NCBI GenBank assembly: GCA_002952755.1
Contig: CP025011.1
Location: 180,001-212,000 of the forward strand
Direction of reading: 5' to 3'
Length of the DNA: 32,000 nt
DNA from: Candidatus Saccharimonadota bacterium
GTDB taxonomy: Bacteria > Patescibacteriota > Saccharimonadia > Saccharimonadales > UBA4665
Shown here: positions 1 through 32,000 of the stretch, one piece after another
Layout of the letters: the number at the start of each line of letters is the position of its first letter
Position numbering within the stretch: the stretch's first letter is position 1
Notes under the pieces: model-generated
The model's input: the letters and a program-made list of their open reading frames with translations, nothing else
Databases searched by the model: none
Told to the model about the DNA's origin: nothing
Position numbers and translations under genes: made by a program

Positions 1-32
1 GTTGGTCCTAGAAAATAGCTGGTTGTCAGATG

Positions 33-479
33 CTACGATCTTGTTGAGTTGAGTACCTGGCTAGCGTGGGAGATTTTGTTGAGCAAGACTGTGAATTGCT
101 CGATCTCGCCCGCATCCAGATTGGCTGTAAAACCACGCTCATTTTCATCTACCAGATGTTGGTAGATAGCGCTTCGAACCGCTACGCCTTTTGGTGTCAG
201 TTGCAGTACTTTGACGCGTCGATCCTTGGGGTGTGCGGCGCGTACGAGGAGTGCTTTACGCTCGAGTCCGTCAACCAGCCCGGTAACATTCGAGGGGTCA
301 CAGCCGAGCAGCATGCAAAAGTCACTCATAATCTGGTCGTTGTGCTCCTCCATCATCATCAACATAAAAGCTTGCGGGGCAGTAAGGCCGTACTCATTGC
401 CAACCTGGACAACCTGTTGTTTTATCAGGGTCATATAAGCAATGAGTGCTTGGTACAGTGATTGTAATGCTGCAGCCAT
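33..479 (-). CDS. MarR-family transcriptional regulator
   Basis: 148-aa ORF with a MarR-like winged-helix pattern (DPSNVTGLVDGLERKALLVR...DRRVKVLQLTPKG). It is divergent from an MFS efflux gene, the classic MarR/efflux layout. Confidence 0.85.
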   Translation of the reverse strand: MAAALQSLYQALIAYMTLIKQQVVQVGNEYGLTAPQAFMLMMMEEHNDQIMSDFCMLLGCDPSNVTGLVDGLERKALLVRAAHPKDRRVKVLQLTPKGVAVRSAIYQHLVDENERGFTANLDAGEIEQFTVLLNKISHASQVLNSTRS

Positions 480-496
480 ACAGCTCCTATAATATT

Positions 497-525
497 GTTG
501 ACATGCTCAACTATTTAGGTATACT
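497..525 (+). promoter_or_regulatory. Sigma-70-type promoter for the MFS gene, overlapped by a candidate MarR operator
   Basis: TTGACA (498-503), 16 nt, TATACT (520-525), located 57 nt upstream of ATG 583. The inverted repeat GTTGA-N5-TCAAC (497-511) overlaps the -35 element. Confidence 0.5.
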
Positions 526-582
526 ACCATTTAAGTATCTAGATTGTAAACCAAATAATGCGAAAGCTAAAGTGAGGAAAAA

Positions 583-2028
583 ATGAAAGAGAAAGTAAGA
601 AATCACTGGCTCATTTTGGCCCTACTGGCCTTAGCTCAATTTATGGTGGTGCTTGATGTGTCGATTGTGAATGTCGCCTTGCCAGCCATGCAGCGTACAC
701 TCCATCTCACTCCCACGAACCTCCAATGGGTGATTACCGCATATACGCTTGCTGCCGGAGGCTTCTTGATGCTGGGTGGCCGTGCCGCCGACTTATATGG
801 GCGTCGCCGGATGTTTATGATCGGTATCTTGTGTTTCATCATTGCCAGCCTCGTCGATGGATTGTCGGTAAACGGCGGAATGCTTATCATTCTTCGAGCT
901 GTACAGGGGCTTTCGACTGCCTTTATGTCTCCAGCGGCGCTCTCTATTGTGTTGGTGACATACAAGGAAGGTCATGAACGTAACGTAGCGTTATCGGTCT
1001 GGGGCGCAGTAGCAGCCGGTGGGGCAGCGGTTGGATTATTGCTCGGTGGTTTGCTGACCCAATACCTGAACTGGCGCTGGAATTTCTTCGTAAATGTCCC
1101 CGTTGGATTGCTTGTGATGCTCGGCGTGTATAAGCTTGTTCCGGCACACGAGTCCGAAGAAACGCATAACAGCCTTGATCTGCCTGGCGCACTGACAATT
1201 ACCTCGGGCATGATGCTGATGGTATATGGTTTAGTAAAGGCTCCTAGCTATGGTTGGGCATCGCACACTACCTTGCTGTTCCTGGGCGGCGCAGTGGCAC
1301 TGCTTGCAGCCTTTGTGGTGAACGAACAGCGGGCCAAGCATCCGCTTGTACCACTGTCGATTTTTAAGATTCGTAACGTAACTGGCGCCGATCTCATCCA
1401 GTTGCCTATGACTGCCGCTATGTTCTCGATGTTCTTCTTCACCTCCCTTTATCTGCAGAACGTACTACATTACTCTCCTGTTCGCACAGGCACCAGCTTC
1501 TTGGTCATGCCTGTCGTGCTTGCAGTTGCTGCTACCAACGCACCGCGTTTGGTGAAGCGAGTGGGCTATAAGAGAATTCTGATGACTGCTCCTGTGGTTG
1601 TAGCGGTTGCGCTATTCTGGCTCGGCCATATAACCGTGCAGGGAAACTATCTGCAGCAGGTTCTGCCGCCACTCGTCATAATGGCGATCGGTATGGGTTT
1701 TTCATTCGTGAGCGTTACGATTGCCGCCACCTCGGGCGTACCGGGTAACAAATCTGGCTTGGCTTCGGGCCTGCTTAATACGTCGCAACAAATTGGCGGG
1801 GCACTGGGCCTGGCCATCCTCTCGGGTATCGCGGCTTCTAGCACAACGAAATATCTGACGCATACGGTACATGCCACCCCAGATGCCGCTCTCGTACACG
1901 GCTTCCATCAGGCCTACTTTATAGGCGCAGGTTTTGCCATTGCTGCCGCTGCCATAGCCACGTTTGTTATTAAGCAACAGGCGCCAGGCGCGGAGCCAAT
2001 GCCAGAAATTGCTCCCAGCGCGCATTAG
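583..2028 (+). CDS. MFS transporter, DHA2 (EmrB/QacA-like, 14-TMS) drug:H+ antiporter family
   Basis: 481-aa highly hydrophobic ORF. The N-terminal pattern LDVSIVNVALP...LQWVITAYTLAAGGFLMLGGRAADLYGRRRMF is typical of DHA2 MFS. An SD-like GTGAGGA lies upstream of the ATG. Confidence 0.9.
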   Translation: MKEKVRNHWLILALLALAQFMVVLDVSIVNVALPAMQRTLHLTPTNLQWVITAYTLAAGGFLMLGGRAADLYGRRRMFMIGILCFIIASLVDGLSVNGGMLIILRAVQGLSTAFMSPAALSIVLVTYKEGHERNVALSVWGAVAAGGAAVGLLLGGLLTQYLNWRWNFFVNVPVGLLVMLGVYKLVPAHESEETHNSLDLPGALTITSGMMLMVYGLVKAPSYGWASHTTLLFLGGAVALLAAFVVNEQRAKHPLVPLSIFKIRNVTGADLIQLPMTAAMFSMFFFTSLYLQNVLHYSPVRTGTSFLVMPVVLAVAATNAPRLVKRVGYKRILMTAPVVVAVALFWLGHITVQGNYLQQVLPPLVIMAIGMGFSFVSVTIAATSGVPGNKSGLASGLLNTSQQIGGALGLAILSGIAASSTTKYLTHTVHATPDAALVHGFHQAYFIGAGFAIAAAAIATFVIKQQAPGAEPMPEIAPSAH

Positions 2029-2051
2029 GAATGCCTCCCTATTTGCTAGAA

Positions 2052-2084
2052 ACTGCCTTGCACTGTGCGGCGGCGCAAGGCAGT
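2052..2084 (+). terminator. Hairpin downstream of the MFS gene (possible intrinsic terminator)
   Basis: 10-bp perfect stem ACTGCCTTGC / GCAAGGCAGT with a 13-nt loop, 24 nt after the stop codon. It is not followed by a clear T-tract. Confidence 0.4.
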
Positions 2085-2151
2085 ACTAATAAAATCCATT
2101 AGCAAGCAAGGTCGAGAGTCTTCCTTAATGTAATGAAACTAATGTCTAATT

Positions 2152-2219
2152 CTATAACTATACAAAGAAAAGCCGAACAAATTGATAGCTTTGAGCGGCT
2201 TTTCTTTGTATAGTTATAG
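2152..2219. repeat. 24-bp perfect inverted repeat (AT-rich hairpin, 20-nt loop)
   Basis: CTATAACTATACAAAGAAAAGCCG (2152-2175) is the exact reverse complement of CGGCTTTTCTTTGTATAGTTATAG (2196-2219). Confidence 0.9.
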
Positions 2220-2281
2220 CATAAGCTCTATAGCTTAGTTGCGTGCAAAAAAGAAGCGCTCTCTCATGTGTCCAACATCGA

Positions 2282-2327
2282 CACGAGCACTCAGGCTATG
2301 CCCACCCAAAAAGTCTGAGTGCTCGTG
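2282..2327. repeat. 13-bp perfect inverted repeat / hairpin in a non-coding gap
   Basis: CACGAGCACTCAG (2282-2294) pairs with CTGAGTGCTCGTG (2315-2327), with a 20-nt loop. Confidence 0.8.
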
Positions 2328-2618
2328 CCCTTGCTGCGTCACTGAAGAGCTGCAAATCCTGCGCTATTCTTGGCTCGCCCGTAACCCGATTCCTGCTCGA
2401 ACGTGGCGGCGACGTATGTATGTTCAAATGTGCAAAAATACGAACCTCGAATAATCGCACTTTCCATTATTACCCTCAATTATTAAAAAAGTACTAACTG
2501 TAACATATATTCTTATATGTGGTGACACTCTAGGTGGGAGAGTTACCTCTGGCAGATTAAAAGTTAATGACAATTTAATCATCGAGTTGATAAGATTACC
2601 TACGTAACGGTGCAGCAC

Positions 2619-3290
2619 ATGAAAATCCTGTTAATTGAAGATAATCGTTCCCTAGCTGAGAGTCTCAAACGTCAATTGGGCAAGAATTTTATTGTCGAAA
2701 TGGCCAATAGCGGCGAAGAAGGGCTCCAGTTGGCGCTTGCTGGTGGGCAGGATGTGATTATTTTGGATTTATCCCTGCCAGATATGAGCGGGTACGATAT
2801 TTGTCGGACCATCCGTTTGAGTAATGTACATACGCCGGTCCTTATTTTAACCGGCGCGGACGACATCGCCAGTCGCGTAGCCCTACTCAACGCTGGTGCT
2901 GACGACTACGTCACCAAGCCATTCAGCATTGCCGAATTAAAAGCGCGCCTTGGGGCACTGCTCAGACGTGCGCCTGCCGCGTACAGCACCAATATACTTA
3001 CTATTCAGGATCTGGTTATTGATCCTAACCGTCGTCGGGTCGAACGTAGCGGCATTGCCATCGACCTCAGGCGTAAGGAGTTCGATATTTTAGAGTACCT
3101 CGCCCGTAACCGCGGACGTCCGGTTACGCGAGCGATGATTTTGGACCACGCCTGGGACGGCACCAAAGATACCTGGAACAATACAGTAGATGTGCATATC
3201 AAACATCTACGCGATAAAGTTGATCGTCCGTTTGGCGCGCCGCTCATTAAGACGGCATATGGCATCGGCTACATGATTGATGACATGTAG
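2619..3290 (+). CDS. OmpR/PhoB-family DNA-binding response regulator
   Basis: Receiver domain (MKILLIEDN...VIILDLSLPDMSG...TKPF) plus a winged-helix output domain (LRRKEFDILEYL...VDVHIKHLRDKV...YGIGY). ATG 2619 is preferred over the GTG at 2610 given in the ORF track. Confidence 0.92.
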   Translation: MKILLIEDNRSLAESLKRQLGKNFIVEMANSGEEGLQLALAGGQDVIILDLSLPDMSGYDICRTIRLSNVHTPVLILTGADDIASRVALLNAGADDYVTKPFSIAELKARLGALLRRAPAAYSTNILTIQDLVIDPNRRRVERSGIAIDLRRKEFDILEYLARNRGRPVTRAMILDHAWDGTKDTWNNTVDVHIKHLRDKVDRPFGAPLIKTAYGIGYMIDDM

Positions 3291-3318
3291 ATAATGGGGG
3301 AGAAGGGAGGGGATTCTG

Positions 3319-3426
3319 ATGAGCGATATAATGAAGAGTATTCTGACCGACAAGAACGCACGGGATGTGTCAGTGGTAGAGCAGAAATTGATGACGACTG
3401 CTGAAACTGCAACATCTTGGTTCTAG
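3319..3426 (+). CDS. Candidate small ORF (35 aa) between RR and HK: MSDIMKSILTDKNARDVSVVEQKLMTTAETATSWF
   Basis: Hand translation; it is below the 60-aa cutoff of the ORF track. A strong SD, GGGAGGGG (3305-3312), lies 6 nt upstream of ATG 3319. Same strand as the flanking RR and HK genes. Trp is the penultimate residue. Confidence 0.4.
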   Translation: MSDIMKSILTDKNARDVSVVEQKLMTTAETATSWF

Positions 3427-3451
3427 CGGCTGGCGATATGAGTCCCTCATT

Positions 3452-3583
3452 ATGAGAGCACGTTTTGAAGGGCGAGGTGCCGCATGTGCCAAACTGCCTA
3501 CTTACTATACTGGTATACTAAAAGAGATACCACATAGTAACAAGAGAGCGTTTTGGCCATCGGCACCATTTTTATTCGAGTAA
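3452..3583 (+). CDS. Second candidate small ORF (43 aa): MRARFEGRGAACAKLPTYYTGILKEIPHSNKRAFWPSAPFLFE
   Basis: Hand translation. It ends 7 nt before the HK ATG (3591). No recognisable SD, so it is much weaker than the 3319 ORF. Confidence 0.15.
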   Translation: MRARFEGRGAACAKLPTYYTGILKEIPHSNKRAFWPSAPFLFE

Positions 3584-3590
3584 GTTACGA

Positions 3591-4961
3591 ATGCAATTGA
3601 TGATTCGGCGTATCTATAACATATTTATTGCACCCAAGCAACTTAATGAAGATGTACGGAATCGTGAGGTTGTGCTCAATGCGCTCCTTGCGGCATCGTT
3701 ATTGGGGCTGGGTTTGGCTCTTCTATTGTCGCTATTTAGTGTATTCGTTTTACATCACGAGTATGCGCGGGTAGGACTTATCACTATTGGAGTCGCGCTA
3801 ATTTGTGTGGTGGGCCTGTATGGCTTGTCGCGCAGAGGAGGGCGATTTCGTCTAGCCGCCGCCCTTCTTGTTGCCATCTATAGTCTTATTGCAGCTAACC
3901 TTATTTACCGATCCGGTATTACCATTCCGTCAGGCGAATTATTATTTGGTCTCGTGATTGTGCTCGCCGGCATCTTGCTTGGATCGAGTTATTCATTGTA
4001 TGCGGCTACAGGAGCTGGCATATGGGTAATATCTATTCAGGAGGCGACAAGGCAAGGAGCTATACATCCTGATTTGTCGTGGATTAATGTCCAGCCGTCC
4101 TTGGGGGACGCCGCAGGTTTTTGTTTATTGTTTGCTATCATTGCGCTCGTTTCTTGGTTGTTTAATCGACAAATGGAGCAATCGCTTTTTAGGGCGCAGC
4201 GGGCCGAAAAGGCTTTGATGCACCAAAAAGAGATTTTGGAATCAACGGTAGAAGAACGGACGCGCGAGCTACAAGACGCCCAGCTCGAGCGTATGCAACA
4301 GCTCTACCGTTTTGCTGAGCTTGGTCAACTAAGTACAGCGCTCATGCACGAGTTGGCTAATCATCTGACGACGCTCACGCTCGATATCGAAGGACTCGAA
4401 GGCCAAACACGTTCGCGTATGCTCAGCCGCGCCAAGCGCAGCATTCGCTATATCGATACTATGGTGCTTCGGGTGTGCGATCAGCTGCAAGGGCGGAGTA
4501 ATGTAAAGGCGTTCAGCATTGCAACGGAGCTTGATGAGGTGGTGCAAATTTTAAACCACCGGGCGCAAGAGGCTCATGTTCGCCTGCGCTGGCAAGCGCT
4601 TGGGGATCGAAAGGCGCTGCGCTGCTACGGGGAACCTTTCAAGCTTCGACAATTACTGGCGAATCTTATTTCGAATGGCATCGATTCGTATGAAGGTAGC
4701 TTAGAGGAAAAACGTGAAGTGCTCGTGACTGCCCAAGTGATCGATACTGATGTTGAATTGAAAGTGCACGATTGGGGCAAGGGTATCCCTGCAGAAAAAC
4801 GGGCGCAATTATTCGAGCCGCTGTACAGTACCAAGAAGACGGGAATGGGTATGGGGCTGTTTATCGCCAAGCAGATCGTAGAAGAGCATTTTAAAGGCGT
4901 GATTGCCGTTGACGACACCGAAGATCATACCGTTTTCATGGTCAGGCTCAAAAAGGTGTAG
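3591..4961 (+). CDS. Sensor histidine kinase with a polytopic (about 5-6 TM) N-terminal membrane domain
   Basis: The N-terminal 190 aa form hydrophobic helices joined by very short loops. These are followed by a coiled-coil linker, an H-box (LSTALMHELANHL) and HATPase_c motifs (LISNGIDS...HDWGKGIP...GMGMGL). Confidence 0.9.
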   Translation: MQLMIRRIYNIFIAPKQLNEDVRNREVVLNALLAASLLGLGLALLLSLFSVFVLHHEYARVGLITIGVALICVVGLYGLSRRGGRFRLAAALLVAIYSLIAANLIYRSGITIPSGELLFGLVIVLAGILLGSSYSLYAATGAGIWVISIQEATRQGAIHPDLSWINVQPSLGDAAGFCLLFAIIALVSWLFNRQMEQSLFRAQRAEKALMHQKEILESTVEERTRELQDAQLERMQQLYRFAELGQLSTALMHELANHLTTLTLDIEGLEGQTRSRMLSRAKRSIRYIDTMVLRVCDQLQGRSNVKAFSIATELDEVVQILNHRAQEAHVRLRWQALGDRKALRCYGEPFKLRQLLANLISNGIDSYEGSLEEKREVLVTAQVIDTDVELKVHDWGKGIPAEKRAQLFEPLYSTKKTGMGMGLFIAKQIVEEHFKGVIAVDDTEDHTVFMVRLKKV

Positions 4962-4964
4962 GCT

Positions 4965-6911
4965 TTGGGGCAGGCGCAGGACGAGATCGTAAAAAAGGCA
5001 GTAGCTTTTTTAAGCAATGTCCAACAAGCGGATGGCAGATTCCTGAGTTATTCCAGCTCAAAAGAGCGGCCATTTATTGCCGAAAAAACATACTGCACGA
5101 CGTTCGGCCCTTCGCTCATACTGGCGGCCTTAGCTGGGGCGTCCAAAGCGTCCGCCATTTGCGCCAGACTCGCCTTATGGCTTGCCGATCAACGTAGCGA
5201 CGGCTGGTCGTTTAATTATTGGGCGCACGCTGCGCCAGAGCGCCAGACGCTACCTTATCCAGACGATCTGGATGATACCTTTTGCGCGCTTATCGCGTTG
5301 CACAGGCAGGAGCCGGACCGTACTAATGAAGCTGTGTTAGGCTGCGTGGTACGCCTACTGGTAGCGGCAGAGAGCAGGGTTGGCGGGCCGTATGAAACAT
5401 GGCTTGTACCCAAAGAAGCCAAAAGGGTGTGGCACGATGTGGACCTAGCAGTTAATAGCAATATTGCCTATTTTTTGGGATTAGTCGGCACCAGACTACC
5501 TCAGGTAGACGCCTTATTGCAGACGGCGGTTATCTCTGGTATGTTCGCTTCTCCTTACTATCCCTCTGAGTACTCAATTCTATACTATGTATCGCGGGCA
5601 TACGCCGGACCAGACAAAACGCGACTCATTGCTCATATTTTAGCTAAGAGACAGAATGGACATTGGCCCTCGGTGTTAGCTACCGCGCTCTCGATAACTT
5701 CGTTGCACGCCTTAGGTAGTGTTGACGCACAAAGTGAGGCACGACAGTATTTGTGCGATATGCAATTACCCGATGGATCCTGGCCGGCCGAGGCATTTTG
5801 CCTGGATCCTTCTCGAAAAGGTCAGGCATACTTTAGCGGTTCGTCAGCCCTTACGACTGCTTTGGTTCTAGAAGCGCTTACACACAGTACAACACCGGAG
5901 CCTGCCAGGGTGTCGGCTGTTGAAGCTATGCCGGATACTCATGAGGCACAACTGATAGAGCGTATCGCTGTTGCCGCAGAACAGAGCTGTGCTGCATTCG
6001 ATCCAGAGTTGCGCTATGCCACCATCCGACACCTGCGCGCAATACAAAAGAGCAAGCATAGCCGCGAAATCACTCTATTACCGTATTTATTTGCCCGATC
6101 ACTTACGGAACCGCCATCATTTTCTGATGATGTATTAGTACGACTAGGGCTCGCCAATCTGTATGGATGGCTCGCCTATACAATCTTTGATGATTTTTTG
6201 GATGATGAAGGTCGTCCTCAAGATGTGCCAGTTGCTTGTGCTGCGCTCCGTCAGTCGCTGCATTTATTTGAAGATGCGCTGCCGGATGCCTCGTTTCGTA
6301 AGTATGCTCGACAAACATTCGACCATATTGATGCTGCCAATGCCTGGGAGGCCGCTCATTGCCGGTTCCAAGTCGATACTCAACACATCACCATTGCCAA
6401 ACTCCCTAGTTATCACCGCTCGAACCACCTCTATCAGCGTTCGCTTGGTCATACACTAACACCGCTGGCAGTGTTGGTTGCCCAAGGGTATTCGCTCGAC
6501 GAACCTGCGGTTATTGCCTGCAAGCAGGCCTTGCAGCATTATCTAGCTGCCCGTCAGCTTAACGACGACCTGCATGACTGGGAAGAGGATGTATCCCGCG
6601 GGCATAGTAGCTATGTAGTAACGGCAATTCTGGCTAATTTACATATACCCCTTGGAAAACAGCCTCTAAAGTCGCTCGTTGCCCGGATGCGCCGTCAGTT
6701 TTGGCACCATACGCTGCTTGCAGTTTGTGAGGATGCCGATCGTCACATCCGTTTAGCTCGTCGCTATCTGAAGCAAAGTAATTTACTGCAAGATGAGAAT
6801 AGTGTTACTGGACTGCTTGACGGGCTTGACGCCAGTGTCGCCCGCACTCGATCCGAGCAAAGCAAGGCAGAGGCATTTCTGGCTGCCTATCAGGGAGAAA
6901 ATAAGTCTTAG
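4965..6911 (+). CDS. Two-domain terpenoid-enzyme-like protein: N-terminal cyclase/prenyltransferase-like alpha/alpha toroid plus C-terminal isoprenoid-synthase-like helical domain
   Basis: TTG start 3 nt after the HK stop, with AAGGTG upstream. N-terminal half: four QW-like repeats (KAVAFLSNVQQADGRF, ARLALWLADQRSDGW, IAHILAKRQNGHW, ARQYLCDMQLPDGSW) and DDLDDT (nt 5262-5279), which resembles the class II cyclase DxDDTA motif. C-terminal half: FDDFLDDE (nt 6189-6209) and QLNDDLHDWEED (nt 6561-6590), i.e. a DDxxD motif plus a second Asp-rich / NSE-like motif 125 aa apart. Confidence 0.6.
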   Translation: MGQAQDEIVKKAVAFLSNVQQADGRFLSYSSSKERPFIAEKTYCTTFGPSLILAALAGASKASAICARLALWLADQRSDGWSFNYWAHAAPERQTLPYPDDLDDTFCALIALHRQEPDRTNEAVLGCVVRLLVAAESRVGGPYETWLVPKEAKRVWHDVDLAVNSNIAYFLGLVGTRLPQVDALLQTAVISGMFASPYYPSEYSILYYVSRAYAGPDKTRLIAHILAKRQNGHWPSVLATALSITSLHALGSVDAQSEARQYLCDMQLPDGSWPAEAFCLDPSRKGQAYFSGSSALTTALVLEALTHSTTPEPARVSAVEAMPDTHEAQLIERIAVAAEQSCAAFDPELRYATIRHLRAIQKSKHSREITLLPYLFARSLTEPPSFSDDVLVRLGLANLYGWLAYTIFDDFLDDEGRPQDVPVACAALRQSLHLFEDALPDASFRKYARQTFDHIDAANAWEAAHCRFQVDTQHITIAKLPSYHRSNHLYQRSLGHTLTPLAVLVAQGYSLDEPAVIACKQALQHYLAARQLNDDLHDWEEDVSRGHSSYVVTAILANLHIPLGKQPLKSLVARMRRQFWHHTLLAVCEDADRHIRLARRYLKQSNLLQDENSVTGLLDGLDASVARTRSEQSKAEAFLAAYQGENKS

Positions 6912-8389
6912 GAATGTACGATCACTGGCGTGCCGATCGGCGCCCATGCGTATAGCCAGGCACTATCGTCTACCGGAATACCGACACAGCCGTGCGAGCT
7001 ATTGACCAAGCCAAAATAACTGGCCGGCCGCCAGTAGTTACCGTGAATTGCATAGTCGGCATAGAAGTAATTGACGTACGGAACATGCGGCTGAAAATAA
7101 CGCGAGCCGTCGACATTCTCGCCAAACATATCCTGGCTGACATATTTGGCATAGATAGCGAAGCGACCGAGGATGGTGGGCGTGGCTGGTGCGCCGGCGG
7201 TGACAGAGTAGTTGCGAACCAGCTCACCTTGGTCATAGGCGTATAACTGTTTGGTAGCCACGTTCACTTCAATCCATTTGCCAGTCGTTGGTGCGGTAAT
7301 GGTGCGGAAAGGGGTTGCCGTTGTAGTGAGCGCGAGATCCTGGCTGGTGTGATTGAGTAAGTTACTGCTCAGTGTGTCTGCTGTATTCTGGGTATTACTA
7401 ACTTGCAAGCCCTGCTGTCCTTCAGACAGAATCTCGCCTGATACATCTAAAATCTGCGGCTTGGCAGGCTGTGTATATGACGACGCAAGGGCGTCGAAAT
7501 ATCTTCGCACTTGGTTGTTATCTATCCCGATGGCCACGCCGGCTGCATTGTCGTTAGTGAGTGTCAGCCATCCACCAATGTCCACCGCGCTGGGTGTAAT
7601 TACCTGGCCGGCGATATGTATAGTAATTTTTTGTCGTAGTATCGCTGTCAACTTTGCTTGGACGGGCAGGAGCTTTTGCATGGTAATCGTGGGCGCCAGA
7701 GCGATGGGTTGCATGGTAACCGGCTTAGTTTGCATCTGTTGGGCTGCCTCCAGAATAGTCTGGTCCGCATCAGCTGGACCGTATGCTTTGCCAGGCATCT
7801 CGGCATCCAGAGAAGCTACTCCATTGGTGATGTGAAGAGACGCGTCGTGTGGAGGTACGGTCACAATGGTCGCGTCACGACTGGTGAATTGGCTAAGGGT
7901 GCTGCTGTGTATGACTCCCAATATAGTTATATGCACCGGCTGCCACCATGCGAAGCGATGGCGCCAGCTGTGCTGATTTTTGTGGAGCGCCTGCAAGCTA
8001 CGTGCAATATCGGGCTGCAGGCCGATTGCCGCTAGCGGAAACGCTTTCGTCGAATGGTTTGGGTATGCGATGGACAAGCGGTAGTTAGCACTAGCCTGCT
8101 GGACATCTCTTTGGAGTGCCGTATTGGTTATATGTCCGGAGAATATTTGGTCGCCAATAGCAATGCGAGTATAGAGTAGGTTGCCCGCAACCCAGGTTAG
8201 CCCAACGATACTCAAGGTAATGCCCGTAGCTATAGCGGCTGGTCGCCATCGATGCGAGTGGCCATGGCTCCCAGGCGTCACAGAGGGATTCTTTTCACGC
8301 CCACTTCCGGTTGATTCCGATGGCGAATCATTAGCAACAACTATCTTAGCTGAGCCTCGGGTGCTTTTATCCTGTTTTTTCTTTTTCAA
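6908..8389 (-). CDS. Membrane-anchored L,D-transpeptidase (YkuD domain)
   Basis: N-terminal Lys-rich tail and one TM helix. C-terminal YkuD-like catalytic region (AIHGNYW...NSSHGCVGIPVDDSAWLY). Its stop codon overlaps the stop of the convergent gene (TTAG). Confidence 0.8.
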   Translation of the reverse strand: MKKKKQDKSTRGSAKIVVANDSPSESTGSGREKNPSVTPGSHGHSHRWRPAAIATGITLSIVGLTWVAGNLLYTRIAIGDQIFSGHITNTALQRDVQQASANYRLSIAYPNHSTKAFPLAAIGLQPDIARSLQALHKNQHSWRHRFAWWQPVHITILGVIHSSTLSQFTSRDATIVTVPPHDASLHITNGVASLDAEMPGKAYGPADADQTILEAAQQMQTKPVTMQPIALAPTITMQKLLPVQAKLTAILRQKITIHIAGQVITPSAVDIGGWLTLTNDNAAGVAIGIDNNQVRRYFDALASSYTQPAKPQILDVSGEILSEGQQGLQVSNTQNTADTLSSNLLNHTSQDLALTTTATPFRTITAPTTGKWIEVNVATKQLYAYDQGELVRNYSVTAGAPATPTILGRFAIYAKYVSQDMFGENVDGSRYFQPHVPYVNYFYADYAIHGNYWRPASYFGLVNSSHGCVGIPVDDSAWLYAWAPIGTPVIVHS

Positions 8390-8474
8390 TTTCTAAAGCC
8401 CACATCACACTGCCAATGGCTAGTATACCGGGCTGGAATGTAAAAATATACTGCTTCCTGAGCGTCCCCGGGGG

Positions 8475-8711
8475 CTAGTGTGACTGAGTGTGACGCAGTC
8501 GCCGTTTTTTGAGGCGATCATGGAGTATAGGAAGAGTGACCGCCTGCACAACCTCGCCGGCGGCAACCACGGTTAACGCCGCGGCAGCTACCGGCGGCGC
8601 TAAAATCACTCCGGCTCCTGCTAGTGCGGCGAGCCCGATGCTCTTTTTCACGCCCAGGCGCGTCAATTTTTCCAGCTTACCTTCGCCGGTATAACCTTCG
8701 CCTTTGCTCAT
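8475..8711 (-). CDS. Small hypothetical membrane protein (78 aa)
   Basis: ORF with an Ala/Gly-rich hydrophobic core (IGLAALAGAGVILAPPVAAAALTVVAAG) and a basic C-terminus. No recognisable family. Confidence 0.4.
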   Translation of the reverse strand: MSKGEGYTGEGKLEKLTRLGVKKSIGLAALAGAGVILAPPVAAAALTVVAAGEVVQAVTLPILHDRLKKRRLRHTQSH

Positions 8712-8718
8712 AGCTATA

Positions 8719-8745
8719 TTGTATCTTATCGTTCCCTGTTATAAT
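8719..8745 (+). promoter_or_regulatory. Candidate promoter for tRNA-Arg
   Basis: TTGTAT (8719-8724), 15 nt, TGT-TATAAT (extended -10; TATAAT at 8740-8745). It ends 12 nt upstream of the tRNA 5' end. Confidence 0.35.
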
Positions 8746-8757
8746 GCTTTCCAGCGC

Positions 8758-8834
8758 GCGCCCGTAGCTCAGTGGATTAGAGTACTTGGCTTCGAACCAA
8801 GGGGTCGCAGGTTCGAATCCTGCCGGGCGTACCA
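8758..8834 (+). tRNA. tRNA-Arg (anticodon TCG), CCA encoded
   Basis: Manual cloverleaf. Acceptor stem GCGCCCG / CGGGCGT, D-arm GCTC-AGTGGATT-AGAG region, anticodon stem CTTGG / CCAAG with loop CTTCGAA, T-arm GCAGG-TTCGAAT-CCTGC, discriminator A, then CCA. Confidence 0.9.
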
Positions 8835-8884
8835 CGAAAAAAGAGCAAGCGACCTTTTAGGGTCGTTTTTTCGTGGTACGCCCG
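8825..8884 (+). terminator. Nested hairpin / terminator that includes the tRNA 3' end
   Basis: 19-bp perfect inverted repeat: CGGGCGTACCACGAAAAAA (8825-8843) and TTTTTTCGTGGTACGCCCG (8866-8884). It encloses a small hairpin, CGACC-TTTTAG-GGTCG, that is followed by a T6 run. Confidence 0.6.
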
Positions 8885-8989
8885 GGCCCCATTCTATCTT
8901 TGGTTTGCATACAGGCGAGACAGCAGAGCATTCTTCTTGCCCTTACAAAGGTTTGGGCATAGGCAGGCTGAGGTCCCTCATGGACTGTA

Positions 8990-10390
8990 TCACTCCTGCA
9001 CATGCATTGAATCATAGAGCGTAAGCAAAATGCTGGCGAGTTGGCCTCGGATAAGTTGCTGTGGCTTAACGAGCTTCGGGGCGGCTATCTGCTCGATCTT
9101 CGTTGCATTATCGTGAATGATGGCATGTAGCTCATCCGCTACGGCTCTGTTTTTAGTGTGCACAGCGAGACGATGTGTCATGCCAATAGCCACACTTCCA
9201 TAGAAAAAGCTTGTTAGTGCAGTGTTTATCAGCACAGCGCGGGACACCTCTCTTTTACTCATCGCCTCCCTTGACTTGAGAGGTAGTATGCTTTCCCATG
9301 TCTTTGCTAGGGGCAGTGCTTGATCTGCGATTAATTGATGTGACGGGTCGAGCGATGAGAGATCGAGTTTATCCCAATAGTCTAACGTGCGTCTTATGTT
9401 GTATAGACTTTCTCTCAGCATATCACTGAGTGTTTTTCTTGACTCACCTGGCATATGATCGACTGCGCTGATCTGCGGGACGGCGAAGTGTGCGGCTTCA
9501 AGCATAACGCCCCTTACCCGTTTGTTAGCCTCCTCGCCGATTTTTTGCGCGTAGCCGATTGACTGGCGTCCCGGCGGGCTCATAGCGGAGGCTTTACTCT
9601 CTCCATACTGCTCGGCATTGTAGTCGTACCATTCTTCAAATGTAGGCAGTTGGTATACACCTTTTGTAAGTTCACGCGCCATTGGCAAGTCGCCCGTGCC
9701 CGAGAGTGGCAGGTCAGGGGCTACTATCAGCAATGAGTTTTTGAGCGACCGCGCGAGAGCGAACGATGTCCCGCTTACGTACGCAGCCTGCCCACCTATG
9801 GAGGCGTTGTGTCCAGAGAAGACTACGTCCGGAAGTCGGTGAGCAATAATATCCATGCTCGCTCGTGTCGCGGGAAGCGGATGGTTCTGAGCCGCTTCCC
9901 TATACTCTACGGGATAAGTGTGATCTACCACTTGGTCACTACGGAATGTACCTAAGAGGCAATCCTCGATTGAGGGATTAGGTAAACCAGTCCAGGTATT
10001 CAATTGGGAAGTGGCAGGATGAGCGTCGAAGAAGCTAATCGCACTGCAGCCGAGTTGTTGCAATAACCGTGTGGTCGTTGCAACGCGAAGTAATTCTTGG
10101 GCTGTATTGACGGCCACCTTCTCATTTTCGTCAACATTCATTTTTACATATAAAACGCCATCACCCTTGGGGTCAGGAAGTTCTATAGTGCAGGATTCAA
10201 AATTTTTTGTGCTACCGTCAAGATCGGTATATGTATGATCAGTAGGCTCGACAGAGAGCACAGCGCCCTCTTCTCCTGGATCTTGACCCTTGAACCACTC
10301 TGAAAATCCTCCTAACTCGTAGTGAGGGTAGTCAGGAACACTCATCACTGCCTCCGCAATGCGGGGAATATCCGCTCCATGATTTGTCAT
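8990..10390 (-). CDS. Hypothetical protein (466 aa), no recognisable family
   Basis: Long uninterrupted ORF with protein-like composition. No signal peptide or TM helix, and no motif I can assign. Confidence 0.6.
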   Translation of the reverse strand: MTNHGADIPRIAEAVMSVPDYPHYELGGFSEWFKGQDPGEEGAVLSVEPTDHTYTDLDGSTKNFESCTIELPDPKGDGVLYVKMNVDENEKVAVNTAQELLRVATTTRLLQQLGCSAISFFDAHPATSQLNTWTGLPNPSIEDCLLGTFRSDQVVDHTYPVEYREAAQNHPLPATRASMDIIAHRLPDVVFSGHNASIGGQAAYVSGTSFALARSLKNSLLIVAPDLPLSGTGDLPMARELTKGVYQLPTFEEWYDYNAEQYGESKASAMSPPGRQSIGYAQKIGEEANKRVRGVMLEAAHFAVPQISAVDHMPGESRKTLSDMLRESLYNIRRTLDYWDKLDLSSLDPSHQLIADQALPLAKTWESILPLKSREAMSKREVSRAVLINTALTSFFYGSVAIGMTHRLAVHTKNRAVADELHAIIHDNATKIEQIAAPKLVKPQQLIRGQLASILLTLYDSMHVQE

Positions 10391-10579
10391 GCGGGCACTG
10401 TAGCAATTTTCTTGTTTAGTAACAAGCTGGCTAAGAAAGAGGGGGGGTTCGGCAGGAGGTATAGCAGGCTTTTTGATTTACTCAAGGGCAAGGCAACCGC
10501 TGCTATAACGAATCACGATTTTTACCGAAGCTGTTCGGTAATTGGGGAGGATGGTCGAGCCATTTGCTATACTCGACAT

Positions 10580-11592
<1,013 letters not shown>

Positions 11593-11721
11593 TAAAGTGG
11601 CCGCGAGCGGTGTCTGCTCGCCCTTGGCTATCTGTACATCCCGCTCAACCCTAAGTTAGGAGTTTTCAGTTCAATAGATAATAGATAGGTTGCTGTACGG
11701 AGATATCTATTCCTCATGATA

Positions 11722-12693
11722 TTAGTAAAAACGAGGCTGTCGGGGACCCAGGGCACCTACATACTGAATGACTTCAGCACATGCGTTGGCCGCGCTTTTT
11801 AAGATGTCTAATGAGTCCCAGCCCTGCAATAGGCCATGGACTGTGGCACCATAAGCACATTCACCGGCACCGGTGGTATCGACTATCCTTTTCGCTTTTA
11901 CCGCGGGGCAGGAAGCCACTTCTTTTACGCCTCTTTGTGCGAGACAGGCACCTTCGGCACCTCCGGTAACCAAGACGTTATCTGCGAACTGAGTACCCTC
12001 CAGGGCGTCCTTTTCTATCGATCCTCTGCCGAATAGCGCGTCGGCTTCTTTTTTATTCACAGCCAGCAGAAATAGTCTCCGTTCATCTAGCTTCCGCCGC
12101 ACTACTTCCGGATTTTTTATGGTCTCTGTGTGGCTCGGCGTATATGAGAGTTTGAGCCCCTCTTCCATCTGATACAGTAAATCCAAAAGAGCGAGTTTTC
12201 CTGAAGCTACCACTATATCTGCGCCTACCCCAATTTCGGGATCGAGATATTCCTCAATCGAGTCACGCTGACTCCCTCGTGAGGCACTGTCTCCGTGTGA
12301 AAAGAGGTCAATAACACAGCCGCCGACTACATGGTGAGGCTTTTTGATTACGTGGGATGTAAAAGGCAGGGCTGTCATTTGACGGTAAAAGATATCGCTC
12401 ACCGGATCGCCATCTTCGCCGATAACAGTGTAGGCGTGGACATCGTATGCGCCGGTGCGGGCCAGGTAATCAATAATGCCGACGCTTCCGCCACCAATGC
12501 ACACCGCTTCGTTCGTTAGTACGCCTTGTTCGTAGCTATTTAGTGCGCCGAAGAAAGCGGCCTGGTCGTTATCGTTCCATGCTGATTTAGTGCCGGCCCC
12601 GTCGTGTGCGTCGGGAGAGAATCTACAAACATCCAGCCCAGGACTCAACAGGCCGACAACCTTCGGTTTTGGCTCTAGAGATATCACGCTCAT
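11722..12693 (-). CDS. PfkB-family (ribokinase-like) carbohydrate kinase
   Basis: 323-aa ORF carrying the C-terminal PfkB signature VDTTGAGECAYGATVHGLLQG and an upstream GG-containing region. Substrate unknown. Confidence 0.75.
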   Translation of the reverse strand: MSVISLEPKPKVVGLLSPGLDVCRFSPDAHDGAGTKSAWNDNDQAAFFGALNSYEQGVLTNEAVCIGGGSVGIIDYLARTGAYDVHAYTVIGEDGDPVSDIFYRQMTALPFTSHVIKKPHHVVGGCVIDLFSHGDSASRGSQRDSIEEYLDPEIGVGADIVVASGKLALLDLLYQMEEGLKLSYTPSHTETIKNPEVVRRKLDERRLFLLAVNKKEADALFGRGSIEKDALEGTQFADNVLVTGGAEGACLAQRGVKEVASCPAVKAKRIVDTTGAGECAYGATVHGLLQGWDSLDILKSAANACAEVIQYVGALGPRQPRFY

Positions 12694-12787
12694 TCCGCAA
12701 TCTATAATACAGTATCACCCTTAGCTGCCAACCTGAGTGACGTTTTTTGGCTGAATTAGTAGGCTAAAAGGAGTGTCAGCCGATTAA

Positions 12788-13525
12788 TTATTTTGTGCTA
12801 GCCTTGCCTTTTGCGGCGCGCGGCAGAATACCAAAGGTAAGCAAGAGAGCGTAGAGCACGGCAAAGCCGCACATGATGCTTGGGATGCCCGATATTGTCT
12901 TGGGGCTTAGATCGTTGACTATCCCGGTGGGAAGTACGAATATCAAAAAGCCAACGGCCTGCAGGATCAGCGCCTCGCGCTTTACGACCGAAGCGTTACT
13001 CGCATAATACAGCGCCAAACCAATGCCCATGAAGAGCCAGAAGTAGTAGTAACCGAAGTAGATACCACCTAAGTGTGGAGCTAACTGAAAGATGGCGTAA
13101 TTGCCGGCGCATACGTGGCTATGAAAGGCATGCCTGCCCAGGCCAAAGATCCCGGCAAATGATAGGCCGGAAAGATACGCCAGCCACACCGCTATTCGAG
13201 GCCCCCGGCCAGCAATGACGCGCACTAGATGAATGCCGAGCGGTGGCAGCATGGTAATGGCGATAAATCCGATGCGCGCCCACATACCAGCACCGTTGCC
13301 GTAGTCGCATACCCTAAATTCAGCGAGCTGAAAAATGGCCAGCAGGCCAAGTGTGGCGGTAGCTAGTCGTGTGAGTGTATTCATCTTATAGCGAAATACA
13401 GTGTAGACGAGCATGGCAGACTCGATGATGAAGGTAGCAATCATTACGGGTGGCGAAAAGCAGAAGAAGGTTGTGTCGTTCTTTTTCATTATCTTAAGCA
13501 TAACAAAAAAATGGCAAAACGGCAT
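12788..13525 (-). CDS. Polytopic integral membrane protein (about 7 TM), unknown function
   Basis: 245-aa hydrophobic ORF. The start is uncertain (ATG at 13525, 13501 or 13489). It lies 21 nt downstream of hairpin element copy 1. Confidence 0.65.
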   Translation of the reverse strand: MPFCHFFVMLKIMKKNDTTFFCFSPPVMIATFIIESAMLVYTVFRYKMNTLTRLATATLGLLAIFQLAEFRVCDYGNGAGMWARIGFIAITMLPPLGIHLVRVIAGRGPRIAVWLAYLSGLSFAGIFGLGRHAFHSHVCAGNYAIFQLAPHLGGIYFGYYYFWLFMGIGLALYYASNASVVKREALILQAVGFLIFVLPTGIVNDLSPKTISGIPSIMCGFAVLYALLLTFGILPRAAKGKASTK

Positions 13526-13546
13526 TTACTTCTAGGCGACCGGAAT

Positions 13547-13653
13547 CACCCCTGCCTGCCCGTGCCCAAGTAGAGTCAGGCGTAGTGCAGCCAGACCGAC
13601 TTTTAGTCGGCCTGCGCGAAAACGCTCTACTTGGGCACGGGCAGGCAGGGGTG
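13547..13653 (-). repeat. Hairpin element copy 1: 29-bp perfect outer stem around a conserved 61-nt core
   Basis: CACCCCTGCCTGCCCGTGCCCAAGTAGAG (13547-13575) is the exact reverse complement of 13625-13653. The core (13570-13630) matches the reverse complement of 17854-17913 at 56 of 61 aligned positions. Confidence 0.9.
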
Positions 13654-13758
13654 GTGGCCTATTCATAATCAAGAAGTTTTGGTTTTGCTAGAGATCCTTA
13701 TACAATAAGATGCGTAACGCATGCGCAGCATGCAGAGCTACCGGGGGCAGATAGCACT

Positions 13759-15474
13759 ATGACACAAAAAGCGCGGACTCGATTCTGGGATACGCTTACG
13801 CATAGCCGTTTATCGCCAGACACTGGGCCCTACGGCCAAGCTTATGTCATCAATATGTACAGCTTGCTGGCTTTTTTGTCGCTTACGATTTTTGGCATAT
13901 TACATCTGACCGCCGATCATACACCGCGGATTGGCTATTTAGAGCTCGGCTGCGCTGCAGTTATGTTGCTGAATATCGGGTTGCTATATGCAAGTCAGGA
14001 TCTGGTAGTAGGCCGCACCATTTTATTGTCTACTATTATGGCCGGGTTAGTTGTGATGTTAGGGACGGGTGGCACCCAGGGTACGGGTATTTTTTGGTTT
14101 TTTGTATTTCCGGTGGGTGCCTTTTTTGTAGCGGGGAAGAAACAGGGTATGCGCTGGGTGATAGCCCTCTTTTTGGTAGTGCTCGCATTACTTGGGTTGG
14201 CGCAAGCCGATGTGGTCAATTTGTTTTATTCATTTATAACTATCAGGCAGTTGCTGGTGAGCCTAGCAGTGGTTGCAGCCGGGATATATGTATATGAGCG
14301 TTCGAGGGAGCAGCTCGAGCAACAGACACGCACCGACGAGCACGATTTACGCGAAGAGAAGGTTCTTGCTGGAACGATCTTAGAGAATATCGATGAGGGC
14401 GTCGTAGCTATAAACAAGCAAGGGCGGGTAATACTAATGAATCAGCCGGCCGAGCAAATGCTCGGTTGGAGCCGCGACGATTTGATGGGCAAGAAGTTCG
14501 TTGAGATGGTGCCATTGATTGATCATAAAGGTAAGCGGGTGAAATCAACCGACCGTCCGATACATCGGGCGTTGGAAGGCCCTATCGGTAATTTGTCGCT
14601 AACCTATGTGCGTAAGGATGGTAGCAAATTCCCGGTGGTTATGTCTGGCAGGTCAATTATGGTAGATGGTAAAGTGCAGGGCGCGATTGGTACGTTTCGC
14701 GATGTGACCGAGGAGCGGAATATTGACCGGGCCAAGACTGAATTTGTGACGCTAGCCTCACACCAGTTGCGGACGCCGCTATCGGCTATCGCCTGGTTTA
14801 GCGAGATGTTGTTGAATGGTGATGTGGGTAAACTGAGCGACGCCCAGCGCGAGCCGATCGAGCAGATTTATCACAGTAATCAACGTTCGGCAGCGATCGT
14901 TGACGCCATGCTGACCGTCTCCAACGTTGAGCTTGACAAGGTGACGGTGAGCCCTGAGGTTGTTGATCTCCCCGCACTCTGCCATAAGGTGCTGAATGAA
15001 GTGGGAAGTGCATTGCTGAGTGAAAAAGAGCTGCACATTCGTGAAGAGTACGCCCCTGACCTGTCGAACCTAAAGCTCGACCCTGCTCTTACGAAAACAA
15101 TGCTTCAAATTATTATCTCCAACGCGCTAAAATATACGCCAAACGGTGGTTCTGTAACGATTAAGATTCTAAAAAGCGCCGAAAAGCTTTCGCTTTCCAG
15201 TCGGGGTAGTGTGCGGATAGATGTGACCGACACTGGATATGGCGTCCCAAAAGCTGAACACAAGAAAATCTTTGAAAAACTCTTCAGGGGTACTAATATA
15301 AGATCAAAAGATACTGATGGGACAGGGTTGGGATTGTACATTGTGAAATCACTTTTGGAACAAGCGGGCGGGGTCATTCGATTTACATCTGAAGAAGATA
15401 AGGGCAGTACTTTTTCTATTGTGCTGCCCCTGGAAGGCATGAAGCGCAAAGGGCCGGGTACGGCTCATGTTTAG
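13759..15474 (+). CDS. PAS-domain sensor histidine kinase (membrane-bound)
   Basis: About 5 N-terminal TM helices, a PAS region (ILENIDEGVVAINKQGRVILMNQPAEQMLGW...), an H-box (LASHQLRTPLSAI) and HATPase_c motifs (ISNALKYTP...DTGYGVP...GTGLGLYIV). Confidence 0.92.
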   Translation: MTQKARTRFWDTLTHSRLSPDTGPYGQAYVINMYSLLAFLSLTIFGILHLTADHTPRIGYLELGCAAVMLLNIGLLYASQDLVVGRTILLSTIMAGLVVMLGTGGTQGTGIFWFFVFPVGAFFVAGKKQGMRWVIALFLVVLALLGLAQADVVNLFYSFITIRQLLVSLAVVAAGIYVYERSREQLEQQTRTDEHDLREEKVLAGTILENIDEGVVAINKQGRVILMNQPAEQMLGWSRDDLMGKKFVEMVPLIDHKGKRVKSTDRPIHRALEGPIGNLSLTYVRKDGSKFPVVMSGRSIMVDGKVQGAIGTFRDVTEERNIDRAKTEFVTLASHQLRTPLSAIAWFSEMLLNGDVGKLSDAQREPIEQIYHSNQRSAAIVDAMLTVSNVELDKVTVSPEVVDLPALCHKVLNEVGSALLSEKELHIREEYAPDLSNLKLDPALTKTMLQIIISNALKYTPNGGSVTIKILKSAEKLSLSSRGSVRIDVTDTGYGVPKAEHKKIFEKLFRGTNIRSKDTDGTGLGLYIVKSLLEQAGGVIRFTSEEDKGSTFSIVLPLEGMKRKGPGTAHV

Positions 15475-16954
15475 AAAAATGTCGCTGCAAGCCAAGATGA
15501 TATTCGCGTTTCTATCGTTAACGCTGCTCGTTGATGCCGGCAGCTACTATTTAATCCTCGTTTTGGATCACAGCAATAACCTCACATTGACAGCAGACCA
15601 TCTGACAGTATCGATAGCTACGTTTGCGGTTTTGGTCTCAGCTTTTGCGGTAGCGCTAGGGACATTTCTGGCAATTTGGCTTGGACGATCCATCTCAAAG
15701 CTGAAGGGTGGCGCCGAGCGGATCGCGGATGGAGACTTTTCGCGTCCAATTCCAGTGAATTCCGAGGATGATTTTGGCAAATTAGCACTGGCTTTTAACG
15801 CAATGGCGGAGCGTCACAAGGATGCCTATCGCCGCCTGGCTGTCGAGAGACAACGCGACGAGGCAATACTTCAGAGCATGAGTGAAGGTTTGCTAGCGGT
15901 AGACGAAAACGGAACAGTGGTGTTGGCCAACGATGTGGCGGTCGCCTTACTTGACCTCGAGAGTCAAGAAGCAGCAATTGGCAAAGACAGCAAAACTATT
16001 CTCAAACTCTATTCACAAAATGTGCAGGAAACCAAACCATTACCGCTCAAAGAACAGCCTGTGCATAGTGCGCTCTCTACCGGGCGTGCCGTCAGCGATA
16101 TATTCGCATTCCATAAAGTTAGCGGCGAGAAATTTCTGCTGAATGTGAGCGCCAATCCGATCCGCCTCGACGAAAAAACAATCGGAGCTATTTTAGTAGT
16201 CCGCGATGTGACGAAAGAGCGGGAAATAGACCGTATGAAAACCGAGTTCATCTCGCTCGCCTCACACCAATTGCGGACGCCGCTATCGGCCATTAAATGG
16301 TTTAGCGAGATGCTGCTCTCTGGCGACGCCGGTAAGCTCAAAGGCGATCAGGTTGATTTTGCACAGAATATTGCCGACTCTACTCAGCGTATGATCGAGT
16401 TGGTCAATTCATTGCTCAATATTTCACGTATCGAATCGGGCCGGATTATGGTAACGCCACAGCCGACCGACCTGAAGGAACTTGTGTCGGGTATTGTGAG
16501 CGACCTCAAGGGCAAAACTGAGCAGAAAAAGCAGTCGCTAGTGATTAGTGTCCATCAGGATTTGCCAAAGATTAAGCTCGATCCGCGCCTGATTGGCCAG
16601 GTGTACCTCAATCTATTGACCAATGCCATTAAATACACTCCCAAAGGCGGCGAGATCTCGGTATTTATCTCCCGTAAGGGCGACCAAGTAATTTCGCAGG
16701 TAACAGACAATGGGTACGGCATACCAAAAGATCAGCAGGACCGCGTGTTCCAGAAGTTCTTCCGTGCAGCTAATGCAGTAAAGGTGGAGACAGACGGCAC
16801 GGGCCTCGGGTTGTATCTTATTAAGGCGGTTATCGAATCGTCGGGCGGTAAGATATGGTTTGAGAGTGAGGAGGGGAAGGGAACGACATTTTGGTTTAGT
16901 ATTCCGATGAGTGGCATGAAGGCCAAGAAAGGTGAGGTGACGCTCGATGCATAG
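15467..16954 (+). CDS. HAMP/PAS sensor histidine kinase, paralog of the upstream HK
   Basis: Its start overlaps the upstream stop by 8 nt. Two TM helices, a HAMP-like region (IADGDFSRPIPVNSEDDFGKLALAFNAMAE), a PAS domain, the same H-box (LASHQLRTPLSAI) and HATPase_c motifs. Confidence 0.92.
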   Translation: MFRKMSLQAKMIFAFLSLTLLVDAGSYYLILVLDHSNNLTLTADHLTVSIATFAVLVSAFAVALGTFLAIWLGRSISKLKGGAERIADGDFSRPIPVNSEDDFGKLALAFNAMAERHKDAYRRLAVERQRDEAILQSMSEGLLAVDENGTVVLANDVAVALLDLESQEAAIGKDSKTILKLYSQNVQETKPLPLKEQPVHSALSTGRAVSDIFAFHKVSGEKFLLNVSANPIRLDEKTIGAILVVRDVTKEREIDRMKTEFISLASHQLRTPLSAIKWFSEMLLSGDAGKLKGDQVDFAQNIADSTQRMIELVNSLLNISRIESGRIMVTPQPTDLKELVSGIVSDLKGKTEQKKQSLVISVHQDLPKIKLDPRLIGQVYLNLLTNAIKYTPKGGEISVFISRKGDQVISQVTDNGYGIPKDQQDRVFQKFFRAANAVKVETDGTGLGLYLIKAVIESSGGKIWFESEEGKGTTFWFSIPMSGMKAKKGEVTLDA

Positions 16955-17020
16955 TAAGCCGCAACACCGGATCTCGTATATAAGGGGAGTAATGATAATG
17001 AGCGTGGTAGGATAAAACGT

Positions 17021-17455
17021 ATGTCAAAAGAAAGTCCAACGATAATGGTGGTAGAGGATGAGACCCTCCTGTTGCAGGCCATCACCAAGAAACTCAAGAT
17101 TAGCGGCATGGATGTGCTCTCCTGCGCCAGCGGGCAGCAAGCTATTGATTACCTTGATAGCCTTGATGAGCTGCCTGACGCCATCTGGCTGGATTATTAC
17201 CTGAAGGATATGAACGGCTTAGTGTTCATGGAACAGCTCAAAAAGAGCAAAAAATGGGCGGCCATTCCAGTGCTCGTAGTGAGCAATTCGGCCAGTCCGG
17301 ACAAAGTGCATAACATGCTTGCTCTGGGCGCCAAGAAGTATATTCTCAAGGCCGAGTACCGGTTGGATGAAATCATTGCCATGATCCGCGACTTTATTGC
17401 GGCGAATGGGCCAGACGGTGATACTCTTGGTAAGGAAGGTAAGAAGGAAAAATAA
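17021..17455 (+). CDS. Receiver-only (CheY-like) response regulator
   Basis: 144 aa with a single REC domain (IMVVEDE...IWLDYYLKDMNG...VVSNSASPD...KKYILK). No output domain. Confidence 0.88.
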   Translation: MSKESPTIMVVEDETLLLQAITKKLKISGMDVLSCASGQQAIDYLDSLDELPDAIWLDYYLKDMNGLVFMEQLKKSKKWAAIPVLVVSNSASPDKVHNMLALGAKKYILKAEYRLDEIIAMIRDFIAANGPDGDTLGKEGKKEK

Positions 17456-17820
17456 TGGCCGCTAGTTCCAAACAAGTCCTCATTGTAGAAGATGAAAAGC
17501 CGCTCGCCCATGCACTACAGCTCAAGCTGGAGCACGAAGGCTATGCCGTCACGGTTGCCAGTAATGGGCAAGAGTGCCTCGACCTCATCGATAGCCACAA
17601 GTTTGATGTGGTACTGCTCGATCTCATTATGCCGGTTATGGACGGTTTTCAGGTACTTGAGCAGCTAAAGTCCAAAAGCAATAAGCCAATCGTGTTTGTC
17701 CTGTCTAACCTCAGCCAGCATGAAGATGACGAGCGAGCCATCCGTTTGGGTGCCCGCAAATTCTTTATCAAGTCCGACACGCCGCTTACAACGATTGTTG
17801 AAGAGATTAAGAAGTTATAG
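17455..17820 (+). CDS. Receiver-only (CheY-like) response regulator
   Basis: 121 aa with a single REC domain (VLIVEDE...VLLDLIMPVMDG...VLSNLSQ...KFFIK). The ATG overlaps the upstream TAA (TAATG). Confidence 0.9.
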   Translation: MAASSKQVLIVEDEKPLAHALQLKLEHEGYAVTVASNGQECLDLIDSHKFDVVLLDLIMPVMDGFQVLEQLKSKSNKPIVFVLSNLSQHEDDERAIRLGARKFFIKSDTPLTTIVEEIKKL

Positions 17821-17832
17821 GCCCTAAGATAT

Positions 17833-17934
17833 AGCACTCTCCCGGGGCTTCAGGTAGAGCATTTCACGCAGGCCGACTAAAAGTCGGTCTGGCTGCACTT
17901 CGCTTGACTCTACCTGAAGCCCCGGGAGAGTGCT
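17833..17934 (+). repeat. Hairpin element copy 2: 27-bp perfect outer stem around the same conserved core
   Basis: AGCACTCTCCCGGGGCTTCAGGTAGAG (17833-17859) is the exact reverse complement of 17908-17934. The core (17854-17913) is shared with copy 1 in inverted orientation. Confidence 0.9.
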
Positions 17935-19060
17935 GCGAACCGCAGAGAACGCGATAGTTTTATCTGTTGATAACTGGCAGTATAAGCAATTTGGTTGGTA
18001 TACTATACATGTGGGCCCCGCATCTTCACTTATTGAACGCATCACATATACCGCATCACTTGCGACAAATCCAAAGGCTATCGACAGCATATTGGACTCC
18101 TTCCGTGACGTGACTGTTCGTATCGATCCTGCAAAACCGCTCAGTTCGAGTGACCATGCCAAGCTTGTTAAAGTACAGCACGAGCTAGAAAAGTATTTGG
18201 TACAGAAGGAAACACTGCGTTCATTCACTGCCGAGTCACTTCGCCTGCAGATCGAGCAGCACCTGCAAGGCAATGTGGGCAAGAAGAGCCAGGCACGACT
18301 AAGTATCGTTATTGTGTTAGCAATCGTATTGGCGTTGGTTGCTGCGCTGGTCCCTCACCTGGACAACCCAGAGCAACGGGGACTTACGGGGGGTGCTACG
18401 GTGTTTAGCTTGCTGACAGTTGGCGCAGCTTGGCTTTTTTTGACGGCTTTACCGGCCTTTCAATCTTCATTGCGCCGAGCATTCGTGATTATTTGTATAG
18501 CAGTGGCCCTATTGGGATTGTGTATGCTTGGCCAACCGATTATGGAGATTTATGACTTGCGGCGTTTTCCGCTCACCAGTGTTCTGTATACGTTGCCTAT
18601 TCTGATCGCCGCCATCTTATTTCATACGGGTAACATCATGTATGTGCGGCTAATTGGCGTAAAGAGTGTGTGGACGACTGCCAAACCGTTACTTATTGCC
18701 TTCGTACTGTCGGCTGTTTTGACTTGCCTAATGCCGCATCCCCATACAGGCGAGCCCGAATTTGTCCATGATCTGGTGGCGACGATGTGGGCATGGATTA
18801 CACTCACGCCCATCGCCTCGACAATGCTCTTGCCAAAGGCCATACGCAAATTGCCAGAGTTGTATAAGCCGTCTATACGTCTTTTGTTGCAGTCGTTGTT
18901 TCCGATCTTGGCTGTGACGAGCTACCAGTATGTCTTACGATTGTTCGCGGCTCCTACTATGCAAGGTCCGGTGGCCTATGTATTATTTACCCTCGTGACG
19001 TTTATGGGTTTAGGGCTGTTGAGGGCCGGTTATGAGTTTAATAAGGTGAGCCAGTATTAG
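17930..19060 (+). CDS. Membrane protein: soluble N-terminal region of about 120 aa plus about 8 TM helices, unknown function
   Basis: 376-aa ORF. The only upstream in-frame start (GTG 17930) lies inside the 3' arm of hairpin copy 2; an alternative GTG is at 18011. The antisense ORF 17824-18282 is judged spurious. Confidence 0.65.
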   Translation: MLRTAENAIVLSVDNWQYKQFGWYTIHVGPASSLIERITYTASLATNPKAIDSILDSFRDVTVRIDPAKPLSSSDHAKLVKVQHELEKYLVQKETLRSFTAESLRLQIEQHLQGNVGKKSQARLSIVIVLAIVLALVAALVPHLDNPEQRGLTGGATVFSLLTVGAAWLFLTALPAFQSSLRRAFVIICIAVALLGLCMLGQPIMEIYDLRRFPLTSVLYTLPILIAAILFHTGNIMYVRLIGVKSVWTTAKPLLIAFVLSAVLTCLMPHPHTGEPEFVHDLVATMWAWITLTPIASTMLLPKAIRKLPELYKPSIRLLLQSLFPILAVTSYQYVLRLFAAPTMQGPVAYVLFTLVTFMGLGLLRAGYEFNKVSQY

Positions 19061-19086
19061 ATCTATCATTTGCTATACTTTGTAGC

Positions 19087-19455
19087 ATGCAAGCGTTAGG
19101 AATCGAATTATCTCTGGTGCAGGCTATTCTTGACGGCACAAAAACGATCGAAGGGGTGCCCGGTACCCCGCCATTTCTGAAGGTTAGGGTGGGCGATACA
19201 CTTTCCATCCGTGAAGATGTGTACAAAGAAGGCGAATTGACTGTATCTCATGAACACGCCGCACAGGTGCGAGTAGCACAGTTATTATATTTCGAAACAT
19301 TTGCTGAGATGATGGAGACGCTCGGTTATCAGTCAGCCATTCCGTATGCGACCAGTATTGAAACTGCGCTCAAGGTGTATCGGGGTTTGTATGCCGCCGA
19401 ACAAGAAAAAGAATGGGGCGTCGTGGCAATCCGCTTTGAGCTGATCCCCGCGTAG
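19087..19455 (+). CDS. ASCH-domain-like (PUA-fold) small protein
   Basis: 122 aa. The N-terminal pattern LSLVQAILDGTKTIEG...LKVRVGDTLSIRE resembles ASCH domains. The assignment comes from pattern memory only. Confidence 0.45.
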   Translation: MQALGIELSLVQAILDGTKTIEGVPGTPPFLKVRVGDTLSIREDVYKEGELTVSHEHAAQVRVAQLLYFETFAEMMETLGYQSAIPYATSIETALKVYRGLYAAEQEKEWGVVAIRFELIPA

Positions 19456-19477
19456 CTTCGGTGTACGGAGGCAAGAG

Positions 19478-20398
19478 TTATTTTGTGGACTCATTGATGA
19501 AGTTATATGCGCGGCAAAAGCCAGTCGGGCTGTTCTTACACGGTTCAAGTCGCACCAAGTCGCCACCGACTGCTTCGTAAAAGAGTTCGGGGTTAGCGGT
19601 AAGTGGCGGAACTTTTATAATGGCAAGAACCTGAGCTGTTTCTGAGTGGTTGAGCGGGTTGTAGTTTCCCTTTGCTTCGGCGGTATCTCGTACGACAATT
19701 TTAACCGAGTCACCAATTTTAAGATCACTATAAGACGCAAGATTACTTTCGTTATAGATAAGCAATGTGGGTGCGAAGTGACTATATGTGATACCAGGCT
19801 GGCTTGAGTGGATAGTGGCAGGGTAATGTGGATCTAAGGCAAGGGAGATAGTGTCTTTGGTAATGCCGTGGATTGTTTCAGTAAGTGAGGATACTACATC
19901 TGATGTATTGCCCGGAAGTTTTTTGATGATGCTGGTGACTTCAGCATTGCTCACATTTTCTTCGCAAACGCCCTCCAGCGCATCCTGCAGCTGTTGGTCG
20001 GTGAGTTTGGAACCTTGGCGGACCTCATAGTATAGTTGCTCATTTGTACCCGAATGGCCGACTGCATCGCTTGGAGCACCAAAGTAATTACAGTTTTTGG
20101 CATTATATCCCACGATATGGTTGCCGCTCGGCAACGCCTGGCTCATGGTAGGTGTTACGGAGGGCGTTGGCCATAGCACAATTGCTGCCGCCCCGCTTCC
20201 AAGCAGTACTACTCCTGCGAGTGAGAGAAGGCTGGTTTTGCTTAGTAATGGTGTGTGCAGGCGGTTACGAAGCACCCGCCATTTGTGTTGTTTTGGTCCA
20301 TCTTGAATAGTGGCGATGACTGACTGCGTGAAGCTGGCTCGCAGTGTTCGACTAGGTTTAGGTATGTGTTTCGACAGCAACTGCTCAACGTCTTTCAT
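19478..20398 (-). CDS. Putative anti-sigma factor / membrane-anchored extracytoplasmic protein
   Basis: The preferred start, ATG 20398, forms an ATGA overlap with the sigma-factor stop. It has a short cytoplasmic N-terminus, one TM helix (LLSLAGVVLLGSGAAAIVLW) and a large external domain. The call is based on position only. Confidence 0.5.
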   Translation of the reverse strand: MKDVEQLLSKHIPKPSRTLRASFTQSVIATIQDGPKQHKWRVLRNRLHTPLLSKTSLLSLAGVVLLGSGAAAIVLWPTPSVTPTMSQALPSGNHIVGYNAKNCNYFGAPSDAVGHSGTNEQLYYEVRQGSKLTDQQLQDALEGVCEENVSNAEVTSIIKKLPGNTSDVVSSLTETIHGITKDTISLALDPHYPATIHSSQPGITYSHFAPTLLIYNESNLASYSDLKIGDSVKIVVRDTAEAKGNYNPLNHSETAQVLAIIKVPPLTANPELFYEAVGGDLVRLEPCKNSPTGFCRAYNFINESTK

Positions 20399-20916
20399 GT
20401 GAGCTCCTCTCTGAGCGCCTGTTTGGCGCGTTTTAGCCATACACGAACCGTGTTAATCGGCACATGCATCACTGCCGCCATGGTGGCATAGTCTAACCCC
20501 TGCCAATAATAGAGGCTGATCACTGCTTGGTATTCGGGCCGGAGATGCGCAACCATCTGGTGCAGTTCGCTGCGTTCTGCCTGGATATGCGGGGTTGGCT
20601 CGTGCGAAGCGATTGTAGCAATAAGCGTATCATCCAGCGCAATTTCACGGCCTCGTTTTTTGAGGTAGGTGAGGCATTTGTTGGTACTAATCTTGAATAG
20701 CCAGGTCGCTAGCCGGTACTTCTTGTTGTACTGCTTTAACTTATAGTAGGCGCTAATGAAGGTTTCTTGAGCAATATCTTCGGCGGCATCTTCGTCGCGC
20801 ACAATAGCAAAACAATGATAATAGAGTGCGTTTTTATAGCGGTCGACGAGCTCACCATACGCGCCGCTATCGCCACGGAGTGAGCGGGCTATAAGATCTG
20901 CCTCGTCTTCTTGCAT
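20395..20916 (-). CDS. ECF-type sigma-70 family RNA polymerase sigma factor
   Basis: 173 aa with region 2 (YGELVDRYKNALYYHCFAIVRDEDAAEDIAQETFISAY) and a region 4 helix-turn-helix (LDYATMAAVMHVPINTVRVWLKRAKQALRE). Confidence 0.9.
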   Translation of the reverse strand: MQEDEADLIARSLRGDSGAYGELVDRYKNALYYHCFAIVRDEDAAEDIAQETFISAYYKLKQYNKKYRLATWLFKISTNKCLTYLKKRGREIALDDTLIATIASHEPTPHIQAERSELHQMVAHLRPEYQAVISLYYWQGLDYATMAAVMHVPINTVRVWLKRAKQALREELT

Positions 20917-21018
20917 ATCCTATATACCACTACAGATGAGATAAAGTTACAAATTATTTTAAAGACTCCGAGCGTTCCTGGCGGGATGATATCCGCAAAT
21001 TAGCGTACTATTAAGGTA

Positions 21019-21786
21019 ATGACCATTAAACTATATGTGCTCGTAGCTGCGGTAGGTATAGTTTTGGCGTTAGCGGTGTTTGTATTGGCAGAATTTTTGA
21101 TTGTTGTATTGAATGGTACCAAGGTCCCCGCGCCGTCTATTCCACGAGGCCCGCAAATGCTCGGCAGTGGCCCTGCGCTTAGCTATGTCGTGATGGGCGA
21201 CAGTACAGCAATTGCGCAAGGTGCACCATATGCTGAGGGCTATGCACTGTATAGCGCCGAACATTTGGCAGAGAATCACCGGGTCCAATTTGTGAACCTC
21301 GGTGTATCGGGGGCAAGGGCACAAGACGTGGCAGCGTCCCAGGCAGGACAAGCCGCTTCCTACAAGCCAGACATCGTCCTGATTGCGGTAGGAGCTAATG
21401 ACGTCACGCATCTCACTAGTAATACATCGGTTGCCGCTTCGATGCAGACAGTTATCGACATACTCAGGCGCGCCAATCCTGCAGTCAAGATCGTGCTCAC
21501 CGGCGCACCGGCCATGGGGTCTATCCCGCGATTGCCGTGGCCGCTTAAACAACTTGCCGGTTCGCGTACGCGGAGTCTAAATGACGGAGTGTTCGCACCA
21601 TTAGCCGCGCGTGATCATCTTACCTTCGCGCCAATCGCTGCTAAAACAGGCGCTGCTTTTGCGGCTGACCCAACCCTGTTTGCGGCCGATAAATTTCACC
21701 CTAATGCCAGAGGCTATGCTTTGTGGCGCCCGGTCGTGACCGAGGCCCTTGATCAAGCGCTGGCATCGGCAATGCCGCTACAGTAA
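21019..21786 (+). CDS. SGNH/GDSL-family hydrolase with an N-terminal membrane anchor
   Basis: Block I YVVMGDSTA, block III IAVGANDV, block V DKFHPN. N-terminal hydrophobic helix. Confidence 0.85.
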   Translation: MTIKLYVLVAAVGIVLALAVFVLAEFLIVVLNGTKVPAPSIPRGPQMLGSGPALSYVVMGDSTAIAQGAPYAEGYALYSAEHLAENHRVQFVNLGVSGARAQDVAASQAGQAASYKPDIVLIAVGANDVTHLTSNTSVAASMQTVIDILRRANPAVKIVLTGAPAMGSIPRLPWPLKQLAGSRTRSLNDGVFAPLAARDHLTFAPIAAKTGAAFAADPTLFAADKFHPNARGYALWRPVVTEALDQALASAMPLQ

Positions 21787-21830
21787 TGTAGAGATCTTTG
21801 CCGCTGGCTAATCTTACCAGTAGCTCCTTA

Positions 21831-22328
21831 TCAGGATTTATCCCTTCGCTGAATGACGCGGACATACCAGTAGCAAAGCACGCAGAGGGCCAGAAATCCT
21901 ATGGTGCTCGCGGTAATCACTGCAATTTCATTGCTCGTATGAGCTGACGGATTTTTATCCACCCGAATATCGTAGGGCAGGGTAAAACCGCTGCCGGTGA
22001 GCTGCACAGTATAGGTACCCACTGCAGATAATGTGACATTGGCAGTGAGCAGACCCTGGCTGATCCTAGTAGAGGGCGTAGCTATTTGTTTGCCTTGTCT
22101 GGTAATAGCTACATGGCAGCCACAATCTGGTACCGAAAATGTTGGGTCACTAGAGTTCAGATAAAACATGAGCTGCATTGGCTGACCGGCGACCGGTGTA
22201 TCGTTTGGGTTAATATGGAGTATACCCTGCACCCCGTGGTCGCTCAGTACCTGATGCGCGCTCACCGGAAAGGCGGGCAGCAGCACCGACAACAAGCCGG
22301 CAATCAGAAATATTCGTTTCATTTCCAT
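21831..22328 (-). CDS. Secreted beta-sandwich-like protein with a C-terminal TM anchor, unknown function
   Basis: The signal peptide (IFLIAGLLSVLLPAFPVSA|HQ) would leave His as the first mature residue. C-terminal TM helix (IAVITASTIGFLALCVLCYWYV) followed by a basic tail. Confidence 0.6.
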   Translation of the reverse strand: MEMKRIFLIAGLLSVLLPAFPVSAHQVLSDHGVQGILHINPNDTPVAGQPMQLMFYLNSSDPTFSVPDCGCHVAITRQGKQIATPSTRISQGLLTANVTLSAVGTYTVQLTGSGFTLPYDIRVDKNPSAHTSNEIAVITASTIGFLALCVLCYWYVRVIQRRDKS

Positions 22329-22464
22329 TTACTATACCTTAGATAGTTCGCACTGTGTGTATCAGAGGGTCTGTTTGATATCGCTATAAAAATATGGGCG
22401 ATTGTGCTATAGTCGTGCATCGGCACCACAGAGATGCACGTATTTGTTAGTTTTTGGAGTATTG

Positions 22465-22830
22465 ATGGCTAAACGTATACGAATAGAAGGGTTGGGGGAC
22501 GGATTGTGGCCGGTTGGCCCGATTGCTGACGCTGCCCAGCGTGCTCTTGACTACGGATATGACCCGCAAATGGTAGCGGACCGACTGAACGCATATGGTG
22601 TTTATAATCCAAGCGTGTCGGAACATGCTATGCTGGAGCCGGCGGATCCTTTGTTGTGCGGGCGGGATCTTGCGCCCCGAATTGCGAATGTGGCCCTTGC
22701 GAACTGGATTGCATATTGGGAACCTGGCGAAGGCATGGTACCGACATCGCGTAAGGTGCTTCAGGAGATCAATGCTGCTGGCGGAGTATTGCCTAGCTAT
22801 CTGCAGTCGGGATTGAGTAGTTTGATGTAA
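22465..22830 (+). CDS. Hypothetical protein (121 aa) upstream of folP
   Basis: ATG 22465 is preceded by GGAGT (22456-22460). No recognisable motif. The overlapping antisense ORF 22447-22962 is judged spurious. Confidence 0.5.
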   Translation: MAKRIRIEGLGDGLWPVGPIADAAQRALDYGYDPQMVADRLNAYGVYNPSVSEHAMLEPADPLLCGRDLAPRIANVALANWIAYWEPGEGMVPTSRKVLQEINAAGGVLPSYLQSGLSSLM

Positions 22831-22849
22831 GTTAGATTGAGAACCTAAG

Positions 22850-23668
22850 ATGGTAAACAAAAGGCGTCGACTCGGGAGTCTCGAACTTACCCGATTAAAG
22901 GGTGGGGTAGAGCTTTTTGGCATACTCAACGTTACTCCAGATAGTTTTAGCGATGGCGGCAAATATGCCCAGCCTTTGGCGGCGGTGCGTTATGCAGAAA
23001 TGTTATTTGAGGCGGGCGCCGCCTATATTGATATTGGGGCGGAGGCAACCAATCCTCGGGCTAAACCCTTAGAGCCAATCGAAGAATGGCAGCGATTGCG
23101 GCCCGTCTTACGCCAATTATTACCGCGACATCCTGGCCGTATTTCGGTCGATAGCTACCATCCAGAAACTATCGAGCAAGTGGCAAACGAGTTCGGTGCC
23201 AACTTTATTGTCAATGACGTAACGGGAATGAATAATCCAATTATGCGCTTGGTTGTGGCCCGCTTCGGCCTCAAATGCATTGTGAGTCATCTGCCTGCCA
23301 AGTATGGAATCGACATTATGCGGGCGCATAGGGAAGCAGACGCCGACGACGAACAGCAGGTATTGCGCGAGCTGCTTATACGCCGCAATCAGCTCGTAGA
23401 ATTAGGATTGCCTAAGGAGAAGATAATCCTCGACCCTGGGATCGGTTTTGGCAAAACCCCGGAACTCAATAGAAGATTATTAACATTCGGGCGTCTCATT
23501 CGCGACAGCCCGATTATGATTGGCTACTCCCGCAAGCGATTTCTAGGCGAGCACCGTATGAATTTACAGCCGAATCTGGATGCTGCAGACAAAGCAATAG
23601 CCAATGGTGCCCGTTACTTGCGAGTTCATGACGTAGCTGGTCATTACCATCATCTTGTCAACAATTAG
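22850..23668 (+). CDS. folP: Dihydropteroate synthase
   Basis: Signature GILNVTPDSFSDGG, then DIGAEATNPRA and DPGIGFGKT. Confidence 0.9.
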   Translation: MVNKRRRLGSLELTRLKGGVELFGILNVTPDSFSDGGKYAQPLAAVRYAEMLFEAGAAYIDIGAEATNPRAKPLEPIEEWQRLRPVLRQLLPRHPGRISVDSYHPETIEQVANEFGANFIVNDVTGMNNPIMRLVVARFGLKCIVSHLPAKYGIDIMRAHREADADDEQQVLRELLIRRNQLVELGLPKEKIILDPGIGFGKTPELNRRLLTFGRLIRDSPIMIGYSRKRFLGEHRMNLQPNLDAADKAIANGARYLRVHDVAGHYHHLVNN

Positions 23669-23683
23669 GTACAATAAGAAAAC

Positions 23684-24952
23684 ATGACTGCGCTCACAAC
23701 CTTTGCTGAAGTAAACCACGTCCTCGAGGCCCACTGGCCGACGAATCTGCCCCGGCATGCCTATACATTGGAATACATGGTGCAGCTCATGGAATATTTG
23801 GGCAACCCGCAGGATAGCCTCAAAGTCATTCACGTAGCTGGTACTTCCGGCAAGACTTCGACTGCTTATTATGCTGCCGCGCTGCTTAAGGCGGCGGGCA
23901 AGCGCGTAGGGCTAACAGTTTCGCCGCATGTGGACCAAATAAACGAGCGTGTGCAGATCGATTTGGTACCGTTGGATGAAGCCTCGTTTTGCCGTGATTT
24001 CAGCATCTTTCTGGACCTCATTGCGAAGTTGCCATTTACACCATCATATTTTGAGCTGCTAATCGCGTTTGTCTACTGGGAGTTTGCCCGCCTGCAAGTG
24101 GAGTATGCCGTAATAGAGGTGGGGCTGGGTGGTCTCGTGGATGGCACGAACGTAGTAAACCGTGAGGATAAGGTGGCGGTGATTACCGATATTGGGTTCG
24201 ATCATACCCACGTGCTGGGCAAAACGCTCCCGGAGATCTCGACACAAAAAGCGGGCATCATCCAACTGCATAATGCTGTTTTTTGCTATCGGCAATCGGA
24301 TGAGGCAATGGGACCCATCCGCGACCGAGCGGCACAAAAACAGGCCGACTTGCATGTACTCGACCCTAAGGCGGATCAAGCCCGGTTTGCTTTTTTACCT
24401 CTCTTTCAGCAGCGGAACTTTGGACTCAGCCTGCAAGCGGTACAATATGCACTGACACATGATGGGCAGGCTCTGCTTGCTGATGAACAGATCGAGCACG
24501 CAGCTCATACCTATGTGCCAGGCAGGATGGAGATTATTGGAGTCGGGGGCAGACAACTCATTATGGATGGCGCCCATAACGGTCAAAAAATGCACGCGCT
24601 GGTAAAGAGCCTACGTCAGCGCTACCATGGACAAAAACGGGCGGCTATTGTGAGTTTCGTAGCTGGCGGTGACGTTCGCTTTCCCGCCGCCCTTCATGAA
24701 CTCCTGCCTAACATTGATTACCTGATCATTACCTCGTATGGAGGCGGGCAGGATATCCGCCACACCTCTGTTGACCCTGAAGCAATTGTCGCAAGCTGCC
24801 GCGAGCAGCATTTTGATACCTTTGAAGTTATACCCGATATTACCAAAGCGGCGCGTGTACTGCTCAAGCGTCCTGAGCCCATATTGCTTGCTGTTGGCTC
24901 AATCTACATGCTCAGCCATCTCCGACCTGTACTAAAAAACATTAGCAGTTGA
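23684..24952 (+). CDS. folC: Folylpolyglutamate synthase / dihydrofolate synthase (Mur ligase family)
   Basis: P-loop IHVAGTSGKTST, then VIEVGLGG...DGTNV and ITDIGFDHT. Located directly downstream of folP. Confidence 0.85.
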   Translation: MTALTTFAEVNHVLEAHWPTNLPRHAYTLEYMVQLMEYLGNPQDSLKVIHVAGTSGKTSTAYYAAALLKAAGKRVGLTVSPHVDQINERVQIDLVPLDEASFCRDFSIFLDLIAKLPFTPSYFELLIAFVYWEFARLQVEYAVIEVGLGGLVDGTNVVNREDKVAVITDIGFDHTHVLGKTLPEISTQKAGIIQLHNAVFCYRQSDEAMGPIRDRAAQKQADLHVLDPKADQARFAFLPLFQQRNFGLSLQAVQYALTHDGQALLADEQIEHAAHTYVPGRMEIIGVGGRQLIMDGAHNGQKMHALVKSLRQRYHGQKRAAIVSFVAGGDVRFPAALHELLPNIDYLIITSYGGGQDIRHTSVDPEAIVASCREQHFDTFEVIPDITKAARVLLKRPEPILLAVGSIYMLSHLRPVLKNISS

Positions 24953-25004
24953 CCAAGCCCAGCCTTCTCATTACAGTGTAGATACTAAGTAAGGGGGAGG
25001 GTAT

Positions 25005-25808
25005 ATGCTAAGTTTTCGCATTACACCGCAGAAACGCGGACTCGGGTGGATACCGGATGTACCCGACCAACGTGACAAAATTTTCCGGCCTTTGCCCGAA
25101 GCGCTCAAACTCACTAGATTGGCCGCAGTTACCAGGATAGACCTGCGCGACCAGTGTCCGCCAGTGTACGATCAAGGTCAGCTGGGAAGTTGTACGGCCA
25201 ACGCGCTTGCTGGCGCCTTCGATTTTGACCGCGGCAAACAGGGGCACTCATTCATGACCCCGAGCCGTTTATTTGTCTATTGGAATTCGCGCTACATGGA
25301 GGGCACGATAGATACCGACGCCGGTGCCACGCTGCGCGATGGCATCAAAAGCTTGAATGTATCTGGGGTACCCCCAGAGATTGACTGGCCGTACATCATT
25401 GACAAGTTTCGTGATAAACCATCCGAGAAGTCTTACCAGGACGCCCAAGAGAGCCAGACCCTAGAGTATCGTCGTATCGTCACGCCGCACGATGATCCGA
25501 GCCACGATATGCTAGCCTGTTTAAACGAAGGATATCCTTTTGTAACTGGTATTGCCGTGTACGAGAGTTTTGAAACTCCGGATACCGAGAGAACGGGAAT
25601 TATTCCTATGCCGGAGCCAGAAGAGCGATTGCTCGGCGGGCACGCCGTGCTAGTTGTGGGATACGATGTAGGGAAAAAGCATTACATTGTCCGCAATTCA
25701 TGGGGCTCAGACTGGGGCGATGAAGGCCACTTCTACCTGCCGTTTGAATACTTAACAAGTAAAGGGTTGGCCAGCGACATGTGGATGATCAAAACCGTGG
25801 AGGTATAG
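25005..25808 (+). CDS. Papain-family (C1) cysteine peptidase, no signal peptide
   Basis: Catalytic motifs QGQLGSCTANA (Cys), GGHAVLVVGYD (His) and VRNSWGSDWGDEGHF (Asn). Strong SD GGGGGAGGG upstream. Confidence 0.88.
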   Translation: MLSFRITPQKRGLGWIPDVPDQRDKIFRPLPEALKLTRLAAVTRIDLRDQCPPVYDQGQLGSCTANALAGAFDFDRGKQGHSFMTPSRLFVYWNSRYMEGTIDTDAGATLRDGIKSLNVSGVPPEIDWPYIIDKFRDKPSEKSYQDAQESQTLEYRRIVTPHDDPSHDMLACLNEGYPFVTGIAVYESFETPDTERTGIIPMPEPEERLLGGHAVLVVGYDVGKKHYIVRNSWGSDWGDEGHFYLPFEYLTSKGLASDMWMIKTVEV

Positions 25809-26008
25809 ATCTGCTGATACAACTAAAAAAGATGTACTTGGTTCGATGAAGTACCGTGCGCGTCTTATGACTTAACGATTGCACGTTTCAACAGTCTTTA
25901 TGTCGCCGGTGTCAGTGTTATTATGCACTCTTTTTCAGTGCTTCGATGTAGACAGGAGGGTGGTCAAGCGTAAACACGGAAAGGGTTGTATGGATCACGT
26001 CGAGAGAT

Positions 26009-26362
26009 TTACATCGGTGCGATCGTGCCGTTAATGTGTGTGGCAGTGCCATCGGCGTCACGTGTAATTGTGGCATGGTCGCGTACCAGTACATAGCCGG
26101 CGTCGGCTTTGCGGAAGCGGTAGGCAACCGACCACTCGTTTGCCTTATTCAATTCTACCGTTTCGAGTGCTTGGTTTAGAATCATGGCGTCACTGGGGTG
26201 AACGTGGTTTGTCCACCATTCTATCGTATTGGCCGGCTCACTGGTTTGATAGCCGTACACCGAATAGAGTGTGTCGCCCCACAGAAGCTTGCCGCTAACC
26301 AGATCAAGCGAATATGCAACTTCTTTGGCAGAAGAACTGGCAAGATTTGGCATTTGCTCCAT
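26009..26362 (-). CDS. Stand-alone PAS-domain protein
   Basis: 117 aa with a PAS_3-like pattern (WGDTLYSVYGYQ...WTNHVHPSDA...YRFRKADAGYVLVRDHATITRDADG). Confidence 0.7.
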   Translation of the reverse strand: MEQMPNLASSSAKEVAYSLDLVSGKLLWGDTLYSVYGYQTSEPANTIEWWTNHVHPSDAMILNQALETVELNKANEWSVAYRFRKADAGYVLVRDHATITRDADGTATHINGTIAPM

Positions 26363-26426
26363 TATCCCATCATAGCAAATTGTCTATGCCTAGACGAAAA
26401 CGGTACCATGCTTCTAAAATAGCACT

Positions 26427-26795
26427 ATGGGTAATCGAGTTTTTCTGAATGCAGATAACGTGATCGAGATTGAGGTAGTGGGCGATCAAGACGTTGCCTC
26501 GATTGAGCATATGGCACGGCAAGCCGATGCTTATTTGACCGAACTGAAGGCGCTGGGCAAGCCCTGCCTGGTGCTCGATAATTTACTGCAAATGGGCAAT
26601 GTAGACGCCGAGGGGCGAAAAAAAGTTGTCGAGTTGGCCAAACAACTCGATTACGACAGACTCGCGCTGCTTGGTAAAGAAGGGGGTGTGATGCGTTTTG
26701 GTACCAACCTTATGCTGAGGGCTACGGGCAAAGGCTATAAATTGCGCTTTTTCGATGACCGCACTCAGGCGATGAACTGGCTATATCAAAAATAA
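26427..26795 (+). CDS. STAS/SpoIIAA-like single-domain protein
   Basis: 122 aa whose size and pattern resemble STAS-fold proteins (IEIEVVGDQD...LVLDNLLQMGNVDAEGRKKVVE...LALLG). Assigned from memory only. Confidence 0.45.
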   Translation: MGNRVFLNADNVIEIEVVGDQDVASIEHMARQADAYLTELKALGKPCLVLDNLLQMGNVDAEGRKKVVELAKQLDYDRLALLGKEGGVMRFGTNLMLRATGKGYKLRFFDDRTQAMNWLYQK

Positions 26796-26810
26796 TCCTG
26801 CTTAGCACTG

Positions 26811-27098
26811 TCACCTTAATTGCTGTGCGGCTTGCAAAAATAACAGATCTCTTCTTTGGATAAAGCGGCCCACGTAGTTCGCCGGGTGGGCATTGGCCAT
26901 TAGCTCGGTAGCTATCTCTAGGCTGTCGGCCCAAACAACTGCGAAATCATCGGCTACTTCCAGTTCAGTAAAAGACGATGCAGCCGATTGACCAACTTTG
27001 CGTGCGCGGAAGCAATAGGAAGTTTGCTTTTCCTTGAATTGATTTCGATATTCAACGATGCTACCGATTTCTTTGTCTATACTGATCTTGCAACCTAC
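26811..27098 (-). pseudogene. Open frame of 95 codons lacking a canonical start (possible gene remnant)
   Basis: Hand translation: VGCKISIDKEIGSIVEYRNQFKEKQTSYCFRARKVGQSAASSFTELEVADDFAVVWADSLEIATELMANAHPANYVGRFIQRRDLLFLQAAQQLR*. The frame opens right after a TAA. The only ATG/GTG/TTG start lies 29 codons before the stop. Confidence 0.3.
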
Positions 27099-27103
27099 TT
27101 ACT

Positions 27104-27766
27104 TTAATGTGCGCTAATCAGTTCACTGACGACAATAGTGCGTTGGTTATAACTGTGAGTGGCATTGTCGAAATCACCGGCACAGGTGATGAGATTGAGC
27201 TGGCTCTTGATGCTGTTATCGCGAGCGAATAGTGCAGCGCCAGCTACCTCATTTCTTACTTCGATGATTTGTTTGATACGGAAGAGCTCTTTTGTTCCAT
27301 TGCCTAACTCAATCGTAAAAGCGTCGCCTGCAGAAAGCTTACCGAGATGTAGAAATATACCTGGTCCGTGCAGGCCGTTTACATGGCCATCGATAATACT
27401 TAAGCCGGCCTGGCCGGGACTTAAACTATTTACATACCAGCCTGCCAGATTGACATTGTTCGGGGCGGCGACTTGGTTGTGCTGATCAACGCCCATCTTT
27501 TGAATGTACCCCTCGGTTTGTATGGTCGGTAATGTGATGTATTTTGGTTCGGTCGCTCCGGCTGTCGATGCGTAGGCGCCTTTGTTTGGCTGTACTTCGC
27601 TCGGTGAGGGGCTGGAGTACGTAATAACATCCTTGGCACTGGTTAGCTGGACGGCAGGTTTCGTTTGCTGCTTGCGGGGACTCGGGGCATAGAAAACGTG
27701 GCCGATGAGTAGCGCCAAGGCAAGCAGTGCAGCTCCCTGTTTAAGCTGCCTGAAGCTGAATCTCAT
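27104..27766 (-). CDS. Sortase-family transpeptidase (membrane-anchored)
   Basis: N-terminal TM helix, catalytic His (SIIDGHVNG), the Cys motif NLITCAG and a downstream Arg (NQRTIVV). Confidence 0.85.
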   Translation of the reverse strand: MRFSFRQLKQGAALLALALLIGHVFYAPSPRKQQTKPAVQLTSAKDVITYSSPSPSEVQPNKGAYASTAGATEPKYITLPTIQTEGYIQKMGVDQHNQVAAPNNVNLAGWYVNSLSPGQAGLSIIDGHVNGLHGPGIFLHLGKLSAGDAFTIELGNGTKELFRIKQIIEVRNEVAGAALFARDNSIKSQLNLITCAGDFDNATHSYNQRTIVVSELISAH

Positions 27767-27828
27767 AGTCTTAGTCTATATGAATCACCGGACAAAGATA
27801 AGCACTGGCCCTGTTACACTAAAAGAAG

Positions 27829-29448
27829 ATGAGGGCGCTCTGGGCATATCAAAAACGCTGGCGAACCGACTACAACTGGTACGCCTGGCTAGGCCTGACT
27901 ATACTACTCTGTTCTGCTATATGGTGGTCACTGTTGGGAGCATGGCAACAGCAAGGGAATGCCGATCAGCTGGCTGACGGCTTGTTGTTTGAACATAGTA
28001 AGAGCTTTGCTGGAGCCTTATTTCCTGCCTCACATACACTGCTGCTCAAGTGGCTAATTTTTCTGCTATTAGCCATGTTCCACAACGCCGCTCCCATCTA
28101 TGCGTGTATGACTATCTTGGTTGTTTTACTGAGCGTTACAGGGTTGGCGTATGGGCTGCACAGGATAGCATCTAACTCGTTGGTATTTGGTACGCTTTGC
28201 CTTGGGCTGGCTTGTGTATTGATCTTAGTACCGGCGCAACTCTTCCATGGACCTACGGCGCCGCTTAATATGGCGATGCTTACCGGCCGGAACGTTGAGT
28301 ATGTCGTCTATCTCGGCGTGCTCGTCCTCTATCTAAGGGCGCAGGCATATTGGAGCATACGCTGGACTACGGCAACGCTTGCATTGGCTGTACTGTTTGC
28401 CAGCGATCAGCTTTTTGTACCTTTGAGCATTGGTGGTGGCCTGCTCCTTATGGTGGTCACCGCTATTCACCGCTATCAATTACGTGATGTTGCTAAGCGC
28501 TGGCTATGGGGAACGGGTCTCGCCTGGATCTTGGCGCGTGTGCTTCTTTTGGCGCTAGGACGGCAGGTACATGTAATAGGCGATATTACCAGCCCATATG
28601 GATTTATTTCCAATTGGCACGAGCTATGGTCTGGCCTGCATTTCGCTGCTAAAGCGCTCTTGCTTAACTTAGGCATAACAAGGGCAGATGGTCCGTTAGC
28701 GATTATCCCTGCCGCGACTAATCTGATGGTAGGGGCAGCGATGGCGGCCGCGGGCACTATGGTCACGCGCCAGGTACTGCACAATCATGACGAGCCCACG
28801 TTAGCGGAAGGCCTGTCTCTCATGCTTGTCGCTAGTACGGCAGCAGCAATTATACTGTTTGTTTGTACTGATCACCCCTACGCTGCTGATGCGCGCTACC
28901 TGACGATCTCGTTATTCGCGGGTTTTGTCACACTTGCGACATACCTAAGGAGCGTCGAACTGGAGTCAAATATACTGTTGGCTGCTGGAGGCATACTCGC
29001 GCTGGCAATTATGTGCGGGCTTACCGCGCTCACTGGGCATATCCGCAGGGAGGTCGCGCACGATCCCCTTCGCCACCGCAATCAACTCGTCGCTCAAGCC
29101 TTGGCAAAACATCCCGAAGAAGTGTTAGTGGGGAATTACTGGCGCGTCTTACCTATCAAGGCCCTTACTGTGCATGCAGACCAGAATGTGATGCCTTTGC
29201 GCAGCTGTTTGCAAGCCAGCGAATCGCTACGGAGTATAACGTGGCAGCGAGATCTGCGACGGCATAGCTTCGCTTACTTGTTGTCGCTGCGCCCGGATGG
29301 CACTCCTTTTTCAGACTGTACTCTGCATACGGTGGAGTTCCGATACGGTAAACCGACGAGCTCGGCGATTATAGCAGGCAATCGGCGGAATCCTGAAGAA
29401 GTGTTGCTGTTTTACGACCGTGGAGCCGACGATACAGATAGGCTATAG
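27829..29448 (+). CDS. Large polytopic membrane protein (about 12 TM) with a soluble C-terminal region, unknown function
   Basis: 539-aa hydrophobic ORF. The topology recalls lipid-linked glycosyltransferases, but I see no diagnostic motif. Confidence 0.6.
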   Translation: MRALWAYQKRWRTDYNWYAWLGLTILLCSAIWWSLLGAWQQQGNADQLADGLLFEHSKSFAGALFPASHTLLLKWLIFLLLAMFHNAAPIYACMTILVVLLSVTGLAYGLHRIASNSLVFGTLCLGLACVLILVPAQLFHGPTAPLNMAMLTGRNVEYVVYLGVLVLYLRAQAYWSIRWTTATLALAVLFASDQLFVPLSIGGGLLLMVVTAIHRYQLRDVAKRWLWGTGLAWILARVLLLALGRQVHVIGDITSPYGFISNWHELWSGLHFAAKALLLNLGITRADGPLAIIPAATNLMVGAAMAAAGTMVTRQVLHNHDEPTLAEGLSLMLVASTAAAIILFVCTDHPYAADARYLTISLFAGFVTLATYLRSVELESNILLAAGGILALAIMCGLTALTGHIRREVAHDPLRHRNQLVAQALAKHPEEVLVGNYWRVLPIKALTVHADQNVMPLRSCLQASESLRSITWQRDLRRHSFAYLLSLRPDGTPFSDCTLHTVEFRYGKPTSSAIIAGNRRNPEEVLLFYDRGADDTDRL

Positions 29449-30933
29449 CGGTGTGCCGCCTAGCCCTGTACTGGGAGCGCCAACTGCGGGGCTGGCAATG
29501 CCAACGGGGTCAACAATGGTGCCATTTGCTGCACCGTCTTGGTCGAGTGGGCCACCATCTGTAATCTGATACGTTATTTTAGTGAGAGTCTGACCGCCAA
29601 TAGTTGCTGAGCTTACAATCGCTCCAGGGATCGTTTGATAGGTGTGTGTCGTAGTGTTGTACTTGCGTAGCACGAATGTGTTCGAATCTGCCAGGCCATA
29701 GTAGTAGAGGGTGACCGTTGCCGTTTGGCCATGCGCGGCACAGGTGAGGGTAAAGTTGGTTAATCCCTCTGGGTAGCTAAAAGCGGTATCTTTATAGCTA
29801 GCAGGCAGACTGCCAGTAGAGACGCCACTGTTGGCAGTACAGTCCGACTGCAACACCTGGTAGTTGTTGGTGATGGGGTTTACTAGGCTGGTTATTTGCC
29901 TTTGGTAGGTGTCGGTAATACCGTCGCCGTTAGCGTCCCCGTGATTCGGTCCATTCGACTCGGTAGCGTTCGCTATGCCGTCGCCGTCGTTATCATTACT
30001 AAAGATTTGCCAGGATGGCATGGAGGTGTCTTGCGTATCCGGTGTGATTGCTGTTTCATTGCTACCGTCGGTATTGATGCCATAGATGCGCTGGAAACTG
30101 CCGCCGCCAAAGCCATCATAAATCAGCTTCGTGCCATCCGGCGACCAGCCCACATTGCGATTGTCGTAATTAACGCTGGACAACGTATGCATATTGCTGC
30201 CATTAGCGTCCATAACCGTTAGATGGTGGTCGTAGGGGTGAATATTGGCAGTGAAGGCAATTTGCGTGCCATCCGGCGACCAGGCACCGGTATCGTGATC
30301 TTGAGCGTCAGACGTAAGAGCCGAAGGGCTTGCCCCGTCGGCATTCACCAGACAAAGCTGGTCGTAGGTGCCGTCCGGACAGGTATAGAGCAACTGCATT
30401 CCATTTGGGTTCCAGGCGGGTGACATGTCACCATTTGCACCGTTGGTAATCTTGGTGCGATTGCTGCCATTGGCATCCATCGTGTAAATGTAGCTTAGGC
30501 TGGAATTGTCATCGGCATGGGTGAACGCCAGCTTGGCGCCATCCGGCGACCACTTTGGCTCGATATTGAAGGTGTTGTCGCTAGTAAGGTTTACTTGGTC
30601 GGTGCCATCAGCGTACATAACGAAAATTTGTACATTGCCATCGTTATTCGGATCGGCAGCAAAGACTATCTTGCTTCCATCCGGCGACCAGGACGGCTCT
30701 ACGCTGCCAAAACTATTGTGTGTAAGCTGCTGCTCATCGGAACCGTCGGCGTTGCTCGAATATATCTGGGCGATTGAGGAATTATCGGCGTGCACGTACG
30801 CGATTCTGCCGTTACTGCTGCCATAGGCGTGACGGGGCTGCCGCTGTGTAAGGGCGGCAAAAGAAAGTATTACAATAACTCCCACCAGGAGCATTTTGTA
30901 CAGAATAGCTTTGTAGTTGGCTATTTTGCTCAT
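29443..30933 (-). CDS. Secreted PD40/TolB-like beta-propeller protein with Ca-binding-type Asp repeats and a C-terminal Ig-like domain
   Basis: Start preferred at ATG 30933 (MSKIANYK...), followed by a TM helix or signal peptide. Five or more W(S/N)PDG repeats, DNDGDGIANATE...DANGDGITD (thrombospondin-type-3-like), then a C-terminal ITDGGPLDQDGAANGTIVDPVG motif. Confidence 0.8.
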   Translation of the reverse strand: MSKIANYKAILYKMLLVGVIVILSFAALTQRQPRHAYGSSNGRIAYVHADNSSIAQIYSSNADGSDEQQLTHNSFGSVEPSWSPDGSKIVFAADPNNDGNVQIFVMYADGTDQVNLTSDNTFNIEPKWSPDGAKLAFTHADDNSSLSYIYTMDANGSNRTKITNGANGDMSPAWNPNGMQLLYTCPDGTYDQLCLVNADGASPSALTSDAQDHDTGAWSPDGTQIAFTANIHPYDHHLTVMDANGSNMHTLSSVNYDNRNVGWSPDGTKLIYDGFGGGSFQRIYGINTDGSNETAITPDTQDTSMPSWQIFSNDNDGDGIANATESNGPNHGDANGDGITDTYQRQITSLVNPITNNYQVLQSDCTANSGVSTGSLPASYKDTAFSYPEGLTNFTLTCAAHGQTATVTLYYYGLADSNTFVLRKYNTTTHTYQTIPGAIVSSATIGGQTLTKITYQITDGGPLDQDGAANGTIVDPVGIASPAVGAPSTGLGGTPL

Positions 30934-31014
30934 GCTTATATCTACTATACAGCCACAATCGCTCGTGAGTAAATGCGATCGTGACGAGTCTATCTGATGG
31001 CAGTGGTACGGCAA

Positions 31015-32000
31015 CTACGCCATAGAAGGTGCCTGGGCCTCTTGGCGAGCCCTTACGCGTGCGAGTAGTATGGCCTGTACTTCGTCGGGCCGAATGGTAT
31101 GCTCCTCGGCTAAAGACTCATCATTCAGATCCCGGTAGCGGGAATCGACTCTATACCAACGCTGGCCAAAACGGTCATTACTCCCTCGAAGCCGTTCTGT
31201 ATATAGGCGTTCGTGCTGTACGATATCCGGGGTTTCTCCGTCGTCGACGTATACTATAACAGCATTACGCGATTCAGCGGTGCGTAGCAGTTGCGCAAGC
31301 ATAGGTAACTTCCCCCGCGTCCATACATCAAGAGTGCCTAGGAACTCAGTAACTGCTGTAATAGTTTCCGATTCCGGCGGTGTCACACCTTGCAGCAAGT
31401 AGTTGCGCAGGTTTTGTAGCCGTGAGTAGAGGGCTTGTTGGTCTGGGACGTCGAGGTTGAGGCTTGGGAAGTCGGGTTTTAGAATCGATAATATGTTGTA
31501 CGCTTCTTCGAGCGATGGATCGTGTTCGAGCGAATGTTCCGCGTCTACTTCATCATCCAAGCGGGTACTGAGCGCCAGCTCATGATCTACTAAGTGACCT
31601 CCGGCATCCGGCATGGTTCTTTCTATAGCTGCCGAAGCAAATAGTATGTTGCTTTTGGGCCGAGTCGAAAAGGGTACGACACTTAGGGTGCGGGAGCCTA
31701 GGACATTTGCCCATTGCAAATTAGCCCTCTCCCTCGCAACTTCTAATGCAAACGGAAGGCTCGGCCGCAGAATGACTAATTTCCTGGTGTCGTAATCTTC
31801 TGCAAGCGGCATGATAGAACCGTCAAAGTCGAATAACGCTTCAACATTAGATTCAGGATGGTCGTGAGCGGCCCGACTAACCAGTCGAGTTAGAATGTCG
31901 CTGAAGTAGTATTCACTTAATACCGATTCTGCCACCACTTTATCTACCTGTTGTTCGAGCCAGTCGCGAACTCCAGCGGGCGTCCCCCCATCCTTCAGAC
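31015..32000 (-). CDS. Hypothetical acidic protein, 5'-truncated by the window edge
   Basis: The frame stays open upstream of the GTG at 31938 all the way to nt 32000 (...LKDGGTPAGVRDWLEQQVDKV-VAESVLSEYY...). No recognisable motif. Confidence 0.6.
   Translation of the reverse strand, partial: LKDGGTPAGVRDWLEQQVDKVVAESVLSEYYFSDILTRLVSRAAHDHPESNVEALFDFDGSIMPLAEDYDTRKLVILRPSLPFALEVARERANLQWANVLGSRTLSVVPFSTRPKSNILFASAAIERTMPDAGGHLVDHELALSTRLDDEVDAEHSLEHDPSLEEAYNILSILKPDFPSLNLDVPDQQALYSRLQNLRNYLLQGVTPPESETITAVTEFLGTLDVWTRGKLPMLAQLLRTAESRNAVIVYVDDGETPDIVQHERLYTERLRGSNDRFGQRWYRVDSRYRDLNDESLAEEHTIRPDEVQAILLARVRARQEAQAPSMA

Follow-up and report, generated by a model that had tools for sequence, protein, structure and literature searches.

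The window analysed here, a 32-kb stretch of DNA from a tiny-genome Saccharimonadia/CPR bacterium (Patescibacteria), carries an operon that probably constitutes an autoinducing signalling module, in which a Trp-prenylated and prenyl-cyclised peptide would be sensed by a membrane kinase. Its four ORFs, all on the plus strand, encode an OmpR-type response regulator (RR), a 35-aa peptide, a histidine kinase (HK) with six transmembrane (TM) segments, and a 648-aa enzyme, and the system is best described as a combination of ComQXPA-type signalling with the prenyltransferase-cyclase maturases of RiPPs. Isoprenylated-peptide signalling was the bolder reading of the first-pass annotation of this DNA, and it is supported computationally by the fold of the enzyme halves as well as by the synteny of the small ORF. 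If correct, it implies a widespread, undescribed form of cell-to-cell signalling in a poorly understood bacterial group.

Operon organization and distribution

The coordinates and shared strand given in the first-pass annotation were verified for all four ORFs (Table 1), as was the start of the 648-aa protein, a TTG at 4965, 3 nt past the HK stop. Median intergenic spacings of 32 nt (RR to peptide), 65 nt (peptide to HK), and -4 nt (HK to enzyme) indicate tight coupling of the genes.

Table 1. Features of the operon and its upstream region; coordinates are positions within the 32-kb window.
Feature	Position	Strand	Basis
Conserved hairpin RNA, 3' of the divergent box	2258..2344	-	RNAalifold; covariance model
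Second box CAGTTAGTACTTTTTTAATAATTGAGGGTAATAATG	2465..2500	-	PWM 16.1 bits
Promoter box AAGTTAATGACAATTTAATCATCGAGTTGATAAGAT, putative RR binding site	2561..2596	+	Motif in 38/46 loci; promoter scan
RR, OmpR/PhoB family, 223 aa	2619..3290	+	Response_reg E 4e-26, Trans_reg_C E 1e-22
Putative precursor peptide gene, 35 aa	3319..3426	+	Conserved family; coding signature; profile searches
Long imperfect hairpin (3476-3567) then AUUUUUAUU, peptide-HK gap	3476..3576	+	Folding energy vs shuffles
Sensor HK, 456 aa	3591..4961	+	HATPase_c E 7e-18; hydropathy; conserved boxes
N-terminal enzyme domain (aa 1-308), monodomain class II terpene cyclase	4965..5888	+	PDB profile, Foldseek, AF2
C-terminal enzyme domain (aa 325-648), trans-isoprenyl-diphosphate-synthase (IDS)-like prenyltransferase	5937..6911	+	Foldseek; invariant residues

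The module was found repeatedly across Patescibacteria. The enzyme alone occurs in 251 species genomes, and its family comprises 1,382 clusters of 50% identity at E<=1e-30; among the best 150 of these clusters nearly all are full-length with an identical domain order, and five are shorter and apparently truncated. The RR gene lies upstream of the small ORF and the HK gene in most loci, and the HK gene lies directly 5' of the enzyme gene in about 76 of 80. Since the small ORF was detected in 76 of the 77 loci that cover the region, and flanking genes are conserved only among the nearest relatives, the peptide belongs with the module rather than with the neighbourhood. No exporter or leader peptidase conserved with the module was found among the neighbouring genes of the loci, genes for immunity, ABC transporters, or further tailoring are not among its conserved neighbours, and isoprenoid-precursor genes are absent from the 32-kb window.

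Among close relatives, a divergence gradient runs from the RR (0.80) through the HK core (0.66), the leader (0.64), and the cyclase domain (0.59) to the TM domain of the HK (0.55), the prenyltransferase (PT) domain (0.51), and the residue after the Trp (0.30). At the sequence level the fastest-evolving parts are those that would form the signal, its maker, and its sensor, as in the comQ/comX/comP pherotypes.

Two-component system and regulatory elements

The earlier assignment of the RR to the OmpR type holds, because both a Response_reg and a Trans_reg_C domain were matched. The HK, which had been described as having five to six TM helices joined by minimal loops, shows six hydrophobic segments with short loops by hydropathy (residues about 25-56, 57-82, 84-108, 108-132, 132-155, and 169-194), followed by a coiled coil, the H-box (H253), and the ATPase domain; N, G1, and G2 boxes are present.

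A direct repeat, TTTAAT-N5-TTTAAT, is located 5' of the RR gene in 38 of 46 loci, at 41-70 nt from the RR start apart from one site at 171 nt, which suggests autoregulation, with the repeat as the putative target of the operon's own OmpR-type RR. In the window, the TTAAT half-sites (2564-2568 and 2575-2579, 11 bp apart) overlap a -35-like ATGACA that is followed downstream by a -10-like TAAGAT, and a promoter scan predicted ATGACA-18-TAAGAT at 2567-2596. Scanning 1.07 Mb with the PWM yielded 88 matches, 47 of them within 300 nt 5' of RR genes. The second box lies 60 nt from the first, the pair forming predicted back-to-back divergent promoters, and comparable minus-strand PWM matches are present 100-180 nt 5' of the RR gene in loci L001, L003, L005, L013, L019, L023, and L034. 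In other clades the same box is found 5' of a Crp/Fnr-like regulator gene or of the enzyme gene.

The hairpin RNA beyond the divergent box has a core stem (2327-2315 / 2294-2282) closed by the loop UUUUUGGGUGGGCAUAG, and RNAalifold analysis of 12 loci gave 18 pairs, 14 with compensatory changes. The minus strand is favoured because G-U pairs far outnumber A-C pairs, and covariance-model scores are 22-52 bits higher on this strand. The model produced one match per locus in 13 loci (the window, the training loci, and L014), always divergent from the operon and 5' of the RR gene, and no match outside these loci in 826 kb; sites located by regular expression lie 172-324 nt 5' of the RR gene. No Rfam family matches this RNA and no conserved ORF was found in its region, and it is a candidate RR-controlled small RNA specific to the clade of the window. 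Finally, the fold of 3424-3595, between the peptide and HK genes, has an energy of -56.2 kcal/mol (z = -4.06), a stability reached by 0 of 200 shuffles. This hairpin is lineage-specific, since hairpin plus U-run occur in only 19 of 73 loci, and may act as a leaky terminator or as an attenuator, keeping the ratio of peptide to enzyme high.

Putative precursor peptide

The small ORF encodes MSDIMKSILTDKNARDVSVVEQKLMTTAETATSWF, with the leader MSDIMKSILTDKNAR... and its sole Trp, W34, in ...ATSWF; the strong Shine-Dalgarno sequence that had been claimed for it was identified as GGGAGGGG, 7 nt upstream. A small-ORF profile, scanned over 26,092 six-frame segments from 86 loci, matched 76 loci, each of them once (E 3e-19 to 3e-5), with 74 of the matches on the operon strand, 1.37-1.65 kb 5' of the enzyme gene. 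The other two, in L072 and L078, lie about 350 nt 5' of the enzyme gene on the strand opposite to the operon; there the peptide gene and the kinase gene, which codes for the same TM domain, have the reverse orientation to the enzyme gene, yet are still adjacent. The synteny check proposed earlier, for a small ORF with a C-terminal Trp between RR and HK, thus found it conserved in essentially every locus covering the region.

The family comprises 70 distinct sequences of 34-41 aa, in which M1, L9, R15, and the Trp are invariant, with exactly one Trp in 68, a Pro before it in 58, and 1-7 residues after it. The leader pattern phi-phi-x-x-phi-L-T-D-x-x-x-R is conserved, and the Trp is the sole invariant residue of the C-terminal part. 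TGG encodes it in 75 of 75 loci, and the synonymous share of single-nucleotide codon differences is 56% in frame versus 23% and 10% in the other frames, a clear coding signature judged from codon comparison. An independent peptide profile searched against 5.8e9 proteins returned 104 matches, all of 32-58 aa and all unnamed; each of the 28 that were retrieved has a Trp near the C-terminus.

Outside Saccharimonadia, the N-terminus of many peptides is Lys-rich and followed by a hydrophobic stretch of 15-18 residues that precedes Pro-Trp. In the Microgenomates-type peptides the hydrophobic middle may form a membrane helix, a feature that would suit a cell-bound signal better than a diffusible one. 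The modified peptide might stay terpenoid-anchored in the producer membrane and modulate the polytopic kinase in cis, with the helix adding anchoring in some lineages; what it reports might be the pool size of prenyl diphosphates or lipid carriers and not cell density. The lack of a conserved exporter or protease and the near absence of extracytoplasmic loops from the kinase are in line with such a role. It is nonetheless unlikely, since the peptides of Saccharimonadia, including that of the window, are amphipathic and charged and not membrane-spanning, the fast divergence of peptide C-terminus, PT domain, and sensor TM domain is the pattern of specificity-diversifying pheromone systems, and ComX likewise has no dedicated exporter.

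As episymbionts, these organisms interact with the membranes of their hosts, and many members of the family have cationic amphipathic leaders (e.g., KKLIKKILT), as might be expected if the product were primarily a bioactive RiPP, e.g., an antimicrobial or host-directed lipopeptide, with the two-component system providing autoinduction or immunity, as NisRK does for nisin, rather than quorum sensing as such. The known prenyltransferase-cyclase maturases ChrPC and NctPC also stem from natural-product clusters (PMC13290415). A primarily bioactive product is improbable, however, as the immunity, transport, and tailoring genes are not conserved nearby, and each peptide is strictly paired with one sensor and one enzyme, which together with the putative autoregulatory box is how a signalling module is laid out.

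Enzyme

The AF2 model of the enzyme, which ends at 6911, is confident (pLDDT 92.6) and has two domains, and the fold check that had been proposed for each half returned, by profile and Foldseek, a class II terpene cyclase N-terminally and a trans-IDS fold C-terminally. The cyclase profile matched the cyclase domain of bacterial drimenol synthase in the PDB (E 1.4e-15), aligning PDDLDDT on its catalytic PDDLDTT and the catalytic Asp on its D333, and Foldseek matched this half to SHC-like monodomain cyclases and drimenol synthase (8pak, 9mhs, 9m7d; E 6e-10 to 4e-9). Foldseek matches of the C-terminal half were GGPPS (5jfq; E 1.5e-4, TM score 0.66-0.71), FPPS, and HEPS2, as well as the free-Trp farnesyltransferase Ord1 (9v4i; E 1.4e-3). 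The DxDD motif (D101-L-D103-D104-T105) is coded at 5265-5279, the FARM (D409-D410-F-L-D413) at 6189-6209, and Q531 with the SARM (D534-D535-L-H-D538) at 6555-6590.

Among 46 homologues, YPDDLDDT (D101, D103, D104, T105), DDFLDDE (D409, D410, D413), and QLNDDLHDWEED (Q531, D534, D535, D538, D542) are invariant or nearly so. DLDDT, DDFLDDE, and NDDLHDWEE had all been quoted correctly, and the reported QW repeats amount to one canonical (Q267-G271-W273) and one degenerate (Q20...F26) motif. NDDLHDWEE is the SARM (DDxxD), the second Asp-rich motif of the IDS-like domain, and was rejected as an NSE/DTE motif of class I. Canonical trans-IDS enzymes need an invariant Lys and an RRG for IPP binding (regions I-VII), and the invariant residues of the C-terminal domain include no Lys and no RRG after the FARM. 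The Pfam model polyprenyl_synt did not match the enzyme even at E<=10.

PalQ has the pattern FARM D89/D93, Q197, and SARM D200/D204 (PMC10853753), with which the invariant FARM, Q531, and SARM residues agree. IDS-like enzymes with this signature prenylate a peptide Trp, and fused prenyltransferase-cyclase enzymes subsequently cyclise the prenyl group (PMC13290415 sections 2.3-2.4; PMC10853753; bioRxiv 10.64898/2026.08.29.745113). As the domain keeps a full DDxxD SARM and its closest structures are chain-elongating synthases, elongation activity is possible.

The two-component system could alternatively control a bifunctional terpenoid synthase, the IDS-like domain condensing IPP and DMAPP to FPP or GGPP, which the class II domain would cyclise, e.g., to drimenyl or copalyl diphosphate, so that the product is a free cyclic terpenoid and the small ORF chemically unrelated. 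Although GGPPS and FPPS are the closest structures, both Asp-rich motifs are complete and invariant, and the nearest relatives of the cyclase domain (drimenol and drimenyl-diphosphate synthases) use free FPP, this is very unlikely given the invariant-Trp small ORF that accompanies the enzyme and stays adjacent even when inverted, the missing Lys and RRG, the failure of the Pfam model, and the agreement of the Q-x-x-D signature with the Trp-recognising residues of PalQ (PMC10853753).

Proposed mechanism

For the signalling module, the following steps are those that we infer, including prenyl chain length, reaction order, secretion, and ligand identity. The 35-aa ORF would be the ribosomal precursor, docking on the maturase through its conserved N-terminal leader and modified at the single Trp of the Pro-Trp motif, 1-7 residues from the C-terminus. 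The C-terminal domain would use its Asp-rich motif and Mg2+ to ionise an allylic prenyl diphosphate whose chain is probably C15 or C20, and would attach that chain to the indole in the manner of ComQ, PalQ, and the P domain of ChrPC. In the N-terminal class II cyclase, the DxDD acid D103 would then protonate the distal double bond, converting the peptide-bound chain into a mono- or polycyclic terpenoid. The lipophilic product would be exported, possibly with removal of the leader, and sensed in the membrane by the six-TM HK, which would phosphorylate the RR; the kinase ligand could also be something other than the peptide. Binding of the RR to TTTAAT-N5-TTTAAT at its own promoter would establish positive feedback, and in the clade of the window the RR may also act at the divergent promoter to drive the structured small RNA.

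Comparison with known systems

The module resembles ComQXPA in its parts: the small precursor has a Trp close to its C-terminus, the enzyme is of the trans-IDS superfamily and has a FARM, and the kinase is polytopic and has a cognate regulator. All are encoded on one strand, and signal, maker, and sensor TM domain diverge fastest. It differs in its OmpR-type rather than NarL-type regulator, its gene order (A-X-P-Q instead of Q-X-P-A), its host (Patescibacteria instead of Bacillota), and its enzyme, to which a class II cyclase domain is fused and whose SARM is complete where ComQ has a pseudo-SARM (NDxxx). The earlier statement that the parts are not obviously homologous to ComQXPA needs qualifying for the enzyme: no sequence-level match with ComQ was detected, but ComQ belongs to the trans-IDS superfamily (review PMC13290415; bioRxiv 10.64898/2026.08.29.745113), at which level the two are distantly related.

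The likeness to staphylococcal agr (P2 agrBDCA / P3 RNAIII) is one of layout only, i.e., back-to-back divergent promoters with direct-repeat boxes, of which, in the clade of the window, one would drive an autoinducing-peptide operon and the other a structured RNA. AgrB, a thiolactone, and a LytTR regulator are absent here, and the RNA is a single long predicted hairpin in only 13 loci.

Monodomain class II cyclases (the AsDMS cyclase domain, 9mhs and 9m7d; small SHC-like cyclases, 8pak and 8paj; MstE) resemble the N-terminal domain in their alpha/alpha-barrel fold and DxDD/DxDTT acid motif, and they likewise have a QW motif and a cavity rich in aromatic residues. Sequence identity is about 21%, they use free FPP or meroterpenoid substrates, and AsDMS is fused to a HAD phosphatase rather than to an IDS-like transferase.

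The PalP-PalX-PalQ cluster of Paenibacillus alvei (PMC10853753) likewise groups a histidine kinase, a precursor, and an IDS-like Trp prenyltransferase, and PalQ shares the FARM, the Gln that precedes the SARM by three residues, and the DxxxD form of the SARM. The NHLP-type leader of PalX is about 70 aa and its Trp strictly C-terminal, whereas the present leaders, a new family, are about 25-30 aa and 1-7 residues follow the Trp; PalQ lacks a cyclase domain, and no regulator gene is reported for that cluster.

The inferred chemistry resembles that of ChrPC and NctPC (Hubrich et al. 2024, Chem 10:3224), which, as far as the review PMC13290415 describes them, combine in one polypeptide a Trp prenyltransferase (IDS-like in ChrPC) and a monodomain MstE-like class II cyclase, and prenylate an internal Trp of a ribosomal peptide before cyclising the prenyl group. 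The present enzyme, with the cyclase N-terminal and the transferase C-terminal, belongs to a Patescibacteria-wide family, has a precursor of 34-41 aa, and, unlike ChrPC and NctPC, is encoded among the genes of a two-component system whose promoter carries a putative autoregulatory box. The system had been called undescribed; since fused Trp maturases of this kind are already known, its chemistry is not categorically new, and it is the coupling to a two-component system, in Patescibacteria, that appears new.

Gene organization and distribution of the module

The four same-strand ORFs listed in the first-pass annotation are all present as stated (see the table). Domain profiles revealed a receiver plus winged-helix architecture of the OmpR/PhoB type for the regulator (RR), and its Trans_reg_C output domain bears out the earlier statement that it is OmpR-type and not NarL-type. 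The histidine kinase (HK), whose closest matches are AtoS/NtrB-like, contains six hydrophobic segments with very short loops, in agreement with the sensor of 5-6 transmembrane (TM) helices and minimal loops that had been proposed, and the gene order, i.e., regulator, peptide, kinase, enzyme, is indeed unlike that of ComQXPA.

Homologues of the enzyme are abundant in Candidatus Saccharimonadales and other Patescibacteria; all are about 640-670 aa in length and almost all are unnamed. An exhaustive profile search yielded 1,382 clusters (50% identity) at E<=1e-30, and in the best 150 of these the two-domain order is unchanged and nearly all sequences are full-length. A relative was encountered in 251 of the 185,579 species genomes scanned, and all 251 are attributable to Patescibacteria except for a few oddly labelled MAGs. 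The latter carry the labels Bacillota, Dormiibacterota, Methylomirabilota, Gammaproteobacteria, Vitreimonas or Sulfotelmatobacter (loci L006, L015, L048, L051, L053, L063 and L079), and are probably mis-binned or mislabelled contigs, because their loci resemble those of Patescibacteria.

Eighty loci were fetched from the 251-genome set. With few exceptions the kinase gene lies directly upstream of the enzyme gene, and in most loci with enough sequence the regulator gene precedes the kinase gene. Median spacings in 47 complete, non-redundant loci are 32 nt from regulator to peptide, 65 nt from peptide to kinase, and -4 nt from kinase to enzyme. In two loci of other genomes, L072 (3213-4927) and L078 (about 1947-2069), the peptide gene and the kinase gene are located on the strand opposite to the enzyme and are still adjacent; their kinase has a TM sensor domain that can be aligned with those of the module kinases and a more divergent HisKA core, and no OmpR-type regulator gene adjoins them. 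A PAS kinase and two single-domain receivers, similar to the window set at 13759-17820, are found 3' of the L072 enzyme gene, and an unrelated MFS gene is located near this module.

The MFS transporter, MarR and YkuD genes of the window were rejected as module members, since conservation of these genes is limited to the closest relatives; MarR and MFS are kept upstream of the module only in L003/L006 and L020. The flanking genes being common only to the nearest relatives, the four genes constitute the conserved unit, and the window MFS protein is possibly an exporter outside this unit. The papain-family (C1) cysteine peptidase, which is near the module only in the window and in L041 (62% identical copy, about 2 kb 3' of the module), could possibly act as leader peptidase. 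The split epimerase-like ORFs probably reflect a frameshift, a pseudogene or an assembly error. The 466-aa ORF, the only one searched among those without a Pfam match, has no counterpart in related loci, and no isoprenoid-pathway genes were found within the 32-kb window.

Features of the module and its surroundings, in window coordinates unless a locus of another genome is named
Feature	Position	Strand	Remarks
MarR regulator	33-479	-	Divergent, directly upstream of module
MFS transporter	583-2028	+	Directly upstream of module
Hairpin RNA	2344 to 2258	-	Downstream of second box; conserved loop UUUGGGUGGGCAUAG
Second box	2465-2500	-	60 nt from first; in the window's clade
Promoter box	2561-2596		Two TTAAT half-sites 11 bp apart, then -10-like hexamer; agrees with promoter-scan prediction
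Response regulator	2619-3290	+	Response_reg and Trans_reg_C domains
Small ORF, 35 aa	3319-3426	+	Preceded by GGGAGGGG
Long hairpin followed by U-run	3476-3576		Between peptide and kinase genes; z = -4.06
Histidine kinase	3591-4961	+	HATPase_c; H-box H253; N/G1/G2 boxes
Enzyme, 648 aa	4965-6911	+	TTG start, 3 nt past kinase stop
YkuD L,D-transpeptidase	6908-8389	-	Convergent on enzyme; 4-nt overlap with enzyme stop
tRNA-Arg(TCG)	8758-8834	+
UDP-glucose-4-epimerase-like gene, split	10322-11017 and 10900-11592		N- and C-terminal halves of Epimerase family
PAS histidine kinase, MASE6-PAS-HisKA	13759-15474		First of tandem
PAS histidine kinase, HAMP-PAS-HisKA	15467-16954		Second of tandem
Single-domain receivers	17021-17455; 17455-17820		3' of tandem PAS kinases
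ECF-type sigma factor	20395-20916	-
C1 cysteine peptidase (papain family)	25005-25808; L041 9001-9792
Sortase	27104-27766	-
ORFs of 307-539 aa without Pfam match	8990-10390 (-); 17930-19060 (+); 19478-20440 (-); 27829-29448 (+); 31015-31938 (-)
Crp/Fnr-like genes	L015 1925-2599; L021 1875-2555; L022 1960-2628; L037 2053-2751; L038 2003-2701; L039 1966-2673

A class II cyclase fused to a prenyltransferase-like domain

Pfam and NCBIfam produced only weak squalene-hopene-cyclase repeat matches at the N-terminus of the enzyme, and for its C-terminal half no Pfam match even at E<=10 and no significant NCBIfam match. The AlphaFold2 model (pLDDT 92.6, pTM 0.83) displays two domains separated by a disordered linker (residues 311-320). 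The first-pass annotation had noted isoprenoid-enzyme motifs and a cyclase-like extra domain in this protein, and had suggested profile and structure searches of each half. The N-terminal half was identified as a class II cyclase by PDB-sequence profile and Foldseek, and the C-terminal half as a trans-isoprenyl diphosphate synthase (IDS) fold by Foldseek, while the DLDDT and DDFLDDE motifs proved to be invariant or nearly so among 46 aligned sequences (Y98-P99-D101-(L)-D103-D104-T105, D409-D410-x-x-D413 and Q531-x-x-D534-D535-x-x-D538). The model, the PDB profile and Foldseek thus place a monodomain class II cyclase and a prenyltransferase-like domain in a single polypeptide.

Residues 26-309 match the class II cyclase domain of drimenol synthase (E 1.4e-15, profile search of PDB sequences), the PDDLDDT of the enzyme being aligned on the PDDLDTT of the bacterial drimenol synthase AsDMS, and D103 on AsDMS D333, the residue substituted in a D333N mutant entry. 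Foldseek retrieved the monodomain SHC-like cyclases 8pak/8paj and drimenol synthases for this domain (E 6e-10 to 4e-9). The DxDD acid motif (D101-L-D103-D104-T105), an alpha/alpha barrel and a QW motif, of which Q267/G271/W273 are invariant in the 46 sequences, are all present, as in class II cyclases.

The C-terminal domain was assigned to the all-alpha trans-IDS fold on basis of the AlphaFold2 model and Foldseek, which matched it with GGPPS 5jfq (E 1.5e-4, TM 0.66-0.71), as well as with FPPS and HEPS2, and with Ord1 9v4i (E 1.4e-3, TM 0.61), an all-helical farnesyltransferase of free tryptophan. Pfam polyprenyl_synt was not detected in this domain at E<=10. Of the first Asp-rich motif (FARM, DDxxD), all 46 sequences retain D409 and D413, and conservation of D410 reaches at least 90%. 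Canonical chain-elongating trans-IDS enzymes bind IPP via the region I K/R, the RRG after the FARM, the KT and the region VI K. By these motif definitions, the IPP-binding basic residues are missing from the enzyme: residues 325-648 contain no invariant Lys among the 46 sequences, and the sole invariant Arg is R429, 16 residues past D413. The FQxxDD pattern is also found in canonical IDS enzymes, and the upstream Gln alone is not discriminating. Q531 is invariant and precedes D534 by three residues, a spacing identical to that of Q197/D200 in PalQ, the Trp prenyltransferase of Paenibacillus alvei (PMC10853753; PMC13290415). N533-D534 lies within a complete DDxxD, where the pseudo-SARM of ComQ (IPR033965), i.e., its second Asp-rich motif, reads NDxxx. 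The NDDLHDWEE stretch was rejected as a class I NSE/DTE motif, since His occupies position 5 and position 9 varies (N533-...-H537-...-x541); the enzyme does not conform to a bifunctional class II/class I terpene synthase, as the triad (N/D)Dxx(S/T/G)xxxE is not found in it, and no class I terpene synthases are among the top 50 Foldseek matches of the model.

A conserved precursor-like peptide

An ORF of 34-39 aa is located between regulator and kinase in three distant loci (enzymes 47-53% identical), as established by gene callers or translation, and the three products share their N-terminus and a Trp near the end. A peptide profile run over 26,092 six-frame segments from 86 loci gave a single match per locus in 76 of the 86; 74 of these 76 share the strand of the operon and lie 1.37-1.65 kb 5' of the enzyme, and those of L072 and L078 are on the opposite strand. 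In the nine loci lacking a match the contigs end before the expected position, and L059 has a weak match only. Syntenic conservation of a small ORF with a near-C-terminal Trp, which had been put forward as a check on the module, was accordingly observed in 76 of the 77 loci that include the region.

The 70 distinct peptides measure 34-41 aa, with M1, L9, R15 and the Trp invariant, a Pro before the Trp in 58/70, exactly one Trp in 68/70, and 1-7 variable residues after it. At the DNA level, entropy is greatest at the third codon position, the synonymous share of single-nucleotide codon differences is 56% in frame versus 23% and 10% in the other frames, and the Trp codon is TGG in 75/75 loci. 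A profile of 47 peptides retrieved 104 called proteins of 32-58 aa from 5.8 billion proteins (best E 1e-11), all unnamed, with the same architecture in 28/28 retrieved; no Pfam or NCBIfam model covers the peptide or the transferase domain. The small ORF is real and part of the module. Some variants were encountered: the peptides of L053 and L055 have a Cys-Cys tail after the Trp (PWECC, PWCC), the Trp is the last residue of the database peptide P0227 (...VYAAW), and in many Microgenomates-type peptides the N-terminus is rich in Lys and the middle is hydrophobic and resembles a helix.

Divergence was compared between loci whose regulators are at least 75% identical. In these close pairs identity averages 0.80 for the regulator, 0.66 for the kinase core, 0.64 for the peptide leader, 0.59 for the cyclase domain, 0.55 for the kinase TM domain, 0.54 for the peptide middle, 0.51 for the transferase domain, and 0.30 for the residue after the Trp. 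Divergence is fastest in the variable end of the signal, in its presumed binding domain, and in the sensor domain. The same fast-divergence pattern is known for comQ/comX/comP pherotypes, and the gradient is suggestive of pherotype-like specificity.

Regulatory DNA and RNA

In 38/46 loci a direct repeat (TTTAAT-N5-TTTAAT, the box) precedes the regulator start by 41-70 nt (171 nt at one site). Of the 88 PWM matches in 1.07 Mb scanned, 47 lie within the 300 nt 5' of regulator genes, which represents a strong enrichment. Such a geometry would suit an OmpR/PhoB-type regulator that controls the operon encoding it, which points to autoregulation. The box also precedes the enzyme gene itself in three loci and, in six loci, a gene directly upstream of the module encoding a Crp/Fnr-like regulator (222-235 aa; family called by eye from sequence), which, being preceded by the box, is a candidate second-tier output. 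Minus-strand box matches within the extreme 3' part of the enzyme gene in L009, L025, L028 and L032 have no ORF behind them, and are treated as unexplained or AT-rich noise.

The hairpin RNA that follows the second box was located by regular expression and covariance model; its loop length varies, so that a fixed-spacing DNA pattern matched nothing. Compensatory changes were observed in 14/18 pairs, and the large excess of G-U over A-C pairs assigns the hairpin to the minus strand. With the covariance model, 13 related loci each yielded a single copy, oriented divergently from the operon in every case, and there were no further matches in 826 kb. The hairpin RNA contains no conserved ORF, and Rfam has no family for it or near the module, giving only chance miRNA-like hairpin matches. 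It may be a small RNA controlled by the regulator. The layout of divergent boxes and hairpin RNA recalls the staphylococcal agr P2/P3-RNAIII. A terminator after the peptide gene was rejected as a general feature, since it occurs in only 19/73 loci and is lineage-specific; the hairpin between the peptide and kinase genes of the window was not flagged by a simple terminator scan.

Proposed mechanism and implications

We consider it a real possibility, still short of probable, that many Patescibacteria run a quorum-sensing-type circuit based on a ribosomal-peptide pheromone with a Trp-borne, cyclised terpenoid (drimane- or labdane-like), one cyclase-prenyltransferase fusion and a 6-TM kinase, with an agr/RNAIII-like small-RNA output in one Saccharimonadia clade. 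The maturase would bind the precursor peptide via its leader, the IDS-like domain would prenylate the peptide Trp, and the class II domain would cyclise the peptide-bound prenyl chain. The lipophilic product would be sensed in the membrane by the kinase, and the regulator would then activate its own operon and lineage-specific outputs. Prenylation before cyclisation is considered the more likely order, since a drimenyl-type diphosphate would have lost its allylic character on cyclisation, and since ChrPC, a prenyltransferase-cyclase RiPP maturase, works in that sequence (PMC13290415).

It is plausible that the product is instead a lipopeptide that stays cell-bound and acts on the kinase in cis, above all in lineages whose peptides have a hydrophobic middle, and a bioactive RiPP with nisin-like autoinduction is possible. 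A free-terpenoid synthase under two-component control would agree with the complete SARM and with the best structural matches being true synthases, but is disfavoured by the obligatory presence of the peptide with the enzyme and by the missing IPP-binding residues.

Patescibacteria represent a large share of bacterial diversity, and CPR bacteria have long been viewed as metabolically minimal episymbionts. To our knowledge, almost nothing is known of how Patescibacteria perceive one another or their hosts, and the literature searched describes no peptide pheromone system for them. The pheromone circuit, if true, would be the first CPR peptide pheromone system and the first case in which a polycyclic-isoprenoid peptide has a native role in signalling. 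It would carry Trp-prenyl pheromones (ComX) into a new phylum, and provide the prenyl-cyclising RiPP maturases, which were discovered recently, with a physiological role. Moreover, the module is compact and occurs widely, with 1,382 protein clusters, 251 species genomes and no fewer than 104 called peptides, and its natural enzyme-peptide pairs would form a large library for cyclic-terpenoid peptide lipidation. Finally, the conserved promoter box offers a candidate regulon, with the hairpin RNA as a candidate output, and the two together could reveal collective behaviour of Patescibacteria carrying the module.

Comparison with known systems

In the literature searched no description was found of an OmpR-type two-component operon that encodes a cyclase-transferase fusion and combines it with a precursor family not known before, an autoregulatory box that is conserved, and Patescibacteria-wide spread. 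The genome mining of Hubrich et al. may already list these homologues. The window operon differs from ComQXPA in the strict sense, which has a NarL/LuxR-type ComA, a ComP-type kinase and the order Q-X-P-A. ComQ, PalQ and the P domain of ChrPC are grouped in a 2026 review as trans-IDS-like prenyltransferases that target a peptide tryptophan and carry, shortly before the second Asp-rich motif, a common Gln (PMC13290415), which is proposed to bind the indole NH (PMC10853753; PMC13290415). With this class and Ord1 the window enzyme shares fold, FARM, upstream Gln and an adjacent Trp precursor peptide. ComQ has a FARM and the pseudo-SARM NDxxx (bioRxiv 10.64898/2026.08.29.745113), and the active site of PalQ, whose cluster also encodes a histidine kinase, consists of FARM D89/D93, Q197 and SARM D200/D204 (PMC10853753), a pattern reproduced by D409/D413, Q531 and D534/D538 of the window enzyme. 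According to the review, ChrPC and NctPC are prenyltransferases fused to an MstE-like monodomain class II cyclase, in which the Trp is prenylated first (C10-C20) and the prenyl group is then cyclised (PMC13290415, on Hubrich et al. 2024); the window enzyme has a comparable fusion of transferase-like domain and class II cyclase. The proposed chemistry is precedented by ComQ, PalQ and ChrPC, and the signalling logic by ComQXPA and PalPXQ.

Follow-up and report, generated by a model that had tools for sequence, protein, structure and literature searches.

What does a protein do that joins a class II cyclase-like toroid to a helical, isoprenoid-synthase-like domain, and why should its gene follow directly on that of a histidine kinase in one of the CPR/Patescibacteria? 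These bacteria account for a large share of bacterial diversity, have tiny cells and genomes and are mostly episymbiotic, and to our knowledge no self-produced signal is known for them. The gene lies in a 32,000-nucleotide stretch of a Candidatus Saccharimonadota genome (the window; coordinates below are positions in it, and the operon and all of its elements lie on the + strand). A preliminary description of this DNA had recognised both domain types from the sequence and had called their combination, and the coupling to the kinase, unusual.

A fused enzyme with three near-invariant Asp-rich motifs

The ORF at 4965-6911 encodes an enzyme of 648 aa. It begins with a TTG codon, preceded by AAGGTG, 3 nt past the kinase stop codon (TAG, 4959-4961). 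Its translation carries the Asp-rich motifs where they had first been placed: DDLDDT at aa 100-105, FDDFLDDE at aa 408-415 and QLNDDLHDWEED at aa 531-542. Among 120 full-length homologues at 44-53% identity, the class II motif is retained at D101 (120/120), D103 (119/120), D104 (116/120) and T105 (117/120), the first Asp-rich motif of the C-terminal half at D409 (120/120), D410 (108/120) and D413 (119/120), and the second at Q531, D534, D535, D538, W539 and D542 in every homologue (120/120 each). The motifs also recur in 81 of 81 related loci, at identities as low as 33%. All three are thus near-invariant in more than 100 homologues and are not a product of chance. The four QW-like repeats that had been described (Q20..G24.F26, Q76..G80W81, Q229.G231.W233 and Q267..G271.W273) are all visible, but conservation extends to three of them only, as Q229 is not conserved in the homologue alignment.

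An AlphaFold2 model of the full-length enzyme has high confidence (pLDDT 95.3, pTM 0.88), and its sole low-confidence stretch is the inter-domain linker (aa 313-324; 5901-5936), with pLDDT below 50 at aa 315-317 and a mean of 54 over the 10-residue block 311-320. The cyclase domain is N-terminal and the isoprenoid-synthase-fold domain C-terminal. In the 150 top-ranking 50%-identity clusters that match this C-terminal domain, full-length members likewise carry it at the C-terminus behind an extension of ~320 aa. The proposed fusion is therefore real: a class II-type alpha/alpha barrel with a functional-looking DxDD(T) motif is joined to a helical isoprenoid-synthase-fold domain with two Asp-rich motifs. 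The accompanying remark that the two motif sets are not seen together in any compact bacterial protein no longer stands: the fusions ChrPC and NctPC were reported in 2024 (PMC13290415).

The N-terminal domain is a class II cyclase beta-barrel

The N-terminal half (aa 1-312; 4965-5900) is a class II terpene cyclase beta-domain with a single barrel, and its nearest relative is the cyclase domain of the drimenol synthase AsDMS. That it forms one barrel only, as its length had suggested, is confirmed by the AlphaFold2 model and by the Foldseek matches of that model. A family profile of the domain searched against the PDB finds AsDMS (9mhs, E 3.3e-15 over aa 27-310), SHC (5e-7) and AstC (2e-4); Foldseek finds AsDMS (2.3e-10), 345-aa myxobacterial cyclases (8pak/8paj, 4e-10; 8pak 4.4e-10) and SHC (4e-5); and Pfam returns SQHop_cyclase_C (4e-6).

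The general-acid motif DDLDDT (5262-5279) can be read against AsDMS residue by residue. In the sequence alignment D101, D103 and Y199 correspond to AsDMS D331, D333 and Y427, and D103 faces the Asn of the D333N mutant chain 9m7d. All three AsDMS residues are essential, and Y427 activates the proton-donor Asp (PMC12365925). Its counterpart Y199 lies in the pair Y198-Y199 (5556-5561), where PYYP in the query faces RYYP in AsDMS, and both tyrosines are present in 120/120 full-length homologues. The class II acid motif first seen by eye thus aligns, together with its activating Tyr, to essential residues of a characterised cyclase, and these positions are near-invariant or invariant. Protonation-initiated cyclisation is the predicted activity of this domain.

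The C-terminal domain has an isoprenyl-synthase fold

The C-terminal domain (aa 325-648; 5937-6911) was modelled separately (pLDDT 94.7, pTM 0.91) and has an all-helical trans-isoprenyl-diphosphate-synthase (trans-IDS) fold. The best 50 Foldseek matches of the domain model all belong to the trans-IDS superfamily, with hexaprenyl-PP synthase at the top (3aqb_B, 8e-6, TM 0.65/0.67) and with GGPPS (5jfq), FPPS and MoeN5 included; the indole prenyltransferase Ord1 (9v4i, 1.8e-3) matches no better than ordinary chain-elongating synthases. By sequence the domain stands apart. Searched alone against Pfam and NCBIfam it has no match at E up to 10, PF00348 included; its profile yields chance-level matches only among PDB sequences; and its alignment reaches an hhalign probability of 0.9% against 19 genuine polyprenyl synthases encoded by neighbouring genes. 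Because the hhalign comparison is non-significant, the kinship to trans-IDS enzymes is structural only, and these searches detect no sequence similarity to ComQ, to polyprenyl synthases or to any curated family. The functional assignment that follows is accordingly a prediction from the modelled fold and short motifs.

The first of these motifs, DDFLD (aa 409-413; 6189-6203), is a FARM-like DDxxD and the predicted Mg2+/diphosphate site, by analogy with ComQ and StheQ. The second (aa 531-542; 6555-6590) has the conserved pattern Q-x-x-D-D-x-H-D-W-x-x-D, with His at position 537 in 94% of homologues and with the invariant Q531 three residues ahead of D534; it is the predicted indole-acceptor site. 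In trans-IDS-like Trp prenyltransferases, recognition of the Trp has been attributed to a conserved Gln that shortly precedes the SARM (PMC13290415), and such a Gln before the second motif is common to ComQ, PalQ, ChrPC, Ord1 and the domain studied here, the reference enzymes being compared by description. Whereas ComQ has a pseudo-SARM (NDxxx), the C-terminal domain keeps a full DDxxD second motif, which could reflect a different second substrate. Taken together, fold and motifs suggest a peptide-Trp prenyltransferase outside the ComQ sequence family (PF00348, IPR033965).

The preliminary description had offered two readings of this half, as a prenyl-diphosphate synthase with FARM and SARM or as a class I terpene synthase with DDxxD and NSE motifs. 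The first has held, in the form of a prenyl-diphosphate-synthase-like (ComQ/IspA-like) fold, and the second has not. None of the best 50 Foldseek matches is a class I cyclase, and the supposed NSE motif is not conserved, position 533 being Asn in 57% and position 541 Glu in 25% of homologues.

A short peptide ORF with an invariant Trp separates the regulator and kinase genes

The enzyme gene is the last of four, after those for an OmpR-type regulator, a 35-aa peptide and a membrane histidine kinase, and the regulator, the kinase and the peptide are its only consistently conserved neighbours. The regulator (2610-3290) consists of a receiver and a winged-helix domain (Pfam Response_reg 4e-26, Trans_reg_C 1e-22), and 68 loci have a homologue upstream, in the same orientation. 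The kinase (3591-4961) has a polytopic membrane N-terminus, the H-box MHELANHL and a HATPase_c domain (Pfam 7e-18), and its best NCBIfam matches are AtoS/NtrB-like. Hydropathy places ~5-6 TM helices within aa 36-191 of its sensor, with no large loop or extracytoplasmic domain. A kinase homologue sits directly 5' of the enzyme in 78 loci, in many of them with a gap of -4 to +6 nt, and the tight coupling of the two genes seen in the window is thus conserved.

The peptide, MSDIMKSILTDKNARDVSVVEQKLMTTAETATSWF, is encoded at 3319-3426, between the regulator and kinase genes, and a Shine-Dalgarno-like GGGAGGGG (3305-3312) can be read 6 nt ahead of its ATG. An iterated HMM recovered it between regulator and kinase in 72 loci (E 1e-9 to 6e-23), and two further loci (L068 and L056) bring the count to 74 of the 74 in which the region is available. 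The family combines a conserved leader, a variable pre-Trp segment and a Trp close to the C-terminus, second from the end in the window, where the peptide closes with ...TSWF. M1, L9, R15 and W34 are invariant across loci. The spacing from Met to Trp is fixed, 1-7 residues follow the Trp, and the total length is 34-45 aa; the Trp is the only one in 65 of 69 peptides and is preceded by Pro in 58 of 69. Differences at third codon positions (0.70) exceed those at first (0.45) and second positions (0.37), an excess that indicates purifying selection on the ORF. In CPR bacteria outside Saccharimonadia the peptides resemble a signal peptide, with a basic N-region and a hydrophobic stretch.

The 35-codon ORF had been absent from the preliminary account. 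Together with the regulator gene it explains the 'unusual' coupling of enzyme and kinase as that of a ComQXPA-like operon.

A polyprenyl synthase gene (PF00348, 1e-52) lies directly 3' of the enzyme gene, on the same strand, in 19 loci and is plausibly a dedicated donor supply. Among the neighbourhoods of related loci we found no conserved protease or exporter near the operon, and no conserved immunity, transporter or further tailoring genes.

The operon is widespread and diverges fastest in the peptide

We found the operon in 278 species representatives, most of them CPR/Patescibacteria. The C-terminal domain family comprises more than 1,100 50%-identity clusters, yet it has no Pfam or NCBIfam model and its members are annotated 'hypothetical'. 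A tblastn search of plasmids gave a single weak match, to a 1,218-aa Nostoc 'TPR' protein (E 2e-3, 21% identity), which we judged irrelevant.

Divergence is uneven along the operon. Between related loci identity falls from 71% in the regulator to 57% in the kinase domain and 52% in the enzyme N-terminal domain, and further to 47% in the kinase sensor, 44% in the enzyme C-terminal domain and 20% in the pre-Trp segment of the peptide. Against L003, for example, the window retains 88% identity in the regulator and 94% in the leader, compared with ~55% in the enzyme. In the pherotype polymorphism of comQXP, enzyme, peptide and sensor likewise diverge fast compared with the regulator, and the gradient seen here resembles it.

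A putative maturase that terpenylates a peptide Trp

The explanation that we favour, with somewhat more confidence than doubt, is that the enzyme is a bifunctional maturase that terpenylates a peptide Trp and cyclises the attached chain, within a four-gene ComQXPA-like operon whose kinase senses the product. The enzyme would bind the conserved leader of the precursor (M1...L9...R15), which would present the Trp at a fixed distance, at about residue 34. The DDxxD motif of the C-terminal domain would ionise a prenyl diphosphate, probably of C15-C20, and the indole of the precursor Trp, positioned by Q531 and D534, would be alkylated. In the N-terminal domain, D103, helped by D101 and Y199, would then protonate the tethered chain at its distal double bond and so trigger cyclisation; we place prenylation before cyclisation in this scheme. 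The product would be a peptide carrying a polycyclic terpenoid. Once processed and exported, such a lipophilic peptide may be detected by the neighbouring kinase through its polytopic membrane domain, and the kinase would phosphorylate the regulator, as in ComQXPA or agr-type autoinduction.

We favour a maturase because the peptide is present at every evaluable locus (74/74), with its conserved leader, fixed Met-to-Trp spacing and invariant Trp; because the C-terminal domain combines a trans-IDS fold with a FARM-like motif and a Gln before the SARM; because the class II residues match those essential in AsDMS; because a polyprenyl synthase adjoins the enzyme in 19 loci; and because there are precedents in ChrPC, ComQ/ComX, PalQ/PalX/PalP and StheQ/StheX. 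The purely membrane-embedded kinase sensor and the comQXP-like gradient of divergence also speak for the scheme. Several observations count against it: the C-terminal domain has no detectable sequence similarity to ComQ, polyprenyl synthases or any curated family and, unlike ComQ, keeps a full second DDxxD; AsDMS, the closest solved relative of the N-terminal domain, uses free FPP and not a peptide-bound chain; the operon has no conserved protease or exporter; and the structural match to Ord1 is no better than those to chain-elongating synthases.

Precedents for the proposed chemistry and for the operon

The nearest chemical precedent is ChrPC, in which a trans-IDS-like prenyltransferase fused to a cyclase attaches a prenyl group to a peptide Trp, after which that group is cyclised (PMC13290415, citing Hubrich et al. 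2024, Chem 10:3224). As in ChrPC and NctPC, the enzyme here has both domain types in one polypeptide and a precursor peptide gene adjacent, ChrPC being compared by description only. The cyclase domains of ChrPC and NctPC are described as MstE-like, whereas the nearest solved structures here are the HAD-fused beta-domains of AsDMS and AstC. The substrates in the work of Hubrich and colleagues are reportedly proteusin, Nif11 or lasso precursors, unlike the 34-45-aa ComX-like peptide here. The operon also differs from ChrPC-type systems in its tie to a two-component system and its occurrence in CPR bacteria. Fused cyclase-prenyltransferase maturases have thus been known since 2024, but in the literature we found no report of one with a two-component system or in CPR.

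The organisation recalls ComQXPA of Bacillus, in which an isoprenoid-fold enzyme, a short precursor with a near-C-terminal Trp, a polytopic membrane kinase and a regulator likewise share one operon, and enzyme, peptide and sensor likewise diverge fast relative to the regulator. By analogy, the modified peptide may act as an extracellular autoinducer of the kinase. Gene order differs (comQ-X-P-A, as against regulator-peptide-kinase-enzyme here), the regulator is OmpR-type whereas ComA is a NarL/LuxR-type regulator, and ComQ lacks the class II cyclase domain and has no detectable sequence similarity to the enzyme here, which also lacks any to PF00348. These differences argue for independent assembly rather than orthology, and the analogy is a functional one.

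Remote ComQ-like Trp prenyltransferases beside a Trp-ended precursor are also known from Paenibacillus alvei (PalQ/PalX/PalP) and Sphaerobacter thermophilus (StheQ/StheX). The Pal cluster contains a kinase, as the operon here does, and the modified Trp of StheX is the penultimate residue, the position that Trp also has in the window peptide. PalQ and StheQ are single-domain enzymes without a cyclase, unlike the enzyme here; of their precursors, PalX is of the NHLP type and StheX is 69 aa long, compared with 35 aa in the window; and PalQ needs a strictly C-terminal Trp, whereas 1-7 residues follow it here.

The closest relatives of the N-terminal domain, in both sequence and structure, are the HAD-TC-beta synthases (AsDMS, 9MHS/9M7D, and fungal AstC; drimenol/drimenyl). 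They too have a single class II beta-barrel with D-x-D-(D/T)-T and an acid-activating Tyr, fused to a further catalytic domain, which acts on the opposite end of the substrate. That partner is an N-terminal HAD phosphatase, the substrate is free FPP, and identity to the window protein is ~20%. MstE, a monodomain, beta-only class II meroterpenoid cyclase, cyclises prenyl chains after their attachment to an aromatic head group, which is the chemistry proposed here; it is a stand-alone enzyme with DxD instead of DxDD and is absent from the best 50 Foldseek matches of the enzyme model. Plant beta-alpha and gamma-beta-alpha terpene synthases also place a class II-type barrel N-terminal to a helical isoprenoid-fold domain. 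Here the helical domain is trans-IDS and not class I, the barrel keeps a catalytic DxDD, and there is no sequence relationship.

Alternative explanations

The peptide could be the substrate and its product an effector rather than a kinase signal, for instance a lipopeptide with antimicrobial action or directed at a host, or a factor anchored in the membrane, whose production the two-component system regulates on some other cue. We regard this as possible, if unlikely. Characterised cyclic-isoprenoid RiPPs do come from natural-product-type clusters, and the modification described by Hubrich and colleagues is said to support anti-cyanobacterial activity, which speaks for an effector; yet here no immunity, transporter or extra tailoring genes are conserved, and the peptide gene lies between regulator and kinase in nearly all loci. 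Molecules aimed at a host are plausible in CPR bacteria, which live as episymbionts, and the signal-peptide-like precursors outside Saccharimonadia would fit a secreted or anchored product. The kinase argues otherwise: its sensor consists of TM helices only, as in peptide- or lipid-sensing kinases, and sensor and peptide core co-diverge faster than the regulator.

It is decidedly improbable, in our estimation, that the enzyme works alone on free isoprenoid diphosphates as a bifunctional terpene synthase, close to what had first been supposed. The C-terminal domain would build or ionise the chain, the class II domain would cyclise it to a small-molecule or membrane terpenoid, and the small ORF would encode an unrelated regulatory or membrane peptide. 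AsDMS and AstC, nearest to the N-terminal domain, are indeed cyclases of free FPP, and the C-terminal domain keeps both DDxxD-type motifs, like the true chain-elongating synthases that are its best structural matches; but its alignment with the neighbouring polyprenyl synthases is non-significant, and PF00348 does not match it. Two further facts would be left unexplained: the Gln that invariably precedes the second motif, as in Trp prenyltransferases, and a co-inherited peptide with an invariant Trp at a fixed spacing. The polyprenyl synthase adjacent in 19 loci fits terpenoid synthesis as such, but the presence of a separate enzyme dedicated to chain building speaks against that role for the fused domain.

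We give very little credence to a non-catalytic or unrelated role, in which toroid and helical bundle form a binding or scaffold module, such as an accessory sensor of the kinase, and the Asp motifs bind a metal or ligand without isoprenoid chemistry: no curated family covers the C-terminal domain, alpha/alpha toroids are frequent in non-terpenoid proteins and sequence searches do give weak matches of the enzyme to complement TED domains, but the enzyme matches a characterised class II cyclase exactly at the catalytic triad, which is invariant, both Asp-rich motifs are invariant over 33-100% identity, and a polyprenyl synthase is linked in 19 loci.

Possible significance for CPR bacteria

Returning to the favoured maturase, a broader proposal can be put forward tentatively, as one we hold short of probable: that independently assembled ComQXPA-like cell-cell signalling is widespread among CPR/Patescibacteria (Saccharimonadia, Microgenomates, Parcubacteria, Doudnabacteria and others). 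Its pheromone would be a short ribosomal peptide with a polycyclic terpenoid on a near-C-terminal Trp, produced by the fused cyclase-prenyltransferase and detected by a membrane kinase of its own. If true, it would give CPR their first described peptide-pheromone or quorum-sensing system and cyclic-terpene-modified peptides their first signalling role. The conserved operon is in any case a concrete candidate for density sensing or coordinated host attachment. For enzymology, the family represents a large, sequence-distinct clade of predicted fused class II cyclase/Trp-prenyltransferase maturases. With both motif sets intact and a very short predicted substrate, they are attractive for peptide lipidation, and they would be useful for studying how a single beta-barrel cyclase acts on a tethered chain.

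Other features of the locus

An MFS pump gene (583-2028) recurs in only ~4 close relatives. Consensus scans of 2000-7300 for promoters and terminators gave no excess over shuffled expectation. Between the peptide and kinase genes, RNA folding predicts a long hairpin (3476-3567) with AUUUUUAUU after it, an arrangement that resembles a terminator or attenuator (3476-3576 in all); the surrounding region 3420-3595 folds at -58.4 kcal/mol (z = -3.99), and none of 200 shuffles was equally stable. A comparable hairpin with a T-run occurs in only 25 of 68 loci, and because it is not conserved we left it out of the definition of the system.

A two-domain fusion conserved across the family

The enzyme is encoded on the + strand at 4965-6911 (648 aa, TTG start); its ORF begins 3 nt past the stop codon that ends the histidine kinase gene before it, and AAGGTG precedes the TTG. 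Every motif named in the preliminary description was found at the residues it gave, and the check it proposed, conservation of the Asp motifs among homologues, was borne out. In the 120 best of 794 homologues from a database search (44-53% identity; coverage 96-100%, one at 85%), PYPDDLDDTFCAL at aa 97-109, YDDFLD at aa 408-413 and QLxDDxHDWxxD at aa 531-542 are almost invariant, and in a scan of one genome per species all three motifs are kept in 81 loci, down to 33% identity. The four QW-like repeats it described are visible, of which three are conserved in the family. Essentially all 120 homologues are full length, and very few carry any name beyond 'hypothetical'; where a source is named, it is in most cases a Candidatus Saccharimonadales or Patescibacteria (CPR) MAG. 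A profile of the C-terminal half matches 1,711 50%-identity clusters at E<=1e-3 (1,126 at E<=1e-30), and in the best 150 of these 1,711 the match is C-terminal, after an N-terminal extension. The two-domain feature is real, and fusion is the rule for this family. The enzymes of two related loci, L068 and L074, carry DDWDDT as the class II motif and QLGDDxxDW as the second motif.

The N-terminal half as a class II cyclase barrel

Squalene-hopene cyclase matches of the N-terminal half (aa 1-312) were weak in Pfam and NCBIfam. The family profile matched the terpene-cyclase beta-domain of the bacterial drimenol synthase AsDMS (E 3.3e-15, aa 27-310), and also fungal AstC and SHC. An AlphaFold2 model of the enzyme (pLDDT 95.3, pTM 0.88) was poor only at linker 315-317, and the best Foldseek matches of its N-terminal half were AsDMS (2.3e-10) and 345-aa myxobacterial single-barrel cyclases. 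The profile match, model and Foldseek results uphold the class II cyclase reading first made from sequence alone, single barrel included. Residue-level alignment placed the Asn of the D333N mutant chain 9M7D opposite enzyme D103, which equates D101 with AsDMS D331, D103 with D333 and Y199 with Y427. Mutation of any of these AsDMS residues abolishes activity, D333 being the proton donor, activated by Y427 (PMC12365925); D101, D103 and Y199 are invariant in our family. In sequence and predicted structure, the enzyme agrees with a class II beta-domain cyclase on the points tested.

The C-terminal half as a trans-IDS-like domain

The C-terminal half (aa 325-648) had no sequence match in Pfam, NCBIfam or PDB, profile-profile comparison with genuine polyprenyl synthases was non-significant, and at the sequence level the domain falls outside the ComQ/polyprenyl_synt family. 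The top 50 Foldseek matches of its model all belong to the trans-isoprenyl-diphosphate synthase (trans-IDS) superfamily; among them are hexaprenyl-diphosphate synthase 3aqb_B (8e-6, TM 0.65/0.67), synthases of GGPP and FPP, MoeN5 and Ord1, an indole prenyltransferase. We rejected the alternative raised initially, a class I terpene cyclase with an NSE motif: no class I terpene cyclase appeared among the top 50 Foldseek matches, and the diagnostic positions are poorly conserved (N533 in 57%, His at the Ser/Thr position, Glu at the final position in 25%). The pattern conserved in the C-domain is instead DDxxD...Q-x-x-DDxHDWxxD, with Q531 invariant in the family. ComQ, PalQ, the ChrPC P domain and Ord1 have in common a Gln shortly before the second Asp-rich motif, and this Gln is proposed to contact the indole N-H jointly with the motif's first Asp (PMC13290415). 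By its fold, its first Asp-rich motif, the Gln and the adjacent Trp precursor, the C-domain resembles a trans-IDS-like Trp prenyltransferase. Its second motif is a complete DDxxD, which distinguishes it from ComQ.

A short Trp-containing peptide encoded near the enzyme

Between an OmpR-type response regulator gene (2610-3290, +), upstream of the kinase, and the kinase itself lies a 35-codon ORF (3319-3426, +) with a strong Shine-Dalgarno sequence, encoding MSDIMKSILTDKNARDVSVVEQKLMTTAETATSWF; the preliminary description had overlooked both regulator and peptide. The locus of a 52%-identical enzyme homologue has the same layout, and its homologous 35-aa ORF ends ...TPWS. Surveying 83 loci with an iterated HMM against 13,583 ORFs, we found the peptide in 72 (E 1e-9 to 6e-23). 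It is also present in L068, on the strand opposite the enzyme, and in L056, without a canonical start codon; the remaining nine loci are truncated upstream and were left out of the evaluable set, in which the peptide is present in 74/74. M1, L9, R15 and W34 never vary, and the distance from Met to Trp is nearly fixed. Of 69 distinct peptides, 65 contain exactly one Trp; it sits 1-7 residues before the C-terminus and follows Pro in 58. Pairwise differences at codon positions 1/2/3 (0.45, 0.37, 0.70) show the pattern of a gene that is translated and under selection. The peptide falls within no curated family.

Peptides come in two flavours, one in loci L003-L036 and the other in L037-L082. Saccharimonadia encode amphipathic peptides of acidic or neutral character. 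In Microgenomates, Parcubacteria and other CPR, the N-region is rich in Lys and a hydrophobic segment, similar to a Sec signal peptide, comes right before PW; this hints that export or processing takes another route there. The peptide is transcribed divergently from the enzyme in L068 (5652-5927, -), there together with the kinase, and in L074 (1944-2051, -). In L056 (4380-4500), the frame ...KKLLKKVFINKVIRDTMAISAFVVIIMETTLVWS (stop) has no ATG, GTG or TTG ahead of the conserved leader, and may reflect a non-canonical start (CTG or ATA) or an assembly error.

Operon and neighbours

The only genes consistently kept near that of the enzyme encode the regulator, the kinase and the peptide. The kinase has ~5-6 TM helices within aa 36-191 and lacks a sizeable external loop. 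The peptide-kinase interval contains a long, very stable hairpin (z = -4.0) followed by AUUUUUAUU (3476-3576, +), which could increase peptide transcript relative to enzyme transcript; in a rough scan, a similar hairpin and T-run turned up in just 25 of 68 other loci.

A bona fide polyprenyl synthase (PF00348, 1e-52) lies immediately 3' of the enzyme on the same strand in 19 loci (L008, at 7927-8970, and 18 others, among them L014, L019, L021, L024, L027, L028, L030 and L033). Its second motif is DDxxG rather than DDxxD, and Ala at -5 of its first motif points to products of at least C20. The window locus is without this gene; an L,D-transpeptidase converges on the enzyme instead. Conceivable candidates for export or processing in the window are a DHA2-family MFS efflux pump shortly before the operon (583-2028, +) and, downstream, a papain-like cysteine protease (25005-25808, +) and a sortase (27104-27766, -), none of them conserved beside the operon in other loci.

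Relation to known systems and a proposed mechanism

ComQ/ComX is the paradigm for a Trp-prenylated pheromone. Our operon contains the same components as ComQXPA but differs in gene order, in its OmpR-type regulator and in its AtoS/NtrB-like kinase, and is not orthologous to it. PalQ occurs in clusters with a kinase and a Trp-ended precursor, and StheQ modifies the Trp second from the C-terminus, the Trp position in the window peptide. The enzyme architecture has a precedent from 2024. ChrPC (primary reference Hubrich et al. 2024) is described as a fusion in which a trans-IDS-like P domain adds C10-C20 groups to a peptide Trp and a C domain cyclises the prenyl (PMC13290415).

The simplest reading, we infer, is that peptide, enzyme and two-component system form a RiPP-type system, and we likewise infer its every chemical and signalling step: the C-terminal domain would prenylate the peptide Trp, the N-terminal class II domain would cyclise the attached chain, and the adjacent membrane kinase would sense the lipophilic product. 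Cyclisation may come after prenylation or before it, since the closest solved relative of the N-domain uses a free diphosphate.

Mean identity between related loci is 71% for the regulator, 47% for the kinase sensor, 52% and 44% for the enzyme halves, and 20% for the pre-Trp segment of the peptide; between the window and L003 peptides, the leader is 94% identical and the segment around Trp unrelated. This faster divergence of sensor, enzyme and peptide than of the regulator is a further hint in favour of the proposed reading, as it resembles the comQXP pherotype pattern.

Novelty and taxonomic distribution

Enzymes and peptides are unnamed in databases. Full-text searches, with most subscription papers outside their coverage, found no paper treating ComQXPA together with Patescibacteria, and of the returned papers that pair Saccharibacteria/Patescibacteria with ComX, quorum sensing, prenyltransferases, cyclases or RiPPs, none describes a system like this one; CPR are unmentioned in a broad class II cyclase survey that treats monodomain enzymes. 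The short ComX-like substrate, the obligatory two-component link and the CPR-wide distribution appear to be undescribed. Nine loci (L012, L045, L048, L050, L052, L054, L060, L075 and L077) come from records whose titles name Dormiibacterota, Methylomirabilota, Gammaproteobacteria, Vitreimonas or Sulfotelmatobacter, probably owing to mislabelling or contamination of the bins. One or more of these labels is doubtful: L048 ('Gammaproteobacteria') and L049 ('Microgenomates') have the same peptide, and their match scores for regulator, kinase and enzyme coincide.

Other observations

Two back-to-back sensor histidine kinases, MASE6-PAS-HisKA-HATPase (13759-15474, +) and HAMP-PAS-HisKA-HATPase (15467-16954, +), overlap by 8 nt, with no response regulator identified beside them. 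Overlapping ORFs in different frames at 10322-11017 and 10900-11592 (+) split one NAD-dependent epimerase/dehydratase, covering profile positions 1-131 (N-terminal half) and 137-240 (C-terminal half); the frameshift marks either a pseudogene or a mistake in sequencing. At L083 (Nostoc sp. C052 plasmid pC052_D, 3796-7452), a protein of 1,218 aa, annotated 'tetratricopeptide repeat protein', is weakly similar to cyclase barrel aa 72-273 (E 2e-3, 21% identity), and its gene sits among glycosyltransferase genes.

Follow-up and report, generated by a model that had tools for sequence, protein, structure and literature searches.

The analysed stretch of DNA (32,000 nt, in the following called the window) contains an operon for two PAS histidine kinases and two receiver-only response regulators, with a long hairpin on either side of it, referred to as copy 1 and copy 2. 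The coordinates are listed in Table 1. Copy 1 is located between divergent genes, ∼30 nt upstream of the promoter-like site of the minus-strand gene and 106 nt upstream of the start codon of the kinase operon. Copy 2 directly follows the operon: it starts 12 nt past the stop codon of the second response-regulator gene (17455-17820) and is the sole hairpin from this stop codon to the next gene. Homologues of the window proteins carry the names Candidatus Saccharimonadales or Saccharibacteria, and the nearest relative of the histidine kinase shares only 54% identity. Among the Pfam-annotated genes of the window none encodes a transposase, a recombinase or a reverse transcriptase.

Table 1. Positions of the two hairpin copies and of the adjacent features in the window
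Feature	Position	Strand	Basis or remark
Promoter-like site TTGCCA-18-GATAAT of the divergent minus-strand gene	13488..13517	-	Promoter scan
Copy 1, left arm	13547..13575	.	Outer ∼19 bp site-specific; inner ∼10 bp (CCAAGTAGAG) belong to the semi-conserved inverted repeat
Copy 1, core (49 nt)	13576..13624	- (reference R orientation on the minus strand)	Covariance model R1, nhmmer
Copy 1, inner imperfect stem-loop GTGCAGCCAGACCGAC-TTTTA-GTCGGCCTGCGC	13585..13617	.	Minimum-free-energy folds of both strands; family covariation
Copy 1, right arm	13625..13653	.	Complementarity to the left arm
Operon of two PAS histidine kinases and two receiver-only response regulators	13759..17820	+	Pfam; context, outside the element
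Copy 2, left arm	17833..17859	.	27 nt, complementary to 17908-17934
Copy 2, core (48 nt)	17860..17907	+ (R orientation, inverted relative to copy 1)	R1, alignment to copy 1
Copy 2, right arm	17908..17934	.	Complementarity to the left arm

The arms of copy 1 are 29 nt long, 100% complementary and 49 nt apart, and those of copy 2 are 27 nt long, 100% complementary and 48 nt apart. The pattern GTAGAG-N48/49-CTCTAC occurs exactly 2 times in the window compared to 0.07 occurrences expected from shuffles. Aligned to the reverse complement of copy 2, copy 1 is identical at 56 of the 61 positions (4 substitutions and 1 indel). Outside GTAGAG the stems continue for 23 and 21 bp, respectively, and the similarity between them does not exceed a chance match of 4 nt. 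The positions of the copies, the 56 matches, the stem lengths outside GTAGAG and the perfect pairing had been given in an earlier note on this DNA, and we obtained the same values when we recomputed them. The conserved part reaches ∼4 nt deeper into the arms (YCARGTAGAG). We folded both copies on either strand and observed z-scores of −10 to −12 relative to shuffled sequence, with 0 of 200 shuffles folding as well. Overall the window has five perfect stems of at least 12 bp, where ∼0.1 would be expected per shuffled window. Under covariance model R1 the core of copy 1 reached 62.2 bits on the minus strand (E = 6.7e-13; nhmmer E = 2.3e-17) and the core of copy 2 reached 55.3 bits on the plus strand (E = 3.6e-11).

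We also recorded several other characteristics of the window. In the relatives L139, L140 and L142 the HK-HK-REC(-REC) operon adjoins type IV pilus genes (T2SSE, T2SSF, pilins). This linkage is broken in the window and copy 2 is located at the break. A direct repeat of 150 nt (14698-14847 and 16202-16351, 73% identity) reflects the paralogy of the adjacent histidine kinases, and four 41-nt repeats spaced 135-270 nt apart at 30109-30692 are the PD40 beta-propeller repeats of gene 29443-31014. An NAD-dependent epimerase/dehydratase is divided into two overlapping ORFs (10322-11017 and 10900-11592), which hold the N- and C-terminal halves of the Pfam domain. As L144, an independent Logan assembly, has the same two genes (11383-12021 and 12048-12596), the split or frameshift seems to be real and not a sequencing error.

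Distribution of the family

A search with nhmmer retrieved 13 members: two in the window, one each in L064, L079 and L122, five in L147 and three in L158. The covariance model returned the same members and 0 additional diverged copies. The earlier note had proposed a search for further copies, which do exist, and its description of the element as having two copies has to be replaced by one of 13 members and two variants (L158 6799-6928 with a larger apical domain and L147 14852-14952 with a different centre), spread over the window and the five further loci L064, L079, L122, L147 and L158. The syntenic rpsB...greA-lysS...secA region of the relatives was obtained through the LysRS orthologues of L122. 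The highest number was encountered in L147 with five copies in 21.6 kb. Pattern scans built from the inner stem of the window copies are narrow, since they describe the sub-type of the window only; they found true copies exclusively in the Saccharibacteria contigs L064, L079 and L122, and 62 of 65 and 68 of 70 matches were due to chance, mostly in high-GC coding sequence.

All 13 copies are intergenic and they occur in both orientations. In L147, where every gene is on the plus strand, two copies are in plus and three in minus orientation. The neighbouring genes are unrelated among copies (greA/lysS, proS, hpf/secA, glutaredoxin/atpI) and apart from the element the copy-bearing loci show no similarity to the window. 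Members are absent from L148 and L159, for which the same 15-21 kb were compared, and from the Saccharimonadales loci L139, L140 and L142. BLAST and three patterns detected no member in collections of phages, plasmids and viruses; all 17 viral matches to GTCYGGYTGCAYTTCGCC were chance matches with the similarity confined to the pattern itself. We considered whether the arms are spacer-like copies of viral DNA and rejected this, as viral contigs contain no exact match to either of the two window arms tried. Near the copies, the Pfam-annotated genes of the loci include no transposase, recombinase or reverse transcriptase. The searchable literature holds no description resembling the family, which is apparently undescribed.

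The Logan unitigs L136, L137 and L144, taken from public assemblies covering the window, end inside the cores at window positions 13599 and 17896. They break there because the two copies share an identical stretch of more than 31 nt in reverse complement, and the family therefore fragments assemblies with k=31.

The position of the two window copies could suggest a discrete small RNA gene or a riboswitch-like cis-regulator of the histidine-kinase operon, with copy 1 106 nt upstream of the start codon, copy 2 directly after the operon and a very stable fold in both. The orthologous operons of three relatives have no copy, however, other members adjoin unrelated genes, and the two window copies are oppositely oriented. 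The Rfam scan proposed in the earlier note reported only tRNAs at gathering score for the window and the five copy-bearing loci; at E ≤ 10 copy 1 matched only animal miRNA precursor models, sub-threshold and on both strands, because it is a long hairpin. The note had found no match to a known RNA, REP, MITE or attC family, and Rfam and our feature tests bear this out. Its suggestion of a discrete RNA of ∼100 nt fits less well with the mixed orientation relative to genes and with copies that lie upstream of both neighbouring promoters. The distribution of the family has already largely refuted a small RNA gene or riboswitch, and we give this explanation almost no credence. Because it is absent from the three orthologous operons (L139, L140, L142), we also rejected the element as a conserved part of the histidine-kinase operon.

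Core, inner helix and arms

Each member consists of three layers: an asymmetric core of 48-52 nt, a semi-conserved inverted repeat of ∼10 bp (TTCAGGAGAG / CTCTCCTGAA) around it, and locus-specific arms of 15-20 bp on the outside. In R orientation the consensus starts with TTCAGGAGAG, enters the core with CGTTTTCAC and GCGGGC, continues with 4-5 variable bp, a loop of 4-6 nt and again 4-5 bp, and leaves the core through GTCCGGTTGC and ACTTCGCCCTGA before CTCTCCTGAA. The best-conserved letters are those of the unpaired strands beside the inner helix (CGTTTTCAC and ACTTCGCCCTGA). GTAGAG was observed in the two window copies only; the other members have GGAGAC, AGAGAA or GGAGAG at this place. The most similar pair of copies at different sites is the window pair with 88-92%.

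The inner helix of the core (9-11 pairs) is real. On the R strand 93-95% of the cells are paired, and the pairing dropped to 16-58% of the cells when the 3' partners were slid by 1-3 columns. The upper half covaries freely, five pairs are changed in both partners and none of 500 shuffles reached the observed score. RNAalifold independently predicted the same helix. At columns 14/34 a G.T wobble is retained on the R strand in 10 of the 13 copies, and the R strand is more stable than its complement in 10 of the 13, a mild preference with a mean difference of 1.9 kcal/mol.

The structure-preserving covariation asked for in the earlier note was detected in the inner stem-loop and did not extend to the outer helix, where the note had read the wholesale compensatory change as the signature of a selected structure. 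Summed over all copies, the arm pairs comprise 324 Watson-Crick pairs, 5 G.T pairs and 8 mismatches, and more than half of those that are not Watson-Crick come from one decayed copy (L147a and L158a are decayed). Arms that are nearly purely Watson-Crick, specific to their site and, as described below, the frame within which the core flips in orthologs do not carry an RNA-type signature. The arm mismatches show no strand bias. The total arm length is 25-31 bp in 12 of the 13 copies, and the inverted repeat is perfect in L079 and has one or two mismatches in L122 and L064. Outer arms are unrelated among the copies of one genome, both in the window and in L147. We found no direct target-site duplication in the 12-nt flanks of 12 copies and no promoter-like site inside the cores. 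The intrinsic-terminator scan returned nothing at either window copy; the spacers measure 48-52 nt and no T-run follows the arms.

The two variants deserve a separate description. The element at L147 14852-14952, located between divergent ABC-transporter and msrA genes, has the same architecture with perfect site-specific arms of 23 bp and a 55-nt centre with a separate perfect 12-bp hairpin inside; the end of the element (...GCGCCCTAGA) is similar to the ...TCGCCCTGA of the family. The element at L158 6799-6928, in the Rce1-proS spacer, was missed by both the HMM and the covariance model. Its 27-bp arms are orthologous to those of L147b and its 76-nt centre retains the outer core motifs CGTTCACGCG ... 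CTACTTCGGCTTAAG around a larger and different apical domain.

Several of these properties would also suit an RNA element serving the host. Transcribed together with the end of the upstream gene, its long duplex would terminate transcription, protect the 3' end or be cut by RNase III, a protein would bind the apical core, and the pairing of the stems would be preserved by selection for RNA structure. At eight of the 11 occupied sites the element follows a stop codon at a distance of 2-14 nt or comes directly behind a terminator, with the next promoter downstream of it, and copy 2 provides the only hairpin behind its operon. The inner helix covaries with alternation of G.U and A-U and is paired at 93-95% on the R strand, and in 10 of 13 copies this strand is more stable than F. 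The arms of 25-31 bp have a duplex length that suits RNase III, the enzyme by which Correia elements are processed. The orientation relative to the upstream gene is mixed, however, with ∼7 R to 4 F, and flips between orthologs, so that about one transcript in two would contain the conserved core as its complement. Little transcription is expected between divergent promoters, which is where copy 1 and the L064/L079 copy are located. In addition, the arms are nearly without G.U, no T-run follows the hairpins, greA has its own canonical terminator ahead of the element and there are relatives without the element at the same sites. We consider a host-serving RNA element possible but unlikely.

Inversion of the core, arm maintenance and occupancy

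The loci L064 and L079 are 96% identical over 7.2 kb. In their alignment the flanks match plus-to-minus and the core matches plus-to-plus; as flanks and core align in opposite senses, the centre has been flipped between identical arms. A second case was observed at the level of motifs at site b (the Rce1-proS spacer), where L147 and L158 have common arms and oppositely oriented core motifs. Compared in this way, the orthologous loci show that the core inverts between its arms over evolutionary time. An assembly artefact is an unlikely source of the L064/L079 flip because the perfect arm of L064 measures only 19 bp and arms of at most 30 bp are below the final k that assemblers usually reach. 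Unitigs from two independent samples run at least 26 nt into the cores in the orientation of the window and show no branch at the junction of arm and core, which indicates that flipping is not frequent within those populations.

With orthologs carrying the core both ways between identical arms and a conserved inverted repeat right at the core boundary, one could think of a programmed inverton, in which a recombinase would act on TTCAGGAGAG / CTCTCCTGAA, flip the core and toggle the expression of a neighbour. The invertible segment would measure only 48-52 bp, though, and known invertons are far longer. There is no promoter-like site within the core and no recombinase gene in any locus examined, and the unitigs of the two samples are unbranched at the junction. 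Moreover, long inverted repeats with short spacers flip spontaneously (PMC6824564). A programmed switch is in our judgement very improbable.

The arms themselves change in a coordinated manner. At site c (between greA and lysS) L122 and L147 have common arms with two fully compensated pairs (A-T to G-C and G-C to A-T) and two uncompensated sites, and their cores are 62% identical, like those of different sub-types, despite the common arms. At site b the outer GGCGACTACC is common to L147 and L158; beyond it the two differ by substitutions and an indel, each of which appears in mirrored form in the opposite arm, such that both elements are perfect. The cores of L147 are only 59-78% alike, and 4 of the 5 arm pairs in this locus are perfect or have a single G.T. 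Divergent cores with perfect arms indicate that the arms are maintained and not merely young; judged from these comparisons, recent insertion alone cannot account for their perfection.

We then compared the occupancy of the shared region, in which L122 has one copy, L147 five and L158 three, with none in the outgroups L148 and L159. A tree of four proteins groups L122, L147 and L158 against L148 and L159. All three spacers occupied in L158 are occupied in L147 too, and the arms are unrelated at sites a, c and d; the sharing of spacers is explained equally well by repeated insertion and by elements that are old, inherited vertically and possibly functional. No presence/absence polymorphism was seen among near-identical strains, with 10 of 10 L148-type contigs empty.

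Two empty sites show a single sequence similar to an arm. In the empty site b of L122, GGTGGTCGCC is located exactly 9 nt before the conserved proS promoter, at the position where L147 and L158 have the outer right arm GGTAGTCGCC. In the empty site c of L148, AGTTTGG directly follows the greA terminator, where the left arms of L122 and L147 begin. These are weak matches: 2 of 22 pairs of arm and empty site reached p ≤ 0.03 (p ∼0.006-0.03, uncorrected, 44 tests), a level that does not withstand correction for multiple testing. A single arm-like copy fits an inverted target duplication or the stump of an asymmetric excision, which has been reported for REPINs (PMC3116915).

Next to site b we noticed a proS leader of ∼110 nt (L147 8000-8130) that is conserved in L122, L147, L158, L148 and L159. 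It has an extended −10 (TGCTACAAT) as well as a CCCGCCTCGGCGG hairpin with a T-rich run behind it, an arrangement reminiscent of an attenuator, and it has no Rfam match at E ≤ 1.

The position of the copies also has to be considered in view of a DNA site of the host, that is a cruciform or hairpin recognised at transcription-unit boundaries by a chromosome-organising, replication or repair protein. Such a site would be independent of orientation, and the copies are strictly intergenic, regularly at operon boundaries, and combine a conserved core with sequence-free arms of constant length. In addition, with copies of ∼110 bp as dense as one per 4 kb, the family would presumably be a burden for a ∼1-Mb genome unless it is useful. 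On the other hand, no copy occurs in the corresponding 15-21 kb of the sister lineages L148 and L159, nor in L139, L140 and L142, the occupancy varies from 1 to 5 among close relatives, two copies (L147a and L158a) have decayed and there is no candidate protein. We regard a host DNA site as distinctly improbable.

Long palindromes in these genomes are not restricted to the family. The window contains three further long perfect hairpins with unrelated centres of 20-23 nt (2152-2219, 2282-2327 and 8823-8885). The last is a perfect 20-bp inverted repeat beside the tRNA gene 8758-8831. Its left arm consists of the 3' acceptor end of the tRNA, CCA and CGAAAAAA, its right arm is the exact inverted copy, and its 23-nt centre holds the small terminator hairpin of the tRNA (CGACC-TTTTAG-GGTCG). 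Here the second arm must be a copy of a pre-existing functional sequence. The hairpins at 2152-2219 (24-bp arms) and 2282-2327 (13-bp arms) are located downstream of an MFS transporter gene and have 20-nt centres; the former is an A/T-tract terminator whose palindrome reaches 16 bp past the tracts. Ordinary terminators of L148 likewise form perfect palindromes of 14-18 bp that reach past their A/T tracts. These observations point to a general process at the DNA level that would perfect and extend inverted repeats in these genomes. As a separate observation, the terminator hairpin of the tRNA resembles the apical stem-loop CCGAC-TTTTA-GTCGG of the window cores.

Origin of the family and comparison with known systems

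The explanation we favour, with about as much doubt as confidence, is that the hairpins are multi-copy intergenic palindromic repeats of soil Saccharibacteria (Saccharimonadales) and represent selfish, REP- or MITE-like DNA, not an RNA gene. We read them at the DNA level because the core is inverted between orthologs, the arm differences are mirrored and the occupancy is patchy with empty outgroups. A unit of ∼70 nt would spread to new intergenic sites, possibly as a single-stranded hairpin of the better-folding strand. At each site, template switching within the palindrome or recombination between the arms would flip the centre and copy one arm onto the other, by which the arms would stay perfect, and it would probably extend the inverted repeat into the local flank and in this way give rise to the site-specific outer arms. 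Any effect at the RNA level would be secondary: copies that mostly lie 2-14 nt past a stop codon would place a very stable 3'-UTR hairpin (−74 to −90 kcal/mol) on the 3' end of the upstream mRNA. The earlier note had offered two readings, a selected RNA or DNA structure and a small element that inserts into or generates palindromes. The latter, which it favoured less, fits better than a discrete RNA of ∼100 nt.

Several observations count against a selfish DNA element. No mobilising enzyme was found near the copies and no target-site duplication, no near-identical pair at different sites proves recent transposition, and among near-identical strains there is no presence/absence polymorphism. 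The narrow range of the arm length (25-31 bp) is not predicted by random arm extension, and the support for an origin of the arms from the local flank consists of the two weak matches at empty sites (p ∼0.006-0.03 before correction, 44 tests). Furthermore the covariation of the inner helix, the conserved unpaired strands and the strand-biased fold are expected of a selected, protein-bound single-stranded structure, which could serve the host.

It is also conceivable, although we think it quite unlikely, that the family is a new type of mobile element whose insertion chemistry itself makes the arms as an inverted target duplication of fixed length (∼15-20 bp). Hairpin-primed or strand-switching synthesis would then generate this inverted duplication in place of the direct target duplication of all known transposons, and transposition would act on the R strand of the core, folded as a single strand and bound by a putative protein. 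Arms of constant length (25-31 bp) that contain Watson-Crick pairs only, empty sites with one arm-like copy and the strand-biased fold of the core are compatible with such an element and none of them is proof.

Saccharibacteria are ultra-small epibionts with genomes of ∼1 Mb that are thought to be poor in repetitive DNA. Palindromic repeats were not expected in this phylum, and a dispersed family with a density of up to one copy per ∼4 kb in some lineages and no copy in their sisters would be a notable exception. The family could serve as a marker of strains and lineages, would explain breaks in assemblies such as those of the Logan unitigs within the cores, and would supply substrates for recombination and inversion. 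It would also offer a natural experiment on how palindromes arise, flip and retain their perfection when the repair capacity of a genome is reduced.

Of the known repeats, the Correia-type MITEs of Neisseria are ∼100-150 bp long, intergenic and bounded by terminal inverted repeats of ∼26 bp. Their transcripts fold into hairpins that can be cleaved by RNase III, and the expression of neighbouring genes is affected. Our family shares the intergenic location, the similar size and the long terminal inverted repeats, and it would likewise form hairpins in transcripts. However, the terminal repeats of a MITE are identical in all copies and flanked by a direct target duplication, whereas here only the inner ∼10 bp of the repeat are shared, the termini are site-specific and there is no target duplication. 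Invertons such as the fimS-type invertible promoters and the Bacteroides switches comprise hundreds of bp, carry a promoter and need a nearby recombinase. The family resembles them in that the segment between inverted repeats was found both ways (L064 vs L079, and L147b vs L158b at the level of motifs), but the segment is not hundreds of bp long, the cores have no promoter and the loci have no recombinase gene. The attC sites of integrons have conserved outer R''/R' boxes (RYYYAAC / GTTRRRY) and a variable centre; the family shows the opposite arrangement without GTTRRRY at the arm ends. Intrinsic terminators consist of a G+C-rich stem, a short loop and a T-run, whereas the family has a spacer of 48-52 nt and no T-run.

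In plastids, loop inversions associated with hairpins are well known (PMC6824564). As in our case, close relatives carry a short spacer one way or the other within the same stem, and the flip takes place without a dedicated recombinase; these are single unrelated hairpins, though, whereas the Saccharibacteria family is dispersed and has a conserved structured spacer. Template-switch mutations extend and perfect inverted repeats (PMC3820800, PMC7202029). By this quasipalindrome mechanism one arm is copied onto the other, which would yield perfect arms with Watson-Crick pairs only and mirrored changes as in the family. It has been described as a hotspot mechanism in E. coli and yeast reporters but not as a process that shapes a whole repeat family.

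Together with MITEs that have long terminal inverted repeats, the closest likeness is to REP sequences and REPINs, which are mobilised by RAYT (Y1) transposases (PMC3116915, PMC3337134). Both are short, non-coding, multi-copy, strictly extragenic and found in either orientation; both have predicted hairpins in ssDNA or mRNA, commonly show compensated changes in the stem and are long-lived in their lineages. REPINs are mobile, fold into hairpins with compensated stems and can be excised asymmetrically (PMC3116915), and site b of L122 may show the same excision that leaves part of one end behind. Among the Pfam-annotated genes in ∼215 kb of Saccharibacteria DNA examined there is no RAYT (Y1 transposase) gene. 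REPs have GTAG as the foot tetranucleotide, whereas our family has no family-wide GTAG and shows GTAGAG in the window sub-type only. The stems of REP and REPIN are conserved among the copies of a genome, in contrast to the unrelated outer arms and the variable upper inner stem observed here. Finally, a REPIN has invariant ends (the REP 16-mers) and a variable spacer, and relative to it the Saccharibacteria family is inside-out, with a conserved centre and outer 15-20 bp that are unique to each site. This layout, unlike that of REP, REPIN, MITE or attC, points to a new mobilisation mechanism or a new hairpin-binding protein.
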